This document shows, piece by piece, positions 1-64,000 of a stretch of 64,000 nucleotides of DNA (position 1 is its first letter; every line of letters begins with the position of its first letter). Origin of the DNA: Azolla caroliniana. Taxonomy: Eukaryota > Plantae > Polypodiophyta. The stretch covers positions 2,852,001 through 2,916,000 of the forward strand of contig JBHGNT010000012.1 of the NCBI GenBank assembly GCA_043228905.1, written 5' to 3'. The translations under genes were made by a program, and so were the position numbers. A model generated the notes under the pieces. It saw only the letters and a program-made list of their open reading frames with translations, was not told the DNA's origin and made no database searches.

Positions 1-973
1 CTGCACAAAATGGGTGGAGGCCAAAGCACTACGCGACAACACCGCGACATCCACGACAACATTTTTATATGAATGCATCTGGTGCCGGTATGGATGTCCG
101 ATAGAGCTCATAAGTGACCAAGTAGTGGAAAGTTTGACGACATTTTATGTGGTGGTGCACAAACGGAGCACTCCCTATTATCCGCAAGCCAACGGATTAG
201 CTGAGTCAACAAATAAAACACTACAGAACATCCTACGAAAAATCATCAATGAGAACCAGATGGATTGGGATACGAAGCTACACAGTGCCCTCTGGGCCTA
301 CCGAACGGCATATAAGACAAGTATCCGCACAACACCGTTTCGCCTAGCATTCGGATTGGAAGCAGTGATGCCGGTAGAGTTCCAGGTACCGAGTTTACAA
401 ATACAGATTCAGGAACACCTAAATGAGAAGGAATCAGAAGCTATCCGGTTAGTTGCGCTGTGCGAATTGGAAGAACACCAGCTTGCTAGCATCATGCACC
501 TAGAACTAGAGCAACGGCGAAGGAAGGCGTTCGTGGATCGTCACCGGAAAGGGAACGAAAAGATGTTCGAAATCGGTAAACCGGTACTAGTATTCCAGAC
601 CCGGATGGGTAAGATGGCAGGAAAGCTACGGTTTCGGTGGACTGGACCATACTGGATTACGCGTGAGTTCAACGGTTCCTACCAATTAGGGACACTCGCC
701 GGTGAGGTTCTAGGTAAATGGGTAAATGGGTTCCAACTCAAACCATACAATGGACCCATGCCAAGAAACCCATTTGAACAAGTAAAGGCCGACACAAAAC
801 CGGACACCGGTAAGTCGGAAGAGACAGCCACACGTTCAGCAATCGGCAAGCGCGAAGCCGGTCAGAGGGAGCACGAGCTGGCAAACGACAACAATGATGC
901 AACGGCAAGCAGTCCAGCGGCCGGCAAGTTCCACAACCTGGATAGGGGTCCAGTGGGACCGGATGCGAATTAA
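1..973 (+). pseudogene. Ty3/Gypsy integrase, C-terminal part (element continues left of the window)
   Basis: ORF 14..973 has rve core motifs (YGCPIELISDQ, STPYYPQANGLAESTNKTL, ALWAYRTAYKT, TPFRLAFG) and the GPY module KLRFRWTGPY; no chromodomain. Confidence 0.9.
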
Positions 974-1139
974 CAAAACCATTTTTATCTTAAAAATAAA
1001 AATAAAAATAATAATAATAATAAAATCAAAGTAAATCATGCAAGGGCGAGGGTAACGGACACATGCAAGAACAAGGAGTGAACAAGCACTTTGAAAAGGT
1101 ACGAAGTGGGCTATTAATAGGGTATTAAACCACCGCCAC

Positions 1140-1955
1140 ATGGCACGACATTCTATTTTCATAAAGATAGTCAAGGAAATTGACACAGAGCTGATCACTG
1201 AGAAGGCCATCCATGCGTTGATTGGCCTTCCGGAAGGGGGCATCTTCACTATCGACCACCCTACCCCGGAGCAGCTCCGAAAATATTTTGGGGAATACTC
1301 TCTGGCCAGCAAGGCCTACCCGACACAAGGCTGCGAAGATCCACTCTTTCGAGAGATTGCCCGGGTGCTCCATGAATTTGGACATGTATACCCTCGACCC
1401 CCGTGCGTGCCTCAGAACCGGGCCAACTTAATCATAGCAACATCTGAAGGCATGAAGGTGGACTGGCTAGTACTGGTTGCGGATGGCCTCTATGCGGCCA
1501 TCGACTCTGTAAGAGGCAAGGAGGGTCGGAAGATGTGGACGGTAGTGGTGCAATGGCTCACCCTATTGGCGCCACCTATCGAGCCCGTCAAGACCACGAA
1601 GCGGGGGAGAACAACCGAAGGCCCCCCGAAAACGGCCTCGAAACGGCAATAGATATTGGCTTCTTAGGCAACCAAAGGGAAGGCAGCCGATACGGACCAG
1701 GCGGCAAAGGAGCGCGCCAATAGGAAGCGGCAGGCGGAAATGCAGGAGGAGCAACCGACACGACCAATCAAGATCAGGCTTCACCAACCGGCTCAACAAG
1801 CGCCAGACCCCTTGGCAGCGAAAATCAACATCGGGACTCAGGAGGAGGAACCTTTAGAGCACCTCCAGCGACGCCAGAAGGCAAGCACCTCTGAACAGGC
1901 CGGGGAGCGTTCGGACCCAAAGAAGGATGGAACGCTTGTACCTTGCACTGAGTAG
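1140..1955 (+). pseudogene. Additional ORF 3' of pol (Athila/Tat-type extra ORF), broken by two in-frame TAG stops
   Basis: ORFs 1140..1652 and 1740..1955 share one frame, separated only by TAG at 1650 and 1665 (likely CAG>TAG). It lies between integrase and the LTR. Confidence 0.6.
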
Positions 1956-2369
1956 CCCGCACCAAGGATGGAACCGGAACCGGTTCGGACAGAACCGGTC
2001 ACAGAGCTCCCTGCACAACAACCTCTACCGGGAATCGGTATGCCGATCCGGATCCGAACCTATTCCGAATAGGTGCCGGTTGGGACCGTTTTTTACGCAG
2101 CACCGGTGACCTATATAAAGGCCCAGTTACAATGTAAAACTTTAACGGAGAATTAATATAAGATTCTTGTTTTATCTTCACGTATTGATTACCATTCTAT
2201 ATTAATTGTTATATCTTACGCGTGTATTAAGGGAATGAGTTATTGCTAAGTAACCAATTAAGTCGGATTAATCGTTGTCTCTTAAGTTATCTTGCCGTAA
2301 CACCCCTTTGGTGAAGTGTCTTCCGGAGACACCCTGTGTTAGGCCATTGTCCGGCCCTAAGGATTAACA
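1937..2369 (+). repeat. Probable 3' LTR of the plus-strand Gypsy element
   Basis: TGT...ACA ends, purine-rich tract aaagaaggatgg just upstream, TATA-like ctatataaag at 2110. It abuts the interrupted LTR of another element. Confidence 0.55.
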
Positions 2370-3275
2370 GTTGGATTCGGGCGGGACCCCAAACGAGGAA
2401 CAAACTATTTGGGACCCAACGGGTGGGAAACCCTATACAAGAAGCGTGCCCTCCCTTTTATAGAACAAGGTGAGGGTCGCATGACTATGTGGGATAAATC
2501 CTGTGATACATGGGATCCTCCGTCCCGACTTTATTGCCGTTCGGCACCATAAAGGTGCCCCTATTCCCAATACAAGTTTTACAAGAGTGGGTGCACATGG
2601 TGGTGCGCCTTGCCAATTCCTCCAATATCTCCCGATTTCTCACCGTAGCCCAGAATCTTCACGACATCCGCCCCCACCAAACCGCACATCCACCGACATG
2701 TGCCAAATTCAGGGAAGGTGAAAGATTCTGGAATGTGAGGAACCGGTCTTCCGTAATCCGCACTCCGGCTGTCGCGTCGGCCTTCCCGGTTTGAACCGTC
2801 GGCTCCGGTTCTTCCTCACACTCGCCTCTCCGTAGGTTGTTCGACCCGTCCATAGGGCCTTGCCGCGATCCCTCCTGCACGCATGCTCCCTTGTTGGCCC
2901 TTCTCTCGACCTCCTACACACTTCCCGTTCCTCCGGATTATGCGGTGTCCTTCGTCCGAGGAGCACCCGTGATGGGCCGCTTAGCCTCCGTAGACCTTCG
3001 CATCGTCTTGGTTTCCGTCCCTTGTCGTCTGTCGCCTTCGTCCCCTCGCCGCCACCTTCCTTTGCCTTGGTCTTACGTTGCCACATTGGCTCGAATTGCC
3101 AAGGTCTCGGGATCCGGTGTGGAGGATCCCTCTTCGGCCTTCTATGCGAGATCACCTGAACCGACAACCATCCTTCGTGCCTGTACTCCTGCTTTGGAAC
3201 CTCAGTGTGCCATGCATCCCCTCCTCGTTGTTTGGCACCGCTCGTGCCGAACTCCGATTACTTCCCATGCATGTA

Positions 3276-3815
3276 TGTTGTGATATTTCGCGAGCGTGTG
3301 TAGGATCCAAGGCGGGACCACGAGGGTCTTGGACTAGGGAGTAGAGGAGAAGGAATAAGACCCAAAATGGAAGATTAGCTCAAGAGGAGAAGAGGAAGAA
3401 TGGCATATAAACATAGAGTAAACAACATGCTATATTAAGAGTTCACAAAGATTACAACCAAGGCCGCATAGGCCGCACCCCAAAACGACTACAAGAAAAC
3501 CCTAACCGGATAAGTAAGCAAAGAAGCATAGAAACCGTAAAGAAACCCAAGAAGAAAACCCTAGAAGAAACCCTAAAACTGAATAGAACCCCTCGACCTA
3601 AGTGGTATACCTCTCTCAATCAAAATAGGCAACCCCTTTACAAGAGACCCCTCCCTTCCTTTTATAGCCCAAGGAGGGAGGGACATTACAATGTGGGATA
3701 AATACTCCCCCTTATTCTATACACCGTTTTCCTACTATACATGTGCACATGTTGCACACCACCAACTTGCCCATTCCACCCCGGTTTCCCACTATAGCTG
3801 GAAATCTTCACGACA
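3276..3815 (-). mobile_element. Solo LTR related to LTR 14164-14955
   Basis: Starts tgttgtgatatttcgcgag (compare tgtcgcgatattccgcgag at 14164) and ends cttcacgaca. Flanks atgta/acgcg are compatible with a CpG-decayed TSD. Confidence 0.8.
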
Positions 3816-5451
3816 ACGCGTCGTCGACCCTTGCCTTTTCGCATGCCGGTATCCTCCGTGCTCGAGGATCACCCTGTAGTAGCCCGCTTGGCCACTTTTC
3901 GTTGTGCGCTGCCGTAGTTGGATCGGTGCCATTCGCTCGCCGTCGTCCCCTCGCCCCCACCAGGTTGATTTCTCGGCCTGGTTGCCACGCCAGTCGTTGC
4001 CACTCCAACTAAGCCGATGATATCTCTGAAGCAGGTGTGGAGGATCCTTCTCTAACCTTTATACCGTTTCCGGCTACCGACCCGTGCAGTCTACTCTGTG
4101 CCCGGTTCCCTCGTTCTCGGCACCACTGTGTGCCGTCCTCTATTGTCCTTGTTCGGCACCGCCTGTGCCGAACACCGTCCCGTGATCGTGCTTCGAACCG
4201 GCCCTCGGTGGCCCTATGCACGTCTCTTGTTCCGCTTTGGGTGCACCATCCCGGCTCAGCACAATGCTCCTTGCTTGCCCTTACCGGCTACTTCCGAAAC
4301 TGTAACCGGCCAGCTGGTAAGGGTTCGCCTCATTGTCCACTCTTCCGCGTTGCCGGGTCCTGTTTCTTGCCACCTCCGTCCTTCTCACTGGGTCTCATGC
4401 TACCACATCAGCTTGAGCTGCCGGTGTCTTCGGATCGGTGTGAGGATCCCATAGGACCGGCCTTCCTTTTCTTCTTCTTCCTCTTCTTCTTCTTCCTCAT
4501 TCCATCGACCTTGCCGGAAGGTCTGGTTTTGGTTTGTGGCCGCCTCGCCGGCCCGATACCTCCGATCACGTTCACCTACCTTTGTCATTCGATCACGTTC
4601 ACCTACCGCCACCGGACTCACGTTCCTATAGGACTCACGCTGGCACTTGGGCCGACCGCCGGATAGGTGTGAGGATCTCTTGGGACCTCCCTCTTTGCCA
4701 TCTTGGTTGCCCACCTTGCCGTCGCCACCGTTCTTCCCTCTAGGTCTCACGCCGGCTCTCGGGTTGACTGTCGGAGTATCTAGAACCGATGTGTGTAAGG
4801 TCGTAGCAGCACCGCTTCCCGTTTTCCTCTCGTCGTAGTCCGACCTCCTAGTCGGCATCTTCTGCTGGTCACGTTCACCTGCCGCCACGGCCCCTTCCTA
4901 TAGGACTCATGCCGGCACTCAGGCCGACCGCAAGTTCAGTGTGAGGATCTTCGTAGACCGCCCATCCGCAGTCCCTTGCCTTCGTCCCCTCGCCGCCACT
5001 GTTCGTCACTCTAGGTCTAATCGTATCTAGAACCGGTGTGAAGGATTCTCCTCGGGCTCATCGTATCTCGAACCCTTATCCCGGGTTGTCTTTCTCCGCA
5101 AGTCAAGAGGGTGGCTCGTCCACACCCTCTCCCGTGGTACTGACGTACCGTGTTCCCGGCCTCTTCGTAGGCTTGATCTCTCCTCTCTTCCGATATCACA
5201 CGAGCCAGTCCGCTCCGCCCGGTTCTCGTCCGGGTCCGTCCGTCATTCTTTGGATTGTCGAGTCCCGTTCTCTTGCCGCCACCGTCAGTATCTTGGTCTT
5301 ACGTAGAATCTAATGCCAACCACTAGAGTCTCTAGCCCGGTGTGAGGTGACCCATAGGACTGGTCTTCGCTCTCCACTTCGTCCCTTGTACTTCTCCTGA
5401 ACTCGTCATCGCTCTCCTTGCTATGCTCCCACCTCCATCTCCCTTCTCTTT

Positions 5452-6207
5452 TGTCGGGAACTCGCCGTTCCTTATGTCCAACGCTCGGCCACAACCAAGA
5501 TTCTTTTCATACACAGAAAAAACAGGAAATAAACACGACACAAATAGGAGAAATGGTACACAGGAGGTTAACGTGGAAAACCCCAACCTAGGGGAAAAAC
5601 CACGGCAGCCCACAGGCTGCAAACTATCACTATGTAGGAATATACAACAGTGAGTTCACTGAGGCAACGACCTCGTGCTCACGGATCTTCGCCACAGGCG
5701 GCGGTTACAACAGAGGCAACGACCTCGTCTCTCTCTCTCACTCTCTCTGTACAGTTACAGACTATCTCTTCTTCTTGCACCAACAAGAAGATCAACAACA
5801 ACATAATTAGTTTTGCCCTAAGTCATATTTATACTAATATGACTTTTCGGCTATTTACAAATATAGCCACAATGGGCTCTCAGAAACATATTTACGAATA
5901 TGTCTCTTCCTCCGGTTCATACCGGGTCTGCACCATCCGGCTCTCCGTAGCCGGGTACTCCTCATCCGGTTTGTACCGGGCCTGCACCATCCGGCTCTCC
6001 GTAGCCGGGTACTCCTCATACCGTTTCATACCGGGCCTGCACCATCCGGCTCTTCGTAGCCGGGTACTCCTCATCCGGTTCGTACCGGGCCTGCACCATC
6101 CGGCTCTCCGTAGCCGGGTACTCCTCATACCGTTTCCCATCCAGAGGGAGTTTGTTCGTCGGCACTGTTCTTCTCCCTTCCCATCCGGAGGGACTTGTCT
6201 CCCAACA
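5452..6207 (-). mobile_element. Copia solo LTR, same family as the 15893-26767 LTRs, inverted
   Basis: Reverse-complement similarity to 15893-16593, TG...CA ends, perfect 5-bp TSD TCTTT (5447-5451 and 6208-6212), four copies of the ccatccggctctccgtagccgggtactcctcat U3 repeat. Confidence 0.9.
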
Positions 6208-6814
6208 TCTTTCAATCTCACGTTGCCACGCCGGCTGAACTGCCGAAGTCTCTGGTCAAGATGTGGGTACACCGATTTCGTAACGACTCCCGACGACTCA
6301 TTCGGGGCCACCAACCCTTTTAGTGGTGTCGGTGGAAAGCATCCGTTCTATGATTGATCAAGCCCCGCCTGGGCTTGATTCTCCAATGTCCGGAGTTTCG
6401 GCTCCGATGCCGATCCTGCCGGACTTGTTCCATACCCTCGGTCATCTTCCTTTTGATTCCCGACCTTCGCCCGGTTGGTCTTTCTCCCCATGTAAAAGAG
6501 GGTGGCTCGTCTCGGCACCGTCGTGCCCTGCTTGGACTCCGGCTCGACCACATCCACCTCGTCCGTGCGGCCCCTTCCCGTTGTGATGTCGTGTTGTCGC
6601 ACGCCACCTTCGTTTCACTTGTGGGTGACCACGCTCTGTGAGCTGCTCGGAGCTCCTCCGTTTTATGTTGGACAGTCGAGCCTTCAGCGAAACTCGTGGG
6701 ACTCGGTCCCCACTGTAACGGTCAACTTCTTCGACCTCGCCCATCTCGATGTGCCACTTCTCGACTCTCCTTCTCGAAGTCTTCGGCCTCGAACTCCATC
6801 CTCCCTCGCCGGCC

Positions 6815-6832
6815 TTCACGTCGGGTTCACCA
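6815..6832 (-). promoter_or_regulatory. Primer-binding site complementary to cytosolic tRNA-Trp
   Basis: The plus strand ttcacgtcgggttcacca matches the 3' 18 nt of plant tRNA-Trp(CCA) as recalled; it lies 4 nt from the LTR edge at 6837. Confidence 0.85.
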
Positions 6833-7906
6833 AAGATGTCGCGGCAATCTGCGCTTGCATGTCGGATCCAGACGGGACCACTAGGGTCATGGACCAGGAG
6901 AGGAGGAGCTTCTGAAAACTGGAAACCTTCGGAGCTTGCCGCGTTGCCGGCCGGTCCGGACCCGTGTGGTTTCCGGGGAGGACTGATCCAGCCGGTTCCG
7001 GATGCTTTCCGGATGCTTTCTGGAAGCGGCCCGTAACTGCATGGAGAGAGAGATCGCACACACTTGTCCGCTCGGCCCTTCTGCCCATATGTACAAGGGC
7101 CTCAAAAGAAGCACGGGCCACGACCCGGTTCACCGCACCCGCACACACGCACCCACACATATATACACCGGTTATGATTGGCACTCCTAACCGGTTAACT
7201 ACACATGCACCCGCACTCAAGACCCCTAACATATACGCTGCCTCCCGGGGACACACACACGCGCGCATGCATACACGCCGACTCCCCACAGACCCTAACG
7301 ACGACCTCTCATCGCCAAGCCACTAGTCGGGAGCACATGGGCTCACCACACGAATGGGGCGTTGCACGACAGAGAGGGGAACCTGACGCTGACCCTTCAA
7401 GCACACGGGCTTGTCTCGAACAACAACACCGCGGAGACAGCTGAGGCACTCAGACAAAGATGTGGGGAGGAGAAGCAAAACATAGACAGAGAAAGACAAA
7501 AGACAGTCCGCGCTCTGCCACAGACGGACCCACACACACACAACAACAAAACCCTAATAGAAACAAAAATACCTTCTCGAAGATCAAAATAGAAACAACT
7601 TGTATTGACTAGGAAAAAAAATGGAACCTCAAACGAGGAACAGACTATTTGGGACCCAACGGGTGGGAAACCCTATACAAGAAGCGTGCCCTCCCTTTTA
7701 TAGAACAAGGCGAGGGTCGCGTGACTATGTGGGATAAATCCTGTGATACATGGGATCCTCCGTCCCGACTTTATTGCCGTTCGGCACCATAAAGGTGCCC
7801 CTATTCCCAATACAAGTTTTACAAGAGTGGGTGCACATGGTGGTGCGCCTTGCCAATTCCTCCAATATCTCCCGATTTCTCACCGTAGCCCAAAATCTTC
7901 ACGACA

Positions 7907-10010
7907 CCAGTTCGAGGGACTGGTCCCTCTGGCCTTTCCGGCCCACTTATCTTCCACCAGAACCTCATAGTTCTGGCACGTGGTTTCCACGAAGCCGTTT
8001 TTCTCTTCTACCGAATCGTCCCATCCGGTGCCCTCTTGGACCCGCTTCTCCGCACGGTCTGCTTCTTCCTTTCTTAGCCTCACCCCGGACACACCCTCTA
8101 GCACAAGTGGTTAGAGTTCGGTTTTGCTTCCGGATCTGATGCCTTTCTCTCCTCCAACCTGGATCCCTGCCGACACCGAGTAGTGGATGTCCTCGGCGTT
8201 CCAGGTCGCGGCTTCCTCCATTATCCTTTTCATCAGCCCCGCCGATATTTACCTCTAAGGCCCTCCTCCGTAAGTCATTGGCATGCACCCGACCATTCAA
8301 GAGGTACACTACATTACTCTTAAGTGCCTCGGCGAAATCGGAATAGTCCCTCCAGACATGGCCGACATCATCACACCACATACACCTCTGGTCGAACGAA
8401 GGCCTCCGGTCGCGCGATTGGCCCCCACCGTCCCTCCGAGCTTGCACAATCTAGAGATCGCACACCATCTTGGTCAGCTCCTCAAGAGTTGCACCCCCGG
8501 ATGGTCCTACTACCATGTTGGTCGGCGTCGTGCCCAACTCAAGCCACCGTCTTGTTTCGTCTATTCTTGTCGGAACAGGTTCCTCCGGTTTCCTCCCCGC
8601 ACACGAGCCAGTCGTCGATGACCCTGAGTCGTTCCTATCACGTCATTTGTCGAAACAATTGCAAACACTTTTAACCACTTCCCAGTCAACCATGACGCCC
8701 TCGTCTGTCTCCAAGAGGAGACCCACCTTTTCGCAATCGAGCAAGTTGACCGACTTCACAAACAGCAGAACTTTGGTTGTGTCGAGCACGGTCTGGTCTA
8801 GTGTCGAGAGCGGTGTGAACTGCCTTTCGAACTCCTGAAGCAGTGCCAACATACTCTGTCCCTTGCCGAGGGTCTCGACTCAATCCTTAAATTCATTCTT
8901 CGACAACCGGAGCGAGTTGGCGGAGCCGTACCTCTCGAGGATCCACCCCTCGAATTTTGCCCAGGTACGACAATCTGTTTGCACCTCGAGCACTTCGGTG
9001 TGGATGCTCGGCGTAACAACTCGAGGGAATCCGGCTAGCCGTCTGTCCTCCACAATATCCCTCATCATCATTTTGGCCCGGTAGGCCTCTAGGTAGCTTG
9101 TTGCGTCTTTGCCATTGAATCGGCCAATTGCACCAACTATTGCCTCTATGGCTCTATCAAGGGTACCTATACCCTCCCTTGCGTTTACTATACGGTCAAC
9201 GGTTGTCGTCATCGCCTCTGCTAGTTCGCCTCTCATTTCGAACTCCTCTGTTGCCCCCTTTCATGGCGGGTTCATCAAAGATGTCGCAGTTTTCCGCGTG
9301 GATGCGTGGAAATGGGGGCGGGACCACCAAGGTCTCGGACCAAAGAGCCGGTAAGGGAGAAAGGTTGTTCGGATCGGTTAGCAAGCACGAGTCCGAACCG
9401 GATCGGTTCCCAGATGCAAGACAGTTACCACACGAAATCGGAGACGGGTATTGTTACCGGATCAGTTAGTGCGTAGGCCTGAAGAAGTGTATTGTTATGA
9501 TCATGATGCCAGACAACAACAATGAGCTCACAAGCTCACGGACTCGGACGCACGCACAACAAAAATAGAACGGGAATAAGAATACGATCTCTTGTCATAG
9601 CCAACCGCAGCAAGTAGAAACCCTGCGGGAATACCCAAACACAAGAAGAGACACATCAAGAAACTAATGATTAACAGAGAACGAAAGAATACAACCGGAC
9701 TTGGCCAGCAATGGTGCTTCCAACTACGACCACCACAAACACACACAGAATGATGAACCTCTGGTCGAGAGCTCCCGGGCTTCGCTTCACCTTCTTTCCC
9801 GGATCAGCATGGTACACAAAACAGAGAGTGAGAGGTAGAGAAAGAGAGAAAGAGAGAGAGAGAGAGGGAGAGAGGGAGAGAGGGAGAGAGCTCGACACTC
9901 AAACCGATAGCACTTCGTCCTCCCAAAATCTCGATCCTAATATAGGCGCAAGCCTCCCCTTTTATAGCACAAGGGGAGACCGTTACATCATGGTCAATGT
10001 CAAAGATCTC
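7907..10010 (-). mobile_element. Truncated Gypsy element: degenerate gag (7907-9240), decayed Trp PBS (9260-9277), partial 5' LTR from 9282
   Basis: Gag fragments (IGRFNGKDATSYLEAY, KVLLFVKSV, RCMWCDDVGH) resemble the gag at 32300-34130. ttcatggcgggttcatca-aaga-tgtcgc has the same PBS/LTR layout as 6815-6837. Confidence 0.75.
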
Positions 10011-10035
10011 CCCCCTCCCCCCCCCCCCCCCCCCC

Positions 10036-10450
10036 ATACTAGAACTCCATGTGAATGACTTGTTCTTTCGTGTCAGCTCTGTGAGAGGCATCACGATGTT
10101 CGAATAATTCTTGATAAATTTGCGGTAAAAATTTGCAAATCCTAAGAAACACTAAACATCACGTATTGAGTGAGGTGTTTGCAAGTTTAGAATCATTTGT
10201 TCAAATATGGGGAATCCAACCCACCGTAAGTGTTCACACTATAAGGTGCACTTGGTTGATGGAAGAGTACAATACATCAACAAGGTGATTCATTCATTAG
10301 GAATTTCTATTTATACTTATATAGAGGAAGTAGACTTCCATGTAGTGAATCTTTGTACCACTGATGTAATATTGGGTTATCCTTGGTTTTATAATAAAAA
10401 TTCTTCTTATTTATTGATTGGGTTCACCATTCCATTACGTTTGTATTGAA
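10036..10450. pseudogene. Fragments of Gypsy RT (minus, about 10036-10205) and aspartic protease (plus, about 10210-10450)
   Basis: Minus: [16 protein letters not shown] and [14 protein letters not shown]. Plus: VDFHVVNLCTTDVILGYPWF. Confidence 0.6.
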
Positions 10451-10699
10451 CGATTGTACTGATTAACACCGAGTCATTTGAAACATGTAATATGTCGCAA
10501 TTTAAGAACAGTCCGTCCAAAAAAAGCACAAAGTAGGTCATTTCACAAAAAGGACCATCGCATGCGTAAAGGGTTTTGGAAATTGAATCAAAATATATTG
10601 ATTTATACCATCTCCAAAAATTTAGGGCTTTCAAAAAATGCCCCTAATAATCGACACATGAAATTTACAAGAGAATGTACAAATATTACAAAATGACTA

Positions 10700-11745
10700 A
10701 CATGTATATTTATACATATTTGTGAATTGCCATATTGATGTAACATACAATATTTACATTTCCTATATGAGATCCATCACTTCCCAGAGATATGCCTTCC
10801 CCTTCAGACCCACCCGATGAACTAGAAGAGCTTTGTGAGGTTTCATCCTCATCATGAGTAGCAACCAATGCATTGTCTTCATCCAATTGCAATCCAACGT
10901 CACCATGATTATGAGACATACTCCTTGTTCGTCTCTGTGTTGCGTCAACAGGCACATCTGGGATCTTCTCTTTTATTATCTTTATTGTAGTCTATCTTAG
11001 ATTGTCTATTTTGGTCAAGGAGAAGTCATACACGAGTATGTCGACATTATCAAGTGCTAGAGTAGACATGCTTGGTAGATTCTTTCTTCTTTGCTTTCTA
11101 CTTGTGCCTTCGACATCCTCAACCATCTCTAAAGAGTACTTCCCAGTAAATGCATCTTTGGAAGAGGTATGATACCAATGAACCATAATAGACTTTACTT
11201 GATTGCCTTCATCATCCTTAATAATTTCAATGATTTTGGCAATCCAGAAGGGATGGCCCAACTTATCACCCCCAGCTAATGTTGCAACCAACATACCAAC
11301 TTGTAGCACATGTAGATTGCCTTGCCACCTTGCCCCCGCAACATGTGATAATCTTGGTCCCACCTAAATATCTCTTTGTGGTGGATGAACCAGATTATTC
11401 AATTCAAGTTTATCTAGTGGTTGTAAAGGAGACGTGCTTGCCATTGATGGGCCACCAAGCGCCCATTAGAATTGATTTTGTAGTGGCCAGTACCCTGTAA
11501 AGTGGTTATCTAATATTGTATGTTGATGATTAAAGAAGACATCCCACCAATCCACATCCTGATCACCAACATACTTTTTGGTTCGTTCAATATTTTTTTG
11601 TTTTTCCTCAAGGCACCGCATCCAATATATCTTTTGCTCTTCGATTGAACTACCAACAACCAATCTTTTATGGTTGTCATAGGACATTTGCTCAGCACCA
11701 TAGATTATTGCATCTGGGAAATGCAATAAGAGCCTACATCCGTCT
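10700..11745 (-). pseudogene. Degenerate non-retroviral ORF fragment, probably from a DNA transposon
   Basis: Colinear fragments (KWEPQDGCRLLLHFPD; GMLVATLAGGDKLGHPFWIAKIIEI...IMVHWYH) followed by an acidic/Ser-rich tail. No gag/pol motifs. Confidence 0.4.
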
Positions 11746-12770
11746 TGAGGCTCCCATTTCATGTATAAGTCGAATACGACTCGAAGGGTACACAGACGCA
11801 GACTGGGCAGGATACAAAGCAGATAGACGATCCACATCCGGATTCTTCTTCTCTCTTGGTAGCGGAGTGATCTCCTTGAGAAGTAAGAAGCAGCGAACAA
11901 TCACACTGTTGAGCACGGAAGCCGAATACAAGGGCGTGGTCGTCTCCGCATGCAAAGTTGTATGGCTCAAGCCTATACTAAAGGAGTTGGGCGTACTCAT
12001 CAAAGATCCAATTCATCTATATTGCGACAACATGAGTAGTATCTACCTGGCACAGAACCTCATATTCCACGCGCGGACTAAGCACATCGAAGTGCACTAT
12101 CATTTCATCCACAAATGCGTACAAGCCGTAGATATCGATTTACAACATCTCAATAAGCACCTACAGGTAACCAACATTTTCACGAAAGGCCTTGGTGTCG
12201 ACAAGCTCCGGCAGTTCTCATCAAACCTTGGTCTATATCTCTTCCAGACCAACCGAGCTTGAGGGGGAGTACAAAATAGTGACAGTGAACCGATTGATTG
12301 ATCGAAGCCAAACAAGGAGTATGCAACCAAAAAGCCGAACAATCAAAGTTCGAAGCGTTCCGAAGTACGAACCAAACAACGTACGCACGATATGCAAGTA
12401 CGTAATACGCAGTTGATCGAAGCCGACAAGACGAGTCGAAGTACGAACCGAACAACCTTTCGATAGATAGAAGTTGTGTTCAAAGGGGCGTGTTGAGAGT
12501 CAAACTCAACTTCCCTTAGTAATAGGTTTCACACTAGCTCATGGACATACCAGGCTAGTTTTGTAAATTGTAGAAAGGGCACTTGCCCTAGCTTAGTTGG
12601 TATTTAAACCAACCCTTTGTAACTTTGTTACTATGGGATGTAATACATAGTTATCTCTGTCTTAAGCTCTCTCTTACTCTCTCTCTCTCTTTGTTTTGCC
12701 TCACGTACACACGCACACACACACTCAATTATCTTCCGTTGCATTAGACCACTTGCTCCATTTTTACTGT
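11745..12770 (+). mobile_element. Copia 3' end: RNase H, PPT and partial LTR (from about 12491)
   Basis: GYTDADWAG..RRSTSG, STEAEY, YCDNMS, HARTKHIEVHYHF; ttgagggggag after the stop; aaggggcg followed by TGTTGAGAG at 12491. Confidence 0.85.
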
Positions 12771-13055
12771 TCGAATGTACTTGGCAACTTTCGCATGTGG
12801 ACATGAAATGTATGACATCTTTGTACATGCTTGGACACTAGTACTTCTCCTTCAACTTTTCGAACGTCACCCATGTTCCTCTATGACTTCCCAAGGCCTC
12901 TCGTGAAATTCAAACATTAGGATCATTTGGCCTTCTCTCTTCACCACTACTTGATTTGGCATCCTTGTCCTTCTCTTCGGGTGCCGCCAAAGGAATCCCC
13001 CCTTTAGAAAGTACTGGTAAGTTTTCTTCCTGATTCAAATGTACTTGGCAACTTT

Positions 13056-13260
13056 CGCATGTGGACACAAAATGTAGGACATCTTTGTACATGCTTGGCC
13101 ACCAATACTTCTGCTTCAGCTTTTTGGATAGCATGTCAACCATGGCATTGTTCTTTCCGCATGTGGACACAAAATGTAGGACATCTTTGTACATGCTTGG
13201 CCACCAATACTTCTGCTTCAGCTTTTCGGATAGCATGTCAGCCATGGCATTGTTCTTTCC
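13056..13260 (-). repeat. 102-bp in-frame tandem duplication in pol
   Basis: cgcatgtggacac at 13056 and 13158; translates to two near-identical copies of GKNNAMADMLSEKLKQKYWWPSMYKDVLHFVSTC. Confidence 0.9.
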
Positions 13261-16200
13261 TGCCATGTGGTGGATCTCTGGGTTCAAAGACTTGATATAA
13301 GCGATCCACCTTAGCATAGCTAGATCTAGTGTCGCACATCTTGAGATCATCCCAAGGATTGGGAGACAATCCATCTCAATTATCACTTCTGACCCGATCA
13401 AGTAGTCCTTGTCTACCTTCACCATAGACATGATACCCTAGAGTTCCCGCTTGACTTGTGCGTATCCTAGTTGTCGTTCACTAAGGACCTTTGCTCCAAA
13501 CCGGATGGTGTACCGTGTGTTATCTTCTCCTTCCTGGTTGATGACCTATCCAATTCTGGTTGGGCTCGTATCCACAGTCACATAAATCGGCTTTCCTTTG
13601 GTATAGTCGGCCTTTCGTAGTGTTGGAGCTTTAAGAAGTAGTTTCTCAATCGTCAAATTGCATTTGTATGCTCCTCTTGCCATTCGAACTTCTTCCTTTT
13701 CTTTAGCAATCCATATAATGGCTCAGTGACATGACCATAGTGCGAAATCCAGATATGATCAAAGACACACGCTCCCAAGAATCTTCGCACCTCTGTCTCG
13801 GATATACATTCTTCCTTCATCTCTTGGATAGCATCCACTTTGGTTGTAGACGATTTCCAGCCATATGCTCCACACAAGTGTCCTATTACCAATACTTCTG
13901 GTTGCCCAAATGCGGACTTCTCTCCCGAAAGTGTGAGGTTTGCGTCTTCTAGTTTCTGCAATACCTTCTCACAAACTTTAATGTGTTCTATCACAAATCG
14001 TCGACAGTCGGCCTCATCCTTTGATTCATCTTTTTCTTCTTCCAAAGAACCCTTGATTGGTATGTCATCCAAAAATGGCATCTTTATCTCGGGAATGCAA
14101 TCTCTTAGTACTTTATTCATTGCATTTACCATGTGTGCTACAGAGTTGGTTGCAGCTTGACGTTGTCGCGATATTCCGCGAGTACGTGTAGGATCCAAGG
14201 TGGGACCACGAGGGTCTTGGACTAAGGAGTAAAAGAGAAGGAATAAGACACGAGATAGGAGCTTAGCTCAAGAGGAGAAGAGGAAGAATAGCACATAAAC
14301 ATAGAATAGAATAGAATCAAGATACACCCACAAGGCAAGAAGATCAACAAGCTATATTAAGAGTTCACAAAAGATTACAACCAAGGCCGCATAGGCCGCA
14401 CCAAACGGTATAACAAAACCCTAACCCGATAAGCAAGTAAAGAAGATGAAGAAGAAAACCCTAAACGAAACCCTAACCCTAAAGCGGTAAGAACTCTCGA
14501 CTAAGTGGTATACCTCTCGTACACAAGATAGGCAACCCTAATGAGCCCCTCTCGACCTTTTTTTTATAGCTAAAAAAGGAAAGAGTTCCCCATGTCGTCC
14601 CTTCAATACAAAAGGAATAAAATTCCTTAAATCACGTTGCACCGTCTACTTGGATTCGAACCATGTACCTCAAGTTAGGGGATAGTATATACATCTATCC
14701 ACTAGCCCTTTCACTTCCTATTATTTATATAATAAGTAAACATCTAGAAAACCATACTCTCTCTCCTCCCTACTTTTCACCTCTCCTCTTTCTTACTTTT
14801 TACACGAAACCCTATACCTCCTTTTCACCCTTCCTTTTCCCTTTTCTTTTGTATGTGCACAACTAATTGCCTTCGTGTGCACACAATTTGCACATGCACA
14901 TTTTGAGCCCCCTTTCGCCGGTTTTTCCCACACTCGAGCACGCCACATCACGACATCCACCCCCACCAAACCGCACATCCTCTGGCATGTGCCATGAAAA
15001 GAGCGTGATTGGCGAGGTTGAAGGTAGTCTAACCTTGAGTCCTTTGTTCCTTGTGCCTCGCTCGCGCCATTCTTGGTCCTCCATTTCGAACACGTCCATT
15101 CTTTCCACATAAACCATCGTCCCCATCCGATCAACCATATCCGTCGCCCGTACTTTCCACCACGACCAAATGTCATGGGCTTGACCACTTCCCCCGAGTA
15201 TAACCCTTCGTGCACCGCACATGTGCCACCTTCGTTCCGACCATCCCCTTGGTCAAGGCACTTCCACCATGCTTCTTTCTTTCCCCTTTCATGCTTGACT
15301 TCACGAAGCCACATTTGAACCTCGATGTTGATTACTCCATGTAGCATTTTCTTAATGTACATGCTCACCTTTAGGTCCTTAGACGACCACATCGCATGCT
15401 TCCCATTTTGTCCACCATTGTGATTAACCCTCAAGCTTGAGTTGACCTTTGTGCCTCCGACCTTCACATTAGTGTGCTCCATCACATTAGAAGTTGTGAT
15501 CACCTCCCGAGGAACACCCTTCGAATCCACCCGAACCGCTTGACCCTCATTGTCCTTTGTTGTGCTTTGTTCGACATCTTTGTCATACACGCTAGCTTCG
15601 ACCTTCACTCCCTCACCACCACCTTTCGTTTCTTGGGTCTCGCATTGGATCCCAAGAAGAATTACCCAAGTCTCTAGAACTAGTTGAGAGGATGACTTGA
15701 CACCACCATACACCACGGACTCACCCATAGCCACCTTTGTCTCGATGTCGCTATTCGTGGTTATCTCTCCAACCGCATAGGCGTCACACTCTTTGTCATC
15801 CTCGAACATGAAAGCTTGGCTTAGGCTTGCTTCTTCACCACTTGATGTCTCGAACACATCACGTGTTTCGAAACACTCGTCCACCTCATAATTGTTGGGA
15901 GACAGGTCCCTCCGGATGGGAAGGGAGAAGAACAGTGCTGATGAACAAACTCGGCCGAGGCCGATAGACCGAGGCCGAAACCGGATGAGGAGTACCCGGA
16001 TACGGAGAGCCGGATGGTGCAGACCCGGCTACGGAGAACCGGATGGTACAGACCTGGTGAAGAACCGGATGAGGAGTACCCGGCTACAGAGAGCCGGATG
16101 GTACAGACCCGGTGAAGAATGCTCTCCGGATGAAGAGACATATTTGTAAATATGTTTCTGAGAGTCCATCGTGGCTATATTTGTAAATAGCCGAAAAGTC

Positions 16201-19200
16201 ATATTAGTATAAATATGACTTAGGGCAAACCTTTAAAGGTCTTCGTCGTCGTCGTTGTTGTTATTCTTGTGCGTGCAAGAATAGAGTGAGTGCATAATAG
16301 TGTACAGAGAGAGAGAGAGCAAGAGGTCGTTGCCTCTGTTGTAACCGCCGCCTGTGGCGAGGATCGTGAGCACGAGGTCGTTGCCTCCGTAAACTCACTG
16401 TTGTACATTCTAGCATAGTGATAGTTTGCAGCCTGTGGGCTGCCGTGGTTTTTCCCTCCTTGGGTTTTCCACGTAAACATCCTGTGTACTCTTCTCCTCT
16501 TTGTGTCGTGCTTTCATCGCCCGTTTTCTGTGTATGAATCTAAGCTTGGTTGTGGCTGAGCATTGCGTATAGGGGAGCGTCTAGTTCCTGTCAAGTGGTA
16601 TCAGAGCAAAACAACACAGAAAATGGACGATTCATTGGAAGGCATGTTCAAGCTCACCGGCTCCAACTATTCGGTGTGGAAGTCGAAGATGAGGGACATG
16701 CTCGTGGTTAAAGACCTCTGTCGGTTTAGTTCGGAGACAAGAGACCGGACAAAATCGACACCGCGATATGGGAGGTGATGCACATGAAGACAACGGCGTA
16801 CATACGGTGCTTCATCGACATGAGCCTGTACAACAACTTCAATGAAGAGAGCAAGGCTCATGAGCTCTGGGAGAAGTTCGGCATAATGTTTCAAAACAAG
16901 AATGTTGTTAATCAGGTTTCAGTATTCCGGAAGCTAGTAAGACTCCGGTACCAAGATGGCTCCAGCATGGCGGAGCACATGAATGCCTTCCAGGGGCTGA
17001 TACACCAGGAAACATCATTGGAAGTACCTCTCGCCGACGAAGTACTAGCGCTACTCCTGCTCGGTTCCCTCCCGGATAGCTGGGAGACGTTGGTTGTCAC
17101 TTTGGGCAACGCCGGGCCCAAAGGAAAACGGTTATCCCTAGCAAGAGCGAAGTCGAGCCTGCTAGATGAGGAGGCGCGTCGAAAAGATAAGGATACGAGC
17201 TCCGACTCCAAAGCGCTCCTTACCGAATCGGAACGCGGAAGACATAGAAACCGTAGTCCCCAGAACCGGGAGAAGTCGGGGACACGATCAAAGTCAAGGG
17301 GGAGGCCTACTTGCTTCTATTGCGGCAAGCCAGGACACTTCCAGAAGAATTGTCGGCATTTCCGTAAAGACAAGGAAATCGACGGCACCGATTCGAAGCG
17401 GACACCGGACCGGAACGGTAAAGACCGTAGGGGACCGGACCGGAAGGGAACGACGGCAATCGCGGCAAGTGAAGAGGAGTTGATGCTCATCACCGAGGAG
17501 AGTGAGATAAACCTTGCCGGCGACGAGATGACCTGGGTGGTAGACTCCGGAGCGTCATTCCATTTTACCCCGGACCGGAAATGCTTGTCATCCTACTCAG
17601 CCGGTGATCACGGCTGTGTCCGGATGGGGAATGAAGGTACATGCCGAATTGTCGGCATAGGAGACGTGTGGCTCTCGACACCAACCGGATGCAAGTTGCT
17701 ACTGAGGGATGTCCGACACGTTCCGGAGGTTCGACTGAACCTAATATCAGCCGGTCAGCTAGATGATGAGGGCTACACGGGTAGCATCCGGAACGGTGTC
17801 ATGAAGTTCAGCTAAGGGAGCCTGATTGTGGCTCGGGCCCGGAAGGTAAACACACTGTACCTGATGAATGCCCGGTTATGCCCGGAAGAAGTGAACGTGG
17901 CATCCAACACTGCCGGTGAGCTGTGGCACAAGAGGCTGTGTCATATGAGCGAGAAGGGGATGAAGAGGCTTGCAGACGACAACCTCATTCCAGTGAAGAA
18001 CGTGCACCTAGAGAAGTGCACTGATTGTCTGGCCGGTAAGCAGAACCGGACCTCCTTCCGACCAAGGCCACCGATGAGACGTAATTCACCACTGGAGTTG
18101 GTGCATACGGATGTGTGTCAAGTAGACACGAAGTCACATGCCGGAGCGCAATACTTCGTGACGTTCATAGATGACCACAGCCGGAAGTTGTGGGCCACAC
18201 CGTTGAAGGCGAAGGATCAGGTGTTATCCGTCTTCAAAGAGCTCCACGCGAGAGTGGAAAGAGAAACCGGCCGGAAGCTGAAGGCGGTTCGAGCAGATAA
18301 CGGAGGAGAATATCGGGGGCAATTCGAGGAGTACTGCCGCTCGAAGGGAATCCAGCTTGAATTTACCGTGCCGAAGACGTGCATGTAGCTAAGGACCGGA
18401 GAGGAAAGTTAGATCCAAAGACCCGGCCATGCATATTCCTCGGTTATGGTGACGATGAGTTCGGCTACCGAGTGTGGGACCTGGTCGACAAGAAGGTATT
18501 CCGGAGTCGAGATATTATCTTCATGGAGAACAAGACGCTCGCCGACTGGGAGTCGGAGAAGAAGATAATGGACTCCGAGTCGACCGGTAAGGATCAACTC
18601 TACGATGAGCAGACCCAACCGGCAAGAGACCGGTTAGCACTCGAGGGACCAGACGGTTACGGTGAGGATACCGAACGGGCTGAAGAAGAAGTAGAGGAAG
18701 CTAAAACCGGAACCGGCCAAGACCCCGAATCGGATTCGGATGAAGAGCAGATGGATGAGCCGGTCACCGAAGCCCAGAGACGGAGATATCCTCTCAGAGA
18801 GAGAAGGCCCCCCCGGAGATTTCCGGATGTAGATCATGTTCTGCTGACCGATGAGGGGGAGCCGGAAAGCTTCGAAGAAGCGAAGGAAGACACCCACAGC
18901 CGAAAATGGTTAAGTGCCATGCAGGATGAGATGGATTCCCTGCATGAGAACCATACGTACGAATTGGTGGAGTTGCCGAAAGGAAAGCGGGCACTCCGAA
19001 ACAAGTGGGTGTACAAGTTGAAACCGGGAGATGTCGGCAACCCCCCGAGATACAAAGCCAGGATCATGGTGAAGGGGTTCCAGCAGAAGAAGGGCGTGGA
19101 CTTCGACGAGATATTTGCCCCGGTAGTAAAGATGACCTCCATCCGGACGGTGCTGAGTATAGCGGCAAGCATGGACCACGAGGTAGAGCAGTTAGACGTG

Positions 19201-20232
19201 AAGACGGCATTCCTTCACGGTGACCTCGAAGAAGAGATCTACATGCAGCAACCGGAAGGATTCGTGGAGAAAGGGAAGGAGCACCTGGTTTGCCGGTTGA
19301 AGAAGAGCCTCTACGGGTTAAAGCAGGCCCCCCGGCAATGGTACCGGAAGTTCGACTCCTTCATGACCGATCAAGGGTACCACAAGACACAGGCCGATCA
19401 CTACGTGTTTGTGAAGAAGTTTGAAGGAGGCGACCTCCTGATACTCCTTCTGTACATGGACGACATGTTGATCGTCGGACGGGACCAAGTCAAAATACGG
19501 ATGCTGAAGAAGGCTCTCAACCGGACCTTCTCAATGAAAGACTTGGGTCCGGCAAGACAGATGTTGGGGATGCATATTATCCGGAACCGGTCAGCGAAGC
19601 AATTATGGCTGGCACAGGAGAAGTACGTGACAAAGGTGCTTCACCGGTTCAACATGTCAGATGCGAAACCGGTCGGATCGACACTTCCGGCAAACTACAG
19701 GTTATCCGGTAAGCAAAGCCCGAAGACAAAAGCAGAGAAGGCGGATATGAGGAAGATTCCATATGCGTCTGCCGTTGGGAGCTTAATGTACGCAATGGTG
19801 TGTACCCGATCGGATATAGGATACGCAGTTGGAGTGGTGAGCCGGTTCATGAGCAATCCCGACAAGTGTCAGGAATAGTACTAAAACAGAGATGGAATTA
19901 GTACTAAAGAACAGTAGTACTATTAGTACTAAGAGAACGGGACTGCGTAAGATTCCCGAGAGAGGAAGTGAGAAGAGGAGAGAGAGAGATAACGAGAATG
20001 AGAGAGAGAGAGATGATGACAGCAGCTAATATATGATGTGAAAAGATAAGTACAAGCGGCTAAGAGGCTTAAGACTGGCATTGAACCAATTTGGTTCAAA
20101 AAAATGCCTTGTGCCTCCTTTTATAGTGTTTTTAGGAATAATCCTGAAGCTTCTAGAATGTTCCAAAGAGATTTGGAATATACATCAATTTTCTATGATA
20201 AAGTATAAATGAAAATAATATCCTACAAAATA

Positions 20233-20300
20233 CAATTCATAGTCTAATGGTAAGATCTCGACCCATGTAGCATAAAGTCATGGGTTCGAGTCTTGCCATA
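20233..20300 (+). other. tRNA-like A/B-box cassette in chromovirus U3 (second copy about 25467-25534)
   Basis: A-box TAGTCTAATGG at 20240, D-stem gtct/agat, B-box GGTTCGAGTC at 20283-20292. Confidence 0.65.
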
Positions 20301-20319
20301 TCATGACACTATCTCCCCC

Positions 20320-23300
20320 TTAAAGACGACGAGTGGAACGAGTCGGCGTTAATTGCGGACCGGGTTTGTCCGGATACTTTCGGTGGAAATCAGCAAGAAG
20401 ATCTTGTGCATTGGCAACATTCTCGACGGGGTTCCCAAGTACGTTCGCTCGGACTATAACCGAGCCAATCGACCAAGTAATAAAGTTTGTTGCGAACAAG
20501 TTTGGAATCGAGGATGGCAACAACTTCATACTCCGGGCCGACGTCCAACTCCAGCAGGGGCGGCGGCGGTGTCACACGATCGGGAATGGTGTTTGCTTTA
20601 TAAGGTTCAAGAAGAGAACAATGGAAAACCGGATGTATCTGAAGCTGCGGAGGGAGATCAAGGCGGAAGGTGACATCATTAATCTTCCCCATAATACGGA
20701 AAGGACCGAGTCGTCGATAATCCAACTTGTCGCACGGTCGAGTAGTCTTGATGTGACGACGTAAGAGCCATACTCAATCTCCGATGGCAAAAGAGGAGGG
20801 AATCCGATGACGATCTGCATAAGTCTTCTGTGTGTGTTGAGCATGACGAAGGTGAGTAGAGAGATCCATCTAGATCTTGCGTAGCCTCTCCAAATGGTCC
20901 TCGGCACGAGGGTTGGTAGGTAGCTCCGGAGTGTCGATCACCGACCAGCGAGGATGGAAACTGGTATAAGCGAAAAATGGGGAGACTCGAGTCGAGGAGT
21001 GAATAGCATTATTATACGCAAACTCCGCAAAGTGGAGAATCTCGGCCCAATCGTCCTGTTGATAACTCAGGAAACACCGGAGATATTGCTCCAACGTTTG
21101 GTTTGTTCGTTCCGCCTGTCCGTCGGTCTAAGGATGGTAGCCAGAGGAGAGGTTGCAGGAGACCTTGAGCATCCTGAATAGATGCTGCCAAAATTTGGAG
21201 ACAAATTGCGGGCCTCGGTCACTGATAATACTGTCTGGGAGGCCATGATGCCGAAATACCTCACGCATAACAAGAGCGGCGGTTTCCTCGCTAGTGATGG
21301 CTTTAGTACATGGCACAAAATGTGCCATCTTCGTATATCGATCGACGACGGTTAGGATAGCATCGAACCCCTTCGAGACCAGCAGATCTGTGATAAAATC
21401 AAGACAAATAGACTGCCATGGCTTACTTGGAATTGATAAAGGTTCCAACAAGCCATATGGATGGTGTTGTGGCATCTTTGCTCAGCAGCAAGCATCACAG
21501 GTCCGAACGTAGTCGTCGACAAAACGGCGCATGTGGGGCCACCAAAAAGATCGTTGCACTAACTCCAACGTCTTGGTACTACCAAAATGTCCCGCCGTAT
21601 GGGTGTCGTGACAATGTTGGACGATTTGAAGGCGACAAGAGCAATCGGGGACATATACGCGCTTTTTAAAGAATAACAAACCATCATGATATTCGAATTG
21701 TCGGTAGTCAATACCTGGTTGTTGAGACTGAGAACAGGATGCCCGAGAAGTATCAATGTGCGCCAGGATGTCTTGAGCAAAACTATCCGTCTTCAAGGTT
21801 GCACGTATGTCATCGGTAATCCGTGAATCCATCGGGGTGTGAAAAATCCGCGTCGTGTGCAATCGTGTTGGTCCCAAGATTAGTTGCTTTTGATTATCAA
21901 ATGTTGCGTCGCCAGGACGAGGTGCAAGATATGAACGCCGTGATAGTGCATCTGCTTTTCCTTGCTGCTTCCCCGGTCGATATGTGATTTCGAAGTCGAA
22001 ACGCGTGAGGAATTGCGCCCACCGAGCTTGCCGTCAATTTAGTACGCGAGCGTTCTGAAAATAAGCAAGATTTTTATGATCGCTAAAGACAATGACCTGA
22101 TGTGGAGAGCCCTCTAAGAAATGCCGCCATTGTACAAATGAATCCACGATGGCTAATAACTCCTTGTCATGTATTTCGTAGTTGATTTCTGCGACATTAA
22201 ATTTGCGCGAATGGAAAGCCACCGGATGCAACTCTTCTTTATCGCCTTGTTGAGAAAGGATGCTACCGAGGGCGAAATCTGATGCGTCGGCCTCCATGAT
22301 GAATGGTTTGCTTGTATCCACATGAGCTAGAATCGGTGCTGATGTAAAGGCTTTCTTAAGATGCCGAAAAGCCATATCTGCTTCGATGGACCAAAGAAAT
22401 GTTTGGCCCTTCTTCGTAAGTTGTGTGAGAGGTAAAATAATCTTCGAGTAATCCTGTATAAACTTACGGTAGAAGTTAGCAAAACCTAGAAAACATTGTA
22501 CATCTCGTACCGACCGTGGAATTTGCCACTCTAGTACAGTTTGGATTTTAGCTGGATCCATGGCGATGCCCTTTGAGGAGATGACGTAGCCTAGAAATTC
22601 CACTTGCTTGCAGTCAAAGCTACATTTTTCTAGCTTGGCATAAAGACCATTCTCGCGGAGTCGCTTTAGTACTAATAGTACATGAGAATTGTGCTCTTCC
22701 TGGGTCTTCGAATAAATCAACAGATCATCCAGATAAATGATCAAACAGATATCCAAGAGGTCTCTGAATATATCATTTGCCATGTGTTGGAAGACTGCGG
22801 GTGCATTGGTTAGGCCAAACGGCATAACAATATACTCGAAATGCCCATACCGCGTGCGAAAAGCGGTCTTCCACTCATCTCCCGGTCGAATCCGCACGAG
22901 ATTATACGCTCCTCGTAGGTCGATTTTAGTAAAAAATTTGGCACCATTAACTCGCTCTAAAAGACTTGATATAAGAGGAAGTGCATACCTATTCCGGATG
23001 GTGACTTTATTTAATCCGCGGTAATCAATGACAAGACGAAGTGAGCCATCTTTCTTCTTGACAAAGAAGATGGGTGCACCGGCCGAAGATTTCGAATGAC
23101 GGATGAACCCGCTTGCCAAGTTCTCCTCTATGTAGGCTCGAAGGACTTCTACTCGGTGGGTGACAAGTTGTAAATTGGTCCCCATGGTGGTTCGGTTCCT
23201 GGTTGTAAATCGATGGGACAGTCATAGGGACGGTGATGAGGAAGGGTACCGGCTTTTACCTTGTCAAATACATCGGCATAAGGATGATATTTTGCCGGAA

Positions 23301-23892
23301 GTTGTATTGAGGAGTCCTTCTTAATAGTGCTAGAAGGATGTACTGATATGGAAAATAGGAACATTGCCTCCTTGGGTTCTTCTTCGCGTAGTTGATGGAG
23401 TGAAATGGTCGAAACTCGGTGAGTTGATTCTTGGGGTGGTCGATATCGGACTTCTCTTGTTCTCCAATCTATGGCTGGATTATGTAATTCAAGCCAAGGT
23501 AATCCTAGGACAATGGGATGCTCTGGACTACAAATTATATTAAATGATATTATACACACAAAACTACCTAGGACAACTTGAATGGGTTCTGATTCTTCTA
23601 CAATATTCCCGGAAGCAATGGGACGACCATCAATGACCACTACAGATGCGGGACAAGGAAGTTTTCTTAAGGATATCTGAGAAGCTTGGGCAAAATTTCG
23701 ATCCATGAAACAGGAATTAGCTCCGGAATCTAAAAGTGCTAGGACGGGTACTGGGGGAGTACTTTTAGTACTAACAATGACTTGGGCTAGGAACACATTG
23801 CTAACTTGCTTGGAAGGAATGGAACCACTAATGGGCTGTACAGATCTAGGGTTGTTGTCCAACCAAATGGCTCCTATTTTGGCTGGACTCAA
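20320..23892 (-). pseudogene. Chromovirus pol (PR-RT-RH-INT-chromodomain), several stops and frameshifts
   Basis: ORFs 23149..23892, 22034..23185, 21482..21877, 21128..21475, 20870..21094, 20390..20725 (EYEVVAILDSK..YYLVDWLGY..TWEP). Confidence 0.92.
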
Positions 23893-23901
23893 TCGTTTAA
23901 C
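23857..23901 (-). promoter_or_regulatory. -1 programmed ribosomal frameshift signal (slippery heptamer plus stem-loop)
   Basis: G TTA AAC just before the gag stop, 6-nt spacer, 11-bp stem gtccagccaaa/tttggttggac; pol opens in the -1 frame here. Confidence 0.75.
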
Positions 23902-25032
23902 TCTTCATCTAATTGACTAAGGATTTCAAATTTATTTGAGATACTTGGGCTATTAGTACTATGAATACTATCTGACACTCTATTAGTACTATTAATACTA
24001 TCAGACACTCCGAAGGGAAGAATTGACTCGGGTTTAATACAGGCGACGATTTGATTTACCTGTCTTCTTGGCCTATGGGGACAATTGATGGCGATATGTC
24101 CCGGTCCACCGCAATAAAGACATAATCGATTGGCACGTCGTCGTTGCTTTTCTTCTTCCGATAACGGGCCGCGTTGACGCATGGTATCGATCTCCATCGG
24201 TGTCGAAGTATTTGCTTGAGGTATGTCTCGTGCAAACGGTTTAGCCGCGATTGCGGCGTAAGTGGGCTCTGGCCTAGAGCGTGGTATCTGTAATTGACGT
24301 TCTGAACGCCGTTCAAAAAGGCGGTTGTCACATCGAACTGCTCGACTAATTGCCTCCGTAAGAGACTTTGGTTCTTCGGGGAAAGTTAGAAGTAGATCTT
24401 TGACATCGTTTCGCAAGCCATAGCGAAACTGCTCCATTAGTGCTTGATCATCCCAGGGTATATCTGAAGCAAGTAGGCGGAAATCCGCCGCGTAGGTAGA
24501 GGCTGGATGATCGCCTTGACGCAATCGCCGGATCTTGTTGATCGCCGTCCTGATGCTGTCGGTGTCTCCAAAGCAGGCTTTAAACTCACCAATAAAATCT
24601 TCAAAGTTATTAAGCAAGGGCGATTGTTTTTCTAGAAGCGGAGCGAACCATGCCAAGCAGCGTGCCTATTAGGCCGACTCGAGATGCATCAGTGGGATAT
24701 CGGGAAGGATGCATCTGGATGACTAAGCGTACCTGATTAAGGAATCCCCGGAATTGCGAACGCGTTCCATCAAATTTCACAGGAAGTCCAATCTTGGGAT
24801 CTTTATGAAATCCTTGGGGACTGGATCCTTGTTGTTGCAACGCTACTTCGAGTTGTTGTACCCGTAACGCTAACTCCCCATGTTGTTGTTGCGTTTGTTG
24901 TTTTTCTAGAGCGATTTGTTGCAAATCCCCTATCAGCCGTTGGTTTTCTTGTTCCAGGGCAACAAACTTTCTTTTTAGGCACTATAGCTCGGAGAAAACG
25001 GATTGGTATTCTTGGGCGCTAACAGTAGCCAT
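23889..25032 (-). pseudogene. Chromovirus gag (PEG10/sushi-like) with CCHC knuckle
   Basis: KFDGTRSQFRGFLNQ, LRQG, CLYCGGPGHIAINCP; early TAG near 24984 and a frameshift near 24656. Confidence 0.9.
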
Positions 25033-28000
25033 AGTATAGGGAAAAGGTTAGGAGGATGAGGGAGAGTGACAAGTAGGCTAGAGGAAGAATTGGTTCAAAC
25101 TGTCAGGAATAGTACTAAAACAGAGATGGAATTAGTACTAAAGAACAGTAGTACTATTAGTACTAAGAGAACGGGACTGCGTAAGATTCCCGAGAGAGGA
25201 AGTGAGAAGAGGAGAGAGAGAGATAGCGAGAATGAGAGAGAGAGAGATGATGACAGCAGCTAATATATTATGTGAAAAGATAAGTACAAGCGGCTAAGAG
25301 GCTTAAGACTGGCGTTGAACCAATTTGGTTCAAAACAATGCCTTGTGCCTCCTTTTATAGTGTTTTTAGGAATAATCCTGAAGCTTCTAGAATGTTCCAG
25401 AGAGATCTGGAATATACATCAATTTTCTATGATAAAGTATAAATGAAAATAATATCCTACAAAATACAATTCATAGTCTAATGGTAAGATCTCGACCCAT
25501 GTAGCATAAAGTCATGGGTTCGAGTCTTGCCATATCATGACAGCAAGGAGCACTGGAACGCAAACAAATGGATACTCCGGTACTTGAAGGGCACCTCGCA
25601 TATGTGTCTCCGATTCGGCTCCGGAAAACCTCAACTTGACGGTTTTACCGATTCAGACATGTCGGCTGATGTGGATACCAGCCGGTCCACATCCGAGTAT
25701 GTAATGACATATGCAGGGGGAGCTGTTTCAGTCGAGGGTGCAGAAGACGGTTGCGTTGTCAACCACAGAGGCGGCGGAGTACATGGCAGCTGTGGAAGCC
25801 GGCAAGGAAATCTTATGGATGAAGGACTTCATCGGAGAGCTCGGTGTCCGGCAAGATGAATATCGGCTCTATTGCGACAGTCAAAGTGCCATCCACCTTG
25901 CTAAGAATGCGGCCTACCATTCCCGGACGAAGCATATCTAGCGCAGATATCACTGGATCCGGGAAAGAGTATATGACCAGGAGTTCGCACTGACGAAGAT
26001 CCACACGGCCGAGAACGGGTCAGATATGCTGACAAAAGTGTTGATACCCGACAAGCTGGATGCATGCCGAAAGAGGATCGGTCTAGTAAGACACCCCATG
26101 CCAGAGTGAAGGGGGAGTTTGTTGGGAGACAGGTCCCTCCGGATGGGAAGGGAGAAGAACAGTGCTGATGAACAAACTCGGCCGAGGCCAATAGACCGAG
26201 GCCGAAACCGGATGAGGAGTACCCGGCTACGGAGAGCCGGATGGTGCAGACCCGGCTACGGAGAACCGGATGGTACAGACCCGGTGAAGAATGCTCTCCG
26301 GATGAAGAGACATATTTGTAAATATGTTTCTGAGAGTCCATCGTGGCTATATTTGTAAATAGCTGAAAAGTCATATTAGTATAAATTCTACTTAGGGCAA
26401 ACCTTTAAAGGTCGTCGTCGTCGTTGTTGTTGTTATTCTTGTGCGTGCAAGAATAGAGTGAGTGCGTAACAGTGTACAGAGAGAGAGAGAGAGCAAGAGG
26501 TTGTTGCCTCTGTTGTAACCGCTGCCTGTGGCGAGGATCGTGAGCACGAGGTCGTTGTCTCCGTGAACTCACTGTTGTACATTCTAGCATAGTGATAGTT
26601 TGCAGCCTGTGGGCTGCCGTGGTTTTTCCCTCCTTGGGTTTTCCACGTAAACATCCCGTGTACTCTTCTCCTCTTTGTGTCGTGCTTTCATTGCCCGTTT
26701 TTTGTGTATGAATCTAAGCTTGGTTGTGGCTGAGCATTGCGTATAGGGGAGCATTTAGTTCCTGTCAATAATGGTGTTTGTCACTCTCGAGTCCTCGATC
26801 TTATCCTTGGCCGACCTTCCTTTGCAAGACAAGAGGGTGGCTTGTTCCACACCCTCTCTTGTAGTACCGTTATACTGCACTTCGTCTTTCGTATCGCCCA
26901 CAAAATTCACCCGAAATCGCCGAGACGCGACTTTCTCCTCATCCACCATTTCTCTCAGTTTCGACTCCGTTGGAATCTTCCCTTCGGCCTCGACTTGCAA
27001 CTTCAAGCTCTCATATGCCTCTCTTACCAAGGCTTCCATGTCCTGCACCATCAAACCCTTCCGCCTCAAGCTCTCTTCCTTAGGCGGTAGCATGTCGTCA
27101 CATTTCGTTCCTCTTCGATCATCCCTCCTAGGCCATCTTGTTGCAGACGAGATTCCCGCTCCCTCCTTATCATGTCGTCAACACACTGTTCTCACTTGGG
27201 CCCAATTCTCGTTCGCACTGTCGTCATCCTCAAGTTGGACCCCTATGGCCTCCCTTTCCTTCCGACCGATTGATTTTACAAACAATAGCACCTTATCCAC
27301 CCCCACCAATCGCTCCAAGAGTTGAGCATAACGATGCTCGAACTCTAGGAATGCTTGCATTGCGCTTTGATGGGCCTTCGCCGATGCTACCCAATGGTCG
27401 AACTCGCACCGACCTCTTCCCTTCGGTCTTGCGTAGCCGTATGCCTCTAATAGAGCTTCCCCAAAGGATTCCCACGAGTCATGAGCTTCTCGAAGCTCCT
27501 TCACCTCTTTGTGCGTCGATACGGCCACCACTCGGCAAAAATATTCTAGCCTTGTTGCTTGGCCCACATCTTTGCTTTTTGAGGTTTGCTTGGCCCACAT
27601 CTTTCGTATCCACTTGGCCCACATCTTTGCTTTTTGAGGTTTGCTTGGTCTCTTTGTCGCACACATTTGCTTTTTTCTTCATGCTTTGCTTGACCTCTTT
27701 GTCGCACACATGGACTTTCGTCATTTTGCTTTGCTTTACTTCCATGTTGCACACATTTGCTTTAACCCTTGCCCCCACTCCATCATCTCAGCATTGTAGG
27801 CCCTCAAAAATTTTGGGACCTCGTCCCCGTTGAACCGGCCGACTCGATCAACCACCCTCTCGATGGCTTGTTGAGCCGCATCTCGCTTCGCCATCTTCCG
27901 TCCGGCTTCCATCACGACGTTTGCCATCATCTCCTCGAAGTCGAAGTCTTCTTCCATCTCCATGCTCCCTTTCACTTCCTATTATTTATATAATAAGTAA

Positions 28001-29558
28001 ACATCTAGAAAACCATACTCTCTCTCCTCCCTACTTTTCACCTCTCCTCTTTCTTACTTTTTACACGAAACCCTATACCTCCTTTTCACCCTTCCTTTTC
28101 CCTTTTCTTTTGTATGTGCACAACTAATTGCCTTCGTGTGCACACAATTTGCACATGCACATTTTGACCCCCCTTTCGCTAGTTTTTCCCACACTCGAGC
28201 ACGCCACATCACGACAACGTAAGGTGCACATTCGTACCAATCCTATCGTGTTCCTCATTGTTATGATGTCTCTGTTGTCGACTGCTAGTTGAAACTAATC
28301 GTAGCCTGAGTAGAGATCACCAATAGAATAAATTGACCTTCCCGCAAATGCTTCTACGAACTCATTGATACTTGGACCATTTCCAGCATTGTGGATCGTC
28401 ACCTTATTCATTGGTTGAAGAACTTGGATGAACCTTAAGGTTCCATTCTTCTTTGGTACCGTGAACCACCTATTTGAGTAAGGAGCATTCGACGGTTCCA
28501 GAATTCCCATCTCGACCTTCTCTTTCAAGAGCTTGATTAATTTTGGAATGTGTGCTCTTGGGACAAGTATCGGCTTCATGTTCCATGGCACATGTGATAT
28601 TGTGAATATCACCATCGGTTCTATTATCCTTGGATCTACACATTCTATTTCGTTTGGATAGAATAAATGTTTTCCCATGTCTTCGAGCATTTCCCGAAAT
28701 GTGACTTCTTCTTCTAGCAAGAGAAATTCATCTTTCCCGACACCAGGCTTCTTTTTTGTCTCTTTAGTGAAGGTATGTCTGATTCCTCTTAGATCCCTTA
28801 GGCTTGGATCTCATGCAACTACCTTCATTATTTGCCAGCTATTCTCAGGTAGTGGAATAACAACAGGCTTTACTTTCTTGTCCATAGTTTTGTATTTTGT
28901 ATTAACTTCGACTATCTCGGCCATGATACTTCGATTATACTTGTCGATGGCAACTTACATTTCAATGGAGTTTATCTGAATTGATTGTTGGCTATGAGGG
29001 CTCAAGTCCACAACATTCTCCATTTCACCAATGGTGTTGTTAAATGAGGCTTCCTCCATAATCCATTTAATGCTTTCATCGCTTTCCATTATTTGTTCTT
29101 CCCTTAAAGCTTCCTTGAAGCTTTGCATCCGAGACTTCTCTTCTTTATCAAATGTGTTGATTTTGCACACTCCATTAGGGATTACGTATAATACTTCTTT
29201 CGCAAATTCGCGAAATTTTCTTCCTTCTTGGGGCATACGCTTGTTTGGACTATTCACGCCCCACTCGCAAATAGCCCGACCTAAAAATGCGAAGCATCTT
29301 CTCCAAGACTATCCCAGTTCCTTTTGTTGTTGGCACATACAGTCAGGAATTGTACGGCCTTCTTCCCGTCAAGACTCCTTACTCAAGCAAATGCCGCACC
29401 ATTGTCAAACACTTTGGTTTCCATCGGGGACGATGTTATGTATGGTTGCCCAAGAATGATAGGATGGGATGTCATATCTTGAATAAAAAAATGTTGATCT
29501 ATCTTGACATCACCAATCGTGATGGGGATATGAGGACATGTACCATACAGGTCTTTGG

Positions 29559-31668
29559 TGTCACGGATGAGTATAATAGAGTAGAACCAAGACGAGACTA
29601 AGAACTAGGAGAGAGACAAAAAACAAAAACTTGACTTATGATTCCATAACTAGTGTTGTTCACCTTGATTAGAATCAAGGTGCACCTGAGTATTTATACA
29701 AGAAGGTAGAGGTATGTATGCTAGCTAGGAATAGAGAATGCATGAAGAGCATGCAAGCTAGTATTTCCAATGCTCAATCTACCATACATGAAGTTGGATT
29801 TTATACCAGGATTCATTGATGGATGTAGCTTCGTTGGTAGGGTTGCCCAATGGAGACCAAGAGGTCTTGGGTTCAATCCCTACCTTCCATTGTGGGTATG
29901 CAAATGTCATAGATGTCTATGACATTATCCACCCCCTAAGGCCGCCTTCGAAGATCTGTGGCAGGCTTCTGTGGGTACTGTTGATGAAAAGCTCAAGCTT
30001 GAATGGCCTCGGGAGCATTTTGTAAATGTGTAACCGGTTCCTACGTGGTATCCAAAATGGGGTAACCTTTCCATAAGACCAAATATTAAATGTGACTAGC
30101 TTGATTCGCTCGATGATACAGAAGGGGCCTAGCTTTTTGTAGTCTAGCTTCGCGCAGGGATGGGTGGTGGCGATGTGATGACATAGCAACCAAACCATGT
30201 CACCGACTGCAAAGGTCAACGCGGCCAAGCGATGACGGTTAGCATGATCCTTATACTGTTTGTCAGCGATATGGAGCTCAAGGGAGAGGTCACGATGGAC
30301 ATCTTGTAAAGTACGGGCACGCATATCTGCCGACGGATTGATGGAAATCGCAGGAATGGAAATGTTGAAACGAGGGTGGAACTCATAGTTTACAAAGAAT
30401 GGGGAAACCTTAGTTGAGGCATGGATAATATTATTGTAGGAAAAATCTACCATGGCAAGGAAGTCCACCCAATCCTCTTGTTGGTAGCTTACTATACACC
30501 GGAGGTATTGTTCGAGGATTTGGTTGACTCTTTCTGTGCGCAATTAACAAGATCACAGAAGTCCTGAATGTTTGCAGAAGTTGTCGCCATATGTGGGAGA
30601 TAAATTGAGGGCCTCAATCAAAGGTGAAATCCTCGGGTAAACCGTGTAGACGAACGACATTTTTCAAACAAAAATCCGTCGTCTCCTCCCCCGAAATGGT
30701 TTTTGAGCATGGGACAAAGTGAGCCATCTTCAAAAACCGATCGACGATCACTAGCACCGTGTCATGGCTACCGACACGAGGGAGGTCGGTTATAAAGTCC
30801 ATTGAGAGAGAGACCCAAGGTCGACTGGGAAGTAGAAGCAGGTGGAGAAGGTCGTATGGACGATGGTGAGCCTCTTTGGAGTAGGCACAGACGTCACGCA
30901 TCTTGATAAATTCATTGACAAATTTCCAAGGTTGGGGCCACCAAAACCCCTGAGATAGCAACTCCATTGTTTTCGCAACCCCAAAGTGGCCAACAAGAGG
31001 ATCATCGTGGCAATTTTATAGGACTCAAGTGCGACATGCTATAGTTGGTACGTAAAGGAGGTGATTACGATAGAGTAGCCAATACCGAGTTGTAAAGTGA
31101 CTGAGATCCAAGCTTTGCATTCCCTAGCATGGGTCATTGATGCACGCCAGGATGTCGGTAGTGAATGGGTCTGACACGGTGGCCTGGGCGATTTCATTGC
31201 ACAAGTATTCATCATGCAGCATGTAGGTTACGAACATCTGGAGTTGATGGGGCCGCAATAAAAATGTGATTATTGAGAATATGCCTCACCAGTTACGAAA
31301 TCATAAGTCAAGTTCTTGTTCTTTTTCTCTCTCCTAGTTCTTAGTCTCATCTTGGTTCTACTCTCTTATACTCGTCCGTGACAACTTGTTCACCTTGATT
31401 AGAACCAAGGTGCACCTGAGTATTTATACAAGAAGGTAGAAGTATTTATGCTAGCTAGAAATAGAGAATGCATGAAGATGCATGCAAGCTAGGAATAGAG
31501 AATGCATGAGGATGCATGCAAGGTAGGAATTTTCAACGTTCAATCTACCATACATGAAGTTGGATTTTATATACGTAGATGGATGTAGCTTAGTTGGTAG
31601 GGTTGCCTAATGGAAACCAATCCCTACCTTCCACTGTGGGGTTGCAAATGTCATAGATGTCTATGACA
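29559..31668 (-). mobile_element. Internally deleted chromovirus-type Gypsy (second family) with a rearranged 5' LTR
   Basis: 3' LTR 29559-29924, PPT (reverse) ttatccaccccct, integrase fragments (SMDFITDLP, KLDYKKLGPF), 5' LTR remnant 31386-31668 plus inverted R-U5 31287-31383, TSD tttgg/ttcgg. Confidence 0.85.
29819..29890 (+). other. tRNA-like cloverleaf in U3 of the second chromovirus (B-box-deleted copy at 31579-31634)
   Basis: Acceptor stem atggatg/cttccat (6 of 7 pairs), A-box TAGCTT(C/A)GTTGG, B-box GGTTCAATCCC with T-stem. Confidence 0.7.
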
Positions 31669-33001
31669 TTCGGTAGCTTTCGTTGTCGTGCAGATCTTCC
31701 ATCGATGATTTGTATTTATGGGTCATCTTCCCTTTTTGTAGACCTCATTCGACATAAGATTGATCTCGGACCCAATGATGGTCTATTAAAGCTACGACTA
31801 TTTCTTTTCTCTCTCCCAACTTTATTGGCGTCTCCATCGTCGCTCGTACCTAATGAGGCCAAGTATAGTGGTTGTCCACCATATCTTCATAGACTTCATC
31901 CATTGCCATCATTATGGCATTTTCTTTTGCTTTTTGTGGCTTCTCTTCTTCCTTGTCTAACTATTGCCTTTTTCTCTTTGTGAGCTCCATGATCGTATCA
32001 TGGAACTCCTTCATAATGCCGAGCAATTCCCTCAATGACAAGGTCATGTGGCTATCAAGAACATGTTCCTCGAAAATCTTCTTCGGATATGTCGTTTGTT
32101 CTATGTCCGACCTTAGCTTATAGGTAGGCATAGTTCTTGTCTTCCGAGCAGGGTCTTCAACATCAACCCTCATGGGCCGAACCGTTTCTTCGACGTGTTT
32201 GCTCGACTGCCCTTTCCGGCTTGAATCTCCATCCTCCATTCATAAAGCTCAACTTGCTTCCACATCGTCTACCTTTTTTGCGCTCCTTGTTTCATGTCTT
32301 TTTTATGGGTTTTCTTGCCCTTCCATTCTTTTTCTCTTTTCATCCACGCACACCTCGTGGTTGTCACACATCACTTCTGCGAGTATGGTGTTGTCATACA
32401 CCGAATCCGACCATCCGGTTATACTTTGCACACTTTGGTCTGCAGGCTCTACCTCGTTTGAAGTGACTTTCCCCTTCTTCTCATACTCAAGAACTGTAGA
32501 CCAAAACTTTGTTCCCGTTCTAGCAGGTTCATTTTTATCTTTCCCGACTCTTATTACGGCCGATGCCGCATAGTGCATCACATCCACATGAGTCACCTCG
32601 GCATCTTCCATAGCTTTCTTCATTCCCCCTCTTCCGAAATTCACCCGCAAGGGTCTTCTAGTTTCACTCGAGCAAATCATGTTGCCATGCATGTATACAA
32701 TATTTTCTCAGATGGCCTCACTAGGGCTCGTACAATCCCTTCTCGTGTGGTCCAAGCTATCACACCACACACATCTGAAGGGTTCTTTTACTTTTGTCCC
32801 CCAATGATTCATGTTCATTAGTGTGACCATCTCGAACTTATTCATTAATTCTTCAATGATGTCATCATCGATCTTCTTTTCGTCCAGGTTGTTTTGTTTA
32901 GGCGACCATGCTCGTTTTTTCCATGCTCAAGCCATTGACGACGCTTGTCAAGCTTGTTGCACGCTCGCTTCACCGCAACCCAGTCTATCACAAGCCCGTT
33001 C

Positions 33002-33857
33002 GATTGGGTGTCATCTTTGAGGAGAGTCCCCAATTCTCATCTATCATTCACATCCACAACTTTCAAGAAGTATAAAGTCTTGTCCTCCTCAAGCAGCGCT
33101 TGGTCTGTGGCAGGGAAACGACTAAACATCTCGTCAAACTCGTCATACACCCTCAAGGCGCTCATGTTCTTATTTTTCTTCTCGATCCACTTCATCAAGA
33201 CATGTCGAGTCATCCTTGACAAATCCTCGATCGCGAACTCCACTAATATTTCTTTCTCAAAGTAGACCATGTTTTCTTCCCTTCTTGGAGATTGGGTGTC
33301 ATCTTTGAGGAGAGTCCCCAATTCTCATCTATCATTCACATCCACAACTTTCAAGAAGTATAAAGTCTTGTCCTCCTCAAGCAGCGCTTGGTCTGTGGCA
33401 GGGAAACGACTAAACATCTCGTCATACACCCTCGAGGCGCTCATGTTCTTATTTTTCTTCTCGATCCACTTCATCAAGACATGTCGAGTCATCCTTGACA
33501 AATCCTCGATCGCGAACTCCACTAATATTGCTTTCTCAAAGTAGACCATGTTTTCTTCCCTTCTTGGAGATTGGGTGTCATCTTTGAGGAGAGTCCCCAA
33601 TTCTCATCTATCATTCACATCCACAACTTTCAAGAAGTATAAAGTCTTGTCCTCCTCAAGCAGCGCTTGGTCTGTGGCAGGGAAACGACTAAACATCTCG
33701 TCAAACTCGTCATACACCCTCGAGGCGCTCATGTTCTTATTTTTCTTCTCGATCCACTTCATCAAGACATGTCGAGTCATCCTTGACAAATCCTCGATCG
33801 CGAACTCCACTAATATTGCTTTCTCAAAGTAGACCATGTTTTCTTCCCTTCTTGGAG
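33002..33857 (-). repeat. Triple tandem duplication (288/279/288 bp) within host gag
   Basis: Units start gattgggtgtcatc at 33002, 33290 and 33569; the middle copy lacks 9 nt. Confidence 0.95.
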
Positions 33858-36293
33858 CTCGATGACCTGCCTTTGGATGTTGTTGGCGACAACTCGCTTG
33901 AAACTTGAGATTTGACTTGCTTCAGACACGTCCCTCTAGTTCATCTCCCTTTTGTATGCATCAAGGAACTCTGTAATGTTCCTTGCATTAAATTGACCCA
34001 CAACCTTCACCACGCGGTCGACAACCTTCTCCACGCTTGCATCGTTGTTCCGAGATCTCATCATTTGTTCGAAGATTATCATCATTCTTTCGAACTCTCC
34101 CGCTTGATTGATTGAGGATGCCATCTCCAAGTATCAGTCGATCCTCGCCTTGATCCTTCCTACTGCTCCTTTCACGTCAGGGTCGCCAAGAAAGATGTCG
34201 AGGAAATCCTCGTGTGTTCATGAAATGAAGCGGGACTGCTGGGGTCCTGGACCAGAAGGACTCGATGTTTTGCTAGTGGAAGCGAGAAAGTATTGAAGAT
34301 AGATAGAGATTCCAATGCCGAGTTTGAACCCTTGACTTCAATTTTGAGAGACAAGACACCTTTCCAATGATATAACTAGGATTTTTTATATTAATTCTTG
34401 ATTTCCTACATAGCTCCCTTACACATGCCCAACTAGAGGCTAGCGGCTTTTATAGGTCTCTCAATGCAAAAACCATGGGCTAAACCATGTTTTTGTGCAC
34501 ATGGTTTGCTATGACATGCACAAACCCTTAGGCTTAAACCATGGTTTTGTGCACACTGTTTTATATATTTGTTTCCTTGTCACATGGAATACTAAATGTG
34601 ACAAGAAAATATAGTAGGTTTAGTGGTAAGTCAATTGTTTCTTATTTTGGAAGTGCAAGGTGCAAACCTTGCTTGCATGATCCCTTTCTATCCACTCAAA
34701 TGTTACTAGGCTTTAGTCTTATTTTTATATTTAGAAGTGTTTGAGAATTGTGCATATGTTTAACCTTACATCTAGCCTTCCTTTTACCATTCTCATTTCA
34801 GTCCTATTTACAACATGCTCGTGTACATGTGTGACCATCACCCCTTCCACACGTGCGCACATTGCACCTTCTCGATTTTGTCCCTTCCACGCGATTCTCA
34901 TGTTGTTGCCAAAAACCTTCACGACAACGTGCTCCAAACATTCACAGATGCCGATTTTCCTTTTGCTTCTAGGTGTATGGTGAAAATGTTTTCACTTGAA
35001 ACCAAGTTTGTTGTAAACTAGATGGTTTAGGGATTCCACCGTGATGGTGAAGAATTATTATTTTTGGTTCTTGACATTGTCGATCATTTTGTATGATTGG
35101 TATGCCCTAAATGCAACAGGGGTTTTTTTGTATTTTCATTCCCATATCTAATCAAAGGAACTTAAGGGTAAATGAAAATGATTTCATTTCATTGTGTGTG
35201 CTTGTCAATTAGATTTTTGGCTCCCTTTTTCTCAAGAGATGGCATATCAACAAATGGATATGAATAAAGCGAGTTACCCCCCTCAAAACAATGAGAAAGC
35301 ATAATAAGTTTTCATGCATTGGGTTATGTTGTAAATTATTACCACTGCTTTATCAAGATGTTTGTAGAAAAAGTATGTCAATCCTTAGGTCTTGTAAAGG
35401 AATTCAAATTGTTTTCACTTGAATTCAAATTGTGTAATAAGTCTAATCGTATGTTTGGGACATAATAGTATTCGTGGGGCTAAGGCACCTAGTAATCCAT
35501 CTATATCATTTTACTTGAATGACATAGAGTATAGCCACTTCTTGAATTGTGAACTATCATCTCTAAAGATTATGAATTTTATTTCTATTCACATTAATAG
35601 AGTAATGCTCCGCCAATGTGTAATATTAGCGGCATAAAAGATACAACCATATTGCCATTTTTTATATACCAATATTATCAATTAAGTCATCTTTGTTGGT
35701 CCAATGACACCACCACCACCATGGTGCATAGCATTGTTCTTGGGATGTTGCCACTAATGGTACATAGTCTCTTATCAATGAAATAAGCCAAGTGGTGAAT
35801 GATTGTTGATCACTTAGGTGGGTGTGATTAAGCACCCTAATCTAGTCTTCTCCTTAATTTATTATTCGTTACTAATCATTAGTTTGATCCGTAATAGACA
35901 GCTTATTGTCGAGTGATGGAAATTGATAGTCAACTATCAAGATGCACCAAGAGTTTAGCAATTGCTTATATCGAACTATGGACAATCAACAGTCAATTGT
36001 TGATATGCATTTAGAGTTGAACAATATCTTATTGTCAAGCAATGGACGATTGTTGATAGTCTATCCAAGAGAAGATATTTGGGTTGAGCCAATCAAGGAT
36101 CATGCAAAATGAATGTAGGTTTGATTTAGTCACTGAATGGAGTCAAAGCATTTTGTAACTAGCATGTCTTTAGTTAACTAGATAATTAGTTAACGAGATA
36201 CTTCCAATTCCATAGCACATAGTCACAAAAGAGTTAAGGCTCTAGATATCCCACCTTTAAAGTTATCATGACTTAAGGCCAACAGTCATATAT

Positions 36294-36525
36294 TGTGGCG
36301 GTCACATGGACCACACCCAAATTAGGCCCCTACCAAGCCCCATAATAAGATGTGAAATGCTCAAGATGTGAAATGCTCTCAAGAATAGCTCCTATTCCAT
36401 TACGTTCTAAGTTACATTTTATAGACTACTCTTAGCGTGGAGGGTGTTCTCCCGCTTCAATTAGCTCTTCTAATTATGGGGCTTGGTAGGGGCCTAATTT
36501 GGGTGTGGTCCATGTGACCGCCACA
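36294..36525. mobile_element. MITE with TGT...ACA ends, about 53-bp perfect TIRs and 4-bp TSD (Ginger/GingerRoot-like)
   Basis: tgtggcggtcacatggaccacacccaaattaggcccctaccaagccccataat and its exact reverse complement ending at 36525; ATAT on both flanks. Confidence 0.8.
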
Positions 36526-36722
36526 ATATCACAAGACGCCATTAAATGCGAGATTTTTGTAACTTTGAAACTTCAGGCAATCTTTTGATAATTCAAAATA
36601 TCCTATTATGTGTCCATATTTCTCTCTCTTCTTCCTTGCTTTCCTTTGTTACACCAACACATGGAGAGGTGAACTTCAACAATCATGAATAAAAGTATCC
36701 ATAACGTCTATGTCAATTTAAG

Positions 36723-36903
36723 CTTCTTAGATGATCTCATTAGTAAGATTGTAACTTTTACTAGTCCCAACTAAGATATTCAAACTTCTTAGATGATCTC
36801 ATTAGTAAGATCGTAACTTTTGCTTGTCTCAACTATGATATTCTACTCCTTAGATTATCTCTTTAGTAAGATTGTGACTTTTACTTGTCCCAACTAAGAT
36901 ATT
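36723..36903. repeat. Minisatellite, 3 copies of about 61 bp
   Basis: cttcttagatgatctcattagtaagat... at 36723, 36785 and 36846. Confidence 0.85.
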
Positions 36904-38272
36904 ATGGATATGGTATGTTGGATAATATGCGTTCTATGGAGAGGAGTATATAGTTTCTTATCCACAAGTTTGCTCTAGCTTCTATCCAACTAGATGCTGA
37001 ATTATCTATATTTGAGACATGAATTAAGGTTGTAGATCTCTTGGCTTTGTGCCTCCAAGGATCATTTTGAGGAGCTACAGCAAGGAAGATGGTTCTTATT
37101 ATGGGGCCAATTAAAAGCTTCGTTAAAGCTCATGTAGGTGTTTGTATCTAGGGTTAAAAACACAAAGTAGAACTAGGGTTATAAACAAGAGGTTGGAAAT
37201 TTGGGTCTTTAGAGGAGACATATAAAGATAACATGAGGTTGCAAGCATATGAATCCTTTCCTCTAAAAATAAAAACTCATTCTCTTGAATTCCCTCGAAG
37301 GACACATTAGATTCCTTCTTTTCTTCATTGTATTTGTCTTGTTTCTTTTCTTCCTCATCTTCTATCTTCAATATTCTTTCCTTCCTTCGTTTCTTCTTCA
37401 TTTATACCTTGAGATCTCTTTTCGCCTTTCTTGGACTCGTGTGTTTTCCTTTCTTTGTTTTCATCCCCTTCATCTTTGCCTTCTTTATGACCCTCCTTGT
37501 TTTCATAAAGGTAAAAATACAAAACCCTTTTTTTCTATTTGAATTCAAAGTACACTATTAGAAAGCTTTCTTGCTTTTACTTACATCTCCCAATGAAGTG
37601 TTCATATAGGTACCCCAATGCTAAGAGGTGTTATCATACAATCATTTGGTGCTCACGCATTAGTCCAAATAATATGCATGTATGCCTTTTCACCTTCATG
37701 TATGTCCTAAGAAAAGAATACTTAATGCTTATAATTATTACCTCATTTGTCATTACAATGCTTTACAAAAGCATTTATTTACAAATGTGTGGATCCTAGC
37801 TTTAAGCTTAAATCCTAGTTTGATCTTTTCTTTTCTGGTACCCTTAGTAAGACCAATAAGTATTCTAGGTTTAATGGCAGTTCACAACATATCCATTGGC
37901 AATACAATTCCATATCCTAGCCTCGATCACATCATAAACATAATGACCTCAATATATTTGTATGCAGCAAACGTTTGGCAAACCCTCCCATGAGATCACA
38001 AGGTTCTTCATAGGCATAGTACTTTCAAATGTAGTGGAACAAGTTCTTTATTGTCGACAACAATTCCATTATTGTTTGTTTCTTGTGTTGCACCAATTGA
38101 AAACACCTAAACCAAAGGAATAATATCCAGTAACAGATTTCCTGGAGTTAATGCCTTGCGCCTCATCTCAGTCTAACTGCCAGACCAATGATTGCCATGT
38201 AAGGTGGTCAAGCATTTAAATATATAATAATCTAATGTGGCATTGAGACCTCAGCTTAAATTATGCTTAGAT

Positions 38273-40921
38273 CTATCTTGAACTCTCCAACTTCAAACTT
38301 AGCATTTCTTCATGCATGCCAGCAGCTGCATATATATTTCTCATGCATATGTATGCAGCAGAGCATTTCTCATCCAGCTGTATTGATTGATCAAATGCCC
38401 ACTTTCCAAGCTCTACATTCACACATTTATGACAAGCACCTAAAAGAGCCAAATAAAGGTGAAGACGGTCTGAAGACACCACATTCTCAATTACTCTCAT
38501 GGCTTTGTCAAAATGCCCTGCATGACTAAGAAGGTCAACCATACAACTGCAGTGTTCATAAGTTGGACAGAGCCCGTAGATGAGGGTCATATCACTAAAG
38601 AAAATTTGCCCCTCCTCTACTAAACCCCCATGATTGCACGCATTTAGAAGAACAAGAAAAGTAACTAGATCTGGTACAATATTTTCAACGAGCATTTTGT
38701 GGAGTAGGATTATAACCTTTTGGGCCTGACCTAACTGGGCATATCCAGTTAGCAGTGAATTCCAAGTTACAACATTTCTATTTGGAAGACTATCAAATAC
38801 TTCCTGTGCTTTTCTAATAACACCACTCTTGGCATACATGTCTACCAATGCAGTGCCTAACACAACATCTTTTTGCAATAAACCTTCCATATTGACCTTA
38901 GCATGTATCTCTTCACCTATCTCAAGAAACCCTATGCTGCAACAGGCCTTCAAAACACAAATAAAAGTGACTACATCAGGAGAGTAACCTTCATCTTGCA
39001 TCTGTTTATAGTACTTCAGAGCTTCATCACCAAGACCATGTTGGGCATACCCTGAAATTAGTGCATTCCATGATAACACATTCCGACATGAGAGTTCATT
39101 AAAGACTTCTAGTGCTTTGTGAAACACTTTACACTTGGTATACATATCTATCAATGCAGTGCCAAGAACAGTATTGTTCTTTAGTAATCCTTTCTTGTGA
39201 ACCTCGGTATGTATTTCTTCGCCCATCTTAAGACACCCTATGCTACCACAAACTTTTAAAATGCAAATAAAAGTTACTGCATCTGGAGAGAAACCTGCAC
39301 TTTTCATCTTGAAGAAGCAATTAAAAGTTTCATCAGTTGTACCATGCTCAGCATAACCTGCAACCAATGAATTCCAAGATACAATATCATGTTTCGGAAG
39401 CTTATCAAATACTTCTTGTGCTTTTTGAATTGCACCACATTTGGCATACATGTCAACCAATGCATTTCCAAGGACAATATTTTGCTCCAAAAGCCCCTTC
39501 TTCCGAACCTCAGCATGTATCTCTTCTCCTCTCTCAAGGGATCTAATGCTGCTACATGCTTTCAAAATACAAATAAAGGTGACCGAATCTGGAACAAAAC
39601 CCTCACCTCTCATTTTGTTAAAGCAATTCAGCGCTTCATTAGCAAACCCATATTGGGCATATCCAGCTATAAGTGCACACCATGATGCAACATCTCTTGC
39701 TGAAAGCTTATCAAATACATCTTGTGCTTTTTCAAGCTGGGCACATTTTGCATACATGTCCACCAATGCAGTACCCAACACAATATCATTTCCCAATAAT
39801 CTTCTTTCACTGATCTCCGCATGTATCTCTTCTCCTATCTCAAGCGCTCCTATGCTTCCACAAGCTTTCAAAATACAAGCAAATGTTATGGCATTGGGTG
39901 AGATGCCCTCATCTCTCATTTGTTTGAAACAATTCAAAGCTTCATCACTAAGCCCACATTGAGTATACCGTACCATCAACACATTCCACGATACAACATT
40001 CCGCTTAGGAAGCTCATCAAACACTTTTCTAGCTTTACCTAACATTCCACACTTAGCATACATATCCATCAGCGCATTTCCAAGAACAACATTTTTTTCC
40101 AATAACCCTTGTTTCTTGACTTCAGCATATATCTCTTCTCCCATATCCAGACATTCTATGTGCCCACAAGCTTTCAAAATGCATACAAAAGTAACTATAT
40201 CCGGAGATATGCCTTCATCTTGCATCTTTCTAAAACATGCCAAAGCTTCATTACCAAGTTCATGTTGAGAATATCCTGTGATTAATGTATTATAGGTTAC
40301 AACATCATGTAGTGGAATCTCATCAAACACTTTTTGCGCTTTTCCCAACATATTACATTTAGCATACATGTCTATCAAAGCATTTCCAACAATAATATTT
40401 GTTTCTAGTAACCCTTGTTTGCTAACATTAGCATGTATCTCTTCCCCTACATCAAGAGATCCTACTCTACCACAAGCTTTCAAAATGCAAATAAAAGTGA
40501 CAGCATTTGGGGAGAATCCTTCACTTTTCATATGTCTGAAGGATTCTAACGCATTGTGAGCTAATCCATGGTGGATATATGCTGTGATTAAAGTATTCCA
40601 AGTGACCACGTTTCGGATGGGGAGCTCATCAAACACTTTTCGAGCTTCTGAAATCGAACCACATTTGGCATACATGCTAATCACAGCATTACTAAGGTAG
40701 ATATCCTTGGTGAGCATTTCATTGCGAACAAGTCTACCATGCAGTTCTCTGGCTTTCTGTAGATCCTTCTTTTGCCCACAAAGCTTTAATGAGTCTAACA
40801 AAGAGCTAGGGTCGTGAGGAAGGCTGTCCTCTTTCTTCTTCTGCATCTGCTTCTTATGAGGCAGCTCTCTTTGAACCTCCATGGTATGATTCTGAAAAGA
40901 AACAGGGTGTACTGTCATCAT
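38273..40921 (-). CDS. PLS-class pentatricopeptide repeat protein with E domain and no DYW (organellar RNA editing factor type)
   Basis: Intact, intronless 882-aa ORF with about 7 regular P-L-S triplets (ALVDMYAKCG, VVSWNALI.GY, PD.VTFICILKAC) ending in an E-like domain (LALLGACHKCVNVELG...AAYICMRNIYAAAG). Confidence 0.93.
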   Translation of the reverse strand: MMTVHPVSFQNHTMEVQRELPHKKQMQKKKEDSLPHDPSSLLDSLKLCGQKKDLQKARELHGRLVRNEMLTKDIYLSNAVISMYAKCGSISEARKVFDELPIRNVVTWNTLITAYIHHGLAHNALESFRHMKSEGFSPNAVTFICILKACGRVGSLDVGEEIHANVSKQGLLETNIIVGNALIDMYAKCNMLGKAQKVFDEIPLHDVVTYNTLITGYSQHELGNEALACFRKMQDEGISPDIVTFVCILKACGHIECLDMGEEIYAEVKKQGLLEKNVVLGNALMDMYAKCGMLGKARKVFDELPKRNVVSWNVLMVRYTQCGLSDEALNCFKQMRDEGISPNAITFACILKACGSIGALEIGEEIHAEISERRLLGNDIVLGTALVDMYAKCAQLEKAQDVFDKLSARDVASWCALIAGYAQYGFANEALNCFNKMRGEGFVPDSVTFICILKACSSIRSLERGEEIHAEVRKKGLLEQNIVLGNALVDMYAKCGAIQKAQEVFDKLPKHDIVSWNSLVAGYAEHGTTDETFNCFFKMKSAGFSPDAVTFICILKVCGSIGCLKMGEEIHTEVHKKGLLKNNTVLGTALIDMYTKCKVFHKALEVFNELSCRNVLSWNALISGYAQHGLGDEALKYYKQMQDEGYSPDVVTFICVLKACCSIGFLEIGEEIHAKVNMEGLLQKDVVLGTALVDMYAKSGVIRKAQEVFDSLPNRNVVTWNSLLTGYAQLGQAQKVIILLHKMLVENIVPDLVTFLVLLNACNHGGLVEEGQIFFSDMTLIYGLCPTYEHCSCMVDLLSHAGHFDKAMRVIENVVSSDRLHLYLALLGACHKCVNVELGKWAFDQSIQLDEKCSAAYICMRNIYAAAGMHEEMLSLKLESSR

Positions 40922-40968
40922 GTCTCAGCAGTATCTATGATATGATATGGTACCAAGGAGAGGTGTGG

Positions 40969-41014
<46 letters not shown>

Positions 41015-41036
41015 GTATATGTATATGTATGTATAT
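40969..41036. repeat. Compound (AT)n/(GTATAT)n microsatellite just upstream of the PPR ORF
   Basis: Directly visible in the sequence. Confidence 0.9.
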
Positions 41037-43460
41037 GAATGATTCCAAGACTCCAAAGGTCGCGTTCCAATCCTCAAGAAACTGTGCAATGGACATCGAT
41101 AATCGGAACCAGAACCACCATACATTATCCGAGATATTTTCGTGATCCCATAGAGCGAGTCTAATGAAAAAAAAAAAAAAAATTGGCCCCAATGAGTTCT
41201 ATTTGAGCTCATCGATGAGAATCCAAATTTTCCATTGCCTGTCGATGTTTGGTTGGTGCTCTCGACTTTACCATTATTGTCGAAGCTGTTGAGAAACTTG
41301 GGTTCGGTGGTTTTAGTCCTGATGCAAAGATTGAAGTGTGTGTGTGTTGTATTGTGTACATATAGTATGTATGTGAAAGACTCATATTGAAAAGATAAAA
41401 GATGTCGTTAGATACAAGCATTGGGAAGAGACCTAGATATTAGTGTTATAGATGAGCTAGTCAATAGTTGGCATTGCGAGGATTCAACCTTAGATTCATG
41501 GACATTCACTGACGCAATATTTTATAGATGACCATTGAACCAATGATTCATAATGAAGAACTTCTAATTATGAATAGTCAACTCTTGTCAAAACTAACGT
41601 TCAAACTCATAATCAACAACGCCTATGAATGCAATACATTCGATCTTGATCAATAGAAGAGGCAATAGCTCATATATGGAAATAAATTTTGTCATGTATT
41701 CCTAATTCATATGTAGACATAGCATCCTTATGGTGGTCATGTTCTATTTTCACATTTACTTCAAGGAAAAGAACCTCGTGTTTCTAATTCTAAGGTTTTA
41801 GAAAATCTCATAGTCCAAATACTTAACATTCCTAAAAAATCTATTATCACTTATGTGTCATAAAATTATTACATACTAAGGGTTGTTTTAAAGTGATAAG
41901 AATGAAATAATCCCTTAAAGATTGTTTGTTGTTGCTTGATATGACTTGAAAGAATCCCTGAATTTGGTTAAAAAGTGGCTCCTTCTCTTTGATTAAAGTG
42001 GGTTTTCCCTTTCTAGAGGATCCAAGGGGTAGAAGGAGATGAAGATCAAGTTGTGGCACAAACACATGATGGGATACTTAGGACAACTCTTATGGGTAAA
42101 ACCCTTGTTCATGTATAATGAAGATTGCATTCTCATCAATACAACTCTTTTACAAAGAAGAAAAGCAATATGTTATCTATGTAACGTAGAGCTATACCTT
42201 GAGACAATTTGTCTCCATATTTAAGATTCCCAATCAACATTTATGAAGTATCCAATAGATTGCCACTCAAATACTTGTTTCATTGGTTTATCTCTTGTAC
42301 AATACATTGGAAATTTAGCATCTAAATACTCCGTTGAGTGGATAGAATTCTCATGAGTTCTTATGAGTGCAATGTCAATATGAAACGTGCAAATTGAGTT
42401 CAATTGTCCTAGTTCACTTTTCCTATAATTTTTTTAGTAACACGCCACACTAACACTGTAACCCAAACATGGATTGTACCTTTCCAAACATAACATTTTT
42501 GTTTACCCACGATATATAACTAAAAGAAGACTACAAAATACCACGTTTACACTCTTTTAAAGATTATATATCAGATATTATAGGTGACAATATTAGTAAT
42601 AAATATTAACACATTGAAACATTCAAGTAGGTGCATGTGTTACATGCTATTGATAACATGGATAAGACTTGTTATTACATGCCACTACCTATGACTTACG
42701 GCCCCTTGCTTTGTATGCATATTACTTATTAGAATCCAAGCTATGTGGAGTTAAATTCTAGGATCAACTCAAAGTTAATAAAGAGATGTATTCAAAGACA
42801 TTTTACTTGGTCATTGAATCAAAGAATATTTGCTATCACATCATTTGAGAATATAGCAAGAAACTATGCATTTTGATTGTTTATTACAACACATTGAGAG
42901 AAATTGGAATAGTTCTCACATCTCAACTTGTTTTTTTAATAGATCTATATTGAGTACATTGCTCCCCTCAATGGGGGACTTGCGCAATTTTTAATGCCTC
43001 ATGCAGCATTTACAATTTTGCAGCATTTACAATTTACAATTAACTCTAGCCCAAGGCAAATCCTAGAGCCACATAGAACATTAAGTTTTCAGTTACAATA
43101 ATTTACATTGCATCAAGTGCTTGTGCTTCAGAAGCTTTCATGTCATTGCAACCACAACTTCCTTTCTCAATTCTTACACCTTTTTGGATCCACATAAAAA
43201 TATGCATAATTGCTGGAACATGTACGGAACACGTGTCTCTTTCTTTCTGTATAAAATTGCATGGATGCTTTCACAACATAGCAATCCCAACTTGTTTTCT
43301 TGGTTCTAAAGGTTTTCTGAATCCACGGACGAATATACACAGTTGCTGGAATGTGTATAAAACATGAGTTTTCTCTCAAAATAGAATAACATGGGAAGCA
43401 AGTGAAAAAGAAGAAGACAGGCAAAATTTTCAGTTCGAGGTGGATGCATGATATGCAGAA

Positions 43461-43600
43461 ATGGTTTAGAAGATCGCAATACACATTACGCCTCAAATAA
43501 ATTCCTCAGTGAATTGTGTTTTTTCTGCAATGCTGATGGTTTAGAAGATCGCAATACACATTACACCTCAAATAAATTCCTCAGTGAATGTTTTTTTTCT
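43461..43600. repeat. Tandem duplication, period about 75 bp
   Basis: atggtttagaagatcgcaatacacattac at 43461 and 43536. Confidence 0.85.
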
Positions 43601-43640
43601 GGAATGCCAATGTATCACAGCTTGGGAGAGAGATAGAGGC

Positions 43641-46600
43641 TCACTTACAGTACATATGCTGCACAAATCCAGAAAACCATCTTTTAACAGAAAACAACAC
43701 TCACCCATATATGCAAGAGCCCATGCCTCTGTCCACCATCCACACTACTAATTTCATACGACTTAGCTCACTCTCTTCAATGTGAAATGGGGACTCTTCA
43801 ACCATGAATGTTTTTCCCCAAACAAGTTCAGTGAGTCTTATGTATCACTTCAAATCCAGCTCAACCCAAATAAGAGATCGATACACTCTTGTGTATCTTG
43901 TTGATCTTATATAGAGATGTCATCACTGAATCAATAAGGTGGAATCAGTCAGTTTCGGTAAAACAACCATCAGGATTGGCAGGACTTGAACCCGCCGGTT
44001 TGGAAGATGGAGGCACTGTTTTGGTTAAATGAAGTAACTGGAATTTCGATAGATATTCAATTGCAGAATTATGATGCAAATCCGTACAATGAAAGGCTGT
44101 CGTCAGTCTCCGACAATAAAATGTTCCCTAATTTGGTCCAATTGATTCTATCTATTAAGGAAAGTGGAGATGATGAAAGCCTGTTAATTTTCACTACACC
44201 CTTGATACATAGATGTCCATCTGTTTCCCAAGCAGAGGATATGCTCATTATGTCATACAGGACAATCTGTGGAACACTACTGAAGCTACAGTACAGTTTC
44301 CTATGAGATCTAAGAATGTTTCCATTGCCTCTTTAAGGAGGGATTCCGACCATTCTCCTGAGTCATGGACTTGATCAGAGATGCTTGGGGCTGTTTCTAT
44401 GAGAGATTTGTAGATTTATAGTCTTTCTTGAAGAGTAGCCAGCTAGCAGGACTTGTACAAAGGCAGATGACAGGCTTTCCACTAAATGAGCTCAGAATGG
44501 GATAGATACCTCAACACAAAATGGGTAAGCACAATGCCCTACAGTCCCCGAATACCAACATACACAGGTTTCAAGGGTTAAAACTTGCCAAATGTCTGAG
44601 ACCTCAACAATAGGTTTTTTCATAATATGTTCAAAATAGTCCAAATGACAAGATGGAGATATTGTTCCAATTTTTACGATAATGGGAACTACAACACAAT
44701 TGGAATATGCATAATGCTTTCATGTTTGACAGTAGACATGGAGTGGAAGCCTATATGACGAAGTAGAAAGGTATTCTTATGTGGAATTTCTGGATGTTAA
44801 AGCATGTGGGGATCATTTCCTCAAATGCATATTCAGGTTTTCTAGTGGCATTACAGAACGTCCCTCTCCCAACATAGGATAGGATAGATAGGTAGAGGAG
44901 ACTCAGAAGTGTTGTAACAAGTGGATTTTACATACAATTAATATAATTGTGTGCTTTTACCAAAATCAAATATAGGATATGCATCTAATGTATCGCTCAT
45001 ATGTGTGAGATATCTCAAGATGAATGCCACTCATGTGGATCTCTTTTCTCTAAGGGTTTCCATATTTATAAAGGATCCAGTGTTTGAATCAGTTTAGACA
45101 GATCCTTGGGCATTATATATGAGGCAAATTTGTTTGTATATATAAAAAGAGGGGATCTTAGGGAGTTATATATTGCAATTTGCTACTTTCCACCTGCCTA
45201 CTCAAGGTTTGCACCTCTAGGTGAATCACCATATCTACCACTATATGATGATATCATAAGATTTGCTACTATGGGGGACATAATACTATTAGGAGATTTT
45301 AATGCAAGAACCAAGGATGAACAAACAACTATGTTTAACACCAATGAGGCTGTTTATGGAGAAGTTATGGCGGAAGAGGTTGGTCTAAAGCAACAAGCTC
45401 AAGATATGAGTGCTATAACTGAATATGGAAAACACTTTCTAGCCTTGGGAAGCGCGCATGGATTTGTGATATATAATGGCTTGTCACAATGGCCTGGATC
45501 AGATGCTTTGACATGTTGGAACCCAAAAGGGGGTGCCAGCACAATCGATTATCTAATGGGATCTCCATCTCTTATACCTGAAATAAAAGTGTTCACTATA
45601 TCGGGAAGACCTATTGGCTTGGCAGCTGATCATGCATATCTACGCTTTGAGGTAATGGATGGATGCACAAAGGATGTATATGCTAAGGAGAGTGGGCTGG
45701 CTAAGTATCTATTCACTCGCGAGACAATTGATGTGTATAGTTGTGGTGTATACGATGGCATGCTAGATTTGGATCCATTCGCACCCCTTGAAGAACTTAC
45801 CCAAGGTTCATCCAAATCATTGCATAAAGCAACCACAAATGCCTTCCCTCACACAACGGCCAATCCCCCCAAACTCGGTAGAGTAATACAAAATAGTTGG
45901 TATGATGAGGATTGTCGTGATACAAGGAAATGCTTGCAGCGTGATGTAACTCAGGGCATTTATACACACAACCAAGCGAGAGCAACCTTCCAACGCCTCG
46001 TGAGGAAGAAGAAGAGATTGTATTTGGCTAAATTTGAAGATCATTTGTATCGCTTGTTTCTAGGACAAGAGAGTAAACGAGCCTGGAAAATGTTTAATGA
46101 GAGGCAACCCACCACACAACTGACCTCACCTGAGGTGTGGCAGGAATATGCAAAGGTTCTATATGATATCCCAGGGCAACCCCCTCTTCCCCACCCAAAT
46201 GCCTCATGCCCACATGAATCAACCCTCTTTACACCATAAAATGTAAGAACCGCCATTGATCGGCTACAATTTGGGAAGGCCCAAGATCATGATGGATTGG
46301 TGGGTGAGCACTTTATCTATGCCCGTGACACCTTGCTCCCATTGCTAGCACACATCTTTAATAGAGCCATGTGTGAAGGTTTTCCTACTAGATGGACTCA
46401 ACATACCATTGTGCCAATCCTCAAGAGTGGAGACCCCATGATGCCAAGCAACTATAGGACAATCATGATTGGCCATTACTTGGCTAAACTATATGGCTCG
46501 ATTCTAGAATCAGAATTGAGTATATGGGCAGAGCAAAATGGCTGCCGTTCAATTGGACAAGCAGGCTTTCGGAAGGGGTTCACAACTTTGGATCACATAT

Positions 46601-49600
46601 TCACCCTCCGGGCCCTTATTGAGGAGGGTTGAGCCCACAATAAGAGGATTTATTGCTGCTTTGTGGATTTCCGAAAAGCCTTTGACACTGTGCCACGTGC
46701 TCAGCTTATGCAGTGGCTAGAAGCCCTTGGTGTTCCTATAGATATGAAATGGGGAATCTATGCACTCTATGAATCTGTGTCAAGAAAAGTACGGTCTTCT
46801 AAGGGCTTGTCAGCGGTGGTGGCTAGCACAATTGGCGTGAAGCAAGGATGCCCACTATTCCCCACACTCCTCAGTCTCTATATAGATGAGGTATCATAGT
46901 ACATAGAGAGATTTGGGGCTTCTGGAGCACACCTAGCAGGTATAGCTATACAAATATTACTATATGCTGTGATATTGTGCTGATTTCTGACTCTCCGGAG
47001 GGACTACAAAGACATCTAAATGCCTTAAAACTATTTTGTACGGACAAAGGTTTGTCAATCAACATGAATAAGACTAAAGTGATGGTGTTTAACACCACCC
47101 AAGCATGGGTAACAAGATCAGAACCAGAATTCTTGGGAGAGGAAAAGGTGGAATAAACACGCTCCTACACATACCTAGGAGTAACATTTACAGGACCTAG
47201 GTTCTCCTTACAGGAGGCCGCTTGTGCCCGACTTTCTCGTGCATATGCAGCCCTTGCTGCTCTTGAGAGACAATGTGCACATCTGCAGTTCCAAGAGCCA
47301 CGGACTAAGCTATGGTTATTTGATCCACTTGTCACACCAACTCTTCTCTATGGAGTAGAGACATGGGGACTAAGTCCTAACAAGGCAAATCATTGGAAAG
47401 ATTTAGAGAGACCTTTAGTGTCAATGATTGCTTGCATGATAAGGAGCAAAGCATCGGTGCCCCTCCATATAATCCGAGCAGAGATGGGAGCAGCACCTAT
47501 AATAACCGAGGCGTTGTTCCGATCAGTGACATTTATCCAACGTCTTTGGGAGCTCCCTAAACGAAGGTACCCAAGGTTGGCACTTTGTCATCAAAACAAC
47601 TGGCTGAAAATGGAGAGACTCATTGTTGGTATGCTGAAATGCAGCAATGGTTCGAGTCACATGGCATGAGTATAAATGCCCTACCTCCGTTCCAATATAG
47701 CTTGGACTGTCCCCATCTAAATATGACCAAAGTGGAAAAGAATAGAGTGATCCGGACTGATATTATTAACTTGGAAAACAAGATAACATGGATCAGCCCC
47801 AAAATACCACTTGGTACAAAGATGACCCACTATAAGACACACTTCTTACATACATCGGAGGATGGATTTGTCATCAGGCCACCTTATATGGACATACATC
47901 TATCCTATGCGTTGCGTAGTGTGATAGGGCAGCTGCGAACTTCATCACATCAGCTACAGATTGAGGTAGGCAGATATACACGACTACCTCTAGAAGAGAG
48001 AATTTGCCAATTGTGTCATCAAGGAGTGGAATCTGAAGAACACTATGTTTGTCATTGTAGTGTCTTTTATGAAATCAGAGGGAGATACCATTGCCTCTTT
48101 AAACAAGGCTTTGGCCCACTACGCAAGGTAATGGAATAATATGAGGACAAACGATGCCTAGGACTTTTCTTGCTAGAGCTCAAGAGACATCGGGAAAAGT
48201 TGTTGAAGAATACAGCCACACAAGCTCATCCACAAAGAACAATCACAACTTTCTTTAGCCCCATCACTCCTAATGCTAGAAGTCAACCCCAGGATACACA
48301 AATGGGCTCCCGAGCAGGACATAACATAGGGGTTACAATTGATCGGGCAATGGCAATTTGCCGTGCACGTAGGCCTCGGCCCCATGGACCATGACCTCGA
48401 CACCCTTGTCATCGACAGATAAAAGCCATTATCTCCCGCCATCGTAGGTGCTTCCCTCGCTTCGGAGACATTTCCATTCTGGATCGACCTATGCTAGAGA
48501 TCTTTCGAAGACAAAAGCTACAATATACCTAACCTGAGGATCTCACATGTGCCAAAAACCAGATTCCCTCATTTCTTTTCTTTTCATGTTATTTACTTTT
48601 ATATTTACCGTGTAATATTTATTTTATTTTGATTTGTTCTCAAAGACGAGACAACACTTAAGATGTAATCTCTTATTTGGTCTTATAGACCATTTTGGCC
48701 TCTTAAAAGACGTTAATATATCTTTCTTTCTTTCTTGTTGGGTCTTAGATTATTTTCTCTTTTCCAGATGATGATAAGTTTTCTTTCTTTCTTTTCTCTT
48801 CTTAATGAAATGCAAAATTTTGTATTGCTATAAAACATTTATTAAAAAATTATAGGCAGATTGAAAATTCAGACACTAACTATGTTATGTATGTAGCTAG
48901 ATGAAATAACATGGAGAACCTCTTTGTATGAATTTTCTTTTTACCTCTAAAACCCACAAGCTGAGCACGGCTTCTAGACTGAAACATCCAAAGCCAACCA
49001 TGTAGAATATCTGCTAGATGAGACATAATCAAAATAATTGTTCCCATTTATAAATACATATTTTAAAAGTAGGACTCTAATAAAACTACCCCGATCATTG
49101 CAGAATCAGAAAACATGTCTATTGCAGATAGAATGCCCCTGCAAGCAAAAGAACAAAACGCAAGAAATTATGAACTCCCACAATCATCAAACAAATTAGT
49201 ACAAAAGTTACAAGGATGCAGTGGGACGTCGCCCAAACAAGCAAATGTTAATATTGATTCATTTTATTATTTTCAAAGTTTGTATTTAAAGTCATCTATA
49301 TAGCTTAGAACTAATGAACTCCAATATGAGAAGCAATTAAGTATAACAGGCACAAATAAACTCCCAGGAGAACCAGGTCAATCATTATATATCATAATGT
49401 TGTTCTATCAGTAAAAAGAAACGACAGATCTTCATACAACTCTGAAACTTACGTTAAAGAAAACCCTTTGAAGAAAAGTGGTGGTGCTACCGCAGCACAG
49501 ATTGTGAAACACAAGTGCAGCTGCCAACAGTGACCATTGATTCAGTTCCATACTATGAATGTCTCAAATATTCAAACTAGTAAAAGAACGAGTAATACAC

Positions 49601-52600
49601 TAACATACCAAGTAGAACAGGAAAAAGCACCCAAATTTTAGATCACTTTCATTCCTGGAAAATAAAGCATAATACCACCTAAGCAAGCATCACAGATGCA
49701 TTAAGGACAGATTACTGCAGCAAAGAATTTGAATGCACCTCATAGCCCGATAAAGTGGCCTATACCATAAGATATAGGAGCCAGGGATGCCCAAAAAAGC
49801 ATATATGACAGCGAAAATCCATATAATCACTCCTATATATATAATAAACACGCTAAAGTCAGTTTGTGTAAACTAGATATTAACTCCTAAATAAACATTT
49901 GATAACACAAAAATATAACTGCTCAAGTATCAGTAGGCATATACATTATCATCTAAATAGCTTTCCTTCTTCATACATTAATCTTCATCTTTTTCTACTC
50001 AATTTTGCTATACAATTTACATGTAGGACTACATGATTACCATCTTTCTTCACCACCACCCAAGCAGCAGTAACAGAAACCAAGTTCCAAAGTAAGCATA
50101 TTATAATGCCTGCAAGCCCAAAAATATAGATATATAAATTTTGTTAGGGTAATTTCATCATCATAGATCATGTGGTGTCCAGAACAGGTCCTACAACTAA
50201 ATAGAAATGAAACCATTTCTGTAATTGCACACCAAGGATTTGTCATGGTTGTCCATACAGAATTCAATGGATACTTTGGCAAATAGTAATGAAAAACTCA
50301 CTACAAGATTCACAAACATAAATAAATATAGAAAGCAAAAGAGTGGTAGATTCGAAATTGGTTCTATGCCTCTGAGCTTCTCTAGCATAACCAGTGATGC
50401 CTTTCTCCTGAGTCAAGTAAGAATATCTCCATCAATTCTGATTTCTAGCAGAAATGGAATCATTATAACGTGTACCTGTTAAATCCTGCAGCCTAATTGT
50501 GCTAGTGACAAGGTAGTATTGGGTCTCAAAGTTTGAGCGCCATCAATCTTTGAGTATGTGGAGATTTTCTTGAAGAAGTTCAAGATACTTCATTCAATAC
50601 TTCTTTCTACTCTGATCGCAGGTGGTCATCACACTGATTGTCATGTTAACAAGTTTCCAAGAAAGTATGTAAAATTTCTTTTAACAAGTACACGCAGAAA
50701 TTGCTAACCCACTAAAAATATAGCGCTTTCAATTTTCCAAACATAATTGTCCTTTGCTTTAAACCCTAAACCCTAAATGTCCTTTTCAAATCTCATGCAT
50801 GTGAGTTGTGTACTCAAATCACTTCAAAGACAACAGATGGCATAATTAAGTGAATCACAATGTTATTAATATTAAAATATGACATTACCAAGTTTTAATT
50901 TTAAAACATAACATATCATCAAGAACTTGCTTCTTTGAAAATACATCTAATAATAAATTTCTGAATCCCACCTTATCCAACGGCAAGTTATTCTCAAACA
51001 TATCAAACCTAAAATATAATCAGAAATCACATTATGTGAGTTGTAAGTTATTTGATCATATAGATTGTTGGGTTTAGTCTCAACACATAAACATCCCCTC
51101 AATTGGTAGATCCAAGTATAAAAGTGTAGGCATCCCTATGAGTGCCAACGAGTTTCCATTACATACTCTATATAAAGCCCCCCCACCTATATCCATTTCA
51201 TTTTATATATCTCATTCTTGCATATTGTAGTTTTGTGTCTCTTGGTGTAATATAACTGCATTTTGTTTTAAGTTTAATCACATTGCCATTAATGTTAATT
51301 TATTAAAGTCTTTCCTAATCTTTGATCCTCCATAGCAACACACATCTGGTATTTGCAAATAGGGTCACCCATATTACCAGCCTGGCATCATTGAGCAAGT
51401 TGTGCATCTGAAATTATTCCTCAAAAAATGGCTAGGACTGATGTCTAAGATTCGTTTCTACACTGTTATTTTGGTTCTTCTGCTGTGTCAGAATTAAAAA
51501 TAGAAGTTGCATCTGATCCATGCAAGGAAAATATGTTATTGGCACCAAGGACCAAGAATTTCATACAATAAACAAGAAAGAACATGAGGGTTCCCTCACA
51601 CAGCTTTTTATACGGAGTGAAAACGTAGGCTTTTATAACACATTGTTCATGTTAAAGTTGGTACCCAATGTAAAAAAAGAACCAACAAAGTTTTACCTAA
51701 CCAACTGCTGAATACAAAATACTGTAGACGAAGAAGATGAATAGGAATCTCCTTTGAATCAGGAAAATGAATAATCGGAAAAATTGGTGCTTGATTATTT
51801 CTCTCCATTGAAATTCTATCTGCGCTTTTTGATGGCTATTATTCTGAAGTACTTTCATCAAACAATTGAGACTCTTTCAACGTTGAAACAGTTTACCTTT
51901 CAGAGTGGCATTTTCTCTGTTCTTTAATTCCTGAAATGTACACCAACACGGTCATTGGGATTTGGCAGCTCAATTGTAGACACTACAAGACGAGGAATAC
52001 TAATCCTCTATCATTAAGTAATGATTATGATTAGGTATAAGTCATTTTGCATAAAAGTATCAAATCCTCCTATTCACATATGCCTTCATTGAGAGTGTGA
52101 ATATTCCACTGCCTTCAAAGTCTAGCTTTGAATAAAGGACTGTGAATAGAAGACATTTATCTAAGAACATGACATTGTCTCCATAGTGATTTATACATCT
52201 AACCTCCAATAGTACTCAAAATGTGCCAGTTACTCAAAATAAAAAGCAGCATCAACATACTTGACGGTGACACTGTTAGGTATGGAGAAGCTATTAAACC
52301 TTCCTATCCATTCTCATGTGAAAAGTTAGAAACATATTATTTTTTGCATGTTATCTCCTCTTTAGAGAGATTGCAATTCAATGGTAACAAGTGTAGTGCT
52401 TTAACTTTTCTGAAAGGAAGAGGGAGAAGAAAGTAGATCTGTATTTCATCCATTTGAGTTTTGGATGATTTCGGGAAATTTTCCAAGGTCTCAGAAAAAT
52501 ATGTTAGCTCTATAATTTCTTGCAATATCCTCCACAGAAGATAGATAGGAAACCATGACAAGCTAAAAGAGATTTCACATTTAGAAAGTCAATAGACAAT

Positions 52601-55600
52601 TGATTATTGCCCAATATCCACGATCAATGCAATAGACAATTACACAATGGAGAACTAAATTGCCAATTGAAAGAAATTTGTAAAGTTCAACAAATCACCT
52701 TCTCCCTTTGTCTCAGTTCAGCTTCTTTAGCATCAAGTTCTCTTTCTTTTCTAGATAAGTCCTGGTGATGAGAAGTATTGTTAACATCACGGAAACATAG
52801 TAGAAACAAAGGAGTATAGATTAAAGAATCACCATTGTTCTTCTATTTATTTTTGTATCAGTATCTGATGATGGTTCAGACGAAAGAGCATTGGGTCTTG
52901 GTGTAGACATCAAACTACTTGCGTGCATCTGTGTGCACTATACCATTGAACAACAATATGTCATATAAGTTCCAAAAGTTAATACAAAATCATTCATGAT
53001 ATTTGACACACACACAGAATATGCCAAGAATTTTTATGTTTTTTTAGGGTTCTCCTAAATGTATATTAATGTGAATGAATAGTATATGCAATCGCTTGAA
53101 ATATTTGGTGTTCATCATAGTAATCCACAATTGAATCCATGACCATTTCAGTAACAAACAATACTATTACTGAAGAAGGTACCCAAATAGCCTCTAGTAT
53201 TCTTAGTAAAACAAGTGAACCCATCCGAATTGAAAAGAGCTGAAATAGTACTGAAATAAGAATCCTCCCTGGATCAGTTACACTCTATGGGAAAGGAGGA
53301 ACTTCTGTCCTAATAGGACCAGTCATAGAATATAGCGTATTCAACAATTCTTTTGTAGGAATAGTTTCCCATGCAGAAAAGCCAAACACAAAAAAAAGCC
53401 TAGAAATTGAAACCTTTATTTATATTTCCTATAGGGATGGTGAAAGAATCATATTTGGGTCGAGCTGGATTCGAACCAGCATAGGCGTCGCCAGCAGATT
53501 TACAGTCCATCCCCATTAACCACTCGAGCATTGGCCCGCACTTTAAAAAACAAAGAGTAACAAAATGTTTTCGTTTCGGAATTGGAGTTCTATGGTAATC
53601 ATAGCGTCCTGACAAGTTGAATCTCATAACTCATCACTTTTTAGGCACGAGCCAAAGGAATGGGGTTCTTCTATAGAAATATCTCCGATAAGATTCGTGA
53701 GGTTCTTGCCAAATTAGTGCTAACCCCAGGGGAAGTTGAATTCCCACCACCTCCGTGAAAGAGAGTTGCCCTAGGCCTCTAGATGACACCTGGTATATAT
53801 GCCGTTACCTCGAACTTGGAGGATAATCGAACTCCGGCGACTTTACGTAGGGCAGAGTTAGGTTTTTTTGGAGTAGTTGTGGAATAGTTGACAGATGAGT
53901 CAGTTTCAATGTCATTATACAGAACTGTACGTGAGATTCCCACCTCGTACAACTCCTCTTCATTCAATTACTCTTAAGAGAAAGAGTACAAAATTACTTT
54001 CAGCTGTTCTCAGCTACGAAAGAATTTACAAAAAAACTAGAATGTTTTCAACTCATTTTTCAATAGAAAAACGAAAAACCTATCATATTTATGGATAGAT
54101 TTGCTAATGAGTTTCTCACTTTTGCGTGAGTCACGAAATGGATTGGATAGGTTGATGAGTTGGAATAGGCTTATCCATATCATTAAATACACTTCAATAG
54201 GGAATCTATTTCTTTATTATAAAAGATAGTTTGATATCTCTTACATATGCATATAAATCTAAAACAAAAAGTATGAATCATGCATTCTTTCTTGAAGCAG
54301 TTCTATTACTGCAGTAGTTCATGTATGGGTATCCATTTTCATTGGTCACATGACGAGCTTTTCTCCAACTACCAATTAGACTATGCTTTTCTCTCTGTAG
54401 AATCGTTGTGTTTGTTTTAATTATATTCTGATCTTAAATCCAATTCTTCCATTTGATCTTCATTCCATGCAGCAATTTATAGAAACGTGTAGAAGTTTAG
54501 TTTTCCTTCTTACATCAAACCATAAACGAAACTACATGAATTCTAGAACAATTCCACTAATATTGCATCACCATATAGATTGTATATGAGCTACATCTAA
54601 TAGATAGAATCATTAGATCGCTTAGTGTGCCTCGTTCTCTTATTCTGTAGATCTTTCCTTTAGCACTCTATTCTCCTCACTTGTGTTAGTTCACATAAAG
54701 CACCAAAAGCCCTGGAAGGATCATATATCCTTGTGTAAGCCATACTACATCAACCCATGCATTAAGATGAATGCAAGGACAACTTGCTTGATTCCCAGAA
54801 GCCTAAGATTCTTACAAGCTAAGTTATGTTTCTGAAAAAGGACAAGTCTCCTTTTGCAGTCATTAATTTCCTTTTCTTACTCTCTCCTGCCCCTAGTCAC
54901 TCTATTAGCCTCAATCATGTGTGGTTCTTGTGGAGCACTAGCATTGTCTTCAGTGAAATTCTGTAGGAAAAACCCTCAAAAGGAAAGAAGAAAGAAAGTT
55001 ATATTAACTTCCTTTAAGAGGGTAAAATATCCTATAAGACCAAATACGAGATCTTTCTTACAATTGTGGTTCGCTCTCAGCTACTGATTTTGACCCATTT
55101 TGTTTTATGTGTAATTTTTCAACTTAAAGTCATATGATGTTTGATTCCAAGATACTGAATGCATACAAAACTCAAAGTGTTTTGTTATCTTCACAATAAA
55201 TAGCATTGGTGATTGAGTGCCTCATCGTTGGGAAGAGGTTGTAATTGAATCATATAGTATGTAAAGTAGCAACTTTTAAATATGTCAGATCTGCAAAAGT
55301 GCACAAACAACCTTTTGGGAAAACCTAACATAGATGAACAAGCTTTCTCTTCCCTTCCATTTCCGCAACAATGGATAGAGCCGTCATATTACATTCACCT
55401 AATTGGAGACTTGATTTAGCCGCTCTTTCCAAAAGACAAGAATGTAAAATCAAAGGGGAAACCAGGTACCACAAGAAGGACTACGTTCACACCCGGACGG
55501 ATTATTCATCTTTCCAACGAAATATATGAAGCAAATGGTTTATCAGCCCCAATGATCAGATATTGTGATAAAGGAAAGACTAATACCGGACTGAAGAAAT

Positions 55601-56996
55601 ATGGTTGCCCAAAGAGTTGTGCTTGCACAACTGGATCCTGCCAAGTAAGATATAAAGAAGATTCTTTCAACTAACATATTCAACTGTGATTTGAAAATAA
55701 TTTTAAAACACAAAAAATGGACTCAATTTGGCCATAGAAAGGAGCAAATTCTCTCTCAAAGTAGACTAAAGCAAAAGAGATATAGTTGAAAAAAGTGCTG
55801 AGACAGCTCAACTCACACATTATTATGCAATAAGAATGTCAGCACTGAAACTAGCCTTTACATTGTCAAGGAACATCTGAAAATGCACACTTCATCTTAG
55901 ACTTAGTTCTCCAAATTTGGATAGTTAATGAAATGCATTGTTATGGTAAGTTGCATTTTGTTAATTGGATGAGTTACCTTTTCATGCATGAAATAGTATG
56001 AGATTTAAAACATACCACAATTATTGTCAAACTTTTGATCTAATTAGTGATCTCCAGCAGAAATTTTATATAATTATTGTCAAACTTTCGATCTAATTGT
56101 AGTGCAATGCGATAATACTGGCATGCCCTTTGAAAATATCAAAATATGTAAAGGTCTGTTGCTGCCAGAATTGCCGTATAAGCTGAGTGAAATGCAGTAC
56201 TGACTTTCATCTTTCAAAATATCAAAATAGATAGTAATCTGATATACTTCAAGTAAAATGCAATATTGGCTAGAATTGCTAAGTATTGACGCCTGTAACT
56301 GCATAATTTTGTAATCAAACTCAAGATGTAAAATTGTAATTCACAAAAAATGCAGTGCTGATATGCATCTTTGAAAAAATAAAGATGAACATTGTCAAGA
56401 ATTAATATTTGGAAAGTGCAGAACTTGCTTGTCAAACTGGTCATAACGCAAGAGCACATTTGATTTCAAAAAAATCTTTCTTTTTAGAAATACTTGGGAT
56501 AAATCAATTTTTCAGAAGAACTCGTGATAGTTCAATTTTCAGAAACTTGTGGTAATTCAAAATTTCCGTCTCAAATGCATATATCCTTTCAGAAACACTT
56601 GTGAAAAGTGCGCATTTCCTCTCAAATGCATATTTCCTTTCATAAATACCAGGGATAAAATCAATTTTTCAGAAAAACTCGTGATAGTTCAATTTTCAGA
56701 AACTTGTGGTAATTCAAATGCATATCCAAAACGTTCCGCCGATTCACGTGAAACATCGAAAAAATTTATGATTAAAATGCGGTGCATCGTTTAGGGAAGA
56801 TCAGAACAGAAGGTGTCTGAATTTCAGCTTACCTTTTTCCTTAGCGTGAAAGAAAATGAAGTGCTGCTGGAAAAGCGAAAGAGTGTGAAGAAGGAAAGGT
56901 ACTTACTGAGAATGGATTCAGGTATTCGTCTTCTTCATCTCCGTCATGGTGGTAATCGTCGTCGTCGCATCGACTGATACGATCGTGCAGAACCAT
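43641..56996 (-). CDS. SCAMP: Secretory carrier-associated membrane protein (SCAMP), multi-exon
   Basis: GT-AG exons in consistent phase: 56996-56907 (..YLNPFS), 55637-55587, 52928-52833, 52761-52699 ([21 protein letters not shown]), 51930-51897, 51819-51697 ([18 protein letters not shown]), 50109-50041 (CLLWN), 49832-49739 ([16 protein letters not shown]), 49654-49609, 49520-49453 (AAVAPP), 49138-49090, 49010-48945. A possible extra exon near 54960-54901 and the terminal exon 43658-43641 (HMYCK*) are tentative. Confidence 0.85.
45106..48736 (+). mobile_element. 5'-truncated non-LTR retrotransposon (RTEX-like: APE, RT, C-terminal CCHC), antisense to SCAMP
   Basis: [17 protein letters not shown] endonuclease motifs; GFRKG, DFRKAFD, GVKQGCP, frameshifted YADD; [29 protein letters not shown]; (TCTT)4 tail at 48721-48736; several stops. 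Confidence 0.88.
53456..53537 (-). pseudogene. trnY-GUA: Plastid trnY-GUA copy (NUPT)
   Basis: gggccaatgctcgagtggttaatggggatggactgtaaatc...gctggttcgaatccagctcgaccca; GTA anticodon, long variable arm, stem mismatches consistent with C>T/G>A decay. Confidence 0.88.
53721..53786 (-). pseudogene. trnE-UUC: Plastid trnE-UUC copy, 5'-truncated (NUPT)
   Basis: tctagaggcctaggg..ctctctttcacggagg..gggaattcaacttcccctgggg; TTC anticodon; upstream of trnY as in the plastid trnE-Y-D operon. Confidence 0.8.
53787..53965 (-). pseudogene. rps12: Plastid rps12 3'-exon fragment with preceding group II intron domain V/VI (NUPT)
   Basis: [31 protein letters not shown]; upstream gagttgtacgaggtgggaatctcacgtacagttc resembles domain V. 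Confidence 0.88.
56496..56718. repeat. Intronic duplication of about 65 bp
   Basis: gggataaatcaatttttcagaa..ctcgtgatagttcaattttcagaaacttgtggtaattcaaa at about 56496 and 56652. Confidence 0.8.
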
Positions 56997-57079
56997 GGAT
57001 GCGAGACGTAGACAAAGACGAAGAAGCCAAAATGATGGGAAAGGTTTTTACTCTGGAATTTCAAAGGTATTTATTTAAA

Positions 57080-57395
57080 GGGAAAAGTACCAGGACACCC
57101 CCCCTGGAAGTTCGTCTATTTACCAGAATGCCCCTAGAAGTTCCAAATTTACCAAACTACCCCTATGTCCAAATAATTACACTTTATAAAGTCATTATAC
57201 ACTCAAATCTTTGGTAAATAGGGCTTGTTCGGGTCCATTTCTTCCATCTTTCGTAAATAGGGCTTGTAGATTTGAGTGTATAATTACTTTATAGAGTGTA
57301 ATTTTTTGGACATAGGGGTAGTTTGGTAAATTTGGAACTTTCAGGGGCATTCTGGTAAATAGACGAACTTCCAGGGGTATCCTGGTAGTTTTCCC
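57080..57395. mobile_element. Mutator-like (MULE) MITE
   Basis: About 130-bp TIRs starting GGGAAAA; perfect 9-bp TSD TTATTTAAA (57071-57079 and 57396-57404). Confidence 0.92.
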
Positions 57396-57959
57396 TTATT
57401 TAAATGGCATTACAAATTATAATGAAGAACTTTGGGGGGGGGGGGAGATCCGAGAGAGAGAGAGAGAGATTTTGTGTGTGGGCCATTACATAAAGTGTGC
57501 CCCACGAAAAAGAAAAGGTCATGACAAAACCACACAAGTACAAAAAAAGTATGGGGGCATCGGGCGTAACGGAAATCTCAATATCTCCTTCTTTTTATCA
57601 ATACCCCACACTAGTGGATTTGTCCAAAAGCATGCATGGCTCCTCGAAGAAAAAAAAAACAAAGGAAAAACATCAATGTGGTTGTATAAACTTCGTTAGT
57701 GGGTCATTGCCTTTTCAAACAAAGAGAGAGAGATTGTACAATTGGAATATGAGAAAAGGGTTCTTGTTTGATTGCCTTCGTGGAGTATGATGACATTTAC
57801 GTAGGAAAATTAGTTTGACAATTTTCACAACAGAGCTTCTGCAAATCTCCTTTTTATCGATACTTGTGGTAGTGGAACTATCTAAAAGCATACATAGTCC
57901 CTTGGAAAAAAACAAAACAAAGTGACTATATAAACATCATTGCCTTTTGTACATACATA

Positions 57960-57996
57960 CATATATAAAGATATAAATATAAATATAAATAAATAA

Positions 57997-58043
<47 letters not shown>

Positions 58044-58078
58044 GAGGAGGAGGAGGAGGGGAAAGGAGGGAGGGAGAG
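57960..58078. repeat. Compound microsatellite (AT)n(AG)n(AGG)n
   Basis: Directly visible in the sequence. Confidence 0.85.
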
Positions 58079-60589
58079 ATAGTATGATTGGAATATGAGA
58101 AATGGGTTCTTGTTTGATGGTCTTCACGGAGTATAACAATAGGTACATAGGATAATTAATTTTGCAGCTTTCACTATGGAGCTTTTTGGGCACCTTGTTC
58201 TCCTAGAGTTTTTTTTAGGTCTTTAACCATCATATCTGAAGTATATCAAGTACTACCCTTTCCAATGCCCTAATGATGTCTTAAAAGACAGAATAAGCAA
58301 CCTTAACTTTCAAATTCTATGTCCAAGGCCTCCATTATGCCAAGTTGACAAATTGCACAAGAAAGGGCCGAATGATTCAATATTTGACTCTTCTTTTAAT
58401 GTCTCACCACATGATGATATGTCCAGGATGCAAGTTAGCGTGAAATTTCGGCGTAGGTATTGCACTTATGTTTGGCAACAAATTTTAAGATCAAATAAAT
58501 TACAACAATTAATAGCAAACATATATAGGTTGCTTGGATTGGTTCTCGAAATAATAGTTGACCAAAGTATAATGAACTCTAGTCGATGTGAAGGATCCCT
58601 AAGACAATGGTAGATAAGACCACGAAAATATTTTAATAGTGATTTCTAATTTATGTCAATGCATGGTTTTCTCTTCTCCAATAGCTTTGTCATCTACATG
58701 TAAGTTGAAAGCATCGTTGTTTCATCTTAAGATTTATGTCTTCTTTAAAGTAATCGAAATTATTGTACACCTTATCTATTACAAACCCACACAAAGATGT
58801 CACTATGACATTGTGGTGATCTACTATGATTTCCCTTCGTGTGTGAAAATTACTAGCTTTCTTCACTCCTACAATGGGGAACAACCACTCTTTCCTCTTC
58901 TTCAAGAAAAAGGAGTGCTCAACATGAAGGAATAGGATCCCCTTCTTTTCTTTTCTTTTCTTGCGGCACCCAATGTATATACCTCTTCTTTAGGGGCCTT
59001 GAAGCTTAGCTACTTTTCAAGATACTCCCTTAGCTCTACTATTGTTCCGAATAATACTATATTGCAGTTTAAAGTCATCTACCACTTTGTTGTCTTTAGT
59101 ATCGCTAGGGCTCTATTGTTCTATAGTGAGAATATAGCTTTGTCACAAGGTTCTTGAACAAGAACTCAGTATGAACTAGCGGATGACCCAATGACTCAAA
59201 CAAGGTCTTCTTATGCATATTTGATAGAGCTTTCAATACTACATGGTTTGAGAATCATTGTATACAACTATTTTTTTCTGGAAAGCAAACCTCTTCAAAG
59301 CAATCATGGAAAACCAACTTATCACTCAACAATGTGCATCGGTTACTATCCAAGCAATTAGGGTTGGGTTTGACCAACTCTCTCTTGGAAAGCGAGAATC
59401 CTTACCTCATTACACTACACTATCAAGTCAAAGTTCCTAGACATGAACTTCCGGAGAAATTGGTAAATAGAATACGCGGTATGCATGCGGCTCTTAGCAC
59501 CTCGAGTAGATCCAAACCCCGCATTAGAACTTTCCAAGGAAATAACTATTTAGTTTCGGAGAGTGGTTCGTAGAATAATGATCGTTAAGAGCAAAAGTTG
59601 AGGGTTTGAATCCCATTTTCTCTTCTCTGAATTACGAGAGTGATACGAGTTGTGTCAGTTGCTCTTGCCGACCCATTTTGTGAAATTCCCCTCTAGCTCA
59701 AGAAACGAGGTCATAGCCGAGCGGCAAGTGCCCCCTACATACTTCTCAACTCCTAAATAAGGAGCTCGAATCTATTGATGACACCTTAGATTGTGTACTT
59801 TTCCAAAAGATCTTCGTTGTTGTAATATGGATAGTTTGTATCATCATTTGTATTACTTTTATAGGATAGAGAGATAGTACAAAGAGGATAACAACAAAAA
59901 GATGAGCTAGAGAAAGGGTAAAAGAAAAGACGATGTAAAAACATATGCATTTTGAGAGAAATGAAATGAGAATGCTAGCATGTGGACATGTGCTAAAAGT
60001 TCAAAATGACTTATGAGATCGAAAATATGACTATAATATGAAATGATGGTGCCAATATGAAAACCAAGGCTATAGAAACGGAAATTTGTACAAATCCTTG
60101 GGTTGAACATAAAGATTAAAATACAAATGTACGGTAGAGACTAAGTTATAATATCGCTCTTGTAGAGTGCCACATTTTGAGCTCGTTAACCTCTCTTTCT
60201 TTTCTTTTCTTTTCTTTTTTCGTAAATCAATATTTGTTATTAAAATAAGGTGATAATACAACCCTTGCTATCTTCACTACTTCATAAATAGTGATAGTGC
60301 AAGGGAAACCCTCTCAAGTGTTGCAAAACTAGATCTTATACCTCTATCTCCTCTTGGGATAACATCCCCATACAACATAATTGTGAATTTTATTTATTTA
60401 TATTTATTTTCATAAAAAACTATCCTCCATTGGTATTAAAATTAAAATGGGCAATATACAAGATAATCCAATATTACAACAAATATTGTATAGCCATGTC
60501 GAATGACTATAGCCAATCTTTCTAGCCAATCTTATTCATGTTCGTCATATCCAAGAACAATGTTCATTCAGCAACCCCGTTCTTTCAAT

Positions 60590-61440
60590 CTTAGCTGACA
60601 TCTCACGTTTCTTCATAATCTCCTTGCATTGTCAGTGTCTTTGCACTTGCAATACATGTCTATAAGAGCATTGCTCACAAAGACATTCAAGTCATATCCA
60701 CTTGCAACTGTATGGTTATCTTGTCTATCATCTTATTTGCAATAATGATGTCTGTTAACAAACCATTTTTATAATAAGGTTATTGCTTAGCACAAGCCAA
60801 GTTTCCTTCTTTTTTTGCATCTCTTTGTAAGAAAAAGTATTGATTCATTTGTAATAGTTTTTGCTTCAGTAAGTTCTTGAAATTCCTTGTTGATTGATCC
60901 ATCTTCATGCACCTCACCGAAAGCTCCAACTGTGCCAAAATAGTGATCCTTCTCTTGCACCTGATGATGCTTGTTTTTGAAGGTATATCATTGTCAACCA
61001 AGTATTGAAGAGACTACCAATTGACCCTGTTTGCAGTAATTATTGTGCACTTATTGTCTTTTTCTACTGCTCGAATATTGACCACAACATTTAGAGATAT
61101 ACCTTCCCAATGTAGCATGAGTGGCATAAGAGCATCCTTCCCACCCTCATTTTCAGCATAACTTGAAATCAGTGTTGTTCAGGAGACTATATTCTTTCTT
61201 TTTTCCCCATTCTCCAAATCAGCAAGATGCATAGTCAAACTCCACAAAAAGCCAGTAGCATTTTTATTTTTATTTTGGCGCCAACTTGATGATAAATTCA
61301 ATTGCTTCTTTTGCCACATCAACATTCCCATCAAGTTGGCAAGATCTTAAAATAACCATCCATGATGATAAACAAGGCTCATCGGGAAGCTTTTGCAACA
61401 AGTTAGTTGCTTCTATAACGCCACATGACCTTTTGTCCTG
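60590..61440 (-). pseudogene. PLS-PPR pseudogene fragments
   Basis: About 60720-60610 gives SGYDLNVFVSNALIDMYCKC (S-motif). About 61420-61280 gives EATNLLQKLPDEPCLSSWMVILRSCQLDGNVDVAKEAIEFIIKL (E1-like). Confidence 0.65.
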
Positions 61441-61559
61441 TGCCATTTTCAGTTATCCCATAAGCACGAGAATGACTTTGGATACCCATACATCATTCAA
61501 GGATCTATGACAATCATCAATAAACAAACGTATTCTTACATTAAACTATAATCCAATGG

Positions 61560-64000
61560 TATTGCCTGATCGAAACTCAACATAATTGTGAAAATTGCCA
61601 AATCAACTTCCCTTTCCGCCTACAGAGTTGTTGTGTTACCCCATGAAATCCATCAAACAAGAACCCATTTTTCATGGTCCAATTAAACCACATCCCCCAA
61701 TACCTAAGGTAGTCAAACTCGACGTTATATGATGGTGTTGGCATGTCTTTATCGTTATCAATAAAAACCCACTTAAAAGGTGAGAAAATATTTCCTGTTA
61801 TCAATTCCCAAATTTGTGATAGAACCACCCAAATGTCTTTAGCAACCAGACCTGTAATGAACCTATGTCTGGCATCTTCATCAACCACCGTGCAAAAAAA
61901 ACATGTCACATTCGAAATATGTCTTCGTTTTAAGGCCATCGCCAAAGGCAACCCACCAACTATCACACGCCAAAGAAAGACCTTTGCACGGAATGGAAGG
62001 TGAGAATGTCATCCTACACTAAGACTTTACACCGCCACTTTACATGTCAAATAATGTACCATGTATCCAAAACCTCATTTACTAACCAAGCTCTATATTC
62101 AACCAACTTATGGTATACATCGTTAGTGTGCACCACAAAAATTGATTGTCCAATACCAAATGACCAATCTTTCCATGGGTCCTCAACCATCAACTCAAGA
62201 ATTAGGAAACTAATCTAGACAATGCCAATATTGATTGCCAAATATACCCATATCCACATGGTATATGAAACTTATTTCTGATTGCTTGAAAGGTCATCAT
62301 TTTCCTACATGACTCTAAGATACCATCTTCCACAATTACCAAGCCCAGCCTTGCCATTCAATTGAACTATGTATTTAGACTTTCTTTTTCATCCCAACGT
62401 AATATCCTTGAAGCTGCCAACACCTCTGTTACCAAGGGATTAATATCATTTCTACACTCAAGGGGCCTCCAATTAAACAATTTCAAACATCGCTACCAAG
62501 AAAGCACTAATTGTTGAGCCATAATAAATTATGAACATTTAAATGCCCAGGTACTATTAACAACATGCAATTACGATGTTGTAATTCTGGTTTTCCCATG
62601 GTATATACCAACCTTTTCCACAAAATAACTAATTATTTCTGCCCAAGGTTGGGTATTTATACACATACCTTTCAACTTATTGAATCTTCAAGCCATATGA
62701 TCCTCCAAATTTAGTAATGCAACTCCCCCTAACCTTTATGGGGTACAAATATTGTTCCATGATTGTTACTCCCTCCTGGAGGAAACATCGTGGATTAGTC
62801 CTCCTGAGTAATCGGATCAAGGCATTGTGGTGCAAAGAAGAGTTGGGTCACGGCAACCTGCCGAAATTGTTATCTGAATCGTTACATGGTTTACGGAATT
62901 CCATGTACCTGTGACACGTACAAACCGTTATTTAGACCTTCCCACTTGGATGGGGTACAACTGACAGAACAAGGGAAAGTATTCCACGAGATCGGCTACA
63001 ACTGATCCGGAAACACGACTCCTACACAAATAACACTTATATACCAGACTTAAAAGAAACAACACTTGAGTTGCTCGCAAGAAAGTATATTCGATTAAAG
63101 TACACACACACACATATACAAGTACCGATTTGATAACACACTCACTCTCTATCCCTCTATTCATGGCCTAGTGACTATCTCTCTCCTCTCCCTTTTTGGC
63201 TTTTGATCATTTGGTTTTTTATAGCCTTTACAATACCTGTTATGATACTCGACTGCCTTTATTCGGTTGTATGTGGTGCTTGGCTCCCTTTTCTCGTTTC
63301 ACACAGTGATTGACTCCCTTTGCTCTTTTCACACCTTGTCCCACCTATCTCACTAGGTAACAATGATACCCAACTCATACCAAATTTTTATTCTTTCTTC
63401 CACAATGTATATTTAAGTGAATGAGCTAATGGATCAAGTTATTTCTTTGTCCAAGGTAATAATGGCAAAAAATAAGAAATTATTGGAACCATTATAGCTT
63501 GTACCACTTTGAGACGAGTACTAAACGACCATGCTTGAGACTTCCAATACATAAATTTGTTTAAAATGGTCCCCGATATCCAGTTCAAACTTTGAGACAG
63601 TGAGATATCAACACTAATAGGGTAACCTAGGTGCCGACACACATTCCCTTGATCCAATATTTGGCCACACCATCCAAGATCAACTAGATCACTCTTCGTG
63701 CATCTAATGAGCATCAACTTCCGCATATGTATATGTAATCCTGATGCCAATGCGAACATTTTCCACACTCCATGGGTTTTGCTATATTATCAGGCTCCGC
63801 TTTGAGAAATAAAAACGAATCATCGGCCAATGCTTGAGCTATCAATTGTTTCCTTGACGGTAGAGCTAGTCCAACTATTTCCCCACATGTTGCTAACTCG
63901 TGCATCTTCACCAAAATCAGGTGTGTGGCAATTGCAAATAATAATAGACCCAATGGGCATCCTTGTCTAAGTGATATTTCCAATGATATCGCCTTAGTAA
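61560..64000 (-). mobile_element. Degenerate L1-clade LINE (RT plus zf-RVT), continuing past the right edge
   Basis: LRQGCPL, LADDSFLF, HLGYPI, FLWRVIVGGLP..CFFC..EDARHRF. Confidence 0.8.
62764..63362. mobile_element. Solo LTR inserted in the L1
   Basis: TGTTAC...GTAACA ends; perfect 5-bp TSD ATGAT (62759-62763 and 63363-63367). Confidence 0.88.

What the first reader, a model, noticed from the sequence alone, without database searches (positions are those of the whole stretch)
31287..31400. Fossil of the self-primed strong-stop structure: R-U5 inverted exactly at the primer boundary
Seen: on the element strand the 5' LTR reads U3 - CAAGGTGAACAA - gt - [reverse complement of U5-R, tgtcacgga...actggtg] and then jumps into pol sense sequence (ggtgaggcatattct). 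Compared with the intact LTR (29559-29670), the inverted 97 bp ends precisely at the base after the putative primer. The 2-nt spacer matches family 1 in length, and the TSD (tttgg/ttcgg) is kept. Inference: primer + spacer + anti-U5/R is the layout of a Tf1-type minus-strand strong-stop product. It was either captured by aberrant reverse transcription or produced by inversion between the PBS and R inverted repeats plus a deletion. Either route indicates PBS/R complementarity in a second family whose PBS region is otherwise deleted.
Basis: partly seen in the sequence, partly recalled or inferred. Interest (0 to 1): 0.75.

Follow-up and report, generated by a model that had tools for sequence, protein, structure and literature searches.

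The report
Self-priming retrotransposon misfires fossilised genome-wide
A dead plant jumping gene has the front part of its left terminal repeat flipped exactly at an 11-base site that pairs with its own primer-binding site, and dozens of independent copies in two families share this flip, which likely arose when the wrong copy of the element's built-in primer started DNA copying before insertion.

Summary
The 5' end reads U3 - 11-nt primer - 2-nt spacer - reverse U5/R - jump into pol; independent short-read contigs bridge both junctions. Intact relatives carry a PBS complementary to this primer, not to a tRNA (380 exact hits). The same fixed junction occurs in 67 independent copies from two families with different primers (roughly 3-6% of 5' ends) and in 0 of 90 copies of a tRNA-primed copia. 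The second junction varies, clusters near base 12 (14 of 56, 2.7 expected) and never restores the PBS as a clean inversion would. Three copies are TSD-flanked palindromes with two U3 ends; three run on into anti-PPT in minus-strand order. This points to formation before integration: the U3-attached plus-strand copy of the self-primer likely pairs with a PBS and is extended. It is a by-product of Tf1-type self-priming, which for plant Tcn1-like elements the papers I read only predict. Corrections: PBS 11 nt, spacer GT/AT, exact end blurred by 4-nt microhomology. The scan noted related dead-end products on other DNA (e1-8618958, e1-7882470).

The parts
29554..29558 (.). target-site duplication at the 3' LTR end (tttgg)
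29559..29924 (-). normal 3' LTR: U3 29924-29667, primer copy 29666-29656, R-U5 29655-29559
29925..29937 (-). polypurine tract abutting the 3' LTR
   Evidence: purine-rich run seen in the sequence; role inferred from position
29950..31286 (-). broken pol remnant in sense orientation (integrase zinc-binding domain and Tf2-like SH3); gag, PR, RT and RH are absent; a further gap of about 180 bp near the 3' end
   Evidence: Pfam PF17921 and PF24626; mapping to a natural intact copy
31287..31383 (+). R-U5 (97 nt) inverted relative to the element; ends at or within 4 nt of base 12 of the predicted transcript
   Evidence: (I4)
31384..31385 (-). 2-nt spacer copy (GT here; AC or AT in 27 other family-2 copies, as expected from intact GT/AT)
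31386..31396 (-). 11-nt self-primer copy AAGGTGAACAA, the reverse complement of the family PBS; the fixed breakpoint
31397..31668 (-). 5' U3 in normal orientation with TATA box (31428-31421, 32 nt before the primer) and an anti-primer arm (31412-31406) that can fold onto the primer
31669..31673 (.). target-site duplication at the 5' end (ttcgg; 1 mismatch to the other copy)
19864..25542 (-). comparison: unrearranged family-1 chromovirus with a different self-primer (AATTGGTTCAA); its family shows the same rearrangement elsewhere in the genome
15893..26768 (+). control: copia element with a tRNA-type PBS at 16596-16607 (tRNA-Met assignment recalled, not tested)

Best explanation
This copy is one of dozens of independent, dead retrotransposon insertions in which U3 and the 11-nt primer sequence are joined to the reverse copy of spacer-U5-R, and they likely formed inside the particle when the U3-attached plus-strand copy of the self-primer paired with a primer-binding site and was extended by reverse transcriptase. 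SHOWN: the primer lies in R and so is present in both LTRs and in plus-strand DNA; it is exactly complementary to the PBS; the first junction is fixed there, the second is variable; many products carry TSDs. INFERRED steps: (1) PPT-primed plus-strand DNA (U3-primer...) anneals to a PBS on genomic RNA or on another plus-strand strong-stop DNA. (2) RT re-runs minus-strand initiation, copying spacer, U5 and R. (3) It stops early, or at the cut 5' end of the RNA near base 12, or it runs through. (4) Having no PBS at its 3' end it cannot make the normal second transfer and jumps, often by 2-8 nt of microhomology, to an internal site on a minus strand, or goes on to U3 or PPT. (5) Integrase inserts the product because both ends are still valid LTR ends. 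Origin before integration as a whole (this statement plus rival 1) is about 0.85.
For: Recurrence: 39 hits for family 2 plus 1 new, and 90 hits for family 1; the backward-read control pattern gave 0. After inspection 67 copies remain (28 + 39), with no shared flank and no identical second junction. Specificity: two unrelated primers show it, and 0 of 90 inspected tRNA-primed copia PBS sites (of 99 found) are followed by anti-LTR. No clean inversion: the reciprocal junction has 0 exact hits in family 2, and 10 of its 12 one-mismatch hits were inspected and are ordinary LTRs; both of the 2 family-1 hits are ordinary LTRs. Formation before integration: three palindromes with two U3 ends and perfect 5-bp TSDs (L226, L244; L091); 29 of 67 copies have both ends and a TSD with 0-1 mismatch, including multi-switch copies and two with no LTR differences (L232, L234). 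Minus-strand order spacer-U5-R-U3-PPT-pol, which joins 5'-LTR and 3'-LTR context, in L099 and L241; L259 also runs through U3 into antisense internal sequence. Stops cluster at the predicted cut site: 14 of 56 within 6 nt of base 12 versus 2.7 expected, 0 of 200,000 simulations reaching it. Overlaps of 2-8 nt in 14 of 22 well-matched second junctions. Repeated PPT priming and surplus dead-end plus-strand strong-stop DNA are described for Ty1/Ty3 (PMC5371799, passages).
Against: No cDNA, RNA or TSS data: base 1 of the transcript is inferred from TATA spacing and from the pairing. The direction of priming cannot be read from the final duplex; a hairpin cut at its stem would also give stops near base 12. 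42 of 56 stops are not within 6 nt of base 12. The clustering test uses a uniform null, 7 of 56 values were entered by hand, and microhomology blurs the ends. The microhomology count has no formal null, and 6 of 22 junctions have 3-18 unassigned bases, which would also fit host end-joining. The copia control is one family and has modest power (chance of 0 in 90 is about 0.06 at a 3% rate and 0.004 at 6%). 38 of 67 copies lack a recognisable second end or TSD. The window copy itself is old (U3 17 of 247 and R-U5 9 of 97 substitutions), so its own history is less clear than that of the class.
Confidence: 0.6

Rival explanations
1. Same pairing, opposite direction. [quoted passage not shown] The hairpin supplies a U3 end to integrase together with a second molecule, and host repair opens the loop, fills in and joins.
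For: It gives the TSD-flanked two-U3 palindromes directly. Variable end points along U5-R fit variable loop nicks. Extra bases at some second junctions. L160 shows a PBS extended by about 10 nt of anti-U3 before returning to the leader.
Against: Run-through into anti-PPT and pol (L099, L241) needs an extra upstream-primed plus strand. Clustering at base 12 needs a cut at the stem edge. L160 also fits an upstream start site.
Confidence: 0.25
2. After integration, the 11-bp inverted repeat (primer in R, PBS) causes inversion or replication template switching in the chromosome, followed by deletion.
For: The inverted repeat exists in every intact copy, extended by an inner stem. TSDs would survive such an event. 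L080 re-enters at the spacer-PBS, close to a clean inversion.
Against: The reciprocal junction was not found. It cannot readily place a second U3 end exactly against a TSD (L226, L244, L091), nor join spacer to anti-PPT. Copies with identical LTRs already carry it.
Confidence: 0.1
3. The true minus-strand strong-stop DNA, with its RNA primer, was pasted into or recombined with a 5' LTR through the 11-nt primer overlap.
For: Same letters and the same end near base 12.
Against: It needs a separate joining step to U3 in all 67 copies and does not explain the two-U3 palindromes any better than direct priming does.
Confidence: 0.04
4. Assembly artefact (fold-back long reads or repeat mis-joins).
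For: Palindromes are a known long-read artefact (recalled). The palindrome L156/L226 could not be bridged by public contigs.
Against: Both window junctions are bridged by independent contigs. The palindrome arms differ by 4 and 15 substitutions (L226, L244) and have non-palindromic flanks with perfect TSDs. The breakpoint is fixed in 67 loci.
Confidence: 0.01

Closest known systems
Tf1/sushi self-primed reverse transcription (Tf1, Tf2, Tj1, Tosmo; passages of PMC7175516, PMC4600332, PMC5341516, bioRxiv 10.1101/2022.12.06.519325)
   Same: 11-nt 5' primer in R complementary to a PBS just past the 5' LTR; an inner stem beside the primer:PBS duplex; LTR termini TGTCA...TGACA.
   Different: Those passages describe the normal pathway. 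None describes integrated products in which the U3-attached primer copy is used. Cleavage at 11/12 is not tested here.
Plant Tcn1 chromoviruses (Neumann et al. 2019, PMC6317226: passages and one supplementary table row; Novikova et al. 2010, PMC2864245: passages)
   Same: 5-bp TSD, overlapping gag/pol, chromodomain with aromatic cage, self-complementary PBS (self-priming predicted for 83% of Tcn1).
   Different: Self-priming is a prediction there; here the by-products mark the primer boundary in the genome. Young family-2 copies (about 5.3 kb) lie just under the listed range (5466-9444 bp). Clade placement was not tested by phylogeny.
Aberrant strand-transfer products of retroviruses (asymmetric LTRs and inversions in HIV-1 proviruses, PMC9278108, passages; Pulsinelli and Temin 1991 seen only as a cited title)
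   Same: Defective integrated copies with deletions and inversions attributed to RT template switching.
   Different: No fixed breakpoint set by a built-in primer/PBS repeat; inversions were about 1% each in two classes in that study.
Self-priming of HIV-1 minus-strand strong-stop DNA at cTAR (PMC6088434, section 5.1 passages) and dead-end plus-strand strong-stop DNA of Ty1/Ty3 (PMC5371799, passages)
   Same: Strong-stop DNA folding back or piling up as a dead end.
   Different: The HIV reaction is in vitro, on the minus strand, and suppressed by nucleocapsid. Here the products are integrated and involve the plus-strand U3 end.
Auto-integration inversion circles (SISYPHUS, PMC7197481, passages)
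   Same: Inverted retrotransposon segments made inside the particle.
   Different: Auto-integration joins an LTR end to a random site. Here the U5 end keeps its own spacer and PBS and the crossover lies inside the primer/PBS homology.

Membership tests
Tf1/sushi-type self-primed LTR retrotransposon | PBS complementary to the element's own LTR about 30 nt after the TATA box, not a tRNA-type PBS | tested here: met
   380 exact LTR-spacer-PBS junctions; primer 32 nt after the TATA start across subfamilies; primer:PBS duplex in 31 of 31 folds. The PBS was not compared with the host tRNA set.
Tf1/sushi-type self-primed LTR retrotransposon | Three-duplex 'pretzel' around the PBS | tested here: inconclusive
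   Central duplex and inner stem predicted (z = -1.7); the third duplex 3' of the PBS was not seen in that fold.
Tf1/sushi-type self-primed LTR retrotransposon | Transcript starts at primer base 1 and RNase H cuts after base 11 | not testable with these tools
   No RNA data; only indirect support from stops near base 12.
Tcn1 clade of chromoviruses | Ty3/gypsy order PR-RT-RH-IN with a C-terminal chromodomain and aromatic cage | tested here: met
   Natural copy L129: RVP_2, RVT_1, RT_RNaseH, rve, SH3_Tf2-1, Chromo; cage-position Y, W, Y read from the translation (positions judged from recall). The window copy itself has lost most of this.
Tcn1 clade of chromoviruses | 5-bp TSD and gag overlapping pol | tested here: met
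   TSDs; L129 gag frame 742-1764 and pol frame 1725-5318.
Tcn1 clade of chromoviruses | RT-RH-IN phylogeny places it with Tcn1/Tf1-sushi | not tested
   No reference sequences were available to the tools; the atlas and PDB (best hit Ty3) do not resolve clades.
Replicating non-autonomous derivative (TRIM/LARD-like) | Same deleted structure amplified to several loci with an intact PBS | tested here: not met
   All 67 copies have different second junctions and flanks; the 5 duplicates set aside pair with another hit, each on a small contig.
Auto-integration product | Processed LTR end joined to a variable target | tested here: not met
   The U5 end is followed by the family spacer in 65 of 67 copies (25 AC + 2 AT of 28; 38 AC of 39) and then the PBS, at one fixed site.

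The most novel reading that the evidence does not exclude
Self-priming has a built-in failure mode absent from tRNA-primed elements: the primer is duplicated into every LTR and every plus strand. The anti-primer hairpin in U3, kept with changing letters across subfamilies and present in both families, is a safety catch that hides the U3-attached copy. When the catch fails, the element integrates promoter-driven antisense and hairpin copies of its own leader at a few per cent of insertions, which would seed silencing of the family in the manner of a 'killer' locus.
Probability: 0.25. Interest if true: 0.8.

Novelty: new variant of a known kind. Interest (0 to 1): 0.6.

Why it matters
In the papers I read, self-priming is shown experimentally for fission-yeast Tf1 and only predicted for plant Tcn1-like elements. 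These insertions are sequence-level records that the primer:PBS pairing is actually used, and they mark the primer's 3' boundary to the base in two families. They also give a simple genome-mining test for self-priming in any lineage (search for U3-primer-spacer-antiU5), a look at how self-primed elements handle the second strand transfer, and evidence that integrase accepts two U3 ends. Standard LTR finders would likely miss or mis-annotate such copies (inference).

Tried and rejected
Clean-inversion searches found none. False positives removed: 7 of 40 family-2 hits and 3 family-1 hits (L160, L177, L179) were antisense reads of intact 5' LTR-PBS junctions or unrelated; 5 family-2 duplicates and 1 family-1 duplicate on small contigs were set aside; 46 of 47 two-mismatch and 1 of 18 one-mismatch family-1 hits were not inspected. 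Dropped before the base-12 count: 9 run-through copies, L255 (donor only 76% alike) and L249 (no donor). The first family-1 intact pattern was too narrow (4 hits) and was replaced (1123 hits). No RNA holder listed. Laying contigs on the palindrome L156 was uninformative: no bridging contig, and the stretch missed one end. Atlas and PDB searches did not resolve the clade. One search was a meaningless 10-nt fold. Literature: eight full-text searches showed no description of this product; searches returned 0 papers. The primary Tf1 papers, the Tf1/Tf2 review and Pulsinelli and Temin 1991 were not held and may describe such cDNAs. The per-element table of Neumann 2019 was not among the 5 supplements held, so primer letters could not be compared with published Tcn1 elements.

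Full report
OBSERVATION. The element lies on the minus strand, 31668 to 29559. Its 3' LTR (29924-29559) is normal and preceded by a purine tract. Its 5' end reads U3 (272 nt), the 11-mer AAGGTGAACAA (31396-31386), GT, 97 nt of reverse-complemented U5-R (31383-31287; 91% complementary to 29559-29655), then pol in sense orientation (integrase zinc finger and SH3). The TSD differs by one base. The two LTRs differ by 17 of 247 (U3) and 9 of 97 (R-U5) substitutions, so the insertion is old. Public short-read contigs from two studies bridge the two junctions without differences; the best holder may be the assembly's own sample.

INTACT RELATIVES. The genome holds 380 exact matches to LTR end + 2 nt + PBS + CC. 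In 40 of them that were fetched, the spacer is GT (33) or AT (7) and the PBS is the reverse complement of the 11-mer. The 11-mer starts 32 nt after the TATA box in several LTR subfamilies that otherwise differ. Primer and PBS pair in the minimum-energy fold of 31 of 31 copies with an exact primer, with an inner stem. A young natural copy encodes PR-RT-RH-IN-SH3-chromodomain in a frame overlapping gag. These are the features listed for Tcn1 chromoviruses (PMC6317226, passages and one supplementary row); no tree was built.

RECURRENCE. A motif for U3 + primer + NN + TGTCA gave 39 hits in family 2 and one more with a subfamily motif. The equivalent for family 1, whose unrearranged member lies at 19864-25542 and uses a different primer, gave 90 hits against 1123 total LTR-PBS junctions. 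After removing false hits and duplicates, and leaving 47 family-1 hits uninspected, 67 copies remain (28 + 39). They share no flank and no identical second junction. Rough rates are at least 31 of 1123 in family 1 and 26 against 380 in family 2. In a tRNA-primed copia from the same window, 89 of 90 inspected PBS sites lead into gag and none into anti-LTR; this control has modest power.

ANATOMY OF THE CLASS. The first junction is always inside the primer/PBS homology and carries the reverse copy of the spacer (65 of 67). The reverse U5-R then runs for 5 nt up to its full length. Of 56 copies that stop inside U5-R, 14 stop within 6 nt of base 12 (2.7 expected under a uniform null; 20 within 12 nt, 5.0 expected; 7 values entered by hand). 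The window copy is one of two at position 0, but relatives show GGTG near the pol landing site, so its end is uncertain by up to 4 nt. Landing sites are scattered over gag, pol and U3 in either orientation, with 2-8 nt overlaps in 14 of 22 well-matched junctions and 3-18 unassigned bases in 6. Nine copies run through the primer into anti-U3. Three of these end exactly at the U3 terminus and are flanked by perfect 5-bp TSDs: palindromes of about 600-680 bp with two left ends (L226, L244; L091). L099 and L241 continue into anti-PPT and antisense pol; L099 then flips to sense, ends in a normal 3' LTR and has a perfect TSD. In all, 29 of 67 have both ends and a TSD with at most one mismatch, and two have no LTR differences.

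WHEN AND HOW. A chromosomal inversion makes two junctions. The reciprocal one (anti-R, PBS, leader) was not found in either family (2 of 12 one-mismatch family-2 hits not inspected). Two U3 ends abutting a TSD, and spacer joined through to anti-PPT, are readily explained by nucleic acids in the particle and not by a resident element. The common step is pairing of a U3-attached primer copy with a PBS. I favour extension of the plus-strand U3-primer end as a false minus-strand primer (0.6), because stops cluster where the RNA is predicted to be cut and some products follow the minus-strand path through first transfer. Ty1/Ty3 are described as priming repeatedly at the PPT and accumulating surplus plus-strand strong-stop DNA (PMC5371799, passages), which would supply such ends. 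Fold-back of the PBS end with host repair (0.25) gives the same duplex and cannot be excluded. All mechanistic steps are inferred.

A POSSIBLE SAFETY CATCH. Just upstream of the primer, U3 carries an anti-primer arm (z = -2.9 as DNA). Its letters differ among family-2 subfamilies while the pairing stays; in a 3'-LTR context the first six primer bases pair with it at mean probability 0.97, and above 0.5 in 30 of 31 copies. Family 1 has its own version, but 7 of 34 sampled copies, from other subfamilies with the same primer, keep only about 6 bp of it or less, so it is not universal. A role in hiding the 3' or plus-strand primer copy is a hypothesis.

COMPARISON AND NOVELTY. Self-priming is known (Tf1) and predicted for Tcn1; strand-transfer errors, strong-stop fold-back and auto-integration inversions are known in retroviruses, Ty elements and copia (passages of PMC7175516, PMC5341516, PMC4600332, PMC2864245, PMC3601003, PMC9278108, PMC6088434, PMC7197481, bioRxiv 10.1101/2022.12.06.519325). 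Eight searches showed no account of a recurrent, primer-anchored integrated product, but the primary Tf1 papers were not readable and may mention such cDNAs. Earlier unchecked notes of this scan report two-left-end inserts (e1-8618958) and dead-end products of a self-priming BEL/Pao family (e1-7882470) in other genomes; my reading was fixed before these were seen and they are not counted as support. Verdict: real, recurrent, a new variant of a known kind; interest 0.6.

Noticed in passing
L181-L184, L191-L220, L111-L150, L160: bases directly 3' of the PBS: The bases just after the PBS vary strongly between copies (C runs of different length in family 2; many variants in family 1). Some match U3 upstream of the primer (L194, L160). 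This would fit variable start sites and cap or untemplated copying at the primer's 5' end.
   Followed up: partly
window 31412-31386 and 29682-29656; family-1 LTRs at 19864-20308 and 25098-25542: Anti-primer arm in U3 forming a hairpin with the primer, in both families, with different letters among subfamilies; weak in some family-1 subfamilies.
   Followed up: partly
L131, L138, L140, L141, L145, L147, L150: A short non-coding family-2 derivative (about 1.5-2.3 kb, LTR pairs 93-99.5% alike) with an intact self-primer and PBS; it shows the same rearrangement (L101, L259).
   Followed up: partly
L099, just after the primer: An 11-nt stretch (spacer copy plus the start of anti-U5) is duplicated, as if synthesis restarted.
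   Followed up: no
L102 (G000:C20:13511255-13511547): Three tandem copies, 135 bp apart, of a U5-spacer-PBS-leader unit.
   Followed up: no
L228: Single LTR with a 47-nt anti-U5 segment that then flips back to sense R-U5; no TSD found.
   Followed up: no
window 14706-28216: Three nested layers: family-1 gypsy (19864-25542) inside the copia (15893-26768) inside a further element with 250-bp direct repeats.
   Followed up: no
window 38273-40924 (-): 883-aa PPR open frame with a 306-bp repeat period and a weak E-motif match.
   Followed up: no
window 45088-46239 (+) and 53456-53537 (-): Weak endonuclease/exonuclease/phosphatase match, probably a LINE remnant; tRNA-Tyr(GTA) gene.
   Followed up: no
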